From the NCBI GenBank assembly GCA_963784845.1, contig CAWASN010000007.1, forward strand, positions 4,022-68,021: a stretch of DNA of 64,000 nt. The letters run 5' to 3'. The DNA comes from an uncultured Actinomycetes bacterium. Its GTDB lineage: Bacteria > Actinomycetota > Acidimicrobiia > IMCC26256 > PALSA-610. Below the pieces are notes generated by a model that did no database searches, was not told the origin of the DNA, and saw nothing but the letters and a program-made list of their open reading frames with translations. Position numbers and translations under genes: made by a program. Shown here piece by piece: positions 1-64,000 of the stretch (position 1 is the first letter of the stretch; each line of letters opens with the position of its first letter).

Positions 1-83
1 TCGGAGCGAGCAGTGACTAGGTGTTCTGCCCACGGCTGATGGCAGCCGACCGGTCGGGTTGTTCGAAACAGGACGTCCAGGCG

Positions 84-1439
84 TCAGAACGGAAGATGCG
101 CCGCTTGGAGCGAGCGGAGCTCGTTGAACATCGCTCGGCACGCGGCCTCGTCGGGCGGGGCACACGGGTCTTCGATGACGGCCTGCAGCGCGAGGTCGGG
201 GTTTCCCGTAATCGCCGAGTCGAGGACGAGGTCCTGCACATGCGTCTGGGCGGCGATCCACCCAGCTAGCGGTTCGCGCAACGCAGGCATCTGATCGGGG
301 TGCACGCCACGGCCGTCGACGGTCGCGCCGACTTCGACGATCGCGCCGTCGGCGACGTCCGGCAGGAAGCCCTGATTGGGCACGTTGGTGGCCATGACCC
401 AGGTGGGCGTGTCGGTCCACATCGCCGCGATGATCGTCACCACCTCTTCGGGACTGTGACCGGCGACGTGCAGCGGGAGCGGGATCTTCGTCGTCGCAGC
501 CCAGCTCGCAGCTCGCTCCGCCACCTGCATGATCGGCTCGTGGAAGTCGAGCGGCGTCGGCTGCCACTCGGCAACGTCGAGCGCGAACGGCACGTACTCG
601 CCGATGTGGCTGTCGACCGAGCAGGGCACGAGTCCGAACTCGCGGACCAGGTGCACGACGAGAGGTAGGTAGTTGAACTCGAGGAAGGTCGCACCAACCA
701 GCATGCGATCAAGGGCCTTTGCGGCGCGGATGATTCGCGGCGAGTAGTCGAAGACGGGTTTGGCGAAGTACGTACGGATGCGAGGGAGCAGGTCCTCCCC
801 GGTGCGTCGGTCCCGGAACTCGGTGAAGAACGTGAAGTGGTTGATGCCCGACGCCTTCGCCTCGATGGCCCGCCGGGGCACGCGCAGCCTCCGCGCCAGC
901 CGGTTGATCCCAAGGGGCATCTCGTGACACATCCCGACATTGCGCACCGCGGTCGCGCGGTTGATGGCCAGCGTGACGCGGCTCATCGGGTTCGTGAGGT
1001 TGATGAGGAACGCGTCCGGGCAGTACTTCTCGATGCTCTCGCAGATGCCGAGTGTGTTCTTGATGCTGCGGAGCGAGTGGAACACCGCGCCGGGTCCGCC
1101 GTTCTCGCCGTTGATCTGGCGGGCGCCGTACCGGTTGGGAATCGCAAAGTCCTGCTTCCAGAACTCGAAGCGGCCGAACTCCGCGCTCGACAGCACGAAG
1201 TCCGCGCCGTCGAGTGCCTCGCTCGGGTCGGTCGAGTAGTCCAAGATCACGGGCGCGCCGGCTGAGGCGTTGAGCTTCGCCGCGAACTGGTAGGCGCGTT
1301 GGAGTCGTTCCGGGTTGACGTCATGCAATACGAGGCGCGCACCGCGGAGCTCGGGCGTGTGGACGACGTCGTTGACCATCGCGGGCCCGAACGACATCCC
1401 GCCCGCTCCGACGAGCGCGATCTTCGGCGTTGTCGTCAT
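84..1439 (-). CDS. Glycoside hydrolase family 4 (NAD+/Mn2+-dependent alpha-glucosidase/galactosidase-like)
   Basis: Last 451 codons of ORF 84..2045(-). ATG at 1439 gives MTTTPKIALVGAGGMSFGP (Rossmann N-terminus), followed by NLTNPMS and GMCHE motifs typical of GH4. The upstream part of the ORF is Arg-rich junk. Confidence 0.85.
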   Translation of the reverse strand: MTTTPKIALVGAGGMSFGPAMVNDVVHTPELRGARLVLHDVNPERLQRAYQFAAKLNASAGAPVILDYSTDPSEALDGADFVLSSAEFGRFEFWKQDFAIPNRYGARQINGENGGPGAVFHSLRSIKNTLGICESIEKYCPDAFLINLTNPMSRVTLAINRATAVRNVGMCHEMPLGINRLARRLRVPRRAIEAKASGINHFTFFTEFRDRRTGEDLLPRIRTYFAKPVFDYSPRIIRAAKALDRMLVGATFLEFNYLPLVVHLVREFGLVPCSVDSHIGEYVPFALDVAEWQPTPLDFHEPIMQVAERAASWAATTKIPLPLHVAGHSPEEVVTIIAAMWTDTPTWVMATNVPNQGFLPDVADGAIVEVGATVDGRGVHPDQMPALREPLAGWIAAQTHVQDLVLDSAITGNPDLALQAVIEDPCAPPDEAACRAMFNELRSLQAAHLPF

Positions 1440-1489
1440 CTCGAACTCCGATCGACTGTGGCGGCACGCGACGGTATCGACGCTGCAGG

Positions 1490-1790
1490 TCACCGTCGAA
1501 CGGAGCGAGGTTGCCCGCCCGGTGCGATCGCCGCGCGTCGTTCGATGCTGAGGGCGAGCGGCCGAAAGACGAAGCGGTGAAACGGTGCAACCGCATACCA
1601 GTAAGCCCTCCCGAACAAGCCGCGGGGGCGGAACAGTGCGCGTCGTACCAGGACGGTCCTGCTCTCTGCTCCCGTCGCGGGAAGTGATCGACCACTCGAG
1701 CCATGTGTCGCCGGGCGGTCTACGAAAATGGATTGCCGACGCCGTTGTCCGGCACTTGCCGCTCGTCCTCGTCTGCGCGCGGGCAACGGT
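1490..1790 (-). pseudogene. Possible DUF2867-like gene remnant (frame-broken)
   Basis: ORF 1490..1786(-) contains LFRPRGLFGRAYWYAVAPFHRFVFRPL. An adjacent frame gives PGDTWLEWSI. This resembles the C-terminal YWY..PFH..F signature I associate with DUF2867 proteins. No intact N-terminus was found. Confidence 0.3.
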
Positions 1791-2163
1791 CCTCACTCGA
1801 ACTCGTCGCTTATCTTCGACGGATTCGGCGCATCGGACCACGCCAAATGAGAACCGCGAGCGTCGGTGCTGCGGCTCGGGGCCCGGGCCGGCACCCGCTT
1901 CGGTCGAGACACGAGCCGGGCCTTTGGTCGCGACTTCGCGCGCGGCCGAGCTGCTCCGATAGATGGGCGCCATGGGCGACGCCTCAGAACCGACCCGCCG
2001 CTGCTCGCGTTGCAGATTGCTCAGTCCCGTCGCAGCTGTGCGCACGGCGGTGCTGGGGTGACCATCATCTCGGCATCTTCATCCGTCACTGCTTGCCCTC
2101 GGCCCTTCATCAGCGCGACGAGGTGTAAGTGCTCGGACGCATTCGCACAGAGACATCATCGAG

Positions 2164-2216
2164 GTGTCTCAGATCACCTGCCCCAGAACATCGGGCCAAA
2201 TCGTGTCCCAGATCAC
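2164..2216. repeat. Two 14-nt direct repeats GTGTC(T/C)CAGATCAC spaced 39 nt apart
   Basis: Read directly at 2164-2177 and 2203-2216, with 13/14 identity. They lie in a stretch with no convincing coding frame. Confidence 0.5.
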
Positions 2217-2393
2217 AAAGCGCAGCGTACGCGATCGTCGCCATCAATCGCCGGTGCTAGTGGTCGAGAGCCCCACGTTGCGGCACTTCGGTGATGGTTG
2301 CTGCGTCTGGCCGACCCACACGTATGCGGGCGCCCGTTCTCCGCGGATCTGCGCCGTCTTACAGGGGGATAACCGCCCCAGGCCTCATCATCC

Positions 2394-2842
2394 TCATGAC
2401 GCTGGTGCGTCGTGGTGCGGTGGGTACTGGCTGACCGTGCGCCGTGTCCACGCGTCCGATGTGTCGATGTAGAGCTCGACCTCGTGTCCGTCGGGATCCT
2501 CCACATGCAGGCTCTTCGTGAACGCTGCGGTCCGCCACATGAGAGAGTCGCAATGCCTGCCGCGTCGAGCACAGCTTCGACGCGGCGGAACTCATCAAGA
2601 GAATCACCGACCTTGAACGCGATGTGCGCAAGCCCGGTGGCGCCCGCGTGGGGTGACGGCGCGGCGTCGCCGACCTCGATCAGCGCGAAATCGTGATGGT
2701 TCCCGAGCGTGAAGAACGACATCGCAATCGGGTCCGAGATGCGCGAGATGATCGGCATCTCCAAGACGCCCGCGTAGAACGCCTCCGAACGTCGGAGGTC
2801 CCGAACGTTGAGCACGACGTGCCCGAGGCTCTTTACCAACAT
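2394..2842 (-). CDS. VOC family protein (glyoxalase/bleomycin-resistance/extradiol dioxygenase fold), one frameshift near 2540
   Basis: N-terminus MLVKSLGHVVLNVRDLRRSEAFYAGVLEM...LAHIAFKV comes from ORF 2213..2842(-). Switching frame near 2540 gives AAFTKSLHVEDPDGHEVELYIDTSDAW... and a stop at 2394. Confidence 0.8.
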
Positions 2843-2893
2843 CCCTCGTCCTCTTCGCTATGCCGCGAAAGGATGACCTTTCGGCCGTGTCGC

Positions 2894-3403
2894 TCAGCGA
2901 GCCGCGAGGAGGGCCGCGGCGTCCTGGTCGCTCATCGGCGGGCCGACCGGCGTCAGATCGTGTGAAGCGGCGATGCGCGCGAGCTCGTCCATAGGCGGGA
3001 AGACCGGTGCCGGGGGCACGATGTGTGCCTCGGCCGGGAAACCGACGTCGCGGATCAGGTCCCGGAACGTCGCATTGTCGTGCACGAGCAGGATGCGTGC
3101 GTCGCGATCACCGATGACGCGGAAGGTGTGCGGCACGCCTCGCGGCATCGAGACCCAGTGCCCGGGACCGACGATCGAGACGTCGTCGGCGCAGCGCACG
3201 ATGATCTCACCGTCGAGGATGTACCACGTGTCGTCGAGGTCATCGTGCACGTGGAGCGGAGCGGCCGAACCGACTGGCAGCGTCATCTCCAACACGATGG
3301 TCTCCATGTCGGGAGCGCAACGATGCTCGACCACCAACGTGTCGAGGAACCACCACGCCCGCGCGTTTGCGTTGTCGGGACCGTCGATGACTGCTGAACC
3401 CAT
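2894..3403 (-). CDS. Cupin domain protein
   Basis: ATG at 3403 is preceded by GAAGG. The protein carries PLHVHDDLDDTWYILDGEI...GHWVSMPRGVPHTF, a cupin two-motif pattern. It is divergent from a MarR gene. Confidence 0.8.
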   Translation of the reverse strand: MGSAVIDGPDNANARAWWFLDTLVVEHRCAPDMETIVLEMTLPVGSAAPLHVHDDLDDTWYILDGEIIVRCADDVSIVGPGHWVSMPRGVPHTFRVIGDRDARILLVHDNATFRDLIRDVGFPAEAHIVPPAPVFPPMDELARIAASHDLTPVGPPMSDQDAAALLAAR

Positions 3404-3483
3404 GGTCACACCTTCTTCGTGAGAGGTGCGCCCGCCGTCTTCGACGCCCGCACCGTGCCGTTCCTGCCCCATCGGCAGAACAA

Positions 3484-3521
3484 TAAGGTTTCCTTACTAT
3501 TGGATCGTAAGGTATCCTTAC
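3484..3521. promoter_or_regulatory. Two 13-nt palindromes TAAGG-N3-CCTTA (putative MarR operators)
   Basis: TAAGGTTTCCTTA sits at 3484-3496 and TAAGGTATCCTTA at 3508-3520, with centres 24 nt apart. Both lie in an AT-rich 122-nt cupin/MarR divergent spacer, and the second ends 5 nt before the MarR ATG. Confidence 0.5.
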
Positions 3522-3525
3522 AAAC

Positions 3526-4011
3526 ATGTCAAGCAGTGATCCTCCGAGCTCCCCCCCGTACGTCGGCGCGCTCCTGCGGCCCTGTTGGCAATGGGTCCGC
3601 GACCAGATCTACGCGGGCGTGGTGGCGGAGGGCTACGACGATCTGAACGCCGCCCACGTCGCGCTGTTCCGGTATCCCACGCTCGACCGCCAACGCCCCT
3701 CCGAACTCGCCGAGCAACTGCAGGTCACCCGACAATCGATCAACGATCTGCTGGGCCACCTCGAACGCTGCGGTTACATCACCCGCCACGCCGACGCTGC
3801 GGACGGGCGACGCGCACGTGCGGTCCGACTCACCGCCAAAGGACGGCGCCTCCAAACAGCCATCACCCGACACGCTCGAGCCGCGGAAGACCACATTGCC
3901 GAACTCCTCGGGCCGCGCCGCTTCTCGCAACTCCGCGACGCGCTCGAGGAACTCTCACGCCGCCTCACCGACGACCGATCAACTCCGGCGCTCGACAGAT
4001 CGAAGACGTGA
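3526..4011 (+). CDS. MarR family transcriptional regulator
   Basis: Intact 161-aa ORF. The winged-helix region PSELAEQLQVTRQSINDLLGHLERCGYITRHADAADGRRARAVRLTAKG is typical of MarR. Confidence 0.85.
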   Translation: MSSSDPPSSPPYVGALLRPCWQWVRDQIYAGVVAEGYDDLNAAHVALFRYPTLDRQRPSELAEQLQVTRQSINDLLGHLERCGYITRHADAADGRRARAVRLTAKGRRLQTAITRHARAAEDHIAELLGPRRFSQLRDALEELSRRLTDDRSTPALDRSKT

Positions 4012-4183
4012 CCGCAAGAGTGCGTCCGCGTCCAGCTGCGCAGTCGACCAATGGCAGTGTCGCGTGCCGAGTGTTTCGCAACGGGTCTCCCCGAGGTACC
4101 AATCAGGGACAGGCGAAGCCGTCGTGACTGCGAACCGGGGGACTGGCCGGCCTCGGATCGCACGAGCCCCGGCGCGGCGTCGG

Positions 4184-5414
4184 TTACGCGGCGGGGCGCT
4201 TCACCGCCTTGAGCAGCGCGGCGTTCGGCTTCTCGGGAAGATCGGTGAGCGGCTGAGCGAGTCTCCTCGACCGTGGGGCCGTACTGCGCCGCGAGCGGCG
4301 CGAGCGCGTCGAGATCGAAGTCGAAGAGCTGGCCGCGTTGCCGGCCAGCACGTCGCGCAGCTCGACCTCGGGGACGTTGTTGAACACCGCTCGCAACGTC
4401 TCGCGGGTATAGGGCGGGGTGCCCTCGTCGTGCGGGTAGTCGCTGCCCCACATGAAGCGGCCCGGGCGCGAGCACCTTGCGGGCTTCCCAGTCCTCGGGG
4501 CCCGGGGAAGCTGGCGCCGACCCAGCAGTTCTGCTCGAAGTACTCGGTGGCCGAGCGCGGTAGCGCGTTCTCGGCGGTGTACTTGAGCTCGCCGATCTCG
4601 CCCTTGCGCACGTTGGCGATGATTCCGTCGAGCTGCTCAGCATCGGCGGGACCGCCGACAGCCGCGCTCTCGGTCATGACGAACTTGAGGCGGGGAAAGC
4701 GCTCGAACACGCCCGAGAGGAGCATGTGCACGAAAGGCCGCGATGCCGTAGAACCCGACCTCGCTGATCATGATCATCGGGACCGATGCGAACTTGCCGT
4801 AGTTCGGCGAGCCGGTGCCGCCGTGCAGCTGCACCGGGATCTCGAGGTCCTGCAGAACGGCCCACAGACGGTCGTAGGTCAGGGTCGTAGAGCGGCTTCA
4901 CCCACGTGACGTCGGGCGCGACCGTCGGCAGCAGGACGCCGCCGCGGAGGCCGTGCTCCTTGATCCAGGTGACGTCTTCGATCGCGTCGTCGATGTCGTT
5001 CAGGAAGAACTGACCGACGCCGGCGCGCTGCGCGGGCTTGCGCGCGCAGAAGTCGACGAGCCAGCGGTTGTGCGCGTGGATGCCGGCGCGCCGGTGCTCG
5101 TACTCGTCGGGCTTGGGCGGCGCCGCGAACAGCACGAACCCCGGATAGAAGGGTGGGACCGTGTTGGGGAAGATCACCTCACCCACCACCCCGTCGGCGA
5201 GCTGGTCGGCGTCTCGCCGGTCGTCGTCCCAGTTGCGGACGCGCAGGTCGGTGTCGCGCAAGTCCTTCCACGGGTTCTTGTACTTGCCCCGCCACGCATC
5301 GAAGTCGTCACGGAACTTCGGGTCGAGGTACTCGCGGTAGGTCTCGTGGTTCGCGCCCGCATGGCAGTCCGACGAGATGAGCGTGTAACGGGGGGCAACC
5401 GAATCGGTAGTCAT
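4184..5414 (-). CDS. Amidohydrolase_2 (ACMSD-like metal-dependent hydrolase), at least 3 frameshifts
   Basis: Fragments in ORFs 4674..5612, 4637..4834, 4201..4731 and 4184..4453(-) join into one protein. Recognisable segments are MTTDSVAPRYTLISSDCHAG..., ...MHMLLSGVFERFPRLKFVMTE... and ...MWGSDYPHDEGT. Confidence 0.75.
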
Positions 5415-5426
5415 GGTCCAACTATA

Positions 5427-5443
5427 AGCAGAATCTCGTTCTA
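5427..5443. promoter_or_regulatory. AGCAGAATCTCGTTCTA operator-like element
   Basis: AT-rich element in the 40-nt spacer between the amidohydrolase (-) and TetR (+) starts. It contains AGAAT-CTC-GTTCT, and a near-identical copy sits at 63317-63332. Confidence 0.4.
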
Positions 5444-5454
5444 TAATCAAGGGC

Positions 5455-6066
5455 ATGACCGCCGTACTGCCGAACCCCGCCTCGCTCCCCCGCGGGCAAC
5501 AGGAACGCCGGCAGCGCATCATCAAGGCCGCGATCACCCTGCTCGAGACCGGGGAGTACGACGCGATCCAGATGCGCGACGTCGCCGAACGGGCCGGCGT
5601 GGCGCTGGCCACGATCTACCGCTACTTCACCTCGAAGGAGCACCTCTACGCCGCCGCGATCGCTCGAATGGGCGTCGGGCTACCCCACCGCCGGACGAGC
5701 CGGGGCCGTCTCGGGTGCCGACGACGAGACCCGGCTGCGGGCGCTCATGCGCCGGGCCGTTCGCGCCTTCGAACGCTACCCGCAGATGATGCGAGCCGAG
5801 ATCGTGCTCGAGAGCTCGAACGACACGAACGCGCGCGCGCTGTGGGACGAGTTCGCCGCGCAGAACACCGCGACGCTCACCACGGCGATGTCGTCGACCG
5901 ATCCCGAGACGGCGGCCGCCATCGTCGACGTCGCCAACGCAGTCATGGTGACCCGGCTGCGGTCATGGGCGCTCGGCCGGTGCACCATCCGCGACGTCGA
6001 CAAGTCAGTCCAACGCGCGCGCTCGACCTGCTCTTCGGAGCCCCGAATCCGCGTCCGAGATCGTGA
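5455..6066 (+). CDS. TetR family transcriptional regulator (two compensating frameshifts)
   Basis: HTH region RIIKAAITLLETGEYDAIQMRDVAERAGVALATIYRYFTSKEHLY. The middle part reads in the 5747.. frame (RRAVRAFERYPQMMRAEIVLESS...), and the reading returns to the first frame for LDLLFGAP. Confidence 0.8.
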   Translation: MTAVLPNPASLPRGQQERRQRIIKAAITLLETGEYDAIQMRDVAERAGVALATIYRYFTSKEHLYAAAIARMGVGLPHRRTSRGRLGCRRRDPAAGAHAPGRSRLRTLPADDASRDRARELERHERARAVGRVRRAEHRDAHHGDVVDRSRDGGRHRRRRQRSHGDPAAVMGARPVHHPRRRQVSPTRALDLLFGAPNPRPRS

Positions 6067-6085
6067 AGTGTCGGAGCGGCGTGCG

Positions 6086-7563
6086 TCAGGGTTTCTGATG
6101 CTTCGTCGGCTTCGAGCGTCGATCGCCGGTCGGCCGTCGTTTCTTCGCTTTGGTCGGGCTGTTCCGGGCGGCCGCCTTGAGGAGCTCGTTGTGGGCGTCC
6201 TCGACGGCGTGGGCCATGTCGCGGAGACGGGGGACGAGCTCGCGGCACGCGATGAACCCCCAGTCGATCCGATCGAGGTAGCTGAGGACCGTGATGTTCA
6301 GTCCGGCGCCTTCGATGGGCGGTCCGAGGGGCAGCATGGACACGACGCGGGCTCCGCCGAGGTAGAGGGGAAACGGAGGCCCGGGGACGTTGGAGATCAC
6401 GAGGTTGATGGGGGCGGTGCCGCGGTGCGCGAGCCCGCCGAGCAGCCGACTTGCGAGGCCGAACACGAGCGGACCCGCGAGCTCGCCGAGCTCCATGATG
6501 GTGCGCGCGCCGAGCGCGCGGTGTTCTTCCTTCGCCCCGTGCGTCGTGTCGCGGATGTACGCGAGTCGTGCCTCGACGTCGTCGAGGTGCGTGGGGAGGG
6601 ACACGAACATGGCCGAGACCTTGTTGGCGCTGTCGATGTCGGCTGTCTGTTCGTTTCGGACCGAGACCGGGCACGCCGCGAGGAGCGGCCGGTCCGGCAG
6701 AACGTCGAGCTGTTGGAGGTAACTGCGGATGCGCGCCCGTCGCGGTCGCGAGGACGACGTCGTTCACCGTGACTCCGAACGCGTTCTTGATCGACTTCAC
6801 CTCGTCGAGCGAGACCGACGCGAACGCGACCCTGCGGTGGGAGGTCAACGGTGCGTTCCACGGCGTGTGCGGGAGTGTCGAAGGGAGTCCCGCCCGATGG
6901 CAGGCTCGCGTCGCGCCGCACCCGAAGGATGCCGGCCAAACCGCGCAGCAGGTCCGGCACGGCCAACACCGCCGCGATCGGCGCCGGGCGACGCAACCGC
7001 GAGAGGAGCGCATGTCCGACCAGTTCCAGATCTGACGGTTTGTGTTCGGGCTTCCATTCGTTTGCGTGCGCCCGCGCGGCGGGGTCGGGCTCGAGATCCA
7101 AGATGCTGGTGACCAGGCTCGAACCCGTCACCCCATCGATCGTCGCATGGTGCATTCGCGCCACGACTACGACCGCGTCGTGCTCGACCCCCTCGATGAC
7201 CCAGAACTCCCACAGCGGTCGCGAGCGATCGAGGGCGCGGCCCGCGATATCGCCGACCAGATCGGCGACTTGGTCGATGCTCCCCGGTGTTGGCACCGCG
7301 ATCCGGCGAATGTGGTAGTCGAAGTCGAAATGCGGGTCGTCGAACCACACCGGTCGGTGCAGATCGAACGGAACGAACGCGAGCCGGCGGCGGAACTCGG
7401 GCAGCAGCGGAAGCCGCGACGCGAGATGCGCCTTGATCTTCTCGAATGAGTAGCCGCCGGGGACGGTCGAGGGATCCAAGACCATCACGGCATGGACGTG
7501 CATGTGCGAGGTCGGTGTCTCCAGGTACAGGAACGCCGTATCCATCCCGCTCAACCGGTGCAT
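6086..7563 (-). CDS. Wax ester synthase/diacylglycerol acyltransferase (WS/DGAT), at least 2 frameshifts
   Basis: MHRLSGMDTAFLYLETPTSHMHV and the HHATIDGVTG active-site motif lie in ORF 6397..7620(-). The middle lies in 5943..7013(-). The C-terminus NLVISNVPGPPFPLYLGGARV lies in 6086..6610(-). Confidence 0.85.
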
Positions 7564-7849
7564 CGACAACCCTCGACCGTCGTGCTCGACTTGCACCAGT
7601 CCACCACGATCGGTGTTCATCGACCAGCTCGTTCCCAGATCTGCACACCTGTGCCTACGAGGGTTCCAGGCGAACGCGGCCTTCGGGATCGGCGCCGTTC
7701 TCGTTCAGTGTGTAGAAGCGAGGTTGGAGTCGCCTCGGTTGCGCTCTCGGGCAACGACAGTGCCGGCTCGCCTTTCGAGTGGTAGGCGATGCCGACGGAC
7801 GACGCCGACCGGCATGCCGCGATTCGGCGGCATGGATGCGGGTTCGGGT

Positions 7850-9325
7850 TCAATCGACCGGCTCGAACCATCGGATCAGTGGCCACACCCGACGACGAAG
7901 GATGTCCGGCTCGTCGCCGCAAACCAGACGCAGTCGAAGGCGAGATCCGCCCGCGGGCCGAGCGCCGTGGTTCAGCGCCGATCGACCACGCCACGCGAGT
8001 TCCGCCGTATGCACGATGCCTGCACGAGCGTCGGCGGCCGCGACCTCGACGAATTGTGATACCCGCTCGTGGTGGTTGTACCGGAAGGTGTCGCACCGGT
8101 TCTCGTGCTGGATCATGTCCATGCCGTGGTGCGCGCAACCGCCCATGCACACGGGCAGCGCGATGCACTCCTTGCACTCGGGGTCGGAGAACGGGTCGTA
8201 TTTCAGCCAACGCTGCATGCGTCCGTTCGTGTTGCGGTAGTCGGAGATGTGCCCGATCACCTCGTTCTGGTTGCCGACCGAGTCCCAGCATTTGTAGAGC
8301 TCGCCCTCACTTCCGACGACGAGCTCGTTGGCGCGGACCGCCGTGCAGGGCGCCCCCGAACGTTGCGGGACCGTCGGCGCACCGAAGCCGTACTTCAAGG
8401 TGAGCGCCGTGAACTCGGTCTCGGCCGCGGCGAAGGTGCTCGTCGTGAAGCAGGCGGTCTTGTACGACGACGACGGCGCCAGGTTTCCGTCGTTCACGCC
8501 GACGATCTGACCGGGGTAGACAGCCAAGCGGCCGGCCAAGCCCTCGGCGGACAGGATCTCGAGCAGTTCCTCGGTGTGGGCGATGTTCTCGGTGTCGACG
8601 TTCATGCGGATCGAGATGTTGAAGTAGTCGACGGCGTGGCGCAGGTTCTCGACGATCTGCCAGAAGGTGCCCTTGCCGTTGGCGAGCGGACGCATCCGGT
8701 CGTGCACCTCGGGCGGCCCGTCGAGACACACTTGGATTCCTACGACCTTGCGATCGCGGAGTTGCTCGCACGTCTCTTCGTCGAGCAGGTAGCCGTTCGT
8801 GGTCATCGTGGCCTGATACGCGACCTCGTGGCGGTCGCACCGCTCGATGAACGCGTCGGACAGAGCGAGCAGCGGGCGTTTGCCGACGAGCGGCTCACCT
8901 CCGAACCACATCACGCCCAGGCTGGCGATCTGCGGTAGCTGGTCGTCGAGTACCTCCAACAACGCGGTCTGGACCTCCACGCTCATGATCGAGGGATGCT
9001 TGGCCTCGAAGCAGTAGGGGCAGTCGAAGTTGCAGCCGAGGCTCGTCAGGATCGTCAAGCCGAAATGCGACATGTCGTAGCGCGTGAGCCGGTAGAGGCT
9101 CTCCAGCGCTCCGACTTCGTCGAACTCGTCGGAGACGAGCATCCGACCCTTCGCCAACTCGGCCAAGAGCGAGGGTCGGACCGCCGGCTGCGGATCGCCG
9201 GCGAGGAACTCCCGCAGGCCGTCGAAGTCGGACACGCCCACGCGCAACAGCGCGCCGCTGCTGCCGTTGTAGACGAAGTGCGCGCCATCGCGGTCGACCC
9301 ACACGTTGTAGCGGGATTCCTTCAT
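7850..9325 (-). CDS. Radical SAM / SPASM-domain peptide maturase (putative RiPP-modifying enzyme)
   Basis: ATG at 9325 (MKESRYNVWVDRDG...) overlaps the corrected stop of the upstream precursor as ATGA. CNFDCPYC (Cx3Cx2C) sits at residues ~98-105. The C-terminus carries C-x13-G-x4-C ... CKECIALPVCMGGC ... C, the 7-Cys SPASM pattern. The last ~70 aa are Arg-rich and may be frame-affected. Confidence 0.9.
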   Translation of the reverse strand: MKESRYNVWVDRDGAHFVYNGSSGALLRVGVSDFDGLREFLAGDPQPAVRPSLLAELAKGRMLVSDEFDEVGALESLYRLTRYDMSHFGLTILTSLGCNFDCPYCFEAKHPSIMSVEVQTALLEVLDDQLPQIASLGVMWFGGEPLVGKRPLLALSDAFIERCDRHEVAYQATMTTNGYLLDEETCEQLRDRKVVGIQVCLDGPPEVHDRMRPLANGKGTFWQIVENLRHAVDYFNISIRMNVDTENIAHTEELLEILSAEGLAGRLAVYPGQIVGVNDGNLAPSSSYKTACFTTSTFAAAETEFTALTLKYGFGAPTVPQRSGAPCTAVRANELVVGSEGELYKCWDSVGNQNEVIGHISDYRNTNGRMQRWLKYDPFSDPECKECIALPVCMGGCAHHGMDMIQHENRCDTFRYNHHERVSQFVEVAAADARAGIVHTAELAWRGRSALNHGARPAGGSRLRLRLVCGDEPDILRRRVWPLIRWFEPVD

Positions 9326-9607
9326 GCGATGTTCGTCACGGAGCAGATGTCCTTCTTGAAGCATGGCATCCATACCTGCGGTTGGCATACGCCTTTCGGA
9401 TTGCAGGTGCCGAACCCGGGCGGCTTGCACTGCGCAGGGCACCCATGCCGGAAGCCCCCCGACTTCCGGCTCGGTCTCGAGCGCGTGGACCAAACCCTCG
9501 AGTGCCTCGCGGATCTCGGGCGTCAGCTCCGCGTCCGCGCCAACCGCGATCTGAATCTCGACACTAGGTTCCACGACCCAGCCGCTGTCGTCGGATTGAT
9601 CGCTCAT
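9322..9607 (-). CDS. RiPP precursor peptide A3 (6-Cys core); frame broken in a C6 run at 9455-9460
   Basis: GGGAGGTGCG precedes the ATG at 9607. The leader is MSDQSDDSGWVVEPSVEIQIAVGADAELTPEIREALEGLVHALETEPEV. Removing one base of the homopolymer gives GGFRHGCPAQCKPPGFGTCNPKGVCQPQVWMPCFKKDICSVTNIA and a stop. The six-frame track fuses this leader to the rSAM ORF 7850..9607. Confidence 0.7.
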
Positions 9608-9637
9608 CGCACCTCCCGTGATGCTTTTCGGTCTGCT

Positions 9638-9940
9638 CTAGAGAGCCATGAATGCCCTCGGACAGGGCTTGATCACGCAATCGATGATGGTCTTGGCCTC
9701 GCAGGGGATCCAGCTCTGGGGGTCACAGGTCGTTCGTCTCGGACAGCGGGCGCGGAACCCCTCGACCTCTTCCTGAGCGTCGTCGCCGGATCGCGCCGCT
9801 TCCATCGCTCGCACGAGCGCGTCGAGGGCATCACGCACTTCTGGTGTGAGTTGGTTCGTATCGGAAACGTTGATGCTGATCCGCGACGTGTCGGCACTCG
9901 GCGGTTCGACAACCCAGCCCGAACCCTCGTCGGTCGTCAT
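9638..9940 (-). CDS. RiPP precursor peptide A2 (100 aa, 5-Cys core)
   Basis: The ATG at 9940 overlaps the A1 stop (ATGA). The sequence is MTTDEGSGWVVEPPSADTSRISINVSDTNQLTPEVRDALDALVRAMEAARSGDDAQEEVEGFRARCPRRTTCDPQSWIPCEAKTIIDCVIKPCPRAFMAL. Confidence 0.8.
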   Translation of the reverse strand: MTTDEGSGWVVEPPSADTSRISINVSDTNQLTPEVRDALDALVRAMEAARSGDDAQEEVEGFRARCPRRTTCDPQSWIPCEAKTIIDCVIKPCPRAFMAL

Positions 9941-10248
9941 CCCTGCCCCAAGATGTCGTAGGTCGGACAGGGCACGACGCGGCAGTCGATGATCGACTTC
10001 GCGAAACAATTCCGAATACTGAGCGGCGAGCACGCCGTTTCCTTCGGGCAACTGAACCCCGCGGCCCGAAATCCCTCGACGTCTTGCTGTTCGGAACTCG
10101 GATATCGCTCGAGCGCTCGCACGAGCGCTTCCACCGCGGCACGCGTCTCCGGGGTCAGGTCTGCGTTCGTGACGTCGATCGAGATCTGCGCGGCGTCGTC
10201 GCCGGGAGGCTCGATCACCCAGGCCGAGCCGTCGTTCTCGTCAGTCAT
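9937..10248 (-). CDS. RiPP precursor peptide A1 (103 aa, 5-Cys core)
   Basis: A strong SD, GGGAGGAGGAACCC, directly precedes the ATG at 10248. The sequence is MTDENDGSAWVIEPPGDDAAQISIDVTNADLTPETRAAVEALVRALERYPSSEQQDVEGFRAAGFSCPKETACSPLSIRNCFAKSIIDCRVVPCPTYDILGQG. Confidence 0.8.
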   Translation of the reverse strand: MTDENDGSAWVIEPPGDDAAQISIDVTNADLTPETRAAVEALVRALERYPSSEQQDVEGFRAAGFSCPKETACSPLSIRNCFAKSIIDCRVVPCPTYDILGQG

Positions 10249-10578
10249 GGGTTCCTCCTCCCGATCACTGGTTGTTTGACGAGGGCCAGCGCTCGCGGTT
10301 ACATACCCTGGCCGCGCCGGCCCCGTCGAATCCGTCCGCTCCAGGGGACACCGAGCCACCCGGTCGTCAGCGCGCACCGGCGACAGGGGCGATCTGGCGG
10401 TTCGATTACCGTCCCGTTGCCTCCTCCGGCGCGGGAGAGATTTCGACGTTTCCGCAGTTCGGAGCCATGATTCGGATGTCGCACCGCTCGCCATGCCTGA
10501 TCGGCCTTGCCGAGAGTCGGCGATCGCGGCACCTTCACCGCGGGATTTGGTGAGGCGGTGCTGGGATGATCTTGGTGC

Positions 10579-11695
10579 ATGTTCCTTGCCCTGGGAGAGA
10601 TTCGCAAAGCTCGGTGGCGTTTTGTGCTGCTCACGGGTGCTGTCGGCTTGTTGGTCTTCCTGATCCTGTTCGTGCAGGCGCTGACGGCGGCGCTGATCGG
10701 TCAGTTCATCGGTGCGATCGATCACCAGTCGGCCGATGTGCTCGTGTATTCGCAGCAGGCGCGCAAGAACCTCGAAGGGTCGGTGGTGCCTCCCGGGACC
10801 GTTGCCCAGGTGGCTCGCGTGCGGGGGTGGCGGCGGCGGGTGCACTCGGCGAGGGGACGTTCAGCGTGCGCGCGAACGGCAAACTGCGCGACGCGGTACT
10901 TGTCGGTTACACGCCGGGCAACCCGGGCGCCCCGACCACCCTCACCGAGGGTCGCCTGCCCCAGTCGGGTTTCGAAGCGGTCGCGAGCTCGCGGAACGCG
11001 TCCGAGGGATTCGCGATCGGCGACCGCGTCCAGCTCGTACGCGGTGGCCGGGTTGTCACGATTGTCGGTCAGGCTCGTGACATCAACTACTCGGTGTTGC
11101 CGACGATGTTCACGACGTTCGATACCTATGTCGGGGCGCGCCGCGACGCCAACCCGAGCGCGACGAGCGTCTGGCCGTCGGCGGTAGCGGTCGCGGTCGC
11201 GCCGGGATCGAGCTCGGCCGGGGTCCGCGACGCCATCAACCGTTCTGTTCCCGGCGTCGAGGCGTTGACGCGTTCCCAGGCAGTGAAGGAATCGCCGGGA
11301 GTTGCGAGCGTGAGCGAATCTCTCGGCACGGTCGTGTTCCTGTGCTTCTTCGTTGTTGTGGTGGTCGCGGGCCTTTTCTTCTTGATCCTGACGGTCCAAA
11401 AGGCGGGCGCCCTGACCTTGTTGCGCGCGATTGGGATCGGTGGTGGCGCGCTGCGCGGTCGTTGCTCGTCCAGGTCGTGCTCGTGGTACTCGGCGGAGTC
11501 GTCGTGGGTGCCGCACTCACCATCGCGGCGCTCGGTGCGAGCAACGCGAGTCTCGGCGCGAGTCTGGGTGCCGCTCAACTGTTCCAGACCGGTGCCATCG
11601 TCCTCGTCCTTGCGACCGTCGCGTCGCTCGGCGCGATCCGGCGGGTTCTGCGCATCGACCCGATCCAAGCGACGATTCCCGGCGGCGTCGAATGA
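10579..11695 (+). CDS. ABC transporter permease, FtsX/MacB family (2 frameshifts)
   Basis: The N-terminal TM region MFLALGEIRKARWRFVLLTGAVGLLVFLILF is followed by an extracytoplasmic domain in the 10566.. frame. The FtsX TM bundle reads in the 11342.. frame. The stop overlaps the next start (ATGA at 11692). Confidence 0.75.
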
Positions 11696-12792
11696 TCCTC
11701 GCGTTGCGTGAGCTTCGTCGGCAGCCGCGCCGATTCATCACCGCCACCGCGGTTCTCACACTTCTTGTCGTCCTGTTGCTCTTTCTCGGCGGCCTGCTCG
11801 ATGGCCTCTACCTCGGGTCCACGGGCGCGCTCCGGGCACAACGTGCCGACGTGCTCGTGTATTCAGCCGACGCGAACGACTCCATCATCCGGTCCCGCAT
11901 CGATCCACCGACTCGCGCCCGCGTTATCCACGTGCCCGGCGTGACCGCCGTGAACGGTCTCGGCATTACCCTCACCGGCACGACCGTGCCCGGACAGCGC
12001 ACGCTCGCCGACACGGCTGTCATCGGCTACGAGATCGCGGCGAACGACGTGCCGGCACCGCTCCCCGAGGGCGAGGCGTGGGCCGACCGCCGCCTCGAGA
12101 CCTTCGGGGTGCGCGTCGGCCAAACCCTGGGCGTCGGTCCCCAGCAGGTGCCCGTGCTCGTCAAGGGCTGGGTGCACGACACGAACTACCTCCTGCAGGG
12201 CGCGCTCTGGGTAAGTCCACCGACGTGGCGGAAGGTTCAAGCGACGAGTCGACCGGACGCCGCCGTTCCGAATGACACGTTCGAAGTGCTCGTCGTTCGC
12301 GGGACGCCACCCGCGGCGCAACTCGCACGCGACATCGACGCGGCCACGAGGGGAACGACCAAGACGTTGACCAAGAACGAAGCAGTGCTCTCGTCGCCTG
12401 GCACCCGCGAACAGAAATCGACCTTCGCCGGGATCATCGACGTGACGTTCCTCGTCGTCGGTCTGGTCGTCGCGCTCTTCTTCGTCCTGCTGACCATCGA
12501 ACGCACAGCCCTCTACGGCGTGCTGAAAGCGGTCGGCGCGAAGACCTCGCGGCTGCTCGCGGGGCTGATCACCCAGGCCCTCGTTATCGGGACCGTCGCG
12601 TTCGTCGTCGGCGAGATCGTCACGCTCGGGCTCGCCGCCATCCTCCCCGCCAAGATCCCTTTGATCCTGCAATCGTCGCGAGCGACCTCTACCTACCTCG
12701 GGGTCGTCATCGCCGCCGCGCTCGGCGGCTGTATCTCGTTGCGTCGCATCGTCCGTGTCGACCCGATGACCGCCATCGGCGCGTCCAACTGA
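11692..12792 (+). CDS. ABC transporter permease, FtsX/MacB family
   Basis: Intact 366 aa from the ATG at 11692. MILALRELRRQPRRFITATAVLTLLVVLLLF is followed by a large loop and then the C-terminal FtsX helices. It is a paralogue of the preceding gene. Confidence 0.85.
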   Translation: MILALRELRRQPRRFITATAVLTLLVVLLLFLGGLLDGLYLGSTGALRAQRADVLVYSADANDSIIRSRIDPPTRARVIHVPGVTAVNGLGITLTGTTVPGQRTLADTAVIGYEIAANDVPAPLPEGEAWADRRLETFGVRVGQTLGVGPQQVPVLVKGWVHDTNYLLQGALWVSPPTWRKVQATSRPDAAVPNDTFEVLVVRGTPPAAQLARDIDAATRGTTKTLTKNEAVLSSPGTREQKSTFAGIIDVTFLVVGLVVALFFVLLTIERTALYGVLKAVGAKTSRLLAGLITQALVIGTVAFVVGEIVTLGLAAILPAKIPLILQSSRATSTYLGVVIAAALGGCISLRRIVRVDPMTAIGASN

Positions 12793-12807
12793 CCCTCAGG
12801 AGCAGCA

Positions 12808-13488
12808 ATGAGCGCGCTCACGCTCGCAAACGTCCGCAAGGTCTACCGATCCGGAGGCGAGGACGTCATCGCGCTCGATCACGCGACCCTGACCATCGGC
12901 GACGACGAGATGGTCGCACTTGTCGGACCATCCGGCTCCGGGAAGACCACCCTCATCTCGATCGCCGGCGGTCTTCTCACCCCGACCGCGGGCACGGTCG
13001 TCGTCGGGACTGAAGACATCACCGGCTACGACCCCAAGCAGCTCACCCGATTTCGCCGCGAACGCGTCGGATTCGTCTTCCAGACCGTCAACCTCGTGCC
13101 CTTCTTGACCGCACGCGAGAACCTGCTCGTCATGTCCGAGCTCACCGGCGTCGGTCGCGCCGGGCGCAAGCGGGCACGGGCCCGCGCCGATCAACTGCTC
13201 GAGGAGCTCGGCCTCACACATCGCGCCCACGGCGTTCCCGCCGAGCTCTCCGGCGGCGAACGCCAACGGGTCGCGATTGGCCGAGCACTCATGAACGAAC
13301 CGAAACTCGTCCTCTTCGACGAGCCGACCTCCGCACTCGACACCAAGCTCGGCGAACACGTGATGGAGCTCATCCGGACCGAGGTCAAAGGACGCGGGAT
13401 CGCGGCGGTGATCGTGACCCACGACACGCGTATGACGCACTACTGCGACCGCGTCGTCACGATCCTCGACGGCCAGCTCGCAGCCTGA
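12808..13488 (+). CDS. ABC transporter ATP-binding protein (MacB/LolD-like)
   Basis: Walker A GPSGSGKTT, signature LSGGERQRVAIGRAL, Walker B LVLFDEPTSALD, and H-loop VTHD. Confidence 0.92.
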   Translation: MSALTLANVRKVYRSGGEDVIALDHATLTIGDDEMVALVGPSGSGKTTLISIAGGLLTPTAGTVVVGTEDITGYDPKQLTRFRRERVGFVFQTVNLVPFLTARENLLVMSELTGVGRAGRKRARARADQLLEELGLTHRAHGVPAELSGGERQRVAIGRALMNEPKLVLFDEPTSALDTKLGEHVMELIRTEVKGRGIAAVIVTHDTRMTHYCDRVVTILDGQLAA

Positions 13489-13531
13489 CCTGAATCGCGC
13501 CCGGCAGAGAGTTACGAGAGTCGTTCCGATG

Positions 13532-14915
13532 TCAGAACTGCGGGAGCCAGCGGCTGGTGGCGCTCAGCAGCTCATCGGCCATCTGTTCGATGGTCGCGAG
13601 TCCGAGCGTGCCGGCGTGTGGGTCGAGCAGCATCGCGGCGTACACGAGGTCTCGGTCGCCGGTGAGTGCCGCTTCGACCGTCATCTCCTGCGTGGCCACG
13701 ATGCGATTCAACCATGCGGCAAGGAACGGTGGTGCGTGCACCGGCGCTCGGCCGTGCACGCCATTGCCGTCGACGACGCACATGCTCTCGGTCACCGCAT
13801 CGACTGGTAGGTCGCCGCACTGGCCGGTGTTCGGGACGTTCAGAGGGAACACTCGGGAGCGGCCGGTGACGAGAGAGTCGATCACGGGCGCCGCCATCTC
13901 CAGCGACCGGTGTCGCGGCGGCTCGGTGTCGCCGAGCCGCTTTTCGAGATCGGCCGCGTAGCGCCCATCGTGGCGCTCGCGCTCGGCGATCGTCGTGTAG
14001 TGGACGTTCCAGCGCGCGCCCCAATCGGCGTCCTGCGCAAGCATCGCCGGAAAGGCTTCGAGCGTGTGACGGTTCCCGGGCGCGACGAACACGCCGAAAC
14101 GACGGAACAGCTCGAAACCGGCGGCGTACTCTTCGACGAAGTACCGCTTCGTTGCGTGCCGAGGTATGTGTTCCTCGCCGAAGCTGCCCGGGCGTTCGTG
14201 TTCGTCGTCGCCGAGGTCGAAGCCGAGATCGAAATCGAGGTCGACCTTGCCGTCGACCACCTCACGGAGGAACGCCATGCCGTCGCGCCCGCCGCCGAGA
14301 TCGATGGCAGTGACGATCGGCACGTGATTCACGCCCGTGACCGACAGGTCGATCGCATCCCAGTCCGCGTCGGCGAGCAGCGTGAGCACGCCGCGGAAGT
14401 TCGTGACCTCATGGCACAGGCCGACAGTTCTGATGGACGTCGCCTTGGCCACCGATCGGCACAGGGCAGTCATCGGATTCGTGAGGTTCAACAGCCACGC
14501 GTCGGCGCAGACGTCCTCCATGTCACGCGCGATCCCGACGAGCACGGGGATGTTTCGCAGAGCACGATTGATGCCCCCGGGACCCATCGTGTCGCCACCC
14601 GGCTGACGGATGCCGTATCGCCACGGGATGTCGAGGTCGAGCGCCATGGACTCGAGGCCGCCGGTCGTGATGTTCACGAGCACGAAGTCCGCTCCCCGCA
14701 ACGCCTTCCGCCGATCGATGGTGGCGTGCACCGCGAACTCTGCGCCGGTGAGATCGCTCACGTGCTCCACAACCGGCGTAGTACCGCGCGAGGCGGGAAG
14801 CGTCGATGTCCTGCAGCACGACTTCGGCACCGCGCAGCGACGGTGTGAGCGCGAGGTCGGTCGTCAGCGTCGGTACCCATTGGAAGCTCCCGCCCCCGAC
14901 AATCACGATCTTCAC
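13532..14915 (-). CDS. Glycoside hydrolase family 4, second copy (one frameshift near 14790)
   Basis: The N-terminus MKIVIVGGGSFQWVP is in ORF 14523..14915(-). The rest is in ORF 13532..14830(-) with NLTNPMTAL and GLCHEV. A doubled T in GGTTGTGG breaks ...ARYYAG/VEHVSDLTG. Confidence 0.8.
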
Positions 14916-15089
14916 GAGAGCGCTCCTGTCGTCACCCGGTCATGTTGCCCGCTCCGAGTACCTCGAGCTGCATGCCGAGAAGCGCGTTCCGGATCGACGA
15001 TCCGCGGGCTTGGCCGAGGCTGCAACTCCACGCGCGGTTGCCGGCGTCGATCAGACGGACCGCCGGGCGGGCATGTCTCGCCTCTCGAG

Positions 15090-16238
15090 CTACGACCGGC
15101 CAAGGACGATCGGGCTTGCGGTCGGGAATGCGTAGCTATAGCCACCGACGACGAAACAGAATCGGCGGCTCGCACACGACGCGCTGTGCAGCAGTCCGGC
15201 GACGCCGATCTGGTGGCCGATACCCACAAGGTTTCCGCCTGCCGATGACCAGACCGAACCGTTCCACACGACAATGGCCGAGTGCTCCGCGCTGGGCGTC
15301 GGTCCGTGCAGGTCAGTGATGGCGATACAGAAGAATCGGCTCGTGCACGAGACGTCACCGAAGGTCCCGGCGAATGGGAATGCCGGTTGAGGCGTCGGAA
15401 GCGTCGTCCACGACGACCCGTTCCAACGTTCGATCCCGCCGCCGAACCCTCCACCCGACGCCATGCAGAAAGAAGCGCTCACGCATGACACGCTGCTTCC
15501 GGCGCTGCCGGGGCTTGTCGTCACGGCCCAGGTGCTCCCTTCCCACCGCTCCGCCAGGATGTGATGCCCAGACGAGGCGTCGACGTAGTCGCCGAGCGCG
15601 AGGCAGAAGCGGCGACGGGTGCACGACACGCTCGAGAGACTTGACGTGGTGCCCACTGCGGGGCTCGTAGCAATCGACCACGCCTTGCCGTTCCATGACT
15701 CGATGAGCGCCCGCGGGTTGCCGCCATACGCCGTGGAGCTGGACCCGACCGCCACGCAGGACCATCGATTCGGACACGAGACGCTGTTGAGTTGGTTGTT
15801 CGAGAAGGGCGTATTGGGTGTGGGGGGTCGCGTCCAGGTCTTGCCGTTCCATATCTCCGCGAGTGTCGAGACGGCAAACGTCGGGCTCGGGTCGTAAGGG
15901 TTGTAAGGCTCGTTGTAGCGCCCGCCGACGACGGCACAGAACCTGCGGCTCGGACACGACACCCCGCTGAGCACGGCATTCGCGACACCGAGCTGGGGAG
16001 CGAGCGACCAGCTCCGCCCGTTCCAGACCTCGGTCATGGTCGTTTCGGGCGGCGCGTACCCGACGTAGTCGCCCGCGGCGACACAGAACTTCGCGCTCGC
16101 GCACGACACCGCGTTGAACGTGCCTTCGTAGACGGTGTCCAGGGGATGCGGTGTTGTCGTCCACGCGAGGGACGACGACGCGCCTGCGGTCGCCTGCCCA
16201 ACTGCTGCAACCATGCCGAAAACGGTGAACAAGATCAT
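15090..16238 (-). CDS. Secreted repeat protein (about 7 repeats of VSC-x4-5-C ... WNG-x2-W; beta-propeller-like)
   Basis: 382-aa ORF with a hydrophobic N-terminus ending AVGQATA. It has seven tandem units of ~45-55 aa. A better signal peptide, MMVVQHHLGSRIRA.., with GGGGAGGAG upstream, starts at 16284 in another frame, so the 5' end may be frame-broken. Confidence 0.7.
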   Translation of the reverse strand: MILFTVFGMVAAVGQATAGASSSLAWTTTPHPLDTVYEGTFNAVSCASAKFCVAAGDYVGYAPPETTMTEVWNGRSWSLAPQLGVANAVLSGVSCPSRRFCAVVGGRYNEPYNPYDPSPTFAVSTLAEIWNGKTWTRPPTPNTPFSNNQLNSVSCPNRWSCVAVGSSSTAYGGNPRALIESWNGKAWSIATSPAVGTTSSLSSVSCTRRRFCLALGDYVDASSGHHILAERWEGSTWAVTTSPGSAGSSVSCVSASFCMASGGGFGGGIERWNGSSWTTLPTPQPAFPFAGTFGDVSCTSRFFCIAITDLHGPTPSAEHSAIVVWNGSVWSSAGGNLVGIGHQIGVAGLLHSASCASRRFCFVVGGYSYAFPTASPIVLGRS

Positions 16239-16382
16239 GGCCAGCGCGAATTCGCGAACCGAGGTGATGCTGTACGACCATCATCTCCTCCCCAAACACG
16301 GCCCGCGACGGTGCGGACCGCCGCACGTGCTCGCCGCGTCATCTCGACCAGCGGCTGATCCAGTCTGCCGTTTCGTCTTGCG

Positions 16383-16814
16383 TCAGTCGACCTCGACGGG
16401 CCGGTAGCGCAGCAACGTGATTCCGGCTGCGATGTGGTCGAAGACGGGTTCGACCGGCATACCGGCGTGGAGGGTGAGCGTTGCCGCGTCGACCAGGGTG
16501 GTCGAGAGGTGGGGACCTTCGGTTAGTTCCACGACGCCGAGCCATTGGGGGACGGCGTCGGCGAACATCGGTGCGGTCGGGCGTCGGGCCACGGACCACG
16601 TGAGGAGCCGGCCGTGCCCCGACACCTCGTGCCAACCGAGCTCGTCGGAGAGGCACTCGGGGCAGCGCACGCGCGGGTAGTGCACCCAAGCACCGCACGC
16701 ACCGCACCGCTGGATACGGACGCGGTCGTGCTCGAGCGCGTCCCAAAACGGTGCCGAGGTCGGAGTGGGGACCGGCCGCGGCGGGGCGAGCAACTCCGGC
16801 GGTATGTCGACCAT
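16383..16814 (-). CDS. Zn-ribbon/OB-fold protein (DUF35 family)
   Basis: 143 aa from the ATG at 16814. RCGACGAWVHYPRVRCPECLS forms a C4 zinc ribbon, followed by an OB-fold segment. It starts 2 nt after the thiolase-like stop. Confidence 0.85.
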   Translation of the reverse strand: MVDIPPELLAPPRPVPTPTSAPFWDALEHDRVRIQRCGACGAWVHYPRVRCPECLSDELGWHEVSGHGRLLTWSVARRPTAPMFADAVPQWLGVVELTEGPHLSTTLVDAATLTLHAGMPVEPVFDHIAAGITLLRYRPVEVD

Positions 16815-16816
16815 GA

Positions 16817-18019
16817 TCAGGCCCCTTGCAGGATCAACGCGGCCTGTTCGCTCATGACGCCGCCGGTTCCGGAGACGTAGGCGGTGTCGTGGGCCGCGAG
16901 TTGGCGGTCGCCGGCGCGCGCCTGGATTTGGCGGACGGCTTCCACGACGTGCGACATGCCGCCGGCGAGTCTCGACTGGCCGCAACCGAGTTGGCCGCCG
17001 TGTGTGTTGCACGGGAAGTCACCGTGATACGACAGGTCGTGCTCGCGCACGAACTGCATCCCTTCACCTTTGCCACAGAATCCGGAATCCTCGATCGACA
17101 GCAGTGCAGTGATCGAGTAGCAGTCGTAGAGCTGCACCATGTCGACGTCGCTGCGACCAATACGGGCCATCGAGAACGCACGGTCGGCGGCCGGACCGAT
17201 GGGCGTGCGGGTGAGGTCAGGTGTGTACGTCGGCGTCTTGTGCATGATGTGCTCACCGAAGCCGGTCACGAATGCGCAGCGGTGTCGGCATCTCGCGGCG
17301 CGCTCGCGAGAAGCCAGGACGATGGCGGCGCCACCGTGACACGGCATCACGATCTCGAACAGACGTAAAGGATCGGAGATCATGGGCGAGGCCAAGACGT
17401 CGTCGATCGTGACGGGCTTGCCGCAGAACACCGCATTCGGATTCACCGCGGCGCTGACGCGCTGGTCGGCGACGATCTTGGCACGGGCGCGCTCGTCCCA
17501 GCCGTACGTCTCGTGGTAGCGCATCGCGTACCCGGCGAATCCGCCATTCTGCGCGAGGTGCCCATAGGGGATCTCGAACTCGGCCTGCGGCGAGCCATAC
17601 GCATTGCTGGACGCGCCGTAAAGGATCCGCGGGTCGAACGGCGGCGGTCCCGGAGGTCGTGGCGATGCGTGTGCCGGTGCCACGATCACCACGACGTTGC
17701 ACAACCCGAGCTCGATCGCGGCGGCCGCCCGCCAGACGCCGCCGACAGGTCCGGCACCGCCAAGATCGACTCGCTCGGCGAGGTTGACGCGCCAACCGCA
17801 ATACTCGGCGATCGTGGCCGGCACGAAGTGCTCGGCCTCCATGATGTCGCCACCGCACACGATCCCGTCGACCTCACGGGCTTCGATGCCGGCGTCGTCG
17901 AGGGCCGCCGCGGCCAGATCAGCCCACTGTTCGATCGTGAACCTCGGAATGCCGCGAAAGCGCCGCTCCGAAGGCCGTTCGGTGAAGCCGACGATCGCCG
18001 CATCGCCCCGTAGCCCCAT
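16817..18019 (-). CDS. Thiolase-like protein (SCP-x/lipid-transfer-protein type)
   Basis: Intact 400 aa. It shows thiolase-fold conservation (GGAGPVGG, YDCYSIT, NTHGGQLG), and GAAGGAG precedes the ATG at 18019. It is paired with the DUF35 gene. Confidence 0.85.
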   Translation of the reverse strand: MGLRGDAAIVGFTERPSERRFRGIPRFTIEQWADLAAAALDDAGIEAREVDGIVCGGDIMEAEHFVPATIAEYCGWRVNLAERVDLGGAGPVGGVWRAAAAIELGLCNVVVIVAPAHASPRPPGPPPFDPRILYGASSNAYGSPQAEFEIPYGHLAQNGGFAGYAMRYHETYGWDERARAKIVADQRVSAAVNPNAVFCGKPVTIDDVLASPMISDPLRLFEIVMPCHGGAAIVLASRERAARCRHRCAFVTGFGEHIMHKTPTYTPDLTRTPIGPAADRAFSMARIGRSDVDMVQLYDCYSITALLSIEDSGFCGKGEGMQFVREHDLSYHGDFPCNTHGGQLGCGQSRLAGGMSHVVEAVRQIQARAGDRQLAAHDTAYVSGTGGVMSEQAALILQGA

Positions 18020-18414
18020 AGCCGTCGTGCGCTCCTTCGCCCCAACATCACCGGTTCTGACTCCGACCGATCGGGCCGGTGCAGTGACGGTCTACCCGCG
18101 TGAGCTGACCCTGGCGCGTTACTGCTACGCGCGGTCCGATGGTCATTGTCGGCCCTCGGGCAGCTTCGGTATGCTCGTACTCATCCGCGGGGCGGCGCTA
18201 CTCGGGCGTGGCCGGGGCGGAGTCGTTGGGAGGACGAGTTCATGCAGGAAGCACCGAAGTACACCGCTCCGGCGGTCGAGTTCGCGAGAAGGTCGCCGGT
18301 CTGCTCGGCAGGCAGCGCGGCAGCTACTGCCCGCCCGGTACCGGGGGGTAGTCGAGCGTTACGCCCGCGTCGGCGACGGCCGAGCTTCGGCACCCTGCAC
18401 GGGCAACACGAAAT

Positions 18415-18446
18415 GGGGCCGCTTCCGAACACCGGGAGGCGGCCCC
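18415..18446 (-). terminator. GC-rich hairpin downstream of the phosphotransferase gene
   Basis: GGGGCCGC (18415-18422) pairs perfectly with GCGGCCCC (18439-18446) around a 16-nt loop. On the minus strand it is followed by ATTTCGTGTT. It lies 44 nt after the stop at 18490. Confidence 0.4.
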
Positions 18447-18489
18447 GTTCACGTCCGGTTGTGCTCGTCGTCGGATTCCGGGGGGCGGT

Positions 18490-19260
18490 TCACGCTCGGC
18501 GACGGTGCCCGAACGGCGGTTCTGCGTTCATCTCGTCGATCAGCTCCTCGCGGTGGCGGCGAAGCCAGTCCATCTCGGCTCGAATCGATGCGATTGCCCT
18601 CGCGGCTCCCGACGCGCTTCGCTTGCTCCGAGGGAGCGCCGCCTGCGCGCGCACGAGCGCAATCGTTTCGCCTTGTTGCGTCGACATCGCATCGAACAGC
18701 GCACCCGCATCGGAGAGCCCGTAGGCATCGCAGATCACCCGAAGTCGCCTCGAGCGCAGTCGAGTACCGGCCAAGCCCGTGTCGTCGCCTCCGGCGATGA
18801 CGAACGTCCAACCCATGTAGGCCACGTCGTCGATGCGGTTGCCCGGCCGCGCATTGTCGAAGTCGAGGAGGACACGTGGCGTGCCGTCGCGCCAAACCAT
18901 GTTCGTCGGGTTCACGTCGCCGTGGCGCACGACCTCTTGCATCCCGGCGAGCGGGGACCCGCTCGTGACGTCGTGGAACCGTCGTAGGAGCCTGACGGCG
19001 GAGATCAGCTGTCCTTCGGACCACGCCCCGTATCCCAAATCGTGCGGGACCCATCCCTCGACGTGGCTCAGGATCTCTCGGCCTTGCTCGTCGACGCCGA
19101 GGTACACCGGAGCGCCACCGAAGCTCTCGGCCGCGAGGTAACGCAGAAGTTCATGCGCGAAGTCGGCATTCGGCGCCTGCCATCGGCGGACGGTCGCGCC
19201 CACCCGAACGACCCCGACCGACGCCTGCCCTCCTGCCAGCGGTTCCTCCATCATCACCAT
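18490..19260 (-). CDS. Phosphotransferase family protein (APH/choline-kinase fold)
   Basis: Intact 256-aa ORF with an HGDVNPTNMVW catalytic loop and LLDFDNA (DFD metal-binding motif). Confidence 0.8.
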   Translation of the reverse strand: MVMMEEPLAGGQASVGVVRVGATVRRWQAPNADFAHELLRYLAAESFGGAPVYLGVDEQGREILSHVEGWVPHDLGYGAWSEGQLISAVRLLRRFHDVTSGSPLAGMQEVVRHGDVNPTNMVWRDGTPRVLLDFDNARPGNRIDDVAYMGWTFVIAGGDDTGLAGTRLRSRRLRVICDAYGLSDAGALFDAMSTQQGETIALVRAQAALPRSKRSASGAARAIASIRAEMDWLRRHREELIDEMNAEPPFGHRRRA

Positions 19261-19517
19261 CCCTCCATCATCACCAACATCGTGTGGCGGTCATGATGGG
19301 GCCCGCGCCGAGCCGTCCTGGGCGCACCCGAGGCGCTCGCAGGTTGCCGAAGCCCGGTATCCAGAGGCGAGAACGAGGCTGCTCTTGAATGAGAGAACCG
19401 TTCTCGTTAGCGTGTCCCGCTATCGGGCCGGCGCCGGTAAGGCAACTGGCTCGGGGAGTGCGTCGCGAGTCGCGTCGCGGGTGTGCACAACGACCAGATC
19501 GACGTCCGGGGGGAAAC

Positions 19518-20895
19518 ATGCGTAAACGGCCGGTGCTCGCGAGTGCGGTGCTGCTCGCTTTGGTCGTGGCCGCGTGCGGGAACTCCAAGTCGCAGAGCGC
19601 CGGTCCGACGACGTTGCCTTCGAGCAATACGCCCCAGACCACCGCGAGCGCCGCCGACCTCACCAAGAACGTGCCGCGACCCGGCGTCAAGGGCGTGACC
19701 GACACGACCATCCGCGTCGCGGTCATCACGGCGAAGACGAACCCGATCGGTGGCAAGTATCACGAGTACATCGACGGAATCCGCGCCTACTTCAAAGTCA
19801 TCAACGACGCCGGTGGTATCTACGGCCGCAAGCTCGTCGTCGCGTCGGATCGTGACGACGTGGTCGGTTTGCAGAACGTCCAGCAGACGACGTCGAGCCT
19901 CGCCGACGACAACACGTTCCGCGACCTTCGAAGCGACTCAGCAGCTCACCGGCGCCGACCTGCTCGCCAAAGCGCACATGCCGACGTTCATCTGGAACAT
20001 CGACCCCGAGATGGCGAGTACGCCGACCTCGGATCACAGCAACATCTTCGGGAGCAATCCCGCGATCTGCTTCGACTGCCCCGGGCCCCTGAACTCGTGG
20101 CTCGCGGTGAAGAACGGTTTCACGAAGATCGGCATCCTTGGATACGGCGTCTCCGCGGAGTCGAAGCTCTGCGCAACCGGGACACGCGATTCCTACACGA
20201 AGTACACCAACGGCAAGGTGAAGGTGGTGTTCTTCGACGACTCGCTGCCGTTCGCGGCCGACCTGACCGCAGACGTCGCGAACATGAAGGATGCAGGAGT
20301 CCAGTACGTCAATACGTGTATGGACACCAACGAGGTCCTCAAGCTGCAAAAGGAGATGAAGAAGCAGGGCCTGAACACGATCCAGAACCTCCCCAACGCG
20401 TACGACCACGACTTCGCTTCCCAGAACGCTGCGCTGTTCGAGGGGACGTTCATCGAGCCGCTCTACGCGCCCTGGGAGACCCAGCCGCAGTCGCCGGCGA
20501 CGAAGGCGTACCTGGCCGGCATCAAGGCGATCACGAACGATCCCGTCGAGCTGACCGAGTTCGGTTGGATCTCGGCCATGCAGTTCGTCGACGGCTTGAA
20601 GGGCTCCGGCCCCGAGTTCACCCAACAGACTGTGATCGACTATCTCAACGCCCAGCGGGCCTACTCCGCTCAAGGGCTGGTGCAGCCGATCGACTGGTCT
20701 ACCGGCCACATCGATCCGCAGAAACACCCCGAGGTGCGGCTGAAGGAACAGTGCCAGCCCGTGATGCAGATCAAGGGTGGCAAGTTCGTACTCTTCGACA
20801 CGCCACCCGACAAGCCGTTCACGTGCCTCGACACGTCCAAGCCCGCCGACCAGACGGCCGTCTACAAGTCGTTCGCACCCGGCGGCGTCGGATGA
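19518..20895 (+). CDS. ABC substrate-binding lipoprotein (Leu/Ile/Val-binding-protein family), one frameshift near 19920
   Basis: MRKRPVLASAVLLALVVAACGN carries a lipobox. IRVAVITAKTNPIGGKYHEYIDGIRAYFKVINDAGGIYGRKL reads in the 19389 frame, and the remainder reads in ORF 19750..20895. No cognate permease or ATPase is adjacent. Confidence 0.8.
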
Positions 20896-21009
20896 GCAAC
20901 CGGGATGAGCGGAGCGCCTCTCGTTCACGGTGCCGTGGGTGGGAAACCGCGAGACTTGGCCGTCCGATCCGAGAGGATTGGGCAGCGCGGGCGGGTCTAG
21001 GATCTTGTC

Positions 21010-21779
21010 ATGACCGCGCTGGTCCGCGAGCTGGCCTTCCTTCCCAAGTTCGACTCCGTGGAGGAGGAACGCCTCCATCGCAAGCAACGGCTCGCGGCGT
21101 CGTTCCGCCTGTTCGGAAAGTTCGGATTCGACGAAGGCGTCGCCGGCCACATCACCGTGCGAGATCCCGAGCACCTCGACCGCTTCTGGCTCAATCCCTT
21201 CGGGATGAACTTCAAGCACATCCGTGTCTCGGACCTGATCTGCGTCGACCACACCGGTGCGGTGGTCGAAGGCGACGCGACGGTCAACCGTGCCGCCTTC
21301 GCGATCCACTCGCAGGTGCATGCGGCGCGTCCCGACGTGATCGCGGCCGCGCACTCGCACTCGTTGCACGGCAAGGCGTGGTCGTCGTTGGGCCGTCTCC
21401 TCGATCCGATCACGCAGGACGCGTGCGGGTTCTTCGAGGATCATGCCCTGTTCGACGACTTCACCGGCGTGGTGCTCGACCTCGAAGAGGGCAGGCGAAT
21501 CAGCGAAGCCCTCGGCACCAACAAGGCCGTGATCCTCCGCAACCACGGGCTGTTGACTGTCGGCCATTGCGTCGACGCGGCGGTGTGGTCGTACATCACC
21601 ATGGAGCGGAGCTGCCAGGCGCAGCTGTTGGCCGAGGCCGCGGGAACGCCGGTGCTCATCGACGCCGAGATCGGCGCGCAAGACATACTCGATGGTCGGA
21701 TCGCCGCAGGCCTGTTACCACGCGTTCCAGCCGCTCTACGACGATGATCACCCGCGAGCAGCCCGATCTGTTCGAATAG
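21010..21779 (+). CDS. Class II aldolase/adducin family protein (frameshifts in the last ~80 nt)
   Basis: GHITVRDPE...AFAIHSQVHAARPDVIAAAHSHSLHG...ILRNHGLLTVG. The expected tail FQPLYD../..REQPDLFE is split over other frames and ends at 21779. Confidence 0.8.
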
Positions 21780-21816
21780 CCGAGCGGGTGGGTAGCCCGG
21801 CGCGCGTTGCTCCGAT

Positions 21817-22218
21817 CTAGGAAACGAACGTGGCCGCGCGACGGTGGAAGCGCCATACGCCGTTGTCGCGGTGGAGCGTGTCCTCGTAGCGGCCCACGAC
21901 TTGAATCGCCCAGCCTGCGTCACCCTGCAGCAAGAAGATCACGTCGCTGATCGCGTTCGCCTCGTGATCGCTCCAGTCGGTGACGAGCGTGTTGACGACG
22001 AGGTGGCGCTGGGGCCGCCTCGGTTTCCATGCAGAGTAGGCCTCGCGCAGCGCATCGTGGCCGACGTGGGTACCCATGCCCGGTATCTCACAGACGCCGT
22101 CGGCACAGAACGTGGAGACGACGTCGTCGGTCCGGCCGTCGTCCAAGGCATGGGTATAGGCGGCGATGGTGGCGCGGACGCCCGCGACCACCTCTGCGTA
22201 CGTCGTCTTGGCGCTCAT
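21817..22218 (-). CDS. SnoaL-like / NTF2-fold protein
   Basis: 133 aa from the ATG at 22218. AAYTHALDDGRTDDVVSTFCADGVCEI...GVWRFHRRAATFVS is a typical SnoaL_4-type pattern. Confidence 0.7.
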   Translation of the reverse strand: MSAKTTYAEVVAGVRATIAAYTHALDDGRTDDVVSTFCADGVCEIPGMGTHVGHDALREAYSAWKPRRPQRHLVVNTLVTDWSDHEANAISDVIFLLQGDAGWAIQVVGRYEDTLHRDNGVWRFHRRAATFVS

Positions 22219-22267
22219 GCGGTGAGCCTCGCGTGGCATGGTCTCCGACCACGGTCGCCGGCCGCGC

Positions 22268-23629
22268 TCAGAAGCGGATGTCGACAATGGGCCGCTCGAG
22301 CGGGTTCACGTTGACCGCCGGCAGCGCCGGGAGTAGCTGCTCGTCGGGGAGGCCCGCGAGGTAGCCGTCGATGGTCCGGTGGAAGTTCGAGATGTGGCCC
22401 TCCATCTGCTCGGACAAGCGCATGTACTCGAAGCCCCGGGCGTGGAGACCTTTTTGTTGCCGGGGCAGGTTCGAGAAGTCCTCCGCGGGAATCGGCGGCC
22501 AACGCGGATCGTCGCTCTCCCACGGCTCGGGCGGCGTGGGCTTCCCCGGAGCAGTGCCCTCGGGGAAGCGTGTGAGCGACCAGATCTCCATCAGCGTTTC
22601 CTCCGGTCCCAGCGGCCGGAACCGGTACGAGGAGGCGCTGCTGTACATCGGCAACACGAAGTAGTGCGGGAAGCAGTAACCCATTGGCTCGTTGAGCCCG
22701 TGCGCCTCGAGATCGTTGAGATCGGGGACGTCGGAGCCGGCGGCACGATGCCAGTTCACGACGGCTTCGTTGAGCGCGTGATTCCATGCCGCGACCGCCA
22801 ACGTCGGATCGGCGGGCAGCTCCATGTGGCGTAGGCCCTCGGCGATGCGCACGTCGTTCGCGTGGACCATGCCCGCCATACCGTCGCTCATGGTGCGCAG
22901 GTATCGGATGTCCGCTTCGATGTACGCACGCGGGTCGAAGGGGCCCTTGGGTGGCGCGTACCGGCCGGGGATGCGGAGCTGCGGATGCGTCTGCACCACG
23001 TGGTACTGCTCGACGAACGCCTCTTCGGCAAGCTTCCAGTTCACCGGGAGACGGCACGCGTACCACCACTCGGTTCGCAGGGTCTCCACCTTCCACGCGT
23101 CGAGGGCGGTGGCGATCGGCTCGATGCACTGCCGCAGCGGCGGGGCGTCGTCGTCCAGGTTGATCCATGCGCAGCCGCCCCACACCTCGCACCGCACGGG
23201 CGTGAGGTCGAGGTCGTCGGAGCGGAGGTTGTGTTCCGCGAAGGTCTTTGCCCGCGTGACTGCCGTGTTCTTGCCGTCGGGCCCGTAACGCCACCCGTGG
23301 AACGGGCAGGTGAATTCTTGCTCGCACGTGCCCCGACCCTCGGCGATCCTCACGCCGCGATGGCGGCAGGCATTCTGGAACGCCGTGACTCCCATGTCGT
23401 CGGTACGCAACACGACGATCGACTGATCGAGGAACTCGTACTCGACGAAATCCCGCGGCTGTGGGATCTCTTCCAGCCGGCACGCCATCTGCCAGACACG
23501 AGGCCACAACAACTCGACTTCCATCTGGTAGAAGTCCGAGTCGTAGTAGCGCTCCTTGCGGACGCGGTCCGGGAGCTCGATCGCAAAGGGCACCGGGAGT
23601 GCCGACCACTTCCGATCCGCGATCGCCAC
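22268..23629 (-). CDS. Rieske [2Fe-2S] aromatic-ring-hydroxylating oxygenase, alpha subunit
   Basis: Intact 453 aa with the Rieske motif CRHRG-x17-CPFHGW, followed by a catalytic domain containing EQYHVVQTHP. Confidence 0.9.
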   Translation of the reverse strand: MAIADRKWSALPVPFAIELPDRVRKERYYDSDFYQMEVELLWPRVWQMACRLEEIPQPRDFVEYEFLDQSIVVLRTDDMGVTAFQNACRHRGVRIAEGRGTCEQEFTCPFHGWRYGPDGKNTAVTRAKTFAEHNLRSDDLDLTPVRCEVWGGCAWINLDDDAPPLRQCIEPIATALDAWKVETLRTEWWYACRLPVNWKLAEEAFVEQYHVVQTHPQLRIPGRYAPPKGPFDPRAYIEADIRYLRTMSDGMAGMVHANDVRIAEGLRHMELPADPTLAVAAWNHALNEAVVNWHRAAGSDVPDLNDLEAHGLNEPMGYCFPHYFVLPMYSSASSYRFRPLGPEETLMEIWSLTRFPEGTAPGKPTPPEPWESDDPRWPPIPAEDFSNLPRQQKGLHARGFEYMRLSEQMEGHISNFHRTIDGYLAGLPDEQLLPALPAVNVNPLERPIVDIRF

Positions 23630-23676
23630 GCAACGCCCCCTTCCCTCTCGGAATGCGCTGAGAGGCGACGATATAG

Positions 23677-23696
23677 TAACCGACCGGTCGGTACAA
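23677..23696. promoter_or_regulatory. Recurrent operator-like motif, copy a (palindrome ACCGACCGGTCGGT)
   Basis: The reverse strand reads TTGTACCGACCGGTCGGTTA. It lies between the divergent Rieske (-) and BVMO (+) starts. Confidence 0.5.
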
Positions 23697-23742
23697 TGCG
23701 CCGACGTCTCGCGTGAAGCGCACGGTCACCCTGGAGAGGCAC

Positions 23743-25405
23743 GTGAGCGAAGTAACCGACGTACTGATCGTCGGCGCCGGCATCACCGGCATCTACCAGC
23801 TGTATCGCGCTCGTGAAGCAGGGTTCTCGGTGAAGCTGCTCGAGGCCGGCGATGGCGTGGGCGGTACGTGGTACTGGAACCGCTATCCGGGCACGCGGTT
23901 CGACTCCGAGAGTTACACCTACGGCTACCTCTTCTCGAAAGACCTGTTCGACGAATGGGAGTGGCAAGAGCACTTCGCGCAACAACCGGAAACCGAGCGC
24001 TACATCAACCACGTCGTCGACCGCTTCGACCTCCGGCGCGACATCCGATTCGGCGCGACCGTGACCTCGGCCGTGTACGACGAGGCTTCGGGGACATGGA
24101 CCGTGGTGCTCGCCGGCGGCGCCGAGCTCCGGACGCGCTTCCTCGTCGCCGCGACCGGCGTCTTGTCGGTGCCGTACTTCCCGGACGTGCCGGGCCGCGG
24201 CGACTTTCGCGGCGAGTCGTTCCACACCGGCTTGTGGCCGGCGACGCCGGTCGATTTCGCAGGCAAGCGCGTGGCGGTCATCGGGACCGGATCGAGCGGC
24301 GTGCAGGTGATCCCGTCCATTGCCGGAGCGGTCGCGTCCCTGACCGTCTACCAGCGCACGGCCAACTGGTGTACGCCGCTCAACAACGCACCGATCACAC
24401 CCGAAGAGCAGGCGCAACTCCGGGCGGACTTCGAAGCGATACGCGAGACACTGAACACGTCGCCGAGCGGCTTCCTTCACCCCGTGCACGATCGGGCCAC
24501 TTTCGACGACTCGAGGAATGAGCGCCGCGCCTTCTACGAGAAGATGTGGAACAGCCCCGGCTTCTCGAAGCTGACCAGCCACTACACCGACTTGCTGTTC
24601 GATGAGGCTGCGAACGCCGAGTGGTGCGAGTTCATCGCCGAGAAGATCCGCAGCATCGTCGAGGATCCCGAAACCGCGAGGAAGCTGATCCCGGACGACC
24701 ACCGCTTTGCCGAGAAGCGGCCTCCCTTCGTGACCGGCTACTACGAGGTCTACAACAACCCGAACGTCTCGCTCGTCGATCTCAAAGTGACGCCGATCGT
24801 GCGAATGACCGCGAGCGGGATCGAGACGGCCGAAGGTGAACGCGAGTTCGACATCGTCGTGTGGGCGACCGGGTTCGACTTCGGCACCGGCGCGCTCATG
24901 CGCATGGGGATCCGCGGCCGGGACGGTCTCGCGCTCGAGGACTACTGGGCCGATGGCCCGAAGACGTTCCTCGGCGTCCAGACGCACGGGCTTTCCGAAC
25001 TTTTTCTTCCCCGGTGGTCCGCACGCCGCCGCCGGCAACAATCCGCGGTACAACGGCGACCAGGTCGACTTCATCACCGACACACTCGTGTACCTGCGTG
25101 AGCACGGCTACGACACCATCGAAGTCGATCCGGCCGCGGAAGAGGAGTGGACCAACATGGTCGACACCGGCGCGGCGATGTCGCCGTTCGGGGAGAGCAG
25201 CTACTTCTTCGGGACGAACATCCCGGGAAAGCCGCGCCGCTACCTCCTGAACTCGGGTGGAAGGCCCAAGCTCTTCAAGGTGATCGCCAAAGTTCGCAAG
25301 AACGAGTACAAGGGGTTCCGGCTTTCGCGTTCGTCGAACCCGACGGGAACGACCGCGTCAGACAGTCGCGACCGGAGTCACCGGCGAGCCCACCGCGCCC
25401 GGTAG
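23743..25405 (+). CDS. Baeyer-Villiger (flavin-containing) monooxygenase, one frameshift near 24990
   Basis: GGAGAGG-N3-GTG at 23743. Motifs are VGAGITG, the BVMO fingerprint FRGESFHTGLW, and GTGSSG. The C-terminal third lies in ORF 24836..25405 (FPNFFFPGGPH...). The 3' end is uncertain because it overlaps the convergent cyclase gene. Confidence 0.85.
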
Positions 25406-26416
25406 GCGCAGCGGAGGCGCAGTGAGCAGGAATCGGCTTCGCTCGTGCTCGCGCAGCCATGTCGCGAGCTCGTGGAGATACCACATCTCTCCGAGCGGGA
25501 CGCCGAGCCGGAAGAGGCACAGGTGGTGGATGGGGAGGAACGAGTGCCGGCTCTCGTCGCGATCGCGCCCGACGAGCCCCTCGACCGCGTAGTTGTCCGC
25601 GACCAGCGCCGAGATCTGTGACTCGGTGATCCACTCCAGCAGTGACTCGTCGCGCGCCGTCGAGGTAGGTACACATGGCGTGGATCTTCACGGGATCGGG
25701 TTCGCGGTTCCACTTCAGGATCTCGGTCGCGAACCCGGTGTGCAGCACGAGCATGTCGCCCGGCTCGACCACGACTTGTCGGCCGCCATGATCTCCTCGA
25801 GCGTCTTCAGGTCGACTCCGCGCCAATCGTGGCCGAGGTGGTGGGCCAAGTCGACGAGGACGCCTCGCCCCTGCACACCGTTGTAGGCCATGTGCTCCAG
25901 GCCGAGGTGGTGCGCGAAGCAGAGGTGCTCGCCGCCGTCGCCCGCGGCGTCGGGCTTCGGTCCGACGAGGTCGACCCCGGCGCGGTAACCGTTGTAATAG
26001 ACCGGCTCCTCGATCCCGTCGCCGTCGGCGTCGAACTCGGCGCCGACGTGCGCGAGCGAGTCCCACTGCGTCGAGTACTGCAGCGAGAGCGTCACGACGT
26101 CGTCGGCCCACACGTCGACGTAGCGCGGGTCGCCCCACTCGTCCATCTCGCTCATGTGGACGTTGTAGAACGTGCCGGCATTGCCGCGCATGTCCTCGGT
26201 CGGCGCGAGCATCGGCGGGTAGCGCCGCTGGTTCAGCGCGGTACCGCCGGGGTAGTCGAGCGGCAGGCTGAGGCAGAAGTTGATGCCGGCCTCGACCTCG
26301 CGCACGCCCTGGAGCACCTTCTCGGGGGTGAGCAGGTTGATGCGGCCGAGCTCGTCGTCGTCGCCCCAATCGCCCCACGTCGAGCCGGGCGGGCGCTGCT
26401 TCCACCGCTTCGTCAC
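25358..26416 (-). CDS. Putative cyclase / kynurenine-formamidase-like family protein (2 frameshifts)
   Basis: ORF 25715..26416(-) gives MTKRWKQRPPGSTWGDWGDDDELGRINLL...STQWDSLAHVG. It continues as VVEPGDMLVLHTGF in the 25275 frame, then as ARDESLLEWITESQISALVADNYAVEG...MWYLHELA in a third frame, with a stop at 25358. Confidence 0.7.
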
Positions 26417-26455
26417 GGCTTCCTCCCCTTCCGACGCAACCGTCCGCGCGTTGTA

Positions 26456-26473
26456 TTGTACCGACCGGTTGGT
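26456..26473. promoter_or_regulatory. Recurrent operator-like motif, copy b
   Basis: TTGTACCGACCGGTTGGT lies between the divergent cyclase (-) and amidohydrolase (+) starts. Confidence 0.5.
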
Positions 26474-26544
26474 TTATCGTCGATGTCACCTCGCGACGTC
26501 GAGTCGCAGCACGTCCGCGTGTTTCGCGCAGGAAGGTCGCAACG

Positions 26545-27813
26545 ATGACCCAGAAGGACTTCGTCGTCTCCGCCGACGGGCACCTTCTCGAGCCCACCGA
26601 CCTGTTCCGCACCCGTCTCCCGAAGCACCTGCGCGACCGCGCCGTGTGGGAGGAGGACTTCGAGATCGAGCCACTCGTCGAGGGCGGCGCCCGGATCTTC
26701 CGGCAGTTGCACACGCCGGGGTACGAAGGCTGGACGATCTCTCGGTATCGCCAGACCGGCGGGCGGATGCCGGAAGGCGATCCCGAGCACATCCTCGAGC
26801 GACATGGACCTCGACGGGGTCGACGTCCAGGTGATGCACCCGAACCTGTCGCTTGTTCGGGCTCTACTCCGACGACCACGAGCTGTCGATGGCGCACGCC
26901 CGCGTGTACAACGACTACGTCATCGAGCGGTTCGCGCCGTACTTCTCGCGGTTGGCGCCCACTGCTCCGGTGCCGCTGACCGACATCGACGACGCGGTCG
27001 CCGAGATCGAGCGCGTCGCCGCCGGCGGGTTCCGAGCGATCCTGCTCCCGGCGACCCCGCCGCAGCCGTACTACTCGCGGGCGTTCGACCCGGTGTGGGC
27101 GGCGGCGCAGGCCAACGGCATGCACGTGTTCATCCACACCCAGACCGGTGGCGTGAAGGTCGACGACGCGACCGCGACGACGCTCAAGGTCGTCATGGAA
27201 CAGGCGGCGCAGGTCAACCAGCCGATGACCGAGAAGTCGGCCTCGAAGCGGATGATCACGCAGTGCGTCTACGGCCCGATCGTCCCGCAGCAGGTCATGT
27301 GCGAGCTGATCGGCGGCGGCGTCGCCGAGCGCTACCCCGACCTGCACTTCGCGCTCATCGAGTTCAACGCCCACTGGTTGGCGTCGCTGGTGGGGAGCAT
27401 GGACAAGTGCTGGGTCACCGGGATCGGCCAGGACGCCGACTGGTGGCTCGGGTACTGGGACGACGACCGCCCCGCCGACGACCAACCGGGCATGGCGCAG
27501 CTGTTCCGCCTGAACGACAAGTGGCCCTACCCGCTGATGCCGAGCGAGTACGTGCGGCGCCAGTTCCACGTGTCGTTCCAGGACGACCCGGTGGCCGTCG
27601 CCTGCCGGCACGTCACCGGGTTGTCGACGATCGTGTGGGGCAACGACTACCCGCACGCAGAAGGCACGTTCCGAGGGAGCCGAGAGCTGATCGCGAAAGC
27701 AGCTCGGCGATCTCCCTGCCGACGAGCGGGCCGCCCTCGTCGGTGGCACCCTCGGCGGGGCTCCTCGGGTTCGAGGCGCCGCAGCTGGCAGCCGTTCCGG
27801 GGGCTCGTTGTAG
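26545..27813 (+). CDS. Amidohydrolase_2 family protein (at least 3 frameshifts)
   Basis: MTQKDFVVSADGHLLEP, then MDLDGVDVQVMHPN, then ORF 26853..27905 with WGNDYPHAEGT. The likely stop is TAG at 27811 after a G-run, so the 3' end is approximate. Confidence 0.75.
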
Positions 27814-27858
27814 TTCCCGCTCGTGCTGCACCGCCGAAACGTCCGGTACGACCCGACG

Positions 27859-28517
27859 ACTACTCGGCGCCCGTGAGCCGTCGGGAGTGGCGATCCCGCG
27901 GATGAAGATGTCGGCGAACGGCTTGAGCGACGTCCTGCGCCGACAAGCGGACCGCCCGGCTTCAGCCACAGGTACGTGTAGTTGTGCATGCCGAGCCACG
28001 CGAGAGCCGTGAGCCTCGGGTCGACGTCGCGGAACTCGCCGGTGTCGATGCCGTCCTGCACGACCGACTCGACCCGTCGCTCGTACTCCCGCCGCCGCAC
28101 GCGGAACTGCTCGGCGCGGTACGTCGGTGAGCGCGGGGAACTCGTGCAGGAAGACCCAGACGTGGTCCGGGTAGCGGTGGATGACGTCGAGCAGCTCGTC
28201 GCCGAGCATGGCGAGCGCGCCGACGGCGACCCGCCCGCCTCCGCGACGCGAGCGGCGCCGAGCATCACCTCGTCCATCACCCGATCGTGGATGGCGGCGA
28301 GGAGCTCCTCCTTCGACTCGATGTAGTGATAGAAGGCGCCCTTGCCGAGACCGTTGACCGCGCACAGCTCCGCGATGCCCGTGGCGTGGTAGCCCTGCCG
28401 CGCGAAGACCGGCGCCGAGGTGTCGACGATCACGTCGCGACGCGCCTTCCACTTCGCGCTGCGCCGGGGCTCGTCGCTCGCGGCGGCGGTGGCATCGGCT
28501 GCAACGGTCCAGCGCAC
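27859..28517 (-). CDS. TetR family transcriptional regulator (several frameshifts)
   Basis: GTG at 28517. The HTH reads RRDVIVDTSAPVFARQGYHATGIAELCAVNGLGKGAFYHYIESKEELL. The C-terminal domain is split between the 25275 and 27613 frames (DPRLTALAWLGMHNYTYLW; FADIFIRGIA). The 3' end is approximate. Confidence 0.7.
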
Positions 28518-28535
28518 GAGCCCAAAACTATAGTG

Positions 28536-28549
28536 ACTGGTCGGTACAA
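28536..28549. promoter_or_regulatory. Recurrent operator-like motif, copy c
   Basis: The reverse strand reads TTGTACCGACCAGT. It lies between the TetR (-) start at 28517 and the SDR (+) start at 28570. Confidence 0.5.
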
Positions 28550-28569
28550 CCGTCACAGCAGGGCTACGG

Positions 28570-29492
28570 GTGAACGAGCACGGCTTCCAGGGGCGCGTCG
28601 CGGTCGTCACGGGTGCGGGACGCGGTATCGGCCGGGCCCATGCACTCCTGCTCGCCGAGCGGGGCGCGCGCGTCGTCGTCAACGACCTCGGCGGCTCGAT
28701 GTCGGGCGTCGGAGCCGACGCCGAGACCCGCGTCGACCGTCGCCGCCGAGATCGTCGGCCGCGGGCGGAGTCGCGATCGCCGACAACAGCGACGTCGCGA
28801 CGGCGACAGGTGCCCAGGCGCTCGTCGGATGCGGCGGTCGAGCAGTTCGGACGCGTCGACATCCTGGTCAACAACGCCGGCATCATCCGATGGGCGCGCT
28901 TTCCCGAAGCCGACGCGGACAATCTCGCGCGGCACCTCGCCGTGCACGTCGCGCGGCTCGTTCAACACGACCCGCGCCGCGTGGCCGCACATGGTCGAAC
29001 AGGGGTACGGCCGCATCGTCATGACGACGTCCGCAGGGATGTTCGGACTGCCCGACAACCTCTCCTACGCCACCGCCAAGGCCGGCGTCATCGGGCTCAC
29101 GCGCAGCCTCGCGACCGCCGGCGCCGCGCACGGCATCAAGGTCAACCTCATCGCACCCGCGGCGGTCACGCGCATGGCGGGCCGGAAAGCGGACGACGGG
29201 GATGCGGGCGGCGAGGCCGTTGCTCCGCAAATGGCGCCAGATCTCGTCGCACCGATGGTCGCCTTCCTCGCCCACGAGGACTGCCCGGTCAGTGGCGAGA
29301 TCTACGCCGCCGGCTGCCGGTCGCTTCGCGCGCATCTTCATCGCCTCGACGAGGGGTTACGTCCACTCCGAGCCGCACCCGACGATGGAGGACGTCGCGG
29401 AGAACTGGGCGACGATCAACGACGAGACCGGCTACTACGTCCCCGCCGACCTCACCGCCTGGTCCGGCGCATTTATGACACACCTGGCCTGA
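28570..29492 (+). CDS. SDR family oxidoreductase with C-terminal extension (many frameshifts)
   Basis: GRVAVVTGAGRGIGRAHALLLAERGARVVVNDLGG, then VDILVNNAGI, then YATAKAGVIGLT (YxxxK). The tail ...YVPADLTAWSGAFMTHLA is assembled from three frames. Confidence 0.75.
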
Positions 29493-29515
29493 CACACCTG
29501 GCCTGACACACCTGG
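29479..29515. repeat. 14-nt tandem repeat CACACCTGGCCTGA x2.6
   Basis: Read directly. Copy 1 contains the SDR stop codon (..THLA*), copy 2 repeats it in a different frame, and the third copy is partial. Confidence 0.8.
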
Positions 29516-29539
29516 GTCATGAAGGTCCGGTTCGGCGAC

Positions 29540-30140
29540 CTACGTCGAACGGCCGGACCTCCCGCCGGAGGGGTCGAGGAACTGCTCGACGAACGCGAGT
29601 GCCCGGTCGTGGCCACCGCTCACACCGAGCGCCCGCTCGAGACCGATGAGCTGCGAAACGCCCGCCATGGCCACGAGGACCACCTCGGGTGTGATTCCGT
29701 CCGGCAACGGTTCGCGCGCGCGGCGAGGATGGACGAGATCGCCGCGAGCTGCATGGTCCGGAAACGTTCGGCGTAGCTCGCGATCTCCGCGCGACCGCCT
29801 TGCGGTGGTTGGCGAGCGCGACGAACTCGAGGTTGAACGCCGAGCCGGGTCCGGCGTTCAACGAGCTCCAGATCGTGCGGAGCGAGGGCTGCACCTCGAT
29901 TGCCTGCTCGAACTGCGCGAGGCCCTCCTCGGCGCGGCGACGGAACACCTCGAGAAAGAGATCGTCCATCGTCCGGAAGTAGTAGTGGACCAGTTGCGGG
30001 CTCGAGGCCGGCCCTTCGGCCTACTCGCCGTGACGTGACCGCCGCGTAGCCCTCCTCCAGGATCAGCTGCTCGGCCGCGTCGAGCAGCCGGGCGCGCGGT
30101 CAGCGAGTCCGTGCGCCCCGATTCTTCGTCGCGAAGCCAT
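29540..30140 (-). CDS. TetR family transcriptional regulator (frameshifts)
   Basis: ATG at 30140. Reading ..LLDAAEQLILEEGYAAVTSRRVA..QLVHYYFRTMDDLFLEVFRRRAEEGL.. and the tail ..VSQLIGLERALGVSGGHDRALAFVEQFLDP requires frame switches. Confidence 0.7.
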
Positions 30141-30177
30141 CGGCACCACCTTGCCATGCGCGGCCACCCGTGTTAGG

Positions 30178-30207
30178 CAGTCGCACAACATTGTGCAGTC
30201 GCACAAC
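30178..30207. promoter_or_regulatory. Tandem CAGTCGCACAAC repeats with palindrome GCACAA-CA-TTGTGC (putative TetR operator)
   Basis: The 12-mer occurs at 30178-30189 and 30196-30207, and the perfect inverted repeat spans 30183-30196. They lie between the TetR (-) and P450 (+) starts. Confidence 0.5.
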
Positions 30208-30230
30208 GTTGCGTGGCGAGAGGGGACCGG

Positions 30231-31524
30231 GTGGCGGACGACTGGGAGACGTCGGACTTCTTCAGCGACGAGTCGCTCGTCGAGGACCCGTATCCCTACT
30301 TCGAGCAGCTGCGCGCGACCTGTCCGGTGGTACCGCTCGGCCGTCACGGGGTGGTGGCGGTGACCGGCTACGACGAGGCGACCGAGGTCTACCGCGACGT
30401 CGACACGTTCTCCTCGTGCAATTCGGTGGTCGGTCCGTTCGCAACGTTCCCGGTACCGCTCGAGGGCGACGACGTGGGCGCCATCATCGATCGTTACCGC
30501 GACCAACTGCCGATGCACGAGCACATGGTCACGATGGACCCGCCCGCGCACACACAGGAACGAGCGCTGCTGATGCGGCTGATCACGCCGAAGCGGCTCA
30601 AGGACAACGAGGAGTTCATGTGGCGCCTCGCCGATCAGCAGCTCGACGAGTTCATCGGCGGCGGCCACTGCGAGTTCATCAGTGCGTACGCCCAGCCCTT
30701 CGCCATGCTCGTCGTCGCCGATCTGCTCGGAGTGCCGGAAGAGTGATCACCGGCGGTTCCGGGAATGGTTCGGCCTGAGCCGCAATCCCGGCGAGATCGG
30801 CGCCGGCTGAGCAGAGCGACCCCGAGCTGAACGCGCTCGGGTGGCTCGACGATCGGTTCGCGCACTACATCGAGGACCGGCGGCGCGAGCCGCGCGAAGA
30901 CGTGCTCACCCACCTCGCGCTCGCGACCTACCCGGACGGGACGACGCCCGAGGTCATCAACGTCGTGCGAACGGCCACGTTCTTGTTCGCCGCCGGTCAG
31001 GAGACGACCGCGCGCCTGCTCGCCGCCGCGTTGAAGTACCTCGCCGAGCACCCCGAGCTCCAAGACGACCTGCGGGCGGACCGCGACCTCATTCCGAACT
31101 TCCTCGAAGAGGTGCTCCGTATCGAGAGCCCGGTGAAAGCCGACTTCCGTCTCGCCCGGCCGACCTGCGACCGTCGGTGGCGTCGACGTCGCGGCGGGCA
31201 CACCCGTCATGCTGCTGAACGGCGCCGCCAACCGCGACCCGCGGCGGTTCGAGTGCCCCGCCGAGTTCCGGATCGACCGCCCCAACGCCCAGTCTCACAT
31301 CGCCTTCGGCCGGGGCAACCACTCCTGTCCCGGCGCGCCGTTGGCGCGCGCCGAGGGCCGGGTCAGCCTCGAACGCATCCTCGACCGGATGCGCGACATC
31401 CGGCTGTCCGAGGAGCACCACGGCCCGCCGGGCGCGCGCCGCTTCGGCTATGCGCCGACCTGGGTGCTGCGCGGCCTCGCCGAGCTGCACCTCGAGTTCA
31501 CGCCCGTCGAGGGCGGTCCGGTGA
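30231..31524 (+). CDS. Cytochrome P450, paralogue 1 (several frameshifts)
   Basis: GAGAGGGG precedes the GTG at 30231. Recognisable segments are DPYPYFEQLR, FSSCNSVVGPF, AGQETT (I-helix), ESPVK (ExxR region) and FGRGNHSCPGAPLA (heme Cys loop). The end is taken at a hidden TGA in a GTGA overlap with the next gene. Confidence 0.8.
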
Positions 31525-32265
31525 GCCGTGTCGCGGTCGTCACCGGCGGGGCGTCCGGCATCGGGCTCGGTGTCGCCGGCCGGCTCGCCGCCGGCGGCGA
31601 CCACGTCGCCGTCCTCGACCTGAACGGCGCCGCGGCCCGGAAGGCGGCGGCCGAGCTGCAGTCCGAGGGCGCCCGGGCCGTCGGCGTCGAGGTCGACGTT
31701 GCCGACACCGGTGCAGTCGATGCCGCGTTCGCCGCAAGTTCGCGCCGAGCTCGGACCCGTCGAGATCCTCGTCACCAGCGCGGGGATCGAGTCGTTCGAT
31801 CCGCTCCTCGACATCACGGCCGAGCTGTGGGACCGGATCCTCGCGGTCAACCTCACCGGTACGTTCCGCTGCGTCCAGGCGGCCGTGCCCGACATGCTCG
31901 CCGCCGGATGGGGCCGCATCGTCACCATCTCGTCCTCGAGCGCGCAATCGGGGGCACCCGACATGGCGCACTATGCCGCGTCCAAAGGCGGCGTCATCGC
32001 TCTCACCAAAGCGCTCGCCGTCGAGCTCGCGCGCCGGGGGATCACCGCGAACACCGTCGCGCCGAGCCTCGTCGACACGCCCATGGCAAGAGCCGCCGAA
32101 GCCGCAGGTGACTTTCCCGGTGTCGACGTCGTCGGCCCGATGGTGCCGCTCGGCCGGGCGGGGACGGCCGCCGACATCGCCTCCGCGTGTGCCTTCCTGT
32201 GCGGCGAGGGCGGGAGCTACATCACCGGCCAGATCATCGGTGTCAACGGCGGCATGTACATCTGA
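31521..32265 (+). CDS. SDR family oxidoreductase (FabG-like), one frameshift near 31735
   Basis: VAVVTGGASGIGLG, NAG-like SAGI, SSSSAQSG...YAASKGG (YxxxK), and the tail GQIIGVNGGMYI. It is a paralogue of 46200..46944. Confidence 0.8.
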
Positions 32266-32279
32266 GGTGCTCCGGTGAC

Positions 32280-32318
32280 GAACTCGGGTGGCGAACTCGG
32301 GTGGCGAACTCGGGTGAC
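32280..32318. repeat. 13-nt tandem repeat GAACTCGGGTGGC x3
   Basis: Read directly. The third copy ends GAC. It lies in the 78-nt convergent spacer between the SDR and the acyl-CoA synthetase. Confidence 0.8.
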
Positions 32319-32343
32319 GCGGTCGACGCCGCGATCGCGCTCC

Positions 32344-33903
32344 TTACGGTGTTCGGTTCCGCAGCTCTCGCTTCAGGACCTTGCCCGAAGGATTCCTCGG
32401 GAGCTCGTCGACGAGGATCACCTGCTTCGGAACCTTGAAGCGCGCGAGCTGCGCGCGGCAATGCTCGATGAGCTCCTCGGGAGTCGTCGATGCCGTCGAG
32501 CTCGACACGACGTAGGCGACCGGGACCTCGCCCCATCGATCGTCGGGACGCCCGACGACGGCGGCTTCGACCACCGATCCGTGCTCGTAGAGCACACGCT
32601 CGACCTCGGAGCTCGCGATGTTCTCTCCGCCGGACACGATCATGTCCTTGAGTCGATCGACGATGTAGAGGTATCCGTCGTCATCCTGCAGGCCGATGTC
32701 GCCGGTGTGGAACCAGCCGCCGGCGAACGCTGCAGTCGTCGCGTCGGGGTCCGCCAGTAGCCCTGGAACACCTTCGGGCCGCGCAGGACGACCTCGCCGC
32801 GCTCACCCGGCGGCACCGAGGCTCCGTGTTCGTCCCAGATGTCGAGCTCGAGGTACTGGCACGGGCCGGCCGACACTTCCGAGCTTGGACACGCGTGCTC
32901 GTCGCGGTCGAGGAAGGTGTCGCCCGACACGGTCTCGGTCAGGCCGTACGCATCGGCGAACCACGCGGACGGGAAGGTTGCGCGCAGGCGTTCGATGAAC
33001 GGAATCGGCATCTTCTCCCCGCCGGCGATGATCAACCGAACCGACGACAGGTCACGCTGTTCGATCTCCCGGTACGCTCGAGGATCGCGCGGACCATCGC
33101 GGGAGCGGTCCACATCGTGGTCACGCGGGACCGCTCGATCTCGTCGACGACGCGCTCGGCGTCGAAGGTGCGGTGGATGATCGGTGGTCGCGCCCACCGC
33201 GATCATCGTCGTGGTGACGAGGTCGAGCGCACCGACATGATAGAGCGGGCCGCAAGCCAGACCGACGTCGGCGCTGGTGAATCCGAACTCGGTGATGTGC
33301 GCGTAGTTCTTCCAAGCCAGGTTGGCGTGGGTGATCATGACGCCCTTCGGGCGGCCGGTTGTTCCGGACGTGTACATCAGCCGGTGGATGTCGTCGCCCC
33401 GGAGGTGAGCCCGGGCGCGGCGAGCGGAGTCGGAGCCCAGATCGGAGAAGCGTTCCCAGCCTTCGTGAACCTCGGTCGAGCTACACACGCGCACGAGGTC
33501 ACGGCCAAGATCGCCGGTCGCTTCGTTCGCGAGCTCGATGCAGGTCGTCGTCGCACACGAGCGCGCGCGCTTCGGAGTGTTCGAGGATGAAGCGCAGCTC
33601 CGGTGCCGCGAGCCGCCAGTTGACGGGCATCGCGATCGCACCGGCGTGGTTGGCGGCGAAGATCGTGACCAGGAACTCGATGCTGTTGTACGAGAGCAGC
33701 CCGACCACGTCTCCGGCACCGACTCCTCGCGCGCGGAGTCCGGCCGCCACCGTCGCAGCCCGATCCGCCATTCCCCGATAGGTGACGACCTGGTCGCCGA
33801 AGACGGCAAGCGGCTTGTGCGGCGTGCGGCGCGCGTGGTGCTCGAGCACCGCGAGCCAGCTCATGTCCGGATGCATCGGGGGCTCGAGCCGGTCTGAACT
33901 CAT
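32344..33903 (-). CDS. Acyl-CoA synthetase / AMP-binding enzyme (several frameshifts)
   Basis: ATG at 33903 (MSSDRLEPPMHPDMSWLAVLEHHARR). Motifs are YTSGTTGRPKGV, GYGLTE-like AYGLTET, and the C-terminal SGGENIASSEVE...PRNPSGKVLKRELR. Confidence 0.8.
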
Positions 33904-33914
33904 GGACGCAACTC

Positions 33915-34663
33915 CTACGGCGCCGCGTATCCGCCGTCGACGACGATCGCGGATCCGGTGGTCCAGCGGGACGCGTCGCCGGCGAGGTACGAGTAAGCGC
34001 CGACGAGGTCGGCAGCAGTCCCGAGCCCGAGCGGGTGCTTGGCCGCGATCGCGTCGATCGCCTCGGGCGGGAGGTCGGCGTGGATGCCGGAACGAAACGT
34101 TCCGGGGCACACGCAGTTGACCCGGATCCCGTCGCGCGCGTACTCGACCGCCGCGACCTTCGCGAGTTGGATCACCGCGGCCTTCGTCGCGCAGTAGGGA
34201 GCCGCGTGTGACCACGCGGTGAGACCGGAGACCGACGCCGTGAGGACGATCGAGCCCGACTGCTGGGCCCGCATGACGGGCACCGCGGCGCGGATGCCGT
34301 TGACCGCGCCGAGGACGTTGACCCGGAACGCCCGCTCCCAGTCCTCGGTCGTGAGGTTGTGGATGCGACCGTTCGGGGAGAGCACGCCCGCGTTGCTGAT
34401 CAGCACGTCGAGCCGGCCGAATCGCTCCCGCGCCACGCCGACGACGGCTTCGACCTCGGTGATCTCGCTCACGTCGGCGCGCAGGGTCTCGACCGCGCCC
34501 CGCTGCTCCGGCAACGCCGTTCACGGTCGCTTCGAGCGACGATGCGCTGACGTCGCTCAGCACGACGTCGGTCTCCGGTTCGCCCGCGAACTGCCCGGAC
34601 AAGCGCCGCCCCGAGCGTTCCGCCCGCGCCGGTGATCACGATGACCCGCCGAGGTTGGCTCAT
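33915..34663 (-). CDS. SDR family oxidoreductase (frameshifts near the 5' end)
   Basis: MSQPRRVIVITGAGGTLGAA reads from the ATG at 34663. The body lies in ORF 33915..34514(-), with VLISNAGV, YCATKAAV and VVDGGYAAP. Confidence 0.8.
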
Positions 34664-35442
34664 ACGAGCAGATACCCGCCGTCGACGTTGAGCACGGTGC
34701 CGGTGACGAACGCGGACGCGTCGGAGGCGAGGAACTGATAGGCGCCGGCAAGGTCGGTGGATGCGCCCCAACGCCGTTGCGCGGTGTGCCCGAGCACGCC
34801 GGCTCCGAGCTCGGGGTCGTTCTTCCAGCGCTCGGCCAACGGCGAGTCGAACCACCCCGGAGCGACGACGTTCACCGTGATGCCCGACGACGCGAGATCG
34901 AGTGCGAGACCCTTCGCCATGCCGACGAGACCGGCCTTCGAGGCGCTGTACGCGATGAGGCCTCGGCGCGGCCGTTCGCCCAGGACCGAGCCGGTGAAGA
35001 TCAGCCGCCCGCCGGCGCGCATCACCCGGGCGGCCGCGCGCGCGCCCGAGGAACGCACCGGTGAGGTTCACGTCGAGAATCTCGCGCCAGACCGACGGAG
35101 TCGGTCTCGAGCGGTCCGGCGAGGACGGGCGAGATCCCGGCGTTGCAGATCCACACGTCGACGCCGCCCCACTCGGCCACGGTGGCGTCGGCGACCGCCT
35201 CGTTGAACGTCGCCGTCGGTCACGTCGCCGCAGAGCACGAGGGACGGCCCCGGGAGCTCCGCGGCGACCGCTTTGAGGTCGGTCTCGGTCCGCGCCACCA
35301 GCGCCACCCGCGCGCCGCCCTGCGAGAACGCGTGCGCGAGCAGCCGGCCGAGCCCCCGGCCGGCGCCGGTGATCACCACACGCTTCCCGGTCACGTCCGC
35401 AGCACCGGCGAAGGACGCGGGGATCTCGATCTGCTCGGGCAT
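34660..35442 (-). CDS. SDR family oxidoreductase (two compensating frameshifts)
   Basis: GGGAAGGG precedes the ATG at 35442. Motifs are GKRVVITGAGRGLGR, NAGI (middle part in another frame), YSASKAGLVG and LNVDGGYLLV. The stop overlaps the next start (ATGA). Confidence 0.8.
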
Positions 35443-35538
35443 CGCCCTTCCCTGCTTGTTCCGTGCTGGTTCCGTGGTGGTTCCGTGCTTGGTCCGCGGT
35501 TGCTCGGCGCGCACGCAGCGGTGGGCTTCCCACCCGAT

Positions 35539-35556
35539 TTGTACCGACCAGTACAA
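35539..35556. promoter_or_regulatory. Recurrent operator-like motif, copy d
   Basis: TTGTACCGACCAGTACAA has TTGTAC/GTACAA arms. It lies between the SDR (-) start at 35442 and the E1-alpha (+) start at 35567. Confidence 0.5.
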
Positions 35557-35566
35557 TACACGGTCC

Positions 35567-36580
35567 ATGTTCAGCGACGCCGACCTCCTCGAGATGCACC
35601 GGCGGATGCTCGTGATCCGCGGGTTCGAGGAGCGCGTCGCTGCGCTCTACCGCGACGGCGAGGTCCCGGGCTTCGTGCACCTGTCGATCGGGCAGGAGGC
35701 CTCGGCCGTGGGCGCGTGTTGGCCACTCGGCCCGACCGACGTGATCACGTCGACCCATCGCGGCCACGGCCACTGCCTCGCGAAGGGTCTCGACCCGCTC
35801 GGGATGTTCGCCGAGCTGATGGGCAAGGACGGGGGCACGAACCGCGGGCGCGGGCGGTTCGATGCACATCGCCGATCCGACGATCGGCATCTTCGGCGCC
35901 AACGGGATCGTCGCTGCCGGCCTGCCGATCGCGGCGGGCGCGGCGACCGCGGCGCAGTTGCGACGCGACGGCACGCGTCGCGGTGGCGTTCTTCGGCGAC
36001 GGCGCGGTCGGCGCACGGCACGTTCCACGAAGCGATCAACCTCGCCGCGGTCTGGCAGCTGCCGGTGATCTTCTTCTGCGAGAACAACGGCTACGCGGAG
36101 TTCTCGCCGGCGGCGGCCCAGCACGCGGCGCCGCTCGAACAGCGCGCCGGCGGGCTACGGCGTCGACTACGTCGCGGTCGACGGCAACGACGTCGTGGCG
36201 ACCGCGGCCGCGATGAGCGTCGGTCGTCGAGGCGGCGCGCGCCGGGACGCGGTCCCGTCGTCGTCGAGGCCACCACCTACCGCTGGCACGGTCATTACGA
36301 AGGCGACCCGCAGCGCTACCGATCGCCCGATGAGCTCGAGGAGTGGAAGGCACGCGACCCGCTGCTCGTCAGCGCGCGCCGGCTCCGGTCGGCGGGCATC
36401 ACCGACGACGCGCTCGAATCCATGCAGGCGTCGGTCGCGCGCGAGCTCGACGACGCGGTCGAGGCGGGCTCGGCGCTTGTCGCCGCCGGCGGCTGCGACG
36501 CTGACCGACTTCGTCGTCCGCGCCGCGACCCGAACGCCCCGAGCCGCCCGGCCCCGCCGGCCGACGCGCCGGAGTTCCGC
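35567..36580 (+). CDS. Thiamine-diphosphate-dependent 2-oxoacid (pyruvate/acetoin/BCKA) dehydrogenase E1 alpha subunit (frameshifts; 3' end approximate)
   Basis: MFSDADLLEMHRRMLVIRGFEERVAALYRDGEVPGFVHLSIGQEA, then GGSMHIADP..GANGIV, then FFGDGA...PVIFFCENNGYA, spread over three frames. Confidence 0.7.
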
Positions 36581-36583
36581 ACG

Positions 36584-37541
36584 ATGGACGCGATCCGAGC
36601 CGCGCTCGAAGCCGAGCTCGCGGGCGACGAGCGTGTGTTCGTCGCGGGGATCGACGTCGCGGCCGGCGGCAACGTGTTCGGCCTGATGCGCGGTCTGCAC
36701 GACCGCTTCGGCGATCGCGTCCGCGACACGCCCATCTCCGAGAGCGCGATCGTCGGCCTCGGCGTCGGCGCCGCGATGGCGGGCATGCGTCCCGTCGTCG
36801 AGCTGATGTATCTCGACTTCCTCGGCGTGTGTCTCGACCAGCTGCTCAACCAGGCCGCGAAGTTGCCGTTCATGACCGGCGGCGCCGCGCAGATGGCGCT
36901 GACCGTGCGGACCCAGTTCGGCGCGGGCCGCTCGTCGGGAAGCCAGCACTCGCAGAGCCTCGAGGCGCTGCTCGCGCACATCCCCGGGTTGACCGTCGTG
37001 ATGCCGTCGACCCCGGCTGACACGTACGGGTTGCTGCGCGCCGCGATCCAGGACCCGAACCCGGTCGTGTTCATCGAGAACCGGTTGCTCTACGGCATGA
37101 AGGGACCCGCAGCCGCCGGCCGACCACATCCTCCCGATCGGCACGGTCGGCCGTCGTGCGACCGGGAAGCGACATCACCGTCGTGTCGGTCTCGCGGATG
37201 GTGCACGAGGCGGTCGCCGCCGCCGAGCGTCTCGCGGCGAGGGCATCTCCGTCGAGGTGATCGACCTGCGAACCGTCGCCCCGCTCGACATGGCGCCGAT
37301 CCTCGACTCGGTGCACAAGACGAGCCGGCTCTTGATCGCGCACGAGGCCGTCGTCCCGTTCGGCATCGGCGCCGAGATCGCCGCGACGGTCGCGCGCGAC
37401 GGCTTCTGGGATCTCGACGCGCCGATCCAACGCATCGGCGCGGCGCCGACTCCGCCTCCCTACGCGCCCGAGCTCGAACGCGCGTGGCTGCCCGACCGCG
37501 ACGACATCGCCGAGGCGATCCGCCGCCTCGCGCGCGTCTGA
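36584..37541 (+). CDS. 2-oxoacid dehydrogenase E1 beta subunit (frameshifts)
   Basis: ATG at 36584 after GGAG. MDAIRAALEAELAGDERVFVAGIDV...DTPISESAIVG...FIENRLLY, and the C-terminus VIDLRTVAPLD...IRRLARV in ORF 37257..37541. No E2 or E3 gene is present in the window. Confidence 0.75.
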
Positions 37542-37552
37542 GCGCGAAGCGT

Positions 37553-38708
37553 TCAGCAGCCGAGGGCGCGGGCGATCACGACGTGCTGGATCTCGTTGGT
37601 GCCTTCGCCGATCTCGAGCACCTTGGCGTCGCAGTAGAAGCGGGCGACCGGCGAGTCGAGCATGTAGCCGAGGCCGCCGTGGATCTGCACGGCTTCCGAT
37701 GCCGCCGCAGACCGCGAGGCGGCTGGCCTTCAGCTTCGCCATCGACGCTTCCTTGAGGAAGGGCTGCCCGGCGTCGCGCAGGTACGCGGCGCGATACGTG
37801 AGCCACCGTGCCGCCTCGAGCTCGGTCGCGATGTCGGCGAGCTTGAACTGGATCGCCTGGAACTTCGAGATGGGCTGGCCGAACTGCACGCGCCCGTGCG
37901 CGTAGTCGATCGCCAGGTCGAGCACGGCCTGGGTCAGGCTGAGCGACAACGCGGCGATCGAGATGCGCCCGACCTCGAGCGTGCGCAGGAACTGGCTGAG
38001 CCCCATCGCCGGGATCGCCGACGAGATGATCGTCGGCGACCCAGACGTCGTCGAAGTACAGCTCGCGGGTGTCGAGACCGCGCCAGCCGATGCCGCGCAT
38101 CTTCGGGCCCATCGTGAAGCCGGCGGTGTCCTTCTCGACGACGAAGCTCGCGAACGTCGGGTGCCGGGTCCTCGCCCGACTCGGTGCGGGCCAGCAGCGT
38201 CACGCCGAACGACATGTCGGTGCCGGCGTTGGAGATGAACGCCTTGCGGCCGTTGATCAGCCAGCCGCCGTCGCGCCGGACGCGCCCGCGTTCGGATGCC
38301 GCGGCGCGTCGGAACCGGCGTCGGGCTCGGTCAAACCGAACGCGCCGAGGACGCGTCCCTCGGCCAAGCGGGCGCAGCCAGCGCTCGCGCTGCGCGTCGG
38401 AGCCGAAGAGGTACAGCGGCAACGAGCCGATGGTCACGTGCGCCTGCCACGCGGCGGCCACCGACTGGTCGGCCAGGCCGATCTGCTCCATCGCGGCGAC
38501 GAAGCCGACGGTCGACATGCCGATGCCTCCCCATCGCTCGGGGATCAGCATGCCGAGCAGGCCCAGCGCGCCCATCTCGCGGAGCAGGTCGGTCGGGCAC
38601 CGCGCCTCCTCCCACGCAGCGGGAGCACGCGCCGCGATCTCCTTCTGCGCGAACTCGCGGCACAGGCGCGACAAGGTCGCGTTCCGGCTCGGCGAGCGAG
38701 AAGTCCAC
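37553..38708 (-). CDS. Acyl-CoA dehydrogenase (several frameshifts)
   Basis: GTG at 38708 (MDFSLAEPERDLV). Further segments are GLLGMLIPERWGG, WLINGRKAFISNAG, QFGQPISKFQAIQFKLADI, and the tail IHGGLGYM...EIGEGTNEIQHVVIARALGC. Confidence 0.8.
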
Positions 38709-38721
38709 GCGGCCGATCCTA

Positions 38722-38739
38722 TTGGACCGACCGGTACAA
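38722..38739. promoter_or_regulatory. Recurrent operator-like motif, copy e
   Basis: TTGGACCGACCGGTACAA lies between the ACAD (-) start at 38708 and the P450 (+) start at 38762. Confidence 0.5.
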
Positions 38740-38761
38740 CGCCTGCTATCGATATCGCCCT

Positions 38762-40057
38762 GTGACCGACTACGACGCGATCGACTTCTTCCGAGGCGAC
38801 GAGCTCGTCGCCGACCCGTACCCGTACTTCGAGTGGCTGCGCGGGCAGTGCCCGGTGCGGCGCGAACCCCATCACGGCGTGATGATGGTGACCGGGTACG
38901 ACGAAGCGGTCGCGGTGTACAACGACACCGACACGTTCTCGTCGTGCAACTCGCCGACCGGGCCCTTCCCCGGGTTCCCCGTGACGCTCGAGGGCGACGA
39001 CGTCACCCCGCTCATCGAGCAGCACCGTGAGCGAGCTCCCGATGAGCGACCAGCTGCTCACGTTCGACCCGCCGATCCACACCGCGCACCGTGCGCTGCT
39101 CATGCGCCTGATCACGCCGAAGCGCCTGCGCGAGAACGAAGAGTTCATGTGGCGGCTCGCCGACCGCCAGATCGACGAGTTCATCGATCGCGGCGACGGC
39201 GAGTTCATCCGCGGGTTACGGCCAGCCGTTCGCCATGCTCGTCGTCGCCGACCTGCTCGGCGTGCCGGAGAGCGATCACGAGCTGTTCCGTGAGCGGCTC
39301 GGCGCCGGGCCGAGCGCGACGGACCGGCACCGTCGGCAGCACGGGCGACGACGCGCTCGCGGACAACCCGCTCGAGTTCCTCTACGAGCAGTTCACCGCG
39401 TACATCGAGGACCGCCGGCGCGATCCGCGCGACGACGTGATGACGGGTATGGCGACCGCGACGTTCCCCGACGGCTCGATCCCTGAAGCCATCGACGTCG
39501 CGCGCATCGCCGCCAATCTCTTCGCCGCCGGCCAGGAAACGACCGTTCGCCTCTTCGGCACCGCGCTGCAACGTATCGGCGACGACCGGGAGCTCCAGGG
39601 CCGGCTGCGCGAGCACCGTGAGCACATCCCGAAGTTCGTCGAGGAATGCCTGCGCATCGAGAGCCCGGTGAAAGGTGACTTCCGGCTCGCGCGCGTGACG
39701 ACCGAGCTCGGTGGCGTCAAGATTCCGGCGGGCACCACGCTCATGGTGGTGAACGGAGCCGCGAACCGCGATCCCGGCCGTTTCGAGCACCCCGACGACT
39801 TCCAGGTCGAGCGCGCCAACGCGTCGCCAGCACCTCGCGTTCGGTCACGGCGCCCACACCTGTCCCGGCGCCCCGCTCGCGCGCGCCGAGGGCCGCATCA
39901 CCATCGAGCGATTGCTCGACCGGGTGCGACAACATCCGGGTCTCCGAGAAGGAGCACGGCCCCGAAGGCGCCCGCCGTTACGAGTACGTGCCGACCTACA
40001 TTCTGCGTGGCGTCAGCCGTCTGCTACCTCGAGTTCGACCCGCGCGTCCCTCGATGA
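38762..40057 (+). CDS. Cytochrome P450, paralogue 2 (several frameshifts)
   Basis: GTG at 38762 ([27 protein letters not shown]). Further segments are [31 protein letters not shown], and the heme loop [14 protein letters not shown] in another frame. The tail is [11 protein letters not shown]. Confidence 0.8.
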
Positions 40058-40226
40058 CGTGCCGTGACGGCCCGAGGACTCGGGTGCGCCGCCGGCTCGG
40101 TGCCCGGCTCCGTGGCTTCGTAGATCATTGACGCGAGGGTGCGAACCGCCTTGCGCGGTCCCTGCGATAATGCCATTCTCTCTGGATGAGTGCAGCAATT
40201 CCGCAGCGTGGAGCACGGGGGTCTCG

Positions 40227-40671
40227 ATGGTCGACGACATGCACCGGATCTCTGATCTCGTAGAGCTGCACGCGTTGTGTGCGCGCTACATGTCCTACAC
40301 GAGTCAGTTCGTGGAGGGCCGCTGGCTCGACGTGTTCACGCCCGACGCCGAGTACAACGCGTTCGGTACGCCGTACACACTCGAACGTTTCCCGGCGCTT
40401 CTCGCCGCGGCACCCCGCGGTCAGTTCATCGGGAACATGCCCGTGGTCGAGATCGACGGCGACAACGCCACCGGAGTGCAGCATTTCGTGTTCATCGATC
40501 AGCAGACCCACGCCATGCGTCTCGGCTGGTACCGCGACGAGTACGTCCGGACGCCGGACGGGTGGCGGATTCGGCGACGTGCCACCACGTTCATGCGCAA
40601 GAGCGGCGACTTCGATTCGGGGCGACAGCACGATCCGCTCGCGGGCAGGGCGAGTGAAGGGCGCACGATGA
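40227..40671 (+). CDS. SnoaL-like / NTF2-fold protein
   Basis: MVDDMHRISDLVELHALCARYMSY...GWRIRRRATTFMRK. As given it runs in frame into the next gene. A TGA in the +1 frame forms an ATGA overlap with the next ATG, which suggests an indel near the 3' end. Confidence 0.65.
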
Positions 40672-41898
40672 CGGACCTTCCGAAGATCATCAGTGTCGAC
40701 GACCACGTCGTCGAGCCGCCTCACGTGTGGCAGGACCGCCTTCCTGCGCGCATGCGCGAGCGCGGACCCGCGTCGAGCGCGCGCGCTGGGGCGAATTCTC
40801 GCTCGACGGCCGGAGCGTCCTACAACCAGGAGATGACCGAGGACGGCGCACTGGGGTGACTACTGGCTCTACGAGGACCGCCTGATCTACGTGCACAAGC
40901 GACACGTCGCAATCCCTCTCGACGCCACGCCGGAAGGTGAGGTCCGCCGGTTCGATCGCGCCAGGATGTTCATGGGCGCGCTGACCTACGACGAGATGCG
41001 GCCCGGCTGCTACGACCCGAAGGCGCGCGTCGACGACCTCGCGCTCGCAGGGGTCGACGGCTCTCTCGCCTTCCCGACCTTTCCTCGCTTTTGCGGCCAG
41101 ACGTTCAAGGAGGGCAATGATCTCGAGCTCGGCCTCGAGTGTGTCCGCGCGTACAACGACTGGATGATCGAAGACTGGTGCGCCGACTCGGATGGCCACC
41201 TGATCCCGTTGTGCCTGATCCCTTTGTGGGACGTGGATCTCGCAGTCGCCGAGGTCCGGCGCAACGCCGCCCGCGGCGCGCGGGCAGTGTGCTTCAGCGA
41301 GATCCCGCCCCACCTCGGCCTGCCCAGCATCCACACCGGGTACTGGGATCCGCTGTTTGCCACGTGCGAGGAGACGAGCACGACGTTGTGCATGCACATC
41401 GGGTCGTCGTCGAAGATGCCTGCGGCATCGCCCGACGCGCCCGCCGTCGACCGAGATCATGCTCGGGTTCAACAACTCGATGGCGTCGATCGGCGATTTC
41501 CTCTTCTCCGGTGTGCTCGTGCGTTTCCCCACGCTGAAGCTGGCGTACTCCGAGGGACAGATCGGCTGGATCCCGTACGCGCTCGAGCGCGCCGACAACG
41601 TGTGGGAGTACCACTCGAGCTGGACCGGCGTGAAGCAGACGATCCCGGAGCCGCCGTCGACGTACTACCGCGGCCGCATCTTCGGGTGCTTCACGAACGA
41701 CCTCCACGGTGTCGCGTCGATCGCCGAGGTCGGTGAGGACAACATCTGCTTCGAGACCGACTACCCGCACACCGACACGACGTGGCCATTCGCGCGTGGA
41801 GGAGGTCGGAGCGCATGACCGCGGCGCTCACGGAGGAGCAGCGGTACAAGGTGCTGCGCGGCAATGCGATCCGGATGCTCGACCTCGACCGGGTCTGA
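40668..41898 (+). CDS. Amidohydrolase_2 family protein (frameshifts)
   Basis: GAAGGG precedes the ATG at 40668. Segments are MTDLPKIISVDDHVVEPPHVW, the ORF 40891..41736 body, ETDYPHTDTTWP, and the tail LTEEQRYKVLRGNAIRMLDLDRV ending at 41898. Confidence 0.75.
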
Positions 41899-41919
41899 GC
41901 ACGTCGGCCGACCCGAGCG

Positions 41920-42597
41920 TCAGCCGCCGAGGCCGCGGAGGCAGAATTCCCAGGTCGCTTCGCCGGTGAGACGCATGCGGGCGTTGTCGACGAGCCGATT
42001 ACCGAACCAGCTGTACATCACGGTCTGTTGTACGAGGCCGGCCGCGCGGCGGGTGTCGGTCACGTTGATCGCACCGCTCGCGTTCGCCTCGTCGACGAGC
42101 TCGCGCATCATCCGCGAGATCGGCGCCATCGCGGCTTTCACACGCTCGGAATGGTCGACAGTGAGCTGCACCGAGAACTCCATGATCGGTCGCCGGTTGT
42201 GGGTGGAGCGCTTGCTCGGCTTCTCGGACGGATCACACCACTCGTGCAGCCGGACCGTGAACGCGCGGAGTCGCTCCATGGGCTCGGACGTCGAGTCGAC
42301 GAGGGTCCGGAGGTCGTCGGTCGCCTCCCGCACCGTCTCTTCGAACAGCGCGAGGAGCAGCTCGTCCTTGCCGTCGAAGTATTGGTAGAACCCGCGCAGG
42401 GACTGTTTCGATCGGTCGATCACCTCTTGGATCGTGAACTCGGTCGTCCCCTTCTCGTCGATCAGCGAGAAGGCAGCGTCCAAGAAGCGTTGGACGCGCT
42501 GCTCGGCCCGGGACCGGGCGGCGTTGAGGCTGCGGGAGACGGCCCGTTCTCGCCAGGCCGGTTCGTTCGCGTCGCCCGGGGTCTCGACATCCGTCAT
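41920..42597 (-). CDS. TetR family transcriptional regulator
   Basis: Intact 225 aa from the ATG at 42597. The HTH reads RFLDAAFSLIDEKGTTEFTIQEVIDRSKQSLRGFYQYFDGKDELLLALFEE. Confidence 0.85.
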   Translation of the reverse strand: MTDVETPGDANEPAWRERAVSRSLNAARSRAEQRVQRFLDAAFSLIDEKGTTEFTIQEVIDRSKQSLRGFYQYFDGKDELLLALFEETVREATDDLRTLVDSTSEPMERLRAFTVRLHEWCDPSEKPSKRSTHNRRPIMEFSVQLTVDHSERVKAAMAPISRMMRELVDEANASGAINVTDTRRAAGLVQQTVMYSWFGNRLVDNARMRLTGEATWEFCLRGLGG

Positions 42598-42653
42598 GGT
42601 GGAGCACCCATTTCCATTTTTGCACGGTAGCAGCGCTCTCGGATGAGAACGAC

Positions 42654-42663
42654 ATTCGCGAAT
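42654..42663. promoter_or_regulatory. 10-nt perfect palindrome ATTCGCGAAT upstream of the TetR gene
   Basis: Read directly, about 60 nt upstream of the TetR ATG at 42597, in a comparatively AT-rich spacer. Confidence 0.35.
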
Positions 42664-42731
42664 CGAGCTGCCACTGCGGGCCGACCGATCGTGAGAACCC
42701 GCGCCCGGAGCGTCCTCCCGCTCCCCGCGAC

Positions 42732-43959
42732 TCAGCCGCCCTTGTAGATGCGGCCGCCCTTCATCACGAAGCGCACGTCCTCGGTCATCGTGATGTCCTC
42801 GGAAGGGTCGCCGGGAACCGCGATGATGTCGGCGAGCAGTCCCGCGAACGAGGCGGCCGCGGTCGTCGACATCGATGAGCTCGGCGCTCATGACGGTCGC
42901 GGCCCGCAAGGCCTGCATCGGGGTCATGCCGCGGTCGACCATCGCCCACAGTTCCTTGGCGTTGGTGCCGTGGGGGATCGCCGGCGCGTCCGTGCCGCAC
43001 GCGATCTTGACGCCGGCCGCGATCGCCTTTCCCAACATCGCGCGCGCCCGCGGGAATACTTCGGCGGCTTTCGCCTGGAGCTCGGGCGCCGCGCGCGAGA
43101 CGTCGAGCCCTTCGGACAGGTAGCTCGTCGGCACCAGGAACGTCCCGTGGTCGACCATCATCTGAATCGTCTCGTCACTCGCGAGCGATCCGTGCTCGAT
43201 GCAGTCGACGCCGGCGCGGATGCAGGCGCGGATGCCGGCGTCGCCGTGCGCGTGCGCGGCGACTTCGAGTCCGGCGCGATGCGCCTCATCGACGATGGCC
43301 GCCAGCTCTTCGTCGGAGTACTGCTGCGCGCCCGCGAGGCCGCTGTGCGACATCACGCCGCCCGACGCCGAGATCTTGATGACGCGGGCGCCGTACTTGA
43401 TCTGGTAGCGCACGGCCTTGCGTACCTCGGGTACGCCGTTGGCGATGCCCTCTTCCACGCTGAGCGGCATGATGTCGGGTCCGAGCCGTTGGAACATCGT
43501 CGGATCGAGGTGGCCGCCGGTGGGTGTGATCGCATGGCCGGCGGGCACGAGGCGCGGGCCGTCGATCCAGCCGTTGTCGATCGCGCGCGGCGAGGGCCAC
43601 GTCGAGCAGGTACCCCCCGTCTTGACGAACAGACCGAGATTGCGCGCAGTCGTGAATCCCGCGAGCAGCGTCGTGCGGCACGCGAGCGTCCCCCGCAGCG
43701 TGCGAAACGCGGGATCGTCCTGAACGTCACTGCGCGGGTTCCCGCCACTGGGCCCGCCCAACAGCATGTTCAGTTCCATGTCCATGAGACCGGGCAACAA
43801 CGTCACGTCGCCGAGCTCCATCTCGGTCGCGCCGCTCGGGAGCTCGGACGGGTTCACCGCCGCGATGCGTTCGTCTTCGACGACGATGACCGCGGGCGAA
43901 CGAACCTCCCCCGCGTCGACGTCGACCCAGCGATCAGCCCGAAGAACGATCGTGCTCAC
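42732..43959 (-). CDS. Amidohydrolase family protein (imidazolonepropionase/prolidase-like, COG1228-type); frameshifts
   Basis: The GTG at 43959 overlaps the upstream stop (GTGA). Segments are [10 protein letters not shown]...[26 protein letters not shown] and ACGTDA. The tail [34 protein letters not shown] reads in another frame. Confidence 0.75.
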
Positions 43960-44291
43960 GGGATGGGCTCGATCAGGAGGTCGAGGTACGCGGCGCCGGA
44001 ATCGGGGATGTGCGGCTGGCGCCAGACTTCCACCGGGAACGACGCCATGACGAGTGAGTACAAGAGCTGCAGCAACCGTTGCGCGTCCTCGGGCATGTCG
44101 TCGAGCGGGTACTGCTCGCAGTACTCGATCGCCGCTTGTGCCCTGGGGAAGAACGCGTCGTAGAACGCCTGGATCTCGTCCATCGAGGTGGCCATCCGTC
44201 GGGCGAAGCGCTCGCGCTCGGTGGGCAGGCACCACGTCTTCGCGAACGGCTCGAGATCCGAGAACTGGCCGGGCAACAGGGGATCGGTCAT
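43956..44291 (-). CDS. Hypothetical 111-aa protein, translationally coupled on both sides
   Basis: [111 protein letters not shown]. There is an ATGA overlap with the Rieske stop and a GTGA overlap with the amidohydrolase start. I do not recognise a family. Confidence 0.6.
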   Translation of the reverse strand: MTDPLLPGQFSDLEPFAKTWCLPTERERFARRMATSMDEIQAFYDAFFPRAQAAIEYCEQYPLDDMPEDAQRLLQLLYSLVMASFPVEVWRQPHIPDSGAAYLDLLIEPIP

Positions 44292-45565
44292 GGGGTCACC
44301 TCCGCGCGTTCGTGCTGGTATCGCTCGACCCAGTCGGCCGCCACCTTGTGCAGGTGGCGGCACAGGATCTCCTGGTCGTTGAGGGGAAAGGAGGTGACGA
44401 CCCGTGACTCGAGCATGATCTGCGTTGCTTCGAGCGTGTTTCCGTCCTGGAGCGCGTACTCCTTGAAGGTCACGGCGGCCATCTCCTGCGCGAGACGCTC
44501 GCGTGCGTTCGTCGCGGGAACGAAGTAGAGGTTGCCTTCGAACACGTGTGTGTTGTGCGACGTCGGCCAGTAGTGGTACGTCAAGTACCAATTCCGTTCC
44601 CAGATCAGCAGCACGAAGTTTGGCCAGACCTGGAAGGAGTCGAGCCCCCACGGCTTCTTGTTCGCGGGGTTGACGCCCGACGGCAGCGCGTCGGGTCCGA
44701 GGTCGGGCGCGTCCCAGGGCCCGAACAGGCCGCTGCGGGTGACGGTCTCCATCGGCTTGAGCATCTCGGGCGGCATCTTCCAGCCCTGACCGCCGTAGGT
44801 CGTCACCATGCGGTGTGGACCTTCGATCTCATAGTGCAGTCCCTCGAAGCCGGCGGCCTGCACCTCGGGTCGCGACGCTACCGGTGACTGCTTCGCGTGC
44901 AGGATGGGTGCGTGGTAGAACTCCTGGAACGCGTCCATGAAGAGCTTCCAGTTGCTGCCGACGGTCGCACGGTACGAGAAGCGCTCGGTCATCCGGTCGA
45001 AGGGGTAACCCTCGATCGCGGTGATCATGGGCCCGAGGAACTCGGTCAGCGTCTGGCGCGGCTCTCGCTCGAGGTTGATGAAGATGAACCCCGCCCACTC
45101 GTCGCAGTGCACGGGGACGAGGCCGTAGTCGGCCTTGTCGAGGTCGAAGAACTCGCTCTCCTGCTGTACGTACGAGCAGGCGCCGTCGAGATCGTATTTC
45201 CAGCCGTGGTACTTGCACACGAACTGCCGGCAGTTTCCGCTCGACTCCTCCCGAGGGAAGTCGGTCCATACGAGCTTGTTGCCGCGGTGCCGGCAGATGT
45301 TCTGGAAGGCCCGCACCTGTCCGTCCATGTCGCGCACGATCACGACCGACGTGTTGGCGAACGCGAGCTCCTTGGTGAAGTAGCTCCCTTCGCGCGCCAG
45401 CTGTTCGACCCGTCCGACGTTCAGCCAGGACCGCTTGAAGATCGCCTCGCGCTCGAGCGCATAGAACTCCGGCGAGATCGAGTCTTCGTACGACATCGGC
45501 TCGGTCCCGAGCTCCGGGTAGTGAGCGGTCCAACTGCCCTCGGCGGGCTTTTCGAAGCCGATCAT
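44288..45565 (-). CDS. Rieske [2Fe-2S] oxygenase, alpha subunit (second copy)
   Basis: Intact 425 aa from the ATG at 45565 (GAGGAGA upstream). Motifs are CRHRGNKL-x..-CKYHGW and a catalytic-domain FQEFYHAPILH. Confidence 0.9.
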   Translation of the reverse strand: MIGFEKPAEGSWTAHYPELGTEPMSYEDSISPEFYALEREAIFKRSWLNVGRVEQLAREGSYFTKELAFANTSVVIVRDMDGQVRAFQNICRHRGNKLVWTDFPREESSGNCRQFVCKYHGWKYDLDGACSYVQQESEFFDLDKADYGLVPVHCDEWAGFIFINLEREPRQTLTEFLGPMITAIEGYPFDRMTERFSYRATVGSNWKLFMDAFQEFYHAPILHAKQSPVASRPEVQAAGFEGLHYEIEGPHRMVTTYGGQGWKMPPEMLKPMETVTRSGLFGPWDAPDLGPDALPSGVNPANKKPWGLDSFQVWPNFVLLIWERNWYLTYHYWPTSHNTHVFEGNLYFVPATNARERLAQEMAAVTFKEYALQDGNTLEATQIMLESRVVTSFPLNDQEILCRHLHKVAADWVERYQHERAEVTP

Positions 45566-46203
45566 TGCGTCTCCTCGAATTCGCGAAGTGATGCGGGGGC
45601 AACGTCTTCCAGGTCCGCGTCGAGCTGCAGCCCGAGGCTGTTGAACGCCATGGCAAGGCACGTATAGGTGCCGACGACGAAGACGAGCTCGATCAGCTGA
45701 CGTTGGTCGAGCTGTTGCGCCAAGCGACCCCAGGTCTCGTCGTCGATGTGATAGCCGTCGATGAGTTGGTCGGCCGCGGCGAGCAGGTCCGCCTCGAGCG
45801 GTGCCCATTGTGCCGCGCGCACGTCGGCGCGGACCGCGTCGATCTCGTCGGGAGTGATGCCGAGTCGTGCCGCCAGGCGCACGTGCTGCGCCCACTCGTA
45901 GCGAGCACGAGTGCGCCAGGCGACGCGAAGCACCATGAGCTCGCGCATGCGCGGCGCGAGTGTGGGAGTGTTCAGGAGCACGTTGTTGTAGCCGAGGAAG
46001 GGACCCGCGAGCGCGGGATGGCGCATCAACGTTGCCAGCACGTTCGGCATCGGGATCACGTCCGAACCGGACGAGAGGAACCTTGCCGCGATTTCGCCGG
46101 AGAATCCCCGGGTGAGCGCGTCTCGGACTTCCTCCCCCCACTGATCCCGGGGAAGGGGCGCGACGCGAGGCGACATCCGAGCGGGGGGCGGGGTGTCGCT
46201 CAC
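45562..46203 (-). CDS. Carboxymuconolactone decarboxylase (AhpD-like) family protein
   Basis: The GTG at 46203 overlaps the upstream SDR stop (GTGA). ...LMVLRVAWRTRARYEWAQHVRLAARLGITPDEI... is the typical CMD-domain helix pair. The stop overlaps the Rieske start (ATGA). Confidence 0.7.
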   Translation of the reverse strand: MSDTPPPARMSPRVAPLPRDQWGEEVRDALTRGFSGEIAARFLSSGSDVIPMPNVLATLMRHPALAGPFLGYNNVLLNTPTLAPRMRELMVLRVAWRTRARYEWAQHVRLAARLGITPDEIDAVRADVRAAQWAPLEADLLAAADQLIDGYHIDDETWGRLAQQLDQRQLIELVFVVGTYTCLAMAFNSLGLQLDADLEDVAPASLREFEETQ

Positions 46204-46944
46204 ACGTACCAGCCGCCGTTCACGCCCAGCAGTTGGCCGGTGATGTATCCGGCCTCGTCGGAGCAGAGAAACGCGCACGCAGCTGCAATGTCTTCGGGTG
46301 TGCCGGCTCTCCGCACGGGGGTGCGGGCCGCGACCGCCTCGATGGAAGGGAGGTCACCGCGCGCCTCGGCGCGGCGAGCCATCGGAGTGTCGATGAATCC
46401 GGGCGGGATCGTGTTGACCGTGATGCCGTGGGGCGCGTACTCGACCGCCAACGCTCGGGTGAGACCGACGACGCCGCCCTTCGACGCGACGTAGTGCGCC
46501 ATGCGCGCGGCACCCGACTGCGCGCTCGACGACGAGATCGTGACGATCCGGCCGAAGTGTGAGGCCAGCATGTCGGGAATGGCGGCTTGCAGGCAATGGA
46601 ACGTGCCGGTGAGGTTGACCGCGAGCATGCGGTCCCAGGCTTCGATGGTGATATCGGTGAACGACTGGAACTCGTCGAATCCCGCGCTCGGTGACCATGA
46701 TCTCGACCGGACCGAGGTCGGTGCGCACCTTGGCCAGCGCCTCGTCGACCGCGGCACGATCGGCCACGTCCGCCGCGATCGCGAGCGCGCCCGCCCCCGA
46801 GGCTCGTAGCTCGTCGGCCGCGTGGCTCACTGCCACAGCATCCAGATCGAGGAGCCCGACCCGGTTCCCGGCGGCCGCGAGCCGCTTCGCCACTGCCAAA
46901 CCCATACCGGCTGCGGCGCCTGTCACTACGGCGACCCGGCTCAT
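46200..46944 (-). CDS. SDR family oxidoreductase (FabG-like), one frameshift near 46690
   Basis: GAAGGGGA precedes the ATG at 46944. Motifs are MSRVAVVTGAAAGMGLA, SSSSAQSG...YVASKGG and GQLLGVNGGWYV. It is a paralogue of 31521..32265. Confidence 0.8.
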
Positions 46945-47079
46945 TCGCGTTCCCCTTCGCACCTGCGCGGTCGGCACGAGTATGGAGCATCCGCGAATTG
47001 TGCGCAAGCTGACTCTCAAAAAAAGAGAATGTAATTGCCACTGGATCGGAACCTGGTTAGGGTCGGCTCGACCCCTCTC

Positions 47080-47109
47080 GGAGGAAGGGGGGTCGGAGGA
47101 AGGGGGGCC
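47080..47109. repeat. 15-nt tandem duplication GGAGGAAGGGGGG(TC/CC) x2 (duplicated Shine-Dalgarno-like element)
   Basis: Read directly at 47080-47094 and 47095-47109, ending 2 nt before the GTG start at 47112. Confidence 0.8.
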
Positions 47110-47111
47110 AC

Positions 47112-48066
47112 GTGCGGATCGGCCTCATGATCGGCGCGGAGAAGGGGCGGTATCGCGACAAGGTCGCTCGCCTCGTCGCGGATGCCGAGTCGGCCGAGAA
47201 GGCCGGCTTCACCTCGATCTGGGTTCCCCAGGTTCCGAACGACTTCGACGCGCTCGACGGCGATCGCGCTGATGGGTCGGGCGACGTCGAGCGTCGAGCT
47301 GGCGACGGCGGTCATGCCCGTGCAGACCCGTCATCCGGTCGCCATGGCGCAGCAGGCGCTGTCGAATCAGGCGGTGTGCGAGGGGCGTTTCACGCTCGGG
47401 CTCGGCCCGTCGCACCACTGGATCGTGTCGGACATGCTCGGACTCCCGTACGAGCGACCGGCCCGCCTCGTGCGGAACTATCTCGAGGTCCTGAACGCCG
47501 CGTTCGCGGGCCCGGGGCCGGTCGACGTCGACAACGACGACTATCGCGTGCACAATCCGCTCGATGTCACCGACATCGTCCCGACGCCGATCCTCCTCGC
47601 CGCGCTGGCCCCGGTGATGCTGCGCGTCGCAGGAGAGCTGGCATCGGGAACGATCCTGTGGATGGCCGACGAGCGCGCCATCGGTGAGCACGTCGCGCCC
47701 CGCATCACGAGCGCCGCGGCCGCGGCGGGAAGGCCCGCGCCGCGCATCGTGGCCGGCGTTCCCGTCGTGCTCTGCCGCAACGACGAAGTGCGCGAGGCTC
47801 GTTCGTGGGCCAACCAGGCCCTCGGGCACGCCGAGTACTCGCCCAACTATCAGCGACTGCTCGAGCACGGCGACGCGACCGATGTCGGCGACCTCTGCGC
47901 GGCCGGGGACGAGTCGGCGGTCGTCGCCCGGTTGCGGAGCTTCCGCGATGCGGGCGCCACGGACCTGTCGGTTCGGGTCCTGCCCTTGGGGAGTGACCGC
48001 GCGGCTCGCATCGCTTCGCGAGACCGGACCCTCGCGTTGCTCGCGTCGCTGTGTCCCGAGCTCTGA
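47112..48066 (+). CDS. Luciferase-like monooxygenase (LLM) class flavin/F420-dependent oxidoreductase, one frameshift near 47260
   Basis: GTG at 47112 (MRIGLMIGAEKG...AGFTSIWVPQVPNDFDAL). The rest lies in ORF 47182..48066 (TAIALMGRATSSVELATAVMPVQTRHP...). Confidence 0.75.
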
Positions 48067-48207
48067 GGCCACAGCCCTGGAGCTGAGCCGGCGCGCTCGG
48101 AGACGGGTGCGGGCGCGGTCTCGTGGAGCTCCCAGCGAGCTCGCCCGGTGCGGAGTTCGTCGTGCCACCCGAACGCGGTTCGAGGTGTCGCCGCGGTGGG
48201 CAGTGCG

Positions 48208-48925
48208 CTACGGGCGATCCAGCCGGTCGAGATCGCGGGTCGCGTACGCGTGGTGCGCCATCTCCTCTTCGAAGACGACGTGCAGGCACGCCTGTAACGG
48301 CGCGGTGCCGTTCTCGAGTACCTCGCGCGTCTGGGGGAGATCTCCCGGCCGGAGGCCGGCGAGATACTCCGAGAGTCGGGTCACCCGATCGCGCCGCACC
48401 GCGAGCACCTCGGCGAAGGACGGATCCGCGTCACGATCGATGCCGGGCCAGGGGAAGTCCAGACTGCCCGTGTTCGGCAGGCCCATCGGATCGAAATCAC
48501 CGCCGAGGATCGGTGCGGTGAACCACTTGTCGATCGCGAACACCAAGTGACGCAAGGTCTGCACAAACGAGAACTCGCCGTCGACCGACGTGTGTAGCGT
48601 CGCTTCGGAAAGCTCTTCCGCGCGTGGCGATGGTCGCGTCCCACGTGGCCGTGACGAAGCTCCAGGCCGCGCGCATCCCTTCGGGATCCACTGGCTCCAG
48701 GAGTGCTCGCCGCGGATCGATGCGGGCGAGCTCGTGGCTCACGTACGCGGTGACGTCGACGCCGTTGACCCTCAGGCCGTTGAACATGCCGTCGATGTCG
48801 ACGTTCACCAACCATGCTTCGGAGATCCGCACGTTCGTCAGGTTGACGCCCTGAAATGTCGCGTCGGTGAGATTCACCTCGCGGAACCGCGCGCCCCGGA
48901 GATCGGTGTCTTCGAACTCGGTCAT
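48208..48925 (-). CDS. Pentapeptide-repeat N-terminus + DinB-like (mycothiol-maleylpyruvate-isomerase-type) domain protein; frameshifts
   Basis: ATG at 48925. DLRGARFREVNLTDATFQGVNLTNVRISEAWLVNVDIDG forms the pentapeptide repeats. The C-terminus in ORF 48208..48564(-) reads TLRHLVFAIDKWFTAPILGG... Confidence 0.6.
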
Positions 48926-48995
48926 GCGGCAAGTTTCCCAGACGCGCTCGGCGCCGACCATCGGTACCGTGCGTCGTCTCGCTCGGAAGCGAGAG

Positions 48996-50013
48996 TCAGA
49001 CGTCGTAGTCGACGAGCAGGTCCGCGCTGGTCGGCAGCGACTGGCACGTCAGGATCCAACCCGCATCGACCTCCTCGGCCGACGAGCGCGTTGTTGACCC
49101 GCATCGAGACGGATCCCTTGTCGAGATGCGCCATGCAGGTGGCGCAATTCCCGGCCTCGCACGAGAAGGGCGGACGAAGACCCCCCCGGCGTGTGGTCTC
49201 GAGGACGGTGTCGCCCGGCTTGTACAGGATCGCGTGCTTGCGTTTGTCGATCCGGATCTCCACCGATTCCGTCACCGCCGCCGTGTCGGGGACCGGTGCG
49301 TCGTCGGGGGTGACGAACCGTTCGATGAACACGTTGCCCGGCGCGACGCCGAGCTGCGCGAGACCGTCCTCGACGGTGTCCATGTACGGAGCCGGACCGC
49401 AGACGTAGAAGTCGGCGTGAGCCCGGTCACCCGCCAGTGCCGCGGACTGCTCGGCGTCGAGGAAGCTTCGCTCGGAGTCGAGATGATGATGGACCGAGAG
49501 CCGGTCACCGTACGTGCCGGCGAGCCGCCGCAGCTCGTCCGCGAAGATCACCGCGTCGCGCTCGCGGTTCGCGTACACGAGGCGTACGGCGCGGCCTGTC
49601 GTGGCGAGCGCGCTCTTGACGATGGAGATCACCGGGGTGATACCGCTGCCGCCCGCGTACGCGACGATGGGCGCATCCGTCGCCCGCAGGACGAACAGCC
49701 CGGTGGGCCGCATGACCTCGATCGTGGAGCCCGGAGAGATCTCGTCGTTCATCCAGTTCGACATGCGGCCCCCGGGGACGCGCTTCACCGTCGTCGTGAA
49801 CGGATCGCCGCGGTCGGGTGAGCTCGACATCGAGTAGCAGCGCACGACCGACTCACCGTCGATCGTGGCCCGGAACGTGCAGAACTGGCCCGCCCTGTAC
49901 GCGAACACGTGCTCGAGCGGCGGTGGGATCGCGAGGACGAACGAGCGGGTGTCGGCGGTTTCGTCGATGACGTCGACCACCGCGAGGGGGTGGTATTCGT
50001 GGTCGGGCAGCAT
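48996..50013 (-). CDS. Oxygenase reductase: FNR-like FAD/NAD(P)-binding domains + C-terminal plant-type 2Fe-2S ferredoxin (one frameshift near 49080)
   Basis: Motifs are RCYSMSS (RxYS FAD motif), YAGGSGITP and CEAGNCATC (Cx4Cx2C). After a frame switch the tail reads EEVDAGWILTCQSLPTSADLLVDYDV, with a stop at 48996. Confidence 0.8.
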
Positions 50014-50049
50014 CAGCGGTTCCCCGGTCGGCGGGCTCGACCTGATGAT

Positions 50050-50080
50050 AACCACACTCTCCAAACTCGCTAGTGTGGTT
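50050..50080. promoter_or_regulatory. Inverted repeat AACCACACT-N13-AGTGTGGTT
   Basis: Perfect 9-nt arms lie in the 95-nt spacer between the divergent reductase (-) and acyl-CoA synthetase (+) starts. Confidence 0.45.
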
Positions 50081-50108
50081 CTCTCCGGTTGTCAGTAGGG
50101 GGGATGGG

Positions 50109-51812
50109 ATGCCGGCTCGGGACCCCGAGGTCGACGACAGGTGGTCCGCGCGACGGGTGCCGGACGTGCTCCGGGACCACTACGTCGCGCGAGGTTGGTG
50201 GACCTCCGAGACACTCGGTGGCCTGGTCGATCGGTCTCTTCGCGCTGCTCCCGATGCCACGGTGAACGTCTGGTCGGAGGTTCGGCCCTGGCACGGGACC
50301 TACGCCGAGATCCGTGCCGACGCACTCCGGTTGCTCCGGGTCCTCGCCGACGCCGGCCTCCGGCCCGGTGACGTCGTCGCGTTCCAGCTGCCGAACTGGC
50401 GAGAGGCGGTCGTCGCGTTCTACGGCCTGGCCATGGGCGGGTATGTCCTCGTACCGATCGTCCACATCTACGGCCACAAGGAGGTGCGGTTCATCCTGGG
50501 GCAGAGCCGCGCCCGCGCCTACGTGTCGGCGGATCGGCACGGTCATGTCGACTACATCGACATCGTCGACGGCGCCGCGCCCGAGGAGCTGGGCGATCTC
50601 GAGCTGCATGTCGTGGTCGGGTCTCCCGGCGCGGACCTGCAAGCACGCGTGCGGCGCGTCGCGTGGGACGTCGTCGACGCGGCGACGCCTGCCGCGGTGA
50701 TCGGGACCGCGAACTGCGACGACGTCTGCGTGCTCGCGTATACCTCGGGGACGACCAGCGACCCGAAGGGTGTGCTGCACACTCATCGCACGCTGCTGGC
50801 CGAGTTGGTGCACATGCGGTCGTGGATCACACCGGGATCGCCGAACCTCATGGGTTCGCCGATTACTCACGCGACCGGCATGCTCGGCGCGGTGCTCGCC
50901 CCGATGGAGATGGGTGAGGACATCCATCTGATCGATCGGTGGGATCCGGGACGTGTCCTCCAGGTGATGCTCGAAGCGGATGTCGGTGCCGGTACCGGAG
51001 CGTCCGTCTTCCTGGCGAGCATCCTCGACCACCCGGCGTTCACTCCTGCGCACGCGCGACGCATCCGCCGCGTCGGCCTGGGCGGGGCGCCGGTACCCGT
51101 CGCGCTCGCGGAGCGGGCCGCCGCTCACGGCATCGCGCTGGTGCGCGCGTACGGGTCGACCGAGCACCCCTCCGTGAGCGGCGGCTCGTTCGACGATCCG
51201 CCGGAGAAGCGCCATCGCACCGACGGTGCGCCGATGGCCGGTGTCGAAATCCGGCTCCTCGGTGACGACGGCGCGCCGGTCGAGCCGGGCGCAGCGGGCG
51301 AGATCTGGTCGCGCGGTCCCGATCTGTGCGCCGGCTACACCGATCCCGTGCTGACCGCCGCCGCCTTCGACGCCGACGGCTGGTATCGCAGCGGCGACAT
51401 GGGCGTCGTCGATGCAGAAGGATTCCTGACGATCACCGACCGCGTGAAGGACGTGATCATCCGCGGCGGCGAGAACGTCTCCGCCGCGGAGATCGAGGAG
51501 GTCGTGGCGGCGCTACCGCAGGTCGCCGAAGTCGCGGTGATCGCGGTGCCCGACGAGCGCTTCGGGGAGCGGGCGTGTGCCGTCGTCCGGCTCGCGCCCG
51601 GCGCCGCGGCACCCGACCTCGGTGACATCACGTCCGAGCTGGAGCGGATCGGCCTGGCCCGCCAGAAGTGGCCCGAGGAGCTGCGGATCGTCGAGGAGTT
51701 CCCGCGCACCGCTGCGGGCAAGGTCCGCAAGGTGGACCTCCGGCGGCAGTTGCACGCCCTTTCCGGTGACGACAACCTGATCGACGTGCGGGCGCCGCGG
51801 AGGGAGCCATGA
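50109..51812 (+). CDS. Acyl-CoA synthetase / AMP-binding enzyme
   Basis: Intact from the ATG at 50109. Motifs are YTSGTTSDPKGV, YGSTE, GWYRSGD, and RGGENVSAAEIE...PRTAAGKVRK. Confidence 0.88.
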   Translation: MPARDPEVDDRWSARRVPDVLRDHYVARGWWTSETLGGLVDRSLRAAPDATVNVWSEVRPWHGTYAEIRADALRLLRVLADAGLRPGDVVAFQLPNWREAVVAFYGLAMGGYVLVPIVHIYGHKEVRFILGQSRARAYVSADRHGHVDYIDIVDGAAPEELGDLELHVVVGSPGADLQARVRRVAWDVVDAATPAAVIGTANCDDVCVLAYTSGTTSDPKGVLHTHRTLLAELVHMRSWITPGSPNLMGSPITHATGMLGAVLAPMEMGEDIHLIDRWDPGRVLQVMLEADVGAGTGASVFLASILDHPAFTPAHARRIRRVGLGGAPVPVALAERAAAHGIALVRAYGSTEHPSVSGGSFDDPPEKRHRTDGAPMAGVEIRLLGDDGAPVEPGAAGEIWSRGPDLCAGYTDPVLTAAAFDADGWYRSGDMGVVDAEGFLTITDRVKDVIIRGGENVSAAEIEEVVAALPQVAEVAVIAVPDERFGERACAVVRLAPGAAAPDLGDITSELERIGLARQKWPEELRIVEEFPRTAAGKVRKVDLRRQLHALSGDDNLIDVRAPRREP

Positions 51813-52657
51813 ACACCGACGCGTACCGCTCGATCGAGGTGCTGCCGATCGCGGGCTCGCTCGGCGCCGAGATCACCGGGCGTCGATCTGGCGACCGATC
51901 TGGTCGACGAAACCGTGGCCGAGATCCGCCGGGCGTGGCTGGAGCACCTCGTCGTGTTCTTCCGCGACCAGTTCCTCGCTCCCGGCGGAGTTCCTCGCGT
52001 TCGCCCGCCGGATCGGGGAACCCGTGGAGTACCCGTTCGTGCGAGGCATCGACGGGTTCCCCGACATCATCGCCGTCTCGAAGCTGCCGCACGAGACCGT
52101 GAACTTCGGCGGCATATGGCACAGCGACACCGTGTACCTCGAATGCCCGCCGATGGCAACGATGCTGTTGGCTCGCGAGGTGCCGCGCTACGGGGGAGAC
52201 ACCATGTGGTCGAACATGTATGCGGCGTACGACGCGCTCTCTCCCGGCATGCAACGTGTTCTCGAGAACCTGCGATCGGTGAACAGCTCGGCGCTCGCCG
52301 ACGTGTCGAAGACGAGAGAGGACCGTATTCGTGACTCCGGTAACACCACCGAGCGCGAGTACCTCTCGGAGCATCCCGTCGTGCGCACCCATCCCGAGAC
52401 CGGTCGCAAGGCTCTCTACGTCAACGTCGCGGACACGCACCGTTTCGTCGACATGACCGAGGACGAGAGCCGACCGCTGCTGGGATATCTCTTCGAGCAC
52501 TCGATACGGCCGGAGTTCACGTGCCGATTCCGGTGGCGCGTCGGCTCGGTCGCGCTCGTGGGACAACCGGTGCACGATGCACAACCCGGTGAACGACTAC
52601 CACGGCTCCACGCGCACGATGCACCGCATCACCCTCGCCGGAGACGTCCCGTCGTGA
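51809..52657 (+). CDS. TauD/TfdA family Fe(II)/2-oxoglutarate-dependent dioxygenase (frameshifts)
   Basis: The ATG at 51809 overlaps the upstream stop (ATGA). Segments are GAEITGVDL.., WHSDTVYLECPPMATMLLAREVPRYGGDTMWSN, and the tail [28 protein letters not shown] after frame switches. Confidence 0.8.
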
Positions 52658-54256
52658 CGGGTCGAGGGGTGCGCAGCGAGGTGACCTGGCCGACGATTCC
52701 CGCCATGATCCGGGACGCGGCGCGCCGCCGCGGCGGTGCCGAGGCGGTCGTCGACGCCGATCGGCGCGTCGACTTCGCAACGCTGCGGCGCCGGGTCGAC
52801 GACGCCGCGCGCGGCGCTGCTCGCGTCGGGTGTCGATCGCGGCGACCGCGTCGCGGTCTGGGCGCCGAACTCACTCGAGTGGATCGTCGCCGCGCTCGGC
52901 GTGACGACCGCGGGCGGCGGTGCTCGTCCCGATCAACACGCGATTTCGTGGTGCCGAAGCTTCCTTCGTCCTCGCTCGCAGCCGCGCGCGGGCACTGTTC
53001 ACGGTGCGCGGGTTCCTCGACACGGACTACCCGGCGCTGCTCGCAAGCTCCGGGGTGGCGCTCCCCGCGCTCGAGCAGACCATTTTGCTCTCGGGTGACG
53101 ACGACGAGGTGTCCGTCGGTTGGGACGAATTCGTCGCGCGCGGGCGCTCGGTGCCGGACGCGGAGCTGGACGCGCGCGTCGCGTCCGATAGGCCCCGACG
53201 ATCCCAGCGATGTGGTCTTCACCTCGGGAACGACGGGGAATCCCAAGGGCGTCGTCATGACACACGGCCAGACGTTGCGCGCCTACCTCGACTGGTGCGA
53301 CTGGGCCGACCTCCGCCCGGGCGACCGCTACCTCATCGCGAACCCCTTCTTCCACATCTTCGGCTACAAGGCCGGGTGCCTCGCGTGCCTGATGCGGGGC
53401 GCGACGATCTTGCCGCTCGCGGTGTTCGACGCGGGTGTGGTGCTCGAGCTCGTCGAACGCGAGCGGATCTCGGTCCTCCCCGGCCCACCGACGATCTACC
53501 ACTCGTTGCTCGACCACCCCGAGCGCGCCGGCCGCGACATCACGAGCCTGCGCGTCGCGGTGACGGGTGCGGCCGACATTCCCGTAGAGCTCATCCGGCG
53601 CGTGCGCCAGGAGCTGCCGTTCGAGCGCATCCTCACCGGGTACGGCCTCACCGAAGCCGGCACCGTCACCGGCAGCCGGCCCGACGACGACTTCGAGCAC
53701 ATCGCGACCACCGTCGGCGTCGCCTGGCCCGGGTTCGAAGTTCGGACGGTCACCGAAGCGGGTGTCGACACCGGTCCGGGGGAAACCGGCGAGGTGTTGG
53801 TGCGGGGTGAGACGGTGACGCTGCGGATATCTCGACGATCCGGAAGCCACGGCGGTCGCGATCGACGGCGACGGATGGCTGCACACGGGTGACCTCGGAA
53901 CTCTCGACCCCGAGGGGTACCTGCGCATCGTGGGGCGCATCAAGGACATGTTCATCGTCGGCGGGTTCAACGCCTATCCGGCCGAGATCGAGAACCTGCT
54001 CCTGCGCCATCCGCGCGTTCGCGCAGGCCGCGGTGATCGGCGTGCCCGACTCCCGGCTCGGCGAGGTCGGCAAGGCCTTCGTCGTCCTGGAGCCCGGTGG
54101 GCCGATCGAGCCGTCGGAGATCATCGACTGGGCGCGCGCGCGAGATGGCGAACTTCAAGGTGCCCCGCTTCGGTGGAGTTCCTCGCCGCGCTGCCCGTCA
54201 ACGCGACGGGCAAGGTCGTCAAGGACGAGCTTCGGGCGCGCCCGGTGTCGTCGTGA
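52654..54256 (+). CDS. Acyl-CoA synthetase / AMP-binding enzyme (several frameshifts)
   Basis: The GTG at 52654 forms a GTGA overlap. Motifs are [30 protein letters not shown], and [13 protein letters not shown]...[12 protein letters not shown]. Confidence 0.8.
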
Positions 54257-55103
54257 CCGCAGAGTACGAGACGATCGCCTACGACGGGACCGACGACGGC
54301 GGGATCGCCCGCATCACGTTGCAGCGCCCCCGGCGGCTCAACGCCTTCACCAACCGGATGCAGCACGAGCTCGGCGATGCCTTCGACCGAGTCGATGCGG
54401 ATCTCGACGTGCGCGCGGTGGTGGTGACCGGGTCGGGACGAGGGTTCTGCGCCGGCGCCGATCTGGGCTCGGGCGAGCGGACGTTTGCCGGGGGGAAGCG
54501 GTCGGGACGCGATCCCGGGCGGCGTGGTCGCGTTGCGGATCTTCGATTGCACCAAGCCGGTGATCGCGGCGGTGAACGGTCCCGCCGTCGGCGTCGGGGC
54601 ATCGATGACGCTCCCCATGGACGCCCGGTTCGCGGCGCCGGACGCGACGTTCGGCTTCGTGTTCACCCGGCTCGGGATCGTCCCCGAGGCCTGCTCGTCA
54701 TGGTTTCTGCCGCGGCTCGTGGGCATTCCGACCGCGCTCGAATGGTTGATGTCGGGGCGGACCGTCTCTGCCGCCGACGCGCTGGCCGCCGGTCTGGTGC
54801 ACGGCATTGCCGACGATGTCGTGTCGGCCGCGACGGAGTACGCGCGCAGCCTGGTGAGCGGGACCGCGCCGGTGTCGGTCACGCTCGACGCGCCAGCTCG
54901 TCTGGCGGATGACGACGGTCGCCGGCCCGGCGGACGCGCACCGGGTCGACTCCGCGCTGTTGTTGTCCGCGGCCGCGACGCCGGACGCCCGCGAGGGCGT
55001 CGCGGCGTTTCGCGAGCGCCGCGAACCCGACTTCTCGATGCGTGTTCCGGACGATCTCCCCGGCGCGTATCCGTGGTGGGAACCCGAGGAATGGAGTACC
55101 TGA
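54253..55103 (+). CDS. Enoyl-CoA hydratase/isomerase (crotonase) family protein (frameshifts)
   Basis: The GTG at 54253 forms a GTGA overlap. Segments are [45 protein letters not shown], and the tail [14 protein letters not shown]. Confidence 0.8.
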
Positions 55104-55528
55104 TGGCGCGAGTACCCGTCGCGGAGGGCATCTTCACCGGTCCCGAGCGATGCCCCGCAGTTGATCGGGGGCCGGTGTGCCGAGTGCGGGATCGTCACCT
55201 TTCCCGCGCAGGACTCGTGCCCGCGCTGCGCGTCGACCGAGATGGCCGAACACCTGCTGGCGCGGCGGGGCCGGCTCTGGGCGTGGACGACCCAGGAATT
55301 CCCACCGCCGTCGCCGCCGTACTCGGGACCGACGGGCAGCGACTTCGTTCCCTTCGGTGTCGGCTACGTCGAACTCGCCGACGAGGTGAAGGTCGAGGCG
55401 CGCCTCACCGAAGTCCGACCCCGACGTGCTGCACCTCGGCATGGAGATGGAGCTGGTGCTCGGTCCCGTTCCGCACCGACGACGACGGCAACGAGGTCGT
55501 GACCTTCGCCTTCCGACCGGTGGGCTGA
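55103..55528 (+). CDS. Zn-ribbon/OB-fold protein (DUF35 family), frameshifts
   Basis: The ATG at 55103 shares one base with the upstream TGA. RCAECGIVTFPAQDSCPRCAS forms a C4 ribbon in the 55161 frame. The tail is DDDGNEVVTFAFRPVG. Confidence 0.75.
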   Translation: MARVPVAEGIFTGPERCPAVDRGPVCRVRDRHLSRAGLVPALRVDRDGRTPAGAAGPALGVDDPGIPTAVAAVLGTDGQRLRSLRCRLRRTRRRGEGRGAPHRSPTPTCCTSAWRWSWCSVPFRTDDDGNEVVTFAFRPVG

Positions 55529-55560
55529 GCCATCGCGCCGAACCAGCGCGAGAGAGCGAC

Positions 55561-56716
55561 ATGAATCGGACGTCGCGATCGTCGGAGTCGGACTGCATCC
55601 GTTCGGCCGCTTCCCGGGGGTGACCGGCATCGAGATGGGCGCGATCGCGATCCGGCGCGCGCTCGCCGACGCGGGGGTCGAGTGGCGCGACATCCAGTTC
55701 GCGTTCGGCGGCAGCTACGAGGTCGACAACCCGGACGCGGTCGTGGCGCTGCTGGGGCTCACCGGGCATCCCGTTCACCGACGTGTACAACGGGTGCGCG
55801 ACCGCGGCCAGCGCGCTCGACCCTGGCCGCCGAACACGATCCGGCTCGGCGATCACGATCTCGGCATCGCGGTCGGCATGGACAAGCACCTCCCGGGCGC
55901 GTTCAGCGCCGACCCGCGCTTGTACGCGCTGCCCGTCGTGGTACGGCGAGGTCGGCCAGTTCGTCACGACGAAGTTCTTCGGCATGAAGATCAACAAGTA
56001 CATGCACGATCACGGGATCTCGCACGAGACGCTCGCGCGAGGTCGCGGCGAAGAACTACCGCAACGGCGTGTCGAACCCGAACGCGTTCCGGCGCAAGGC
56101 GCTCTCCGAGGAGGAGATCCTCGCGTCGCCGATGCTCAACTACCCGCTGACGCAGTACATGTTCTGCAGTCCCGACGAAGGCGCCGCCGCGGTCGTGCTG
56201 TGCCGGGCCGAGCACGCCCACCGTTACACCGACACGCCGATCTACCTGCGCGCGTCCACCGTGCGGACCCGCCGGCTCGGCGCGTTCGAGGTGCACAGCC
56301 CGTGGCTCCCGATCGAGGAGACCGTCGGCGCCGACCGTCGACGCGTCGCGTCGCCGCGTACGAGATGGCGGGCATCGGGCCCGAAGACGTCGACGTGATC
56401 CAGCTCCAGGACACCGACGCCGGCGCGGAGGTGATCCACCTCGCCGAGAACGGCTTCTGCGCCGACGGCGACCAGGAGGCGCTCGTCGCCGACGGCGCGC
56501 TCGAGATCGGCGGCCCGCTCCCGGTCAACACCGACGGCGGGCTGATCGCGAACGGCGAGCCGATCGGCGCGTCGGGCCTGCGGCAGGTGCACGAGGTCGT
56601 GCTCCAACTCCGCGGCCGGGCCGGCGACCGCCAGGTGCCCGGCGAACCCGAAGGTCGGCTACACCCAGCTCTACGGCGCGCCCGGTACCGCCGGCGTGTC
56701 GATCCTGTCGGTCTGA
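55561..56716 (+). CDS. Thiolase-like protein (lipid-transfer-protein/SCP-x type), frameshifts
   Basis: GAGAGAG precedes the ATG at 55561. Segments are DVAIVGVGLHPFGRF, YNGCATAASAL, TTKFFGMKINKYMHDHG, NTDGGLIANGEPIGASG, and the tail GVSILSV. Confidence 0.75.
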
Positions 56717-56782
56717 GGATTCCCGTGTGGCGACCGGGCGTGGCCGGGACGGTGTCCGCGAGCATTGCATTCTCAAATCTGT

Positions 56783-56795
56783 AGAACTAGGTTCT
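56783..56795. promoter_or_regulatory. Perfect palindrome AGAAC-TAG-GTTCT upstream of the acyl-CoA dehydrogenase pair
   Basis: Read directly in an AT-richer spacer (gcattgcattctcaaatctgtAGAACTAGGTTCTcc), ending 6 nt before the GTG at 56802. Confidence 0.5.
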
Positions 56796-56801
56796 CCGCA
56801 A

Positions 56802-57859
56802 GTGGATACGCGGGACACGCCCGAGCAGGCGGAGCTGCGGCGCTCGGCCCGCCAGCTCGCGCGGCAGCTCGGGCCGGCGACCGTCGCCGACCTCGACGAC
56901 GCGACCCGCGCGCAAGCGCCTCGCCGCGGCGGTGCGCGACGCGGGCTGGCTCGAGCTGCGCGACGACGCTGGGGGCGGGGCGCCGCTCGCGAGCGGCGTC
57001 GAGGCCGCGATCGTCGCCGACGCGCTCGGGGGCGCGGTGGCCGACGTCGCCGTTCGCCGGACCCGATCCTGGCCGCGAGACCTCGCGCGCCGTGCCGGCG
57101 TGCCGGCGACGACGCCGCCGTCGTCGCGTTCGCGCCCGCGCTCATCGGCGCGGCCGTCGTGCCGGATGCCGACGACCGACGACACCGATCCACGCCGTCG
57201 ACAGTGGCGACGACGGCATCGAGTCGGCGACGTGTCTGGTTCCCGAAGGCGACGGCTACCGCCTCGGGCAGGTGCCGGTCGACAGCCCGCGCGCGGCGCG
57301 GCACCGACCTCACGCCGTGCGTCCGCGACGGTCCCGACCGGCGCAGCCGGTGCAGGTCGATCGCGGACCAGGCCCGGCTCCTCACGCCCGACGACCTCGC
57401 CGAGTGGGCCGCGCTCGGCCTGGCGCTCACCAGCGCCGACCTCGTCGGCGTCGATGCGCGGCGTGCTCGACGTCACGGTCGCGTACGCGGCCGAGCGCCG
57501 GCAGTACGGCGTCCCGATCGGCTCGTTCCAGGCCGTGCAGCACCTGCTCGCCGAAGCGCGCTGCCTGATGGAGGGCTCGCTCAGCGTCGCGCTGCACGCG
57601 TCGTGGGCGGTCGACAACCTCCCGCCCGCCGAAGCCTGCGCGGCCGGCCGGGTCGCCAAGGCCTACTGCGCGCGCGCGGCTCGCACGGTCTGCGAGACCG
57701 CGGTGCAGGTCCACGGCGGCATCGGCAACACGTGGGAGTGCGTCGCGCACGTGTACCTGCGTCGGGCGCTGCTCTCGTCGCAGTGGTTCGGCGACGACGG
57801 TGTGCAGCTGCGCGAGCTCGCAGCGCGAGCGTCTGGGGGCGGCCGATGGACTTTCGTGA
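56802..57859 (+). CDS. Acyl-CoA dehydrogenase family protein (first of a tandem pair; frameshifts; 3' end approximate)
   Basis: Segments are TPEQAELRRSARQLARQL and the C-terminal domain YAAERRQYGVPIGSFQAVQHLLAEA...VHGGIGNTWE in ORF 56932..58014. Confidence 0.7.
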
Positions 57860-58989
57860 CTCGCCGGCCGAAGCCGAGTTCCGCGCGCGCCTGCGGGCGC
57901 TGGCTCGCCGAGCAACAATCCCGGCTCTGCCGGCGTCGTCGACCGACGACGAGTACTGGGCCCGCCAGGCCGAATGGCACACCGCGCTCTACGACGCCGG
58001 CTTCTTCGGTCTGAGCTGGCCCTCGCGTTTCGGCGGTCACGACCTGCCGACGGTCTTCGACGTGATCCTCGACGAGGAGCTCGCTGCCGCGGGCGCGCCG
58101 CCGCGCCCGAGCCTCGGCTACCTCGTGCAGGGCATCTCGCACCCACGGCAGCGAGGCGATCCAGGAGCGCTTCCTTCCCGGCCTGATCAGCGGGCGCGAG
58201 CGCTGGTGCCAGGGGTTCAGCGAGCCCGACGCCGGCTCCGACCTCGCGTCGCTGCGCACGACCGCGACGCGCGACGGCGACGAGTACGTGATCGACGGGC
58301 CACAAGATCTGGACCAGCTACTCCGACGTCGCCGACTGGTGCCTGCTGCTCGCGCGCACCGATCCCGACGTCGCCGAAGCACAAGGGACTGTCGGCGTTC
58401 GCGGTGCCGATGCACCAGCCGCGGGTCGAGCAGCGGCCGCTGCGGATGATCAACGGCATCACCAACGAGTTCGGGCAGGTGCTGTTCGACGACGCGCGCG
58501 TCCCGGCCGACGAACATGATCGGCGAGCCGGGCGAGGGTTGGCGCCTCGCGATGACGATCGTGAGCCACGAACGCGAGCCGGGCGAGCTCGGCTACGTCG
58601 CGCGCTACGCGAAGACGGTCAAGGAACTCGAGCAGACGCGTGCGTGCGGATCCGTCGGCGTTCCGCGCACGACCAGCGCGAGGCGGTCGCGTGGGCGTAC
58701 GTGCAGACGGAGATGCTGCGGCTGCACGTGTGCCGCCGGCTCTCGGAGCGGCTCGACGGCGTCGAGCACGGTCCCGGCGGATCGATCGACAAGCTGTTGA
58801 TGACGTGGGTCGAGCAGACCGTCGGGAACGCAGCGCTCGCCGTCGTCGGGCACGCACGCCGCGACCGACGCCGACGACGTGGCGCTGAAGATGTACCTCT
58901 ACAGCCGCGCCCAGAGCGTCATGGGTGGCACATCGCAGATCCAGAAGAACATCATCGCCACTCGGATCCTCGGCCTTCCGACGGCCTGA
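57846..58989 (+). CDS. Acyl-CoA dehydrogenase (second of the tandem pair; frameshifts)
   Basis: ATG at 57846 ([17 protein letters not shown]). Further segments are [48 protein letters not shown], and the tail [22 protein letters not shown]. Confidence 0.75.
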
Positions 58990-59018
58990 GCCCGCCCGCC
59001 CGCACAAGGAGCCCCCGC

Positions 59019-59803
59019 ATGGACTACGACCTTCCCGACGTCGTCCGCGTCGAAGCCGACGGCCCGGTCCGCATCGTGCGGCTCGTCGCGCCCCGAGCAG
59101 CTCAACGCGATCAACGAAGAGCTGCACCTCGGGCTGACCCGCCTCTTCCCGCAGCTGAGCGCCGATCCCGACGCGCGCGTCGCGGTCATCACCGGCGAAG
59201 GGCGCGCGTTCTCCGCCGGCGGCGACTTCGACCTCCTCGACCGGATGGCGAACGACCGCGCGCTGCGACACGACGTGATCGCCGAGGGCCGCGAGCTCGT
59301 GCTCAACATGATCCGCTGCCGCGTCCCCGTCGTCGCCGCGGTCAACGGGCCGGCCGTCGGTCTCGGCTGCAGCGTCATCGCGCTCTCCGACGTCGTCTAC
59401 ATGGCCGAGTCGGCGTACCTGTCGGACCCGCACGTGACCGTCGGCCTCGTCGCCGCCGACGGCGGTCCGCTCATCTGGCCGCTGCACACGAGCCTGCTGC
59501 TGGCGAAGGAGTACGCCTTCACCGGCGACCGGATCAGCGCGGCGCGGGCGGCCGAGATCGGCCTCGCGAACCACGTGTGCCCCGACGGCGAGGTGCTCGC
59601 CGCCGCGCTCGCCGCCGCCCACAAGATCGCCGCGCTGCCGCGGCAGGCGGTCGAGGCGACCAAGCGGGTCCTGAACCTGCACGTCGAGCGGGCTGTGCTG
59701 GCCACGATCGACTTCGCGATGGCGGCCGAGACCGAGTCGTTCGACACGCCCGACCTGCGCGCGAACGTCGACCGCTTCCTCGGCCGCACGCGCCGACCGC
59801 TGA
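59019..59803 (+). CDS. Enoyl-CoA hydratase/isomerase family protein (frameshift near the 5' end; 3' end uncertain)
   Basis: AAGGAG precedes the ATG at 59019. Segments are [31 protein letters not shown] and ESFDTPDLRANVDRFL. The stop is taken at the TGA at 59801 in an alternative frame. Confidence 0.7.
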
Positions 59804-59816
59804 GCGGCCCGGCAGC

Positions 59817-61110
59817 TCACGTCGCGCCAGCCGACGGGCGTGAACTCGAGGTGCAGCCGCGTGAGGCCGCGCAGGATGTAGGTCGGCATGTAGTCGTAGC
59901 GGCGCGCGCCGGCGGGGCCGTGCTCGGTCTCGGAGATCGTGATGTCGCGCCATGCGGTCGAGGATGCGTTCGATGCTGACGCGCGCCCTCGGCCCGCGCG
60001 AGCGGCGCGCCCGGGCACGTGTGCACGCCGTGCCCGAACGCGATGTGCTGGCGCGCGTTCGGCGCGGTCGGGCCGGAACTCGTCGGGCTGCTCGAACCGG
60101 CGCGGGTCGCGGTTCGCCGCGCCGGTGAGCACCATCACCGTGGTGCCGGCGGGGATGTCGACGCCGCCGACGGTCGTCGGCACGCGTGACAGGCGGAAGT
60201 CGCCTTTGATCGGGCTCTCGAACCGCAGCATCTCCTCGACGAAGTTCGGGATCCGGTCGCGATCGGCGCGGAGGAGCTGCCTGGAGATCGGGCTGCTCCC
60301 CGAGCATCTGCAACGCGCCCGCCGAGGAGGCGGACGGTCGTTTCCTGGCCCGCGGCGAACAGGTTCGCGGCGACCCGCACGACGTCGATGACCTCGGGCA
60401 GCGAACCGTCGGGGAACGTCGCGGTCGCGAGCCCGGTGAGACGTCGTCGGTCGGGTTGCGCGCGCCGGTCCTCGACGTAGTCGGTGAACCGCGCGTACAG
60501 GAACTCGAGCGGGACTGTGCGTCATCGCCTGTTCGGTGCTGCCGACGCACGCGCCCGGGCGCTTGGCGCCGAGCTCGGCGCGGAACACCTCGTGATCGGA
60601 CTCCGGCACACCGAGCAGATCGGCGATCACGAGCAGCGCGAACGGGCTCGCGAACTCGCTGATGAACTCGCACCGCCCGCCGGCGATGAACTCGTCGAGC
60701 TGGCGATCGGCGAGCCGCCACATGAACTCCTCGTTCTCGCTGCAGCCGCTTCGGTGTGATCAGCCGCATCAGCAGCGCGCGGTGCGCGGTGTGCATCGGC
60801 GGGTCGAGCGTCGGGAGCTGGTCGCTGAACGGCAGCTCGTCGCGGTGCTGCTCGATGAGCGCGCTCGACGTCGTCGCCGTCGAGCGGGACCGGGAAGCCG
60901 GGGAACGGTCCGGTCACCGAGTTGCACGACGAGAACGTCGCGGTGTCGTGGAACACCGCGATCGCCTCTTCGTATCCGGTGACCATCACCACGTCGTGGT
61001 GCGGCTCGCGCTGCACCGGGCACTGCGCCGCGCAGGTGCTCGAAGTACGGGTACGGATCGGCGACGAACGCGTTGTCCCGGAAGAAGTCGATCGCGTCGA
61101 AGTCGGTCAT
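59817..61110 (-). CDS. Cytochrome P450, paralogue 3 (many frameshifts; 3' end approximate)
   Basis: GAAGGAG precedes the ATG at 61110 ([27 protein letters not shown]). Further segments are [49 protein letters not shown], the heme loop ..HTCPGAPLA, and the tail LHLEFTPV. Confidence 0.75.
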
Positions 61111-61123
61111 GGCAGCTCCTTCT

Positions 61124-62094
61124 TCAGAGCTCGATGAGCGTCGGTACGCGGCGCGTCGGCGAGCAGGTGCCGGCCGACGTCGACGGCGATCTCGTCGGCC
61201 GATGCCGAAGAGCCCGTCGAGCACCATCGTCCGCTTGAGGAACCGGTGGAACGGGTGGTCGGTGGTGAAGCCGATCCCGGCGAGCACCTGCTGGCAGTGC
61301 GGGCGACCGTGCGCGCCGTGCGCCCGGCGGTCGCCTTCGCCGAGCGCGGCGGTGCAGCGCGTTCGGCTCGTCGGCCGCGCGCGCGAGCAGCGTCGCGTCG
61401 AGCGCCTCGACCGCGACGAGCGCTTCCGCGAGCCGGTGGCGAACGGCTTGGAACGACGCGATCGGGCGCCCGAACTGGACGCGGTCCAACGCGTGGCGTG
61501 CGGGCGAGGTCGAGCATCGCTCGGCACGCGCCGGCGATCTGGTGCGCGACCGCGCGCCGGCCGGCGGCGACGCGCCGCGTCCCACGCGCGCGGCGTCGAG
61601 CGTCGTCGCCCGCGGCCGCGTCGTGTCCACCCGCACGATCGTGCAACCCGGCGTCGGGGTCGATGCCCGCGCACCGCGGCACGTCGGCGGACGCGGCCGG
61701 GACGCTCACGGCCGCGACGCCGAACCGTCGGCGCGCACACCACGAGCAACTCGGCTCGCGGTGGCGACGCGGCGGTCGCGAGGCCGAGTGCGTGGCACCG
61801 TCGCCGTCGAGCCGGCCGGGCGCGTCCCACGCGCCGAACCGCGGGAGCAGCACGGCGAGGTCGGCGCGCGGCGTCGCGCCGAGCGCCGACGCGACCACGT
61901 CGTCGAGCGCGGTCGCGGTGCGCGTTCGCCGCGCCGAGCGCGTTGAACACGATGTCGATCGCGTCGCGCGGCTCGGCGGCGAGCATCTCGAGCCATCCGA
62001 GATCGGCCAGCGCGGCGTCGGCGCTCGCGCCGCGTCGGCCGACGAGCGCGCGCGCCGACGTCTCGTCGAGCAGCGCGCGTTCGGCCGCGTCCAT
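61124..62094 (-). CDS. Acyl-CoA dehydrogenase family protein (second of a minus-strand tandem pair; frameshifts)
   Basis: The ATG at 62094 shares one base with the upstream TGA. Segments are MDAAERALLDETSARALVG, RVQFGRPIASFQAVRHRLAEA, GIGFTTDHPFHRFLKR, and the tail RRVPTLIEL. Confidence 0.7.
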
Positions 62095-63271
62095 CACTCG
62101 TCGGCCCCGAGGTCGAGCAGGCGCCGGGCGATGATGTTGCGCTGCACCTCGGCGGTGCCGCCGTAGATCGTCGCCGCGCGCGAGTAGAGGTACTCGGCTG
62201 CGCCACACCGTCGCCGCCCGCGCTCGTCGCCGATCTCGACGACGCCGGGCAGGAGCCGGCGCACGGCGTCGTAGGTCGCGTGCTCGGCCGTCGCGACGAG
62301 GACCTTGTCGATCGAGGTCTCCGCGCCGAGGGTCGCGCCGGCGGCGAGCCGGTGCTGGGTCGCACGCGAACGGGCCCGGAGCGCGTGGAGGTGCAAGAAC
62401 GCGTCGCCGACGATCTCGGCGTTTCGGTCGTCGTCCGGTGCGACCTCGACGAGCCTGCTCGAGGCGCCGGTAGAGGTAGGCGATGCGCTGCCAGAAGCAC
62501 GACGAGCGCTCGTACGGGCAGGATGCTCATCGCGACGGCCCAGCCGCCGTTCACCTCGCCGAGGATCCGGTCGGCGGGTACGACGACGTCGTCGAAGAAC
62601 ACCTCGGCGAACTCGCGCACGCCGTTGATCATCTCGATCGGCGCGACGGTGATCCCGGGCGTGTCCATGTCGACGAAGAACGCGGTGATGCCGCGGTGGC
62701 GCGACTCCGGCGGGCCGGTTCGCGTCAGCAGCACGCAGCGATCCGAGTACTGCGCCAGGCTCGTCCACACCTTCTGGCCGTTGATCGACCCACGATCGAC
62801 GCGGTGGCGGGGTCGCCGTCGGGCAGCGGCCCGGCAGCTCAGCGACGCGAGGTCGCTTCCGGTGCCCGGCTCCGAGAACCCCTGGCACCACATCTCGGCG
62901 CCCGAGAGCAGGCGGGGCACGACCTCGGCGGCGAGCGCGGGCGGCGCGAAGTCGATGAGCGTCGGCGCGAGCACCTCGATGAGCGAGAAGAGGCCCGGGT
63001 CGGTGAGGTCGCGTGCCGGCCGAGCGCCGCGCCGAGCTCGGTGCGGAGCATCGGCGACCCGCCGAGGCCGCCGACGCGCTCGGGCCAGCCGTAGCGCATC
63101 CAGCCCGCGTCGAACAGGATCGACTTCACGCGTTGCATCTGCGCGATCTGCTCGTCGAGCGTTCCGGGCGGGGCGATACCGCGGCGCGAGCTCGTCGTGG
63201 TGCGCGTCGAGCCACGCGTGGAGCTCGGCGCGGAACTCGGCGATCGCCCGTCCGCGCCGGGGCTCGTCGCA
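62094..63271 (-). CDS. Acyl-CoA dehydrogenase (first of the minus-strand tandem pair; frameshifts; start approximate)
   Basis: Segments are [66 protein letters not shown], and the tail IYGGTAEVQRNIIARRLLDLGADE. Confidence 0.7.
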
Positions 63272-63316
63272 TCCTCGTCCCCTTCGTTCGAGAATCCCGC
63301 ATGCTCTTGGCGAGAG

Positions 63317-63332
63317 AGCAGATTCTCGTCTA
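63317..63332. promoter_or_regulatory. AGCAGATTCTCGTCTA operator-like element (second copy of the 5427 motif)
   Basis: It lies in the spacer between the divergent ACAD (-) and aldehyde dehydrogenase (+) starts. It matches 5427-5443 at 15 of 16 aligned bases with one gap. Confidence 0.4.
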
Positions 63333-63399
63333 GCGTAATGTCCTATCGAGACCAGGCACGTGCGGGCTGGCCGGTGCCGCATCCGGGGAGCGTCGAGCC

Positions 63400-64000
63400 G
63401 TGACGACCTGGCACGAAGAGCGGCTGCTGATCGACGGCGAGCTGGTCGCCGGCCGCCGGACGGCGCGACCTACGAGACCGTCTCGCCCGCGACCGAGGCG
63501 GTCCTCGGTGTGGCCGCCGACGCGACCGTCGACGACGCGCGGCGCGCGATCGGCGCGGCCCGGCGCGCCGTTCGACACGACGCGACTGGTCACGCGACCA
63601 CGCGTTCCGCGTGCGGTGCCTCCGCCAGCTCCACCAGGCCCTGCGCGACAACGTCGAGCCGCTGCGCGAGATCCTCGTGCACGAGGTCGGCGCGCCGGTC
63701 TCGAGCACGAGCGGTCCGCAGCTCGAGGCCCCGATCGACGTCGTGGAGCTGGTACGCCGACCTCGCTCGAGGGCTACGACTTCGTCGAGGACCTCGGCGA
63801 GCGCGACACGTTCGCCGGCCGCCACCACCGATGGATCGAGAAGGAGGCCGCCGGCGTCGTCGGCGCGATCACGGCGTACAACTACCCGATCCAGCTCGCG
63901 CTCGCGAAGCTCGCGCCCGGCGCTCGCGGCCGGGTGCACGGTCGTGCTCAAGGGCGCGCCCGACACGCCGTGGGCGACGCTCGCGCTCGGCAAGCTCATC
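63400..64000 (+). CDS. Aldehyde dehydrogenase family protein (5' part, runs off the window; frameshifts)
   Basis: GTG at 63400 after GGGGAG. Segments are [16 protein letters not shown], ..[43 protein letters not shown] (the xYNYP motif), spread across frames. Confidence 0.7.
   Translation, partial: [200 protein letters not shown]

What the first reader, a model, noticed from the sequence alone, without database searches (positions are those of the whole stretch)
7850..13488. Candidate new RiPP system: three tandem Cys-rich precursors, a radical SAM/SPASM maturase and a divergent MacB-type ABC exporter
Seen in sequence:
- A minus-strand operon runs from 10248 to 7850. It holds three small ORFs of 103, 100 and about 94 aa.
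- These have very strong SD sites (GGGAGGAGGAACCC-ATG and GGGAGGTGCG-ATG) and 4-nt ATGA start/stop overlaps (A1/A2, and A3/enzyme).
- All three share an acidic ~60-aa N-terminal region and end in 5-6 cysteines.
- The next gene is a 491-aa enzyme with CNFDCPYC (Cx3Cx2C) and a C-terminal C-x13-G-x4-C ... C-x2-C-x5-C-x3-C ... C pattern.
- Two FtsX/MacB permeases and an ATPase are transcribed divergently from a shared 330-nt spacer.

Established knowledge: radical SAM enzymes with SPASM auxiliary clusters encoded next to short Cys-rich precursors install thioether crosslinks. Examples are sactipeptides (AlbA), ranthipeptides (CteB, PapB) and QhpD. MacB-type ABC pumps commonly export or confer immunity to such peptides.

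Inference:
- This is a RiPP biosynthetic locus.
- The leader does not resemble the SCIFF, NHLP, Nif11, PqqA, MftA or lanthipeptide leaders I know.
- No leader protease, LanB/C, YcaO or methyltransferase is present.
- It may therefore represent an undescribed precursor family in a high-GC actinobacterial background.
Basis: partly seen in the sequence, partly recalled or inferred. Interest (0 to 1): 0.93.

Follow-up and report, generated by a model that had tools for sequence, protein, structure and literature searches.

The report
Cys-rich peptide precursors with radical-SAM maturase
This is a real but stripped-down copy of a widespread, uncurated peptide-modification system (three Cys-rich precursors plus one radical SAM/SPASM enzyme); the neighbouring ABC pump is not a conserved part of it, and several genes here carry frame errors.

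Summary
The core of the finding holds. Window 10303-7972 (minus strand) carries an ECF-sigma-type promoter, three paralogous precursors and a radical SAM/SPASM enzyme. Each precursor has an acidic, Cys-free leader ending in E-V-x-G-F, followed by a basic core with 5-6 Cys.

The same leader family sits directly upstream of homologous enzymes in 44 of 78 genomes from several phyla. It matches no Pfam or NCBIfam model. The enzyme scores below the cut-off of every curated maturase family (best TIGR04463, 279 vs 525 bits). It folds like the thioether synthase CteB.

Three details are wrong:
- A3 is frameshifted at a G6 run, so its leader reads into the enzyme ORF.
- The enzyme's last ~40 residues are a frameshift artefact; the family is ~450 aa.
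- The first FtsX permease is broken twice.

Frame breaks occur across the window, and purifying selection is evident, so I read them as assembly errors.

The MacB-type pump is absent from all 78 related loci. The closest relative (90% nt identity) shares only window 10320-7956. Relatives instead carry an ECF sigma factor, an S8 protease, an FHA-ABC exporter, a GAF protein and a kinase. None of these is in this window.

Verdict: a new variant of a known kind (ranthipeptide/sactipeptide-like RiPP), chemistry untested, moderate interest.

The parts
10278..10303 (-). ECF-sigma-type promoter motif TGTAACC-N15-CGTC, ending 29 nt upstream of the A1 start codon
   Evidence: It is the only match in the 64-kb window, with 0.00 expected by chance. 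The same motif occurs in 19 of 81 loci, nearly always just upstream of the first precursor. It lies inside the block shared with the closest relative. Function is inferred, not shown.
9937..10248 (-). Precursor A1, 103 aa: acidic Cys-free leader ending DVEGF, then a 5-Cys core
   Evidence: Intact ORF with a strong SD. Precursor-family HMM E=2.5e-23. Against the L079 orthologue there are 12 synonymous and 10 non-synonymous codon changes, and all Cys are kept.
9638..9940 (-). Precursor A2, 100 aa: leader ending EVEGF, then a 5-Cys core (C-x5-C-x7-C-x7-C-x4-C-P)
   Evidence: Intact ORF with an ATGA overlap with A1. HMM E=1.1e-25. Orthologues in L001-L003 and L079 share the same Cys spacing.
9322..9607 (-). 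Precursor A3, disrupted: leader in frame 0 from 9607, a G6 run at 9460-9455, and the 6-Cys core in the +1 frame at 9453-9322. About 94 aa if one G is removed.
   Evidence: The relative L079 has an intact 94-aa A3 (…EVEGFRATCGAQCKPPGFGTCNPKGTCTPQVWMPCFKKDICSVTNFA). Orthologues are also present in L001-L003.
7972..9325 (-). Radical SAM/SPASM maturase, natively ~450 aa. It comprises an N-terminal beta3-alpha3 (RRE-like) domain (9325-9080), CX3CX2C (9034-9011) and the SPASM Cys motif (8347-8093). A 1-nt surplus near 7991 extends the written ORF to 7850 (491 aa).
   Evidence: PF04055 62.9 bits and TIGR04085 51.2 bits, both above cut-off. Invariant Cys in 27 homologues. AlphaFold pTM 0.79 with the tail disordered. 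Best fold match is CteB. Against L079 there are 55 synonymous and 17 non-synonymous codon changes. The native VDRR-stop lies out of frame.
7956..10320 (-). Extent of the block shared with the closest relative (90.5% nt identity): promoter, three precursors and the enzyme only
   Evidence: blastn of L079 against the window gives a single hit, 10320-7956; the flanks are unrelated. No repeats or mobile-element signs were found at the edges.
10579..13488 (+). Neighbouring FtsX/FtsX/ATPase (MacB/DevCA-like) ABC system: FtsX-1 10579-11695 (two frame breaks), FtsX-2 11695-12792, ATPase 12808-13488. Adjacent, but not a conserved part of the system.
   Evidence: PF02687 and PF00005 hits, and DevA/MacB-like ATPase hits. 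No FtsX homologue in any of 78 related loci. The region lies outside the block shared with L079.

Best explanation
Window 10303-7972 is a minimal RiPP cassette.

How it most likely works:
- One promoter of the ECF-sigma type drives three paralogous precursor genes and a radical SAM/SPASM maturase.
- Each precursor has a ~50-60-aa acidic, Cys-free leader with the conserved motifs W-(V/L)-x-E-P-P, (L/V)-(T/S)-P-E and A-L-x-x-L. The leader ends in E-V-x-G-F and is followed by a ~40-aa basic core with 5-6 Cys.
- Inferred: the enzyme's N-terminal beta3-alpha3 domain docks the leader.
- Inferred: the CX3CX2C cluster cleaves SAM to the 5'-deoxyadenosyl radical, which abstracts a hydrogen from a core residue. 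The core Cys thiols, handled at the SPASM auxiliary clusters, then form intramolecular thioether rings, as in CteB, PapB and QhpD.
- In related genomes the E-V-x-G-F junction is probably cut by a co-encoded S8 protease. The product is probably exported by an FHA-domain ABC exporter, all under a dedicated ECF sigma factor.
- This window holds only the promoter, precursors and enzyme. It therefore probably depends on such factors encoded elsewhere in the genome.
- The frame breaks in A3 and in the enzyme tail are most likely assembly errors.

What is shown: gene content, conservation, co-localisation, fold class and the promoter motif.
What is inferred: the chemistry, the cleavage site, the regulation and supply of accessory factors in trans.
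For: - The precursor HMM finds same-strand small ORFs directly next to the homologous enzyme in 44 of 78 genome loci, across Actinomycetota, Thermomicrobiales, Alphaproteobacteria, Acidobacteriota and Nitrospirota. There are usually 2-5 copies per locus.
- An exhaustive profile search finds 229 precursor clusters at 50% identity.
- The leader is Cys-free in 58 of 63 precursors, and all core Cys follow E-V-x-G-(F/H/Y).
- The enzyme passes the Radical_SAM and SPASM models, and its cluster Cys are invariant.
- Its nearest curated families are all RiPP maturases: TIGR04463, Clo7bot, CefB, geopeptide, PapB and SCIFF.
- The best solved relative by sequence and by fold is the thioether synthase CteB.
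- Purifying selection against the 90%-identical relative: enzyme 55 synonymous to 17 non-synonymous changes; A1 changes mostly at third codon positions.
- The promoter motif is unique in the window and recurs upstream of precursors in 19 of 81 loci. All 16 of the motif-bearing loci that were checked have E-V-x-G-F precursors.
- An S8 protease is present only where precursors carry E-V-x-G-F: 13 of 28 loci against 0 of 14, Fisher p=0.0016.
- Two genomes hold both a full cluster and a bare cassette: L005 with L014, and L018 with L012.
Against: - There is no chemical evidence; thioether formation is by analogy only.
- The enzyme is only ~21% identical to CteB and fails every curated family cut-off.
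- No RRE/PqqD HMM hit was found. The leader-binding domain rests on predicted topology alone.
- In this window A3 and the enzyme's 3' end are out of frame.
- No sigma factor, protease or dedicated exporter lies within the 64 kb.
- The co-occurrence statistics ignore phylogenetic relatedness.
- 34 of the 78 loci gave no HMM-detectable precursor. A few have leader-like ORFs by eye.
Confidence: 0.7

Rival explanations
1. One reading: a self-contained biosynthetic cluster in which the divergent MacB-type FtsX/FtsX/ATPase pump is the dedicated exporter or immunity system for the modified peptides.
For: The pump is adjacent and divergently transcribed across a 330-nt spacer. MacB/DevCA-type pumps do serve some peptide systems (established knowledge). 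The ATPase scores on bacteriocin and darobactin exporter models among many others.
Against: No FtsX homologue was found in any of 78 related loci. The closest relative shares only 10320-7956 and has an ECF sigma gene where the pump sits here. Relatives use a different exporter, an FHA-ABC_membrane-ABC_tran protein. The first permease gene is broken in the window.
Confidence: 0.12
2. A decaying remnant: a displaced copy of the precursor/enzyme block that has lost its sigma factor, protease and exporter and is turning into pseudogenes.
For: A3 is frameshifted and the enzyme has lost its native stop. Accessory genes are absent from the 64-kb window. The block sits in an unrelated lipid and sugar metabolism context.
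Against: Frame breaks are common across the window, including in unrelated genes: WS/DGAT, the amidohydrolase, FtsX-1 and the 52-64 kb region. The 90%-identical relative has different indels at other places, and at the same enzyme-tail site in the opposite direction. Both observations fit long-read assembly error. Purifying selection is strong. Bare cassettes coexist with full clusters in other genomes.
Confidence: 0.12
3. Same cassette, different chemistry: the enzyme installs something other than Cys thioethers (for example C-C or C-O crosslinks or epimerisation). The Cys would then form disulfides or bind metal.
For: SPASM maturases with similar folds catalyse many reactions; SuiB, ChlB, TigE and EpeE are among the fold matches. 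The enzyme belongs to no characterised family. Some distant family members have only 2-3 Cys and W/G/Y-rich cores.
Against: Cys is the one constant of the cores across the family. The nearest curated families and the nearest solved structure are Cys-thioether or Cys-rich peptide maturases.
Confidence: 0.25
4. A QhpC-like case: the small proteins are crosslinked subunits of an enzyme complex (carrying a protein-derived cofactor) rather than free peptides.
For: The full clusters of relatives follow the same logic as the qhp system: an rSAM/SPASM enzyme, a small Cys-rich protein with a leader, a subtilisin-like protease and an ABC exporter (PMC7876137).
Against: QhpD scores 92 bits against a cut-off of 453. 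No dehydrogenase subunit genes are nearby. Multiple hypervariable paralogous cores per locus are typical of secreted RiPPs, not of an enzyme subunit.
Confidence: 0.04

Closest known systems
CteB / SCIFF (thermocellin) ranthipeptide system
   Same: An rSAM enzyme with an N-terminal leader-binding-type domain and a SPASM domain with two auxiliary clusters, paired with a short Cys-rich precursor. CteB is the best solved relative by sequence (5wgg, E=1.9e-20) and by fold (E~1e-16, TM ~0.6-0.67 over ~450 columns).
   Different: Only ~21% identity. The SCIFF maturase model scores 102 bits against a cut-off of 425. The precursors are ~100 aa with a long acidic leader, not ~45-aa SCIFF peptides, and they hit no SCIFF model. 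There are three to five precursors per locus.
NCBIfam TIGR04463 (rSAM_vs_C_rich) and TIGR04334 (Clo7bot) RiPP maturase families
   Same: These are the highest-scoring curated families, with end-to-end alignments of 279 and 269 bits. The Clo7bot name implies tandem multi-copy precursors (from memory, not tested).
   Different: Both scores are far below the curated cut-offs of 525 and 600. Six representatives of this clade, from cultured Actinomycetes, a Hyphomicrobium and a MAG, also score only 262-308 bits on TIGR04463. Both families are themselves chemically uncharacterised as far as I could find.
PapB / freyrasin and other characterised ranthipeptide synthases
   Same: The same enzyme class, with Cys-to-side-chain thioether logic as the plausible mechanism.
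   Different: PapB model scores 127 bits against a cut-off of 340. The cores lack the regular CxxxD-type repeats. The Cys spacing here is C-x5-C-x7-C-x7-C-x4-C for A1 and A2, and C-x3-C-x8-C-x5-C-x7-C-x5-C for A3.
QhpC/QhpD/QhpE/QhpF (quinohemoprotein amine dehydrogenase gamma-subunit maturation)
   Same: The full clusters of relatives combine an rSAM/SPASM enzyme, a leader-bearing small Cys-rich protein, a subtilisin-like S8 protease and an ABC exporter. This is the same processing logic as described in PMC7876137.
   Different: QhpD scores 92 bits against a cut-off of 453. There are no QhpA, QhpB or QhpG genes. The precursors are multiple and variable. Relatives add an ECF sigma factor, a GAF protein and a Kelch-domain kinase. 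This window has none of the accessory genes.

Membership tests
Radical SAM superfamily (PF04055) | CX3CX2C motif and a Pfam score above the gathering threshold | tested here: met
   CNFDCPYC at residues 98-105, invariant in 27 homologues. PF04055 scores 62.9 bits against 29.5.
SPASM-domain rSAM enzymes (TIGR04085) | C-terminal seven-Cys motif for two auxiliary [4Fe-4S] clusters, and a model score above cut-off | tested here: met
   TIGR04085 scores 51.2 bits against 27. C327, C346, C384, C387, C393, C397 and C411, plus C292, are invariant.
TIGR04463 radical SAM/SPASM RiPP maturase | Score at or above the curated cut-off of 525 bits | tested here: not met
   279 bits for the window enzyme. Six clade members score 262-308 bits.
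Clo7bot (TIGR04334), CefB (NF038107) and geopeptide (TIGR04280) maturases | Score at or above the curated cut-offs (600, 600 and 400) | tested here: not met
   269, 201 and 184 bits respectively.
SCIFF/ranthipeptide maturases (TIGR03974, PapB NF047865) | Maturase score above cut-off and a SCIFF-type or PapA-type precursor | tested here: not met
   102 bits against 425 and 127 bits against 340. The precursors hit no NCBIfam or Pfam model.
Ranthipeptide / sactipeptide RiPP classes (defined by chemistry) | Cys sulfur linked to a non-alpha or alpha carbon of an acceptor residue | not testable with these tools
   Needs MS/MS or NMR of the modified peptide. Only fold and family proximity are available.
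   80 bits against 349. No sulfatase was found in the surveyed neighbourhood.
QhpD / QHNDH maturation | Score above the TIGR03906 cut-off and qhpA/qhpB structural genes nearby | tested here: not met
   92 bits against 453. No such genes are in the window or in relatives.
RiPP precursor/maturase pair (generic) | A conserved leader plus a variable core, encoded next to the modifying enzyme across genomes | tested here: met
   44 of 78 loci. Leader motifs are conserved and cores are variable.
RRE (PqqD-like) leader-recognition domain | Winged-helix beta3-alpha3 domain that binds the leader | tested here: inconclusive
   The model shows three strands then three helices in residues 1-82 at pLDDT ~90, and a full-length alignment to CteB. 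There is no PqqD/RRE HMM hit, and binding was not tested.
MacB-type ABC exporter as part of this system | Co-occurrence with the precursor/maturase pair in related genomes | tested here: not met
   0 of 78 loci carry an FtsX homologue. The pump lies outside the block shared with the closest relative.

The most novel reading that the evidence does not exclude
The E-V-x-G-F leader family with its maturase clade is a distinct RiPP class of soil Actinomycetota and neighbouring phyla. The enzyme would install a crosslink pattern or acceptor chemistry not yet described. Production would be wired to an ECF sigma factor, a Kelch-domain Ser/Thr kinase and an FHA-gated ABC exporter. That wiring suggests a regulated signalling or defence peptide rather than a simple bacteriocin. 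Bare cassettes like this one would be satellite members of that regulon.
Probability: 0.25. Interest if true: 0.75.

Novelty: new variant of a known kind. Interest (0 to 1): 0.5.

Why it matters
If the inference holds, this is an entry point to a sizeable peptide natural-product family with no curated model and no description in the literature I could search. There are at least 229 precursor clusters at 50% identity, and over a thousand enzyme relatives in metagenomes. Most come from uncultured soil Actinomycetota, but cultured strains also carry it and can be tested: Nonomuraea jabiensis DSM 45507, Dactylosporangium sp. McL0621, Streptomyces spiralis JCM 3302, a Micromonospora, a Bradyrhizobium and a Hyphomicrobium.

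The work also yields three concrete, testable predictions:
- an ECF-type promoter, TGTAACC-N15-CGTC;
- a leader/core junction, E-V-x-G-F, tied to an S8 protease;
- bare cassettes served in trans by a full cluster.

It would not overturn anything. rSAM/SPASM enzymes next to Cys-rich peptides are a familiar theme. It also serves as a caution: adjacency alone (the MacB pump) was misleading, and raw ORFs from error-prone assemblies need frame checks.

Tried and rejected
- Pfam and NCBIfam scans of A1-A3 and of nine diverse family precursors gave no meaningful hits.
- The word-indexed protein search with A2 alone found only itself. With a 41-sequence alignment it found 22 hits, all named 'hypothetical protein' or unnamed.
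- Exact look-ups of the window's own contig failed. The cluster look-up only showed that it is a 2.03-Mb NCBI/ENA contig. I therefore could not search the rest of the genome for the sigma factor, protease and exporter.
- An Rfam scan of 7000-14000 found nothing.
- The sigma-70 promoter scan gave 0 sites, and terminator-like sites were at chance level.
- The repeat search at the block edges found no terminal repeats or mobile-element signs.
- A relaxed ECF motif search upstream of precursors in 22 further precursor-upstream regions found nothing, so the promoter is confined to the E-V-x-G-F subgroup.
- Literature searches found no description of this family. The terms tried were TIGR04463, OhkG/FlmE, ranthipeptide with Actinobacteria, Acidimicrobiia or Streptomyces, and rSAM with ECF sigma and subtilisin. 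Absence from the held library is not proof of absence.
- I considered the 585-aa ORF as a natural leader-enzyme fusion and rejected it. Family enzymes start at MKESRYN, and the 90%-identical relative has a separate intact A3.
- The GC3 frame scan is noisy, because the antisense frame mirrors the signal. I use it only qualitatively.

Full report
**What is in the sequence**

On the minus strand, A1 (10248-9937, 103 aa) and A2 (9940-9638, 100 aa) are intact. They are joined by an ATGA overlap, and A1 follows GGGAGGAGGAACCC.

A third paralogue starts at 9607 behind GGGAGGTGCG. After a run of six G (9460-9455), its Cys-rich core continues in the +1 frame (9453-9322). There it ends in an ATGA overlap with the enzyme start at 9325. 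As written, the A3 leader instead reads through into the enzyme as a 585-aa ORF.

The enzyme ORF from 9325 is 491 aa. However, 26 homologues are ~450 aa and end ...ELARxVDRR*. The window has one surplus base near 7991, and the native VDRR-TGA lies out of frame at 7986-7972. The extra tail models as disordered.

On the plus strand, the first FtsX permease (10579-11695) is split over three frames. The second permease (11695-12792) and the ATPase (12808-13488) are intact.

Leaders are acidic (13-14 D/E against 1-4 K/R) and Cys-free. Cores are basic with 5, 5 and 6 Cys.

**Are the frame breaks biology or error?**

- Neighbouring unrelated genes (WS/DGAT, an amidohydrolase) are also split. Coding-frame flips every few hundred bases occur elsewhere in the window.
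- The closest relative, L079 (90.5% nt identity), has an intact 94-aa A3. It carries its own single-base indels in A2 and in the enzyme.
- At the enzyme's 3' end, L079 carries an indel of the opposite sign at the same spot.
- Codon differences between the two show purifying selection: enzyme 55 synonymous to 17 non-synonymous; A1 changes mostly at third positions with all Cys kept.

I therefore read the breaks as long-read assembly errors. Only read-level data can settle this.

**The enzyme**

- It passes Radical_SAM (62.9 bits against 29.5) and the SPASM domain model (51.2 against 27).
- CNFDCPYC and eight C-terminal Cys are invariant across homologues.
- Every curated maturase family is missed by a wide margin:

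| Family | Score (bits) | Cut-off (bits) |
|---|---|---|
| TIGR04463 | 279 | 525 |
| Clo7bot | 269 | 600 |
| CefB | 201 | 600 |
| geopeptide | 184 | 400 |
| PapB | 127 | 340 |
| SCIFF | 102 | 425 |
| QhpD | 92 | 453 |
| anSME | 80 | 349 |

- Six further clade members, including four from cultured strains, score 262-308 bits on TIGR04463. The whole clade is therefore uncurated.
- The best solved relative is the thioether synthase CteB, by sequence (E=1.9e-20) and by fold (TM ~0.6-0.67).
- The AlphaFold model (pTM 0.79) has an N-terminal three-strand, three-helix domain of the leader-recognition type. No RRE HMM supports it.

**The precursors are a real, conserved family**

- A profile built from A1-A3 and iterated finds same-strand small ORFs immediately next to the homologous enzyme in 44 of 78 species-representative genomes.
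- These include Acidimicrobiia and other Actinomycetota, Thermomicrobiales, Alphaproteobacteria, Acidobacteriota and Nitrospirota, usually with 2-5 copies per locus.
- L001-L003 carry one-to-one orthologues of A1, A2 and A3 in the same order.
- The shared anatomy is W-(V/L)-x-E-P-P, then (L/V)-(T/S)-P-E...A-L-x-x-L. In the actinobacterial type this is followed by E-V-x-G-(F/H/Y) at residues ~50-58, with every Cys after that point.
- An exhaustive profile search of 1.84 billion representatives gives 229 clusters at E<=1e-3, almost all 80-125 aa.
- No Pfam or NCBIfam model matches. Sources name them 'hypothetical protein' or give no name.

**What belongs to the system**

The homology between the window and its closest relative covers only 10320-7956. 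That is the upstream ~70 nt, the three precursors and the enzyme.

In that relative and in L080/L081, the upstream neighbour is a divergent ECF sigma factor. It is preceded by an FHA-ABC_membrane-ABC_tran(-cNMP) exporter, a GAF protein, a Peptidase_S8 and an 80-aa protein. A Kelch-domain Ser/Thr kinase lies downstream. This set recurs in roughly 13-16 of the 78 loci. None of these genes is in the 64-kb window.

Conversely, no FtsX homologue occurs in any related locus. The MacB-type pump is therefore a neighbour, not a conserved component.

**Regulation and processing (inferred)**

- The motif TGTAACC-N15-CGTC lies at 10303-10278. It is the only match in the window, with 0.00 expected.
- The motif recurs in 19 of 81 loci, almost always just before the first precursor. 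In some loci it also lies in front of the exporter and sigma genes. This fits an ECF-sigma regulon.
- All 16 of the motif-bearing loci that were checked have E-V-x-G-F precursors.
- An S8 protease is found only with such precursors: 13 of 28 loci against 0 of 14, p=0.0016, uncorrected for phylogeny. E-V-x-G-F is therefore the likely processing site.
- The combination of an rSAM/SPASM enzyme, a small Cys-rich protein, a subtilisin-like protease and an ABC exporter parallels QhpD/C/E/F (PMC7876137).
- Two genomes carry both a full cluster and a bare cassette: L005 with L014, and L018 with L012. This window's cassette may likewise be served in trans.

**Mechanism and verdict**

The most likely mechanism has four steps:
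1. The enzyme docks on the precursor leader.
2. It cleaves SAM to the 5'-deoxyadenosyl radical.
3. The radical abstracts a hydrogen from a core residue.
4. Core Cys thiols form thioether rings at the SPASM clusters, giving a compact polycyclic peptide.

The chemistry is by analogy only. Other SPASM chemistries remain possible.

Literature searches found no description of this family. I could not run RODEO, antiSMASH or a RadicalSAM.org placement.

Overall this is a genuine, widespread, uncurated variant of the rSAM/SPASM Cys-rich RiPP theme. In this window it is present as a minimal cassette in an error-prone assembly. Interest is moderate.

Noticed in passing
window 15090-16238 (-): A 382-aa ORF with a signal-peptide-like N-terminus and about seven repeats of the form VSCxSxxFCxAVG...WNGxxW. 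It has no Pfam hit at E<1e-3.
   Followed up: no
window 4674-7620 and 52000-64000: Many genes are split across frames: WS/DGAT in three pieces, an amidohydrolase, and serial frame flips every 150-300 nt on one strand. This suggests an indel-rich long-read assembly.
   Followed up: partly
L035 14292-14317 and 16198-16223; L046, L068, L071 (extra sites): In full clusters the TGTAACC-N14-16-CGTC motif also lies in front of the FHA-ABC exporter, the 80-aa protein gene and the sigma gene. This suggests an autoregulated ECF regulon.
   Followed up: partly
L080 7936-8178; L046 3148-2744: Two small proteins resemble the precursor leader but have no Cys. The first is an 80-aa protein in the full clusters that contains ...DELAGF. 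The second is a 134-aa ORF that matches the precursor profile. Their roles are unknown.
   Followed up: no
L080 8196-8903 (-): The cluster's ECF sigma factor has a C-terminal Cys-containing extension (C-x22-C-x2-C). No separate anti-sigma gene was identified.
   Followed up: no
L019, L027, L028, L023, L021, L038 (upstream of the enzyme): A second precursor subtype occurs mainly in Alphaproteobacteria and some Actinomycetes. It lacks E-V-x-G-F and has W-L-I-S-P...L-T-P-E-V-L-E-L-L-A-K-F and a C-P-K-L-x-x-C...C-x6-C-G core. These loci lack the S8 protease and the ECF promoter motif.
   Followed up: partly
L001 (CAZLEC010000004.1): The locus most similar in gene order, with A1/A2/A3 orthologues and 76% enzyme identity, is labelled 'uncultured Burkholderiales'. 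All other close relatives are Actinomycetota, so this may be a binning or label error.
   Followed up: no
P0149 (2179 aa), P0165 (824 aa), P0224, P0275: Long repeat proteins matched the leader profile in many short stretches. P0165 looks like low-complexity repeat sequence, so these are probably spurious hits.
   Followed up: partly

Follow-up and report, generated by a model that had tools for sequence, protein, structure and literature searches.

Five candidate operators of a TetR-family repressor in divergent promoter regions of an uncultured Acidimicrobiia lineage

Results

Gene content of the locus

The window, i.e. the whole 64-kb stretch of DNA analysed here, carried five copies of a conserved box, all of them in short spacers separating divergent genes (Table 1). 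The five pairs named in an earlier sequence-only reading (Rieske/BVMO, cyclase/amidohydrolase, TetR/SDR, SDR/E1-alpha and ACAD/P450) agreed with Pfam or NCBIfam assignments, and the limits given there for the TetR gene, hereafter TetR-A, were correct. Two assignments stayed under the NCBIfam cut-offs, namely that of the BVMO-type flavin monooxygenase (PtlE-like, 242 bits) and that of the acyl-CoA synthetase (acyl-CoA synthetase models, 1e-147). SDR2, the acyl-CoA synthetase and SDR3 share one strand with short gaps and presumably form one operon, while the P450 unit may continue into a SnoaL-like gene (40221-40736) and then an amidohydrolase (40846-41895).

Table 1. Genes and box-related features of the locus (positions within the window)
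Feature	Position	Strand	Remarks
SnoaL-like protein	21826-22251	-	SnoaL_4; behind Rieske, site 1 leftward unit (21826-23629)
Rieske oxygenase alpha subunit	22271-23629	-	Pfam Rieske, Ring_hydroxyl_A; site 1 leftward unit
Operator site 1 (candidate)	23679-23696	-	TTGTACCGACCGGTCGGT; exact match; 28.3 bits; 113-bp spacer, Rieske start (23629) to flavin monooxygenase start (GTG 23743)
Perfect palindrome ACCGACCGGTCGGT	23679-23692		inside site 1
Flavin monooxygenase, BVMO type	23743-25318	+	Pfam FMO-like, Pyr_redox_3; site 1 rightward unit
Cyclase-family protein (PF04199)	25424-26416	-	Pfam Cyclase; site 2 leftward unit
Operator site 2 (candidate)	26456-26473	+	TTGTACCGACCGGTTGGT; exact match; 30.0 bits; spacer from cyclase start (GTG 26416) to amidohydrolase start (ATG 26545)
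Amidohydrolase_2 protein	26545-27905	+	Pfam Amidohydro_2; site 2 rightward unit
TetR-A, proposed repressor	27860-28517	-	GTG start 28517, stop 27862-27860; TetR_N and TetR_C_24
Operator site 3 (candidate)	28532-28549	-	TTGTACCGACCAGTCACT; exact match; 26.3 bits; 52-bp spacer, TetR-A start (28517) to SDR start (28570)
SDR1, short-chain dehydrogenase	28570-29478	+	Pfam adh_short; site 3 rightward unit
Site 4 leftward unit	32356-35442	-	SDR2 34678-35442, acyl-CoA synthetase 33077-34508, SDR3 32356-33074; SDRs Pfam adh_short_C2
Operator site 4 (candidate)	35539-35556	+	TTGTACCGACCAGTACAA, 18-bp inverted repeat; exact match; 27.6 bits; spacer from SDR start (35442, minus strand) to E1-alpha start (ATG 35567)
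2-oxoacid dehydrogenase E1 alpha and E1 beta	35567-37538	+	Pfam E1_dh, Transket_pyr, Transketolase_C; site 4 rightward unit
Acyl-CoA dehydrogenase (ACAD)	37559-38709	-	Pfam Acyl-CoA_dh_N, _M, _1; site 5 leftward unit
Operator site 5 (candidate)	38722-38739	+	TTGGACCGACCGGTACAA, 18-bp inverted repeat; exact match; 23.8 bits; spacer from ACAD start (GTG 38709-38707, minus strand) to P450 start (GTG 38762)
Cytochrome P450	38762-39990	+	Pfam p450; site 5 rightward unit
Exact matches of TTGKACCGACCRGT	23683-23696, 26456-26469, 28536-28549, 35539-35552, 38722-38735	-, +, -, +, +

Occurrence of the box in the window

TTGKACCGACCRGT displayed exactly five exact matches in the whole window, all inside 15 kb, against a mean of 0.00 and a largest count of 0 in 100 dinucleotide-preserving shuffles. 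Exact matching found every previously read string at its place; at site 1 the copy and its palindrome were present, but the start had been set two nt too far left (23677 instead of 23679). Allowing two mismatches brought in just two further matches, a weak one at 7349 and site 5 read on its other strand. A weight-matrix search of the window, with a matrix derived from orthologous sites, returned only five strong sites (23.8 to 30.0 bits); the next best match reached 13.2 bits, three of the five next-best matches were the same sites in the opposite strand or in an offset register, and the remaining 49 kb of the window held no strong site beyond the five around TetR-A. According to the 18-nt readings checked at the five sites, the 14-mer is the better-conserved portion of an 18-bp inverted repeat, TTGTACCG-AC-CGGTACAA, with the core TACCG-N2-CGGTA.

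Boxes and predicted promoters

All five boxes were adjoined by TANNNT hexamers. A promoter scan of 15.6 kb yielded only two sigma-70-like promoters, those of TetR-A and of the cyclase, and in both the box fell in the -35/-10 spacer or the -10 element. The predicted TetR-A promoter (GTGACG-18-TATAGT, 28556 to 28527, minus strand) harbored the site 3 box between its two hexamers, as had been surmised for this gene's own promoter, and site 3 would thus be autoregulatory. At the cyclase, the predicted promoter (TCGACG-17-TACAAT, 26483 to 26455, minus strand) had its spacer and -10 element occupied by the site 2 box. Putative promoter elements were also seen at the other sites: TANNNT hexamers adjoined the box on both strands at site 1, the right arm of site 4 overlapped TACAAT/TATTGT -10-like hexamers, and at site 5 the minus strand displayed the box, TAGGAT, 7 nt and then GTG. 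No TANNNT hexamer was found on the plus strand at site 5, where the P450 promoter was not evident.

The motif is asymmetric at three sites and is followed by a -10-like hexamer on the same strand, as might be expected of a promoter element that serves an alternative sigma factor, or of an intergenic repeat without any regulator. Both ideas are extremely improbable: the nearest -10-like hexamer lay at 7 to 13 nt from TTGTAC, a spread that a fixed -35 element would not allow, the inverted-repeat core is identical to that of proven TetR operators, and the box kept its position in orthologous spacers across families, unlike a mobile repeat.

The TetR-A protein and the state of its gene

The stitched TetR-A protein matched TetR_C_24 (1.7e-32) and TetR_N (7.3e-11) in Pfam. 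Its nearest solved relatives in the PDB were 3DCF (E 2.8e-24), PfmR (3VPR, E 5.7e-21) and AibR (5K7F, E 1.2e-18), the latter two being its closest characterised relatives. A Pfam domain search detected TetR_C_24 in none of the other three of the window's four TetRs; these are of different types and were ruled out as box binders, and one of them, TetR-B, displayed a different palindrome of its own at 30177-30211.

Many genes of the window were broken by single-base frameshifts, which the sequence-only reading had not noticed; among them were the genes for TetR-A, SDR1, E1, the ACAD, the P450 and the cyclase, and the BVMO-type flavin monooxygenase gene carried one frameshift. TetR-A itself displayed five frameshifting 1-nt indels, consistent against four orthologues and none of them in long homopolymers; if real, they would leave the repressor dead in the present genome. 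These indels, together with the many fragmented neighbors, would suit a relic system: TetR-A would be a pseudogene, nothing would occupy the boxes, and the genes would be expressed constitutively or be decaying too. Such decay is very unlikely. Indels aside, TetR-A shared 91 % identity with orthologue P0002, which is intact at 210 aa, and contained no in-frame stops; fragmentation struck genes of every kind window-wide, a pattern better explained by an error-prone long-read assembly than by decay; many related genomes came from MAG projects of this kind; and the boxes themselves were perfectly preserved. The five indels are most likely assembly errors.

Conservation in Acidimicrobiia

Species-representative genomes contained 462 TetR relatives, from which 80 loci were retained, almost all from Acidimicrobiia. 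The core ACCGACCRGT occurred 215 times in the 1.41 Mb of these loci, against 13 to 23 times in Markov simulations (~13-fold enrichment). The motif did not show the similar density in coding sequence that would have spoken against a regulatory role, as 73-80 % of the core copies were non-coding although non-coding DNA made up only ~10 % of the sequence. Boxes clustered near the orthologous TetR in 79 of the 80 loci, a co-occurrence partly built in since the loci were picked via the TetR itself. They were located 5' of orthologues of the cyclase (55 of 64 loci), amidohydrolase (56 of 65), Rieske oxygenase (30 of 35), BVMO (36 of 51), E1-alpha (41 of 63) and SDR2 (40 of 58).

When orthologous spacers were aligned (n = 16, 39, 27, 29 and 34 for sites 1 to 5, respectively), the box was the best-conserved block in every alignment, kept together with TACAATA at site 4 and with GATCCTA at site 5. 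Four of these spacers also contained a box in a separate assembly (GCA_003153095.1), in which the 210-aa TetR is intact. Upstream of the TetR gene itself, about 29 of 68 loci had a box, at 44-135 nt or at ~870 nt; roughly half of the orthologous TetR genes had none within the 1.1 kb checked, and autoregulation is therefore not universal.

This last observation would also be expected if the boxes were real operators of a different PfmR-like TetR, or of some other regulator, whose gene lies outside the window and for which TetR-A is only one target. The view is limited to 64 kb and a second PfmR-like paralogue could exist elsewhere in the genome; moreover, overlapping sites are shared by two Thermus TetRs, TTHB023 and TTHA0167 (PMC7022988). 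An outside regulator is nevertheless unlikely, since the boxes cluster near TetR-A in the window as well as near its orthologues, TetR-A belongs to a subgroup known to bind the TACCG-N2-CGGTA core, and ~850 nt separated TetR-A from the box in those metagenome stretches, selected by motif, whose length allowed a judgement.

Discussion

A single regulon, in which five divergent promoters answer to one TetR, was supported by every check that could be run on the earlier proposal. From these sequence comparisons we consider the five boxes to be operators of TetR-A with a probability of about 0.8. TetR-A, as a TetR_C_24-bearing member of a PfmR/AibR-like subgroup, would recognise as a dimer the inverted repeat TACCG-N2-CGGTA, extended in the window to the 18-bp form. 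In each CGGTA half-site, the conserved Lys of helix 3 would read GG and the conserved Tyr would read T, after the AibR-DNA crystal complex (5K7Z), in which these contacts are made by Lys47 and Tyr51 (PMC5389471); both residues are kept in TetR-A within GLGKGAFYHY, as judged by alignment. Many TetRs have a Lys/Tyr pair in helix 3, and the identity between TetR-A and PfmR is only 29 %, so that a box shared with PfmR-type regulators is plausible but not guaranteed.

The boxes would sit at the heart of back-to-back promoter pairs, between -35 and -10, on -10 or on the predicted start site, and a bound repressor would consequently shut both divergent units simultaneously, the TetR-A gene included. 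About 14-16 genes would be controlled when operon partners are counted: the Rieske oxygenase with its SnoaL-like protein, the BVMO-type flavin monooxygenase, the cyclase, the amidohydrolase, the three SDRs, the acyl-CoA synthetase, E1 alpha and beta, the acyl-CoA dehydrogenase, the P450 and TetR-A. The previous estimate of at least ten genes would thereby be exceeded. Its description as oxygenase and beta-oxidation genes held only in part: the set is composed of oxygenase, SDR, E1 and acyl-CoA enzymes and is not a plain beta-oxidation set. It is an uncharacterised oxygenase/acyl-CoA set in an uncultured soil and water Acidimicrobiia lineage.

The effector is probably an acyl-CoA. Residues holding CoA in AibR (His114, Lys131/132, Tyr134, Tyr171 and Lys175) aligned with H, R/R, Y, Y and K in the TetR-A orthologue, which gives a hint in this direction. 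Most likely, a CoA thioester of the pathway, possibly produced by the co-regulated acyl-CoA synthetase, would bind the C-terminal domain and release the repressor. The opposite direction, in which a CoA ester acts as co-repressor and turns the genes off, is suggested by AibR, the third-closest solved relative, which must have isovaleryl-CoA bound in order to bind the same core (PMC5389471). This is improbable for TetR-A: the regulated genes look catabolic (oxygenases, acyl-CoA synthetase, ACAD), and such genes are usually induced by their substrate; PfmR needs no added ligand to repress transcription in vitro (described in PMC7022988); and for PaaR of Thermus, phenylacetyl-CoA has been described as the inducer (PMC4424350).

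The motif is not new, as TACCG-N2-CGGTA is the already-published operator core of a TetR subgroup. It is common to the operators of PfmR from Thermus (consensus TACCGACCGNTNGGTN; binding at 0.3-7 nM to sites like TTTACCGACCGGTTGG; PMC7022988), AibR from Myxococcus (ACCTACCGGTCGGTAGGT; PMC5389471), the phenylacetate (paa) repressor of Burkholderia, for which the inverted repeat ACCGACCGGTCGGT at paaA of B. cenocepacia is required for repression (PMC2770484), and SACE_1906 (footprint CACCGGTCGGTATA; PMC12890868). The TetR-A system would accordingly represent a known kind of TetR switch, without new mechanism. Two points weigh against a CoA ester as its releasing ligand: the DNA binding of AibR is ligand-dependent, which makes the direction of the ligand response less certain for TetR-A, and SACE_1906, with the same core box, answers to acetaldehyde and not to a CoA ester (PMC12890868).

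Operator-like boxes in the window

The 14-nt motif TTGKACCGACCRGT was matched exactly at five positions of the window, here called sites 1 to 5, and none of 100 dinucleotide-preserving shuffles contained any match. When up to two mismatches were tolerated, the only additional matches were a weak one at 7349 and site 5 read on its opposite strand. The 14-mer was the better-conserved portion of an 18-bp inverted repeat, TTGTACCG-AC-CGGTACAA (hereafter the box, with core TACCG-N2-CGGTA), which was nearly perfect at sites 4 and 5; sites 1 to 3 kept one extended arm and the core of the other. An alternative reading of site 1 makes it part of a palindrome of 22 bp (TTGTACCGACC/GGTCGGTACAA). The generic palindrome TACCGNNCGGTA was found with at most one mismatch in four of the five sites and with two mismatches in site 3. 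The strings and coordinates of the sequence-only reading were correct throughout, apart from the start of site 1, which was off by 2 nt.

When the window was scanned with an 18-column weight matrix derived from orthologous sites of other genomes, the five sites scored 23.8-30.0 bits and the next best match 13.2 bits; three of the five next-best matches were these sites again, on the opposite strand or in a shifted register. Strong sites were all confined to 15 kb, the other 49 kb being devoid of any, and none fell in the radical-SAM/peptide locus, called RiPP in the earlier reading, which had not found the motif there either. The palindrome TACCGGGGGGTA, located between the genes at 16386-18007 and 18634-19260, matched TACCG-N2-CGGTA with one mismatch; it is unlikely to be a sixth site, because its weight-matrix score was low and about one such match is expected by chance.

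Coordinates of boxes, genes and repeats in the window (gene assignments from Pfam and NCBIfam)
Feature	Position	Strand	Exact 14-nt match	Leftward genes, or remark	Rightward genes
Site 1	23679-23696	-	23683-23696	Rieske oxygenase with SnoaL-like protein	BVMO-type flavin monooxygenase
Site 2	26456-26473	+	26456-26469	cyclase family	amidohydrolase_2
Site 3	28532-28549	-	28536-28549	TetR-A	SDR (SDR1)
Site 4	35539-35556	+	35539-35552	SDR (SDR2), acyl-CoA synthetase, SDR	E1 alpha, E1 beta
Site 5	38722-38739	+	38722-38735	acyl-CoA dehydrogenase (ACAD)	P450
TetR-A	27860-28517	-		proposed repressor; frameshifted
TetR-B	~29517-30150	-		TetR without TetR_C_24
TetR-C	41923-42600			TetR without TetR_C_24
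TetR-D	5446-6076			TetR without TetR_C_24
SDR1	28570-29478	+		short-chain dehydrogenase; frameshifted
SDR2	34678-35442	-		short-chain dehydrogenase
Further frameshifted examples	32356-34508, 35567-37538, 37559-38709, 51800-63000
P450, first paralogue	30225-31730	+		paired with TetR-B
P450, second paralogue	38762-39990			box upstream; frameshifted
P450, third paralogue	60076-61110
Binding protein	19515-20874			outside the box-bounded region
Repeats, TetR-B/P450 spacer	30177-30211
Tandem repeat, SDR2/E1-alpha spacer	35448-35500
E1-alpha/E1-beta/ACAD block	35538-38740			bounded by sites 4 and 5
Isolated palindrome	18339-18350

Gene context and frameshifts

The spacers holding the boxes measured 52-127 bp each, as judged by start codons, and the five divergent gene pairs described before were confirmed by both family databases. 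In NCBIfam, the regulator and the enzymes all remained below every curated cut-off, which is why the pathway is left here without a name.

The window has a G+C content of 68% and is so full of single-base frameshifts that ordinary ORF lists are misleading. Genes were reconstructed with a codon-usage segment finder and their fragments stitched by hand, owing to the high G+C content and the many frameshifts; the frameshift state of the codon-usage Viterbi model was never entered, as leaving and re-entering a gene was cheaper. Frameshifted genes made up a large share of the window and were split into two to six fragments each. TetR-A displayed five 1-nt indels with respect to four orthologues, none of them at long homopolymers, and may on this count be a dead repressor in this genome. 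After correction it was free of in-frame stops and shared 91% identity with an intact orthologue, and fragmentation hit every kind of gene throughout the window; the indels were for these reasons read as assembly errors, and the pattern suggests error-prone (long-read) assembly more than decay of the genes.

Other repeats were encountered in the neighbouring spacers. The one between TetR-B and the first P450 gene contained two 17-nt direct repeats, GCAGTCGCACAAC(A/G)TTG, together with an 11-nt inverted repeat, CAACATTGTGC/GCACAACGTTG; these probably serve as the operator of TetR-B and have no relation to the five boxes. The SDR2/E1-alpha spacer harbored an 11-bp tandem repeat, TTCCGTGCTGG, in 3.8 copies, within a ~75-bp insertion missing from most of 29 aligned orthologous spacers. 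The three paralogous P450 genes had very similar N-termini (..DFF..DPYPYFE..L) and only the second was preceded by a box.

Conservation across Acidimicrobiia

Stitched TetR-A retrieved 3576 homologues at E <= 1e-10, the best being 80-91% identical. A one-genome-per-species scan yielded 462 relatives, from which 80 loci with 10-kb flanks were kept; nearly all were Acidimicrobiia MAGs (Acidimicrobiaceae, Microthrixaceae, Iamiaceae), many from long-read MAG projects. The loci closest to the window were 85-93% identical to it in nucleotides at best, and the repressor was 75-91% identical across several families.

The 10-nt core ACCGACCRGT occurred 215 times in the 1.41 Mb of these loci, compared with 13-23 times in Markov simulations. 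At least one copy was present in 79 of the 80 loci, a co-occurrence of box and TetR that is partly circular because the loci were collected through TetR. According to a crude coding mask, which left ~10% of the sequence as non-coding, 73% of the core copies and 80% of the TGTACCGACCRGT copies were non-coding. The logo of orthologous sites displayed a nearly invariant TTGTACCGACC(G/A)GT; next to it came an arm of variable sequence and then a stretch rich in A/T and resembling a -10 element.

Counting a box as upstream when within 320 nt of the orthologue, boxes preceded the orthologues of cyclase (55 out of 64 loci), amidohydrolase (56 out of 65), Rieske oxygenase (30 out of 35), the Baeyer-Villiger-type monooxygenase BVMO (36 out of 51), E1-alpha (41 out of 63) and SDR2 (40 out of 58). 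In alignments of orthologous spacers (16-39 per site), the best-conserved non-coding block was the box at all five positions. Gene order varied between families while the box stayed with the same promoters. As to the TetR orthologues themselves, 17 loci had a box 20-135 nt upstream, counted with zero to three mismatches to the 14-mer instead of by the strict core. In about 12 further loci a box was ~870 nt upstream, separated by another gene, and the remainder had none within 1.1 kb. The independent assembly GCA_003153095.1, in which the TetR is intact, had the same neighbourhood, with boxes in its P450/ACAD, E1/SDR, SDR/TetR and amidohydrolase/cyclase spacers.

Metagenomes were scanned motif-first with ATTGTACCGACCRGT (14 fixed bases). 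Among the stretches listed, 51 out of 80 were low-GC chance matches, and the Rieske/BVMO and E1 contexts were reproduced in at least 10 stretches; the scan contributes little to the case. Two metagenome loci (L109 at 3023-3036 of Ga0209320_10000104 and L123 at 8593-8606 of Ga0209341_10002019) carried the perfect palindrome TTGTACCGACCGGTCGGTACA ~45 nt upstream of a distant TetR, 33% identical over the HTH and from a lineage of 64% GC. Because of this placement, the same box is predicted to serve autoregulation outside the TetR-A orthologue group as well.

The E1-alpha/E1-beta/ACAD block was 83-93% identical in nucleotides to many species-level genomes; several of these alignments began and ended at the two bounding boxes or a few nt from them, and the position of the block relative to the TetR gene varied by family. 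In the closest intact relatives (L081 at 10664-17351 and L082 at 7051-13738), a P450 and an ABC transporter of the branched-chain-amino-acid type (Peripla_BP_6, BPD_transp_2, ABC_tran) were inserted between TetR and amidohydrolase. A binding protein similar to that of the transporter was located at 19515-20874 of the window, beyond the region bounded by boxes.

Promoters and proposed mechanism

All statements on promoters at this locus are predictions from sequence. A simple sigma-70 scan of 23400-39000 returned two promoter-like sites only (shuffle mean 0.6), assigned to TetR-A and to the cyclase. In the predicted TetR-A promoter (GTGACG-18-TATAGT), site 3 would lie between the -35-like and -10-like hexamers, as expected for autoregulation, and in that of the cyclase (TCGACG-17-TACAAT), site 2 would fall within the spacer and the -10. 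TANNNT hexamers adjoined all five boxes. The motif itself was considered as a -35 element and rejected, since its distance to the -10-like hexamers varied from 7 to 13 nt across sites.

Sites 1, 2 and 4 were accompanied by TAnnnTA heptamers (23672-23678, 26454-26460 and 35552-35558; also 28527-28534), which read as -10-like hexamers on both strands with a 1-nt offset. Such a geometry has been described for symmetric bidirectional promoters with a distance of 18 bp between the two start sites (PMC10268837). At sites 2 and 4, the operator arm TTGTA/TACAA was itself part of the heptamer, which was conserved among orthologues at site 4 and not at site 2. The start codons of E1-alpha, ACAD and TetR-A were located 7-9 nt past a -10-like hexamer, which suggests leaderless or near-leaderless messages for these three genes. 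Given boxes lying within or against promoter elements, a TetR-A dimer bound to a box would occlude RNA polymerase in both directions.

The TetR-A protein and its relatives

Stitched TetR-A (214 aa) matched TetR_N (PF00440; 7.3e-11, residues 31-77) and, with a full-length match, TetR_C_24 (PF17932; 1.7e-32), a domain displayed by TetR-A alone among the four TetRs of the window. The intact orthologue P0002 has 210 aa, the size of a two-domain TetR (about 200 aa). A search of all PDB chains with P0002 ranked 3DCF from Thermobifida first (E 2.8e-24), followed by PfmR (3VPR, E 5.7e-21) and AibR (5K7F, E 1.2e-18), both over ~185 residues, and by KstR2 (4W97, E 1.6e-9).

In the HMMER alignment, recognition helix 3 read GLGKGAFYHY, as compared with MTKAGLYHH in AibR and LSKAALYHH in PfmR. 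Lys and Tyr were kept, a match to be taken as supportive at most because the pair is common among TetRs. A second, paralogous regulator outside the window may bind the boxes. The proposal of a single regulon under TetR-A was supported by the present data, binding and repression being predicted. The CoA-contacting AibR residues His114, Lys131/132, Tyr134, Tyr171 and Lys175 corresponded to H, R/R, Y, Y and K in the orthologue, Trp169 being replaced by Y and Lys172 by L. As several residues holding CoA in AibR thus align, we propose a CoA thioester as the putative effector of TetR-A.

A candidate regulon in Acidimicrobiia

Taken as a whole, TetR-A and the box may constitute an Acidimicrobiia-wide regulon for an uncharacterised, oxygenase-rich, CoA-dependent catabolism (Rieske oxygenase, BVMO, P450, cyclase, amidohydrolase, E1 alpha/beta without E2, and ACAD), in which single operators fused to symmetric -10 elements would gate both directions. 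This reading is tentative and we give it about three chances in ten. If true, the effector would be a CoA thioester whose sensing was not known before; the pathway would be a common one among uncultured actinobacteria of soil and fresh water, and its substrate could come to light by screening ligands of this single conserved repressor. Acidimicrobiia are known mainly from metagenome-assembled genomes, and a concrete, testable regulon is offered here for a lineage almost without experimental genetics: one conserved repressor and a nearly invariant box link oxygenase, dehydrogenase and acyl-CoA genes that form a conserved set. The pathway substrate could be reached quickly by screening CoA esters with the expressed repressor on the five operators. 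The mechanism is textbook TetR repression, and the result is therefore a useful annotation rather than a surprise.

Comparison with known systems

A full-text literature search for the core met the box in proven TetR operators. Judged by its sequence, the motif is thus not new; it belongs to an operator type already established for the PfmR/AibR-like TetR subgroup and is used here in what appears to be a conserved Acidimicrobiia regulon. Further literature searches on variants of the box gave no characterised regulators beyond PfmR, AibR, BCAL0210 and SACE_1906.

KstR2 of mycobacteria (4W97) was considered because the name 'cholesterol catabolism regulator' is given to TetR-A orthologues by some database sources. 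The window contained no exact match to the KstR2 motif AnCAAGnnCTTGnT (PMC3068626) and two matches with one mismatch, both outside the five spacers. With a motif that is different and absent, and a similarity (E 1.6e-9) much weaker than those of PfmR and AibR, this identity was rejected for TetR-A.

The paa repressor of Burkholderia cenocepacia (BCAL0210) acts on the inverted repeat ACCGACCGGTCGGT at the paaA promoter, mutation of which relieves repression; the repeat lies between -35 and -10 in several promoters, including a divergent pair (PMC2770484). It is identical to the site 1 palindrome, a likeness at the level of the operator. BCAL0210 controls paa genes, whereas none of these (paaABCDE, paaK, paaZ etc.) was found among the window proteins scanned or read, and a paa regulon was rejected for that reason.

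SACE_1906 of Saccharopolyspora erythraea is an actinobacterial TetR; through CACCGGTCGGTATA boxes identified by footprinting, it keeps down its own gene and a dehydrogenase gene transcribed divergently from it (PMC12890868). Both the core and the divergent TetR/dehydrogenase layout recur at site 3, the two systems being likened by operator and layout. Its reported effector is acetaldehyde, which is a warning against the CoA-thioester proposal, and erythromycin and propionyl-CoA carboxylase genes are among those it controls (PMC12890868).

AibR of Myxococcus xanthus (5K7F, 5K7H, 5K7Z) binds the 18-bp operator ACCTACCGGTCGGTAGGT (PMC5389471), on whose complementary strand stands TACCGACCGGTA, the 12-bp core shared with sites 4 and 5; the outer arms differ from those found here. 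In the AibR-DNA crystal 5K7Z, two G's are read by Lys47 and a T by Tyr51 in each CGGTA half-site (PMC5389471). AibR resembles TetR-A in the base-reading Lys and Tyr and in several CoA-contacting residues, its ligand being a CoA thioester (PMC5389471). AibR, a co-repressor, needs bound isovaleryl-CoA for DNA binding and controls a biosynthetic operon (PMC5389471), whereas the catabolic-looking regulon of the window suggests classical induction.

PfmR (TTHB023) of Thermus thermophilus HB8, likewise a TetR-family repressor, is the closest characterised relative of solved structure, although it belongs to another phylum and is only 29% identical to TetR-A. Its operator consensus is quoted as TACCGACCGNTNGGTN, and in-vitro selection yielded a TACCG-ry-CGGTA-type palindrome; genomic sites, e.g. 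TTTACCGACCGGTTGG, overlap core promoter elements, PfmR's own promoter included, with binding at 0.3-7 nM, and the regulon comprises ACADs, SDRs and an acyl-CoA ligase (PMC7022988). In this window, by comparison, the outer arms differ (TTGTA...TACAA), and Rieske, BVMO, P450, cyclase, amidohydrolase and E1 genes are additionally present, in divergent pairs. The occlusion proposed here would match both the Burkholderia repeat, between -35 and -10, and PfmR, over -10 and +1. The TACCG-N2-CGGTA box, together with related TetRs, now extends over Deinococcota, Myxococcota, Betaproteobacteria and two classes of Actinomycetota.
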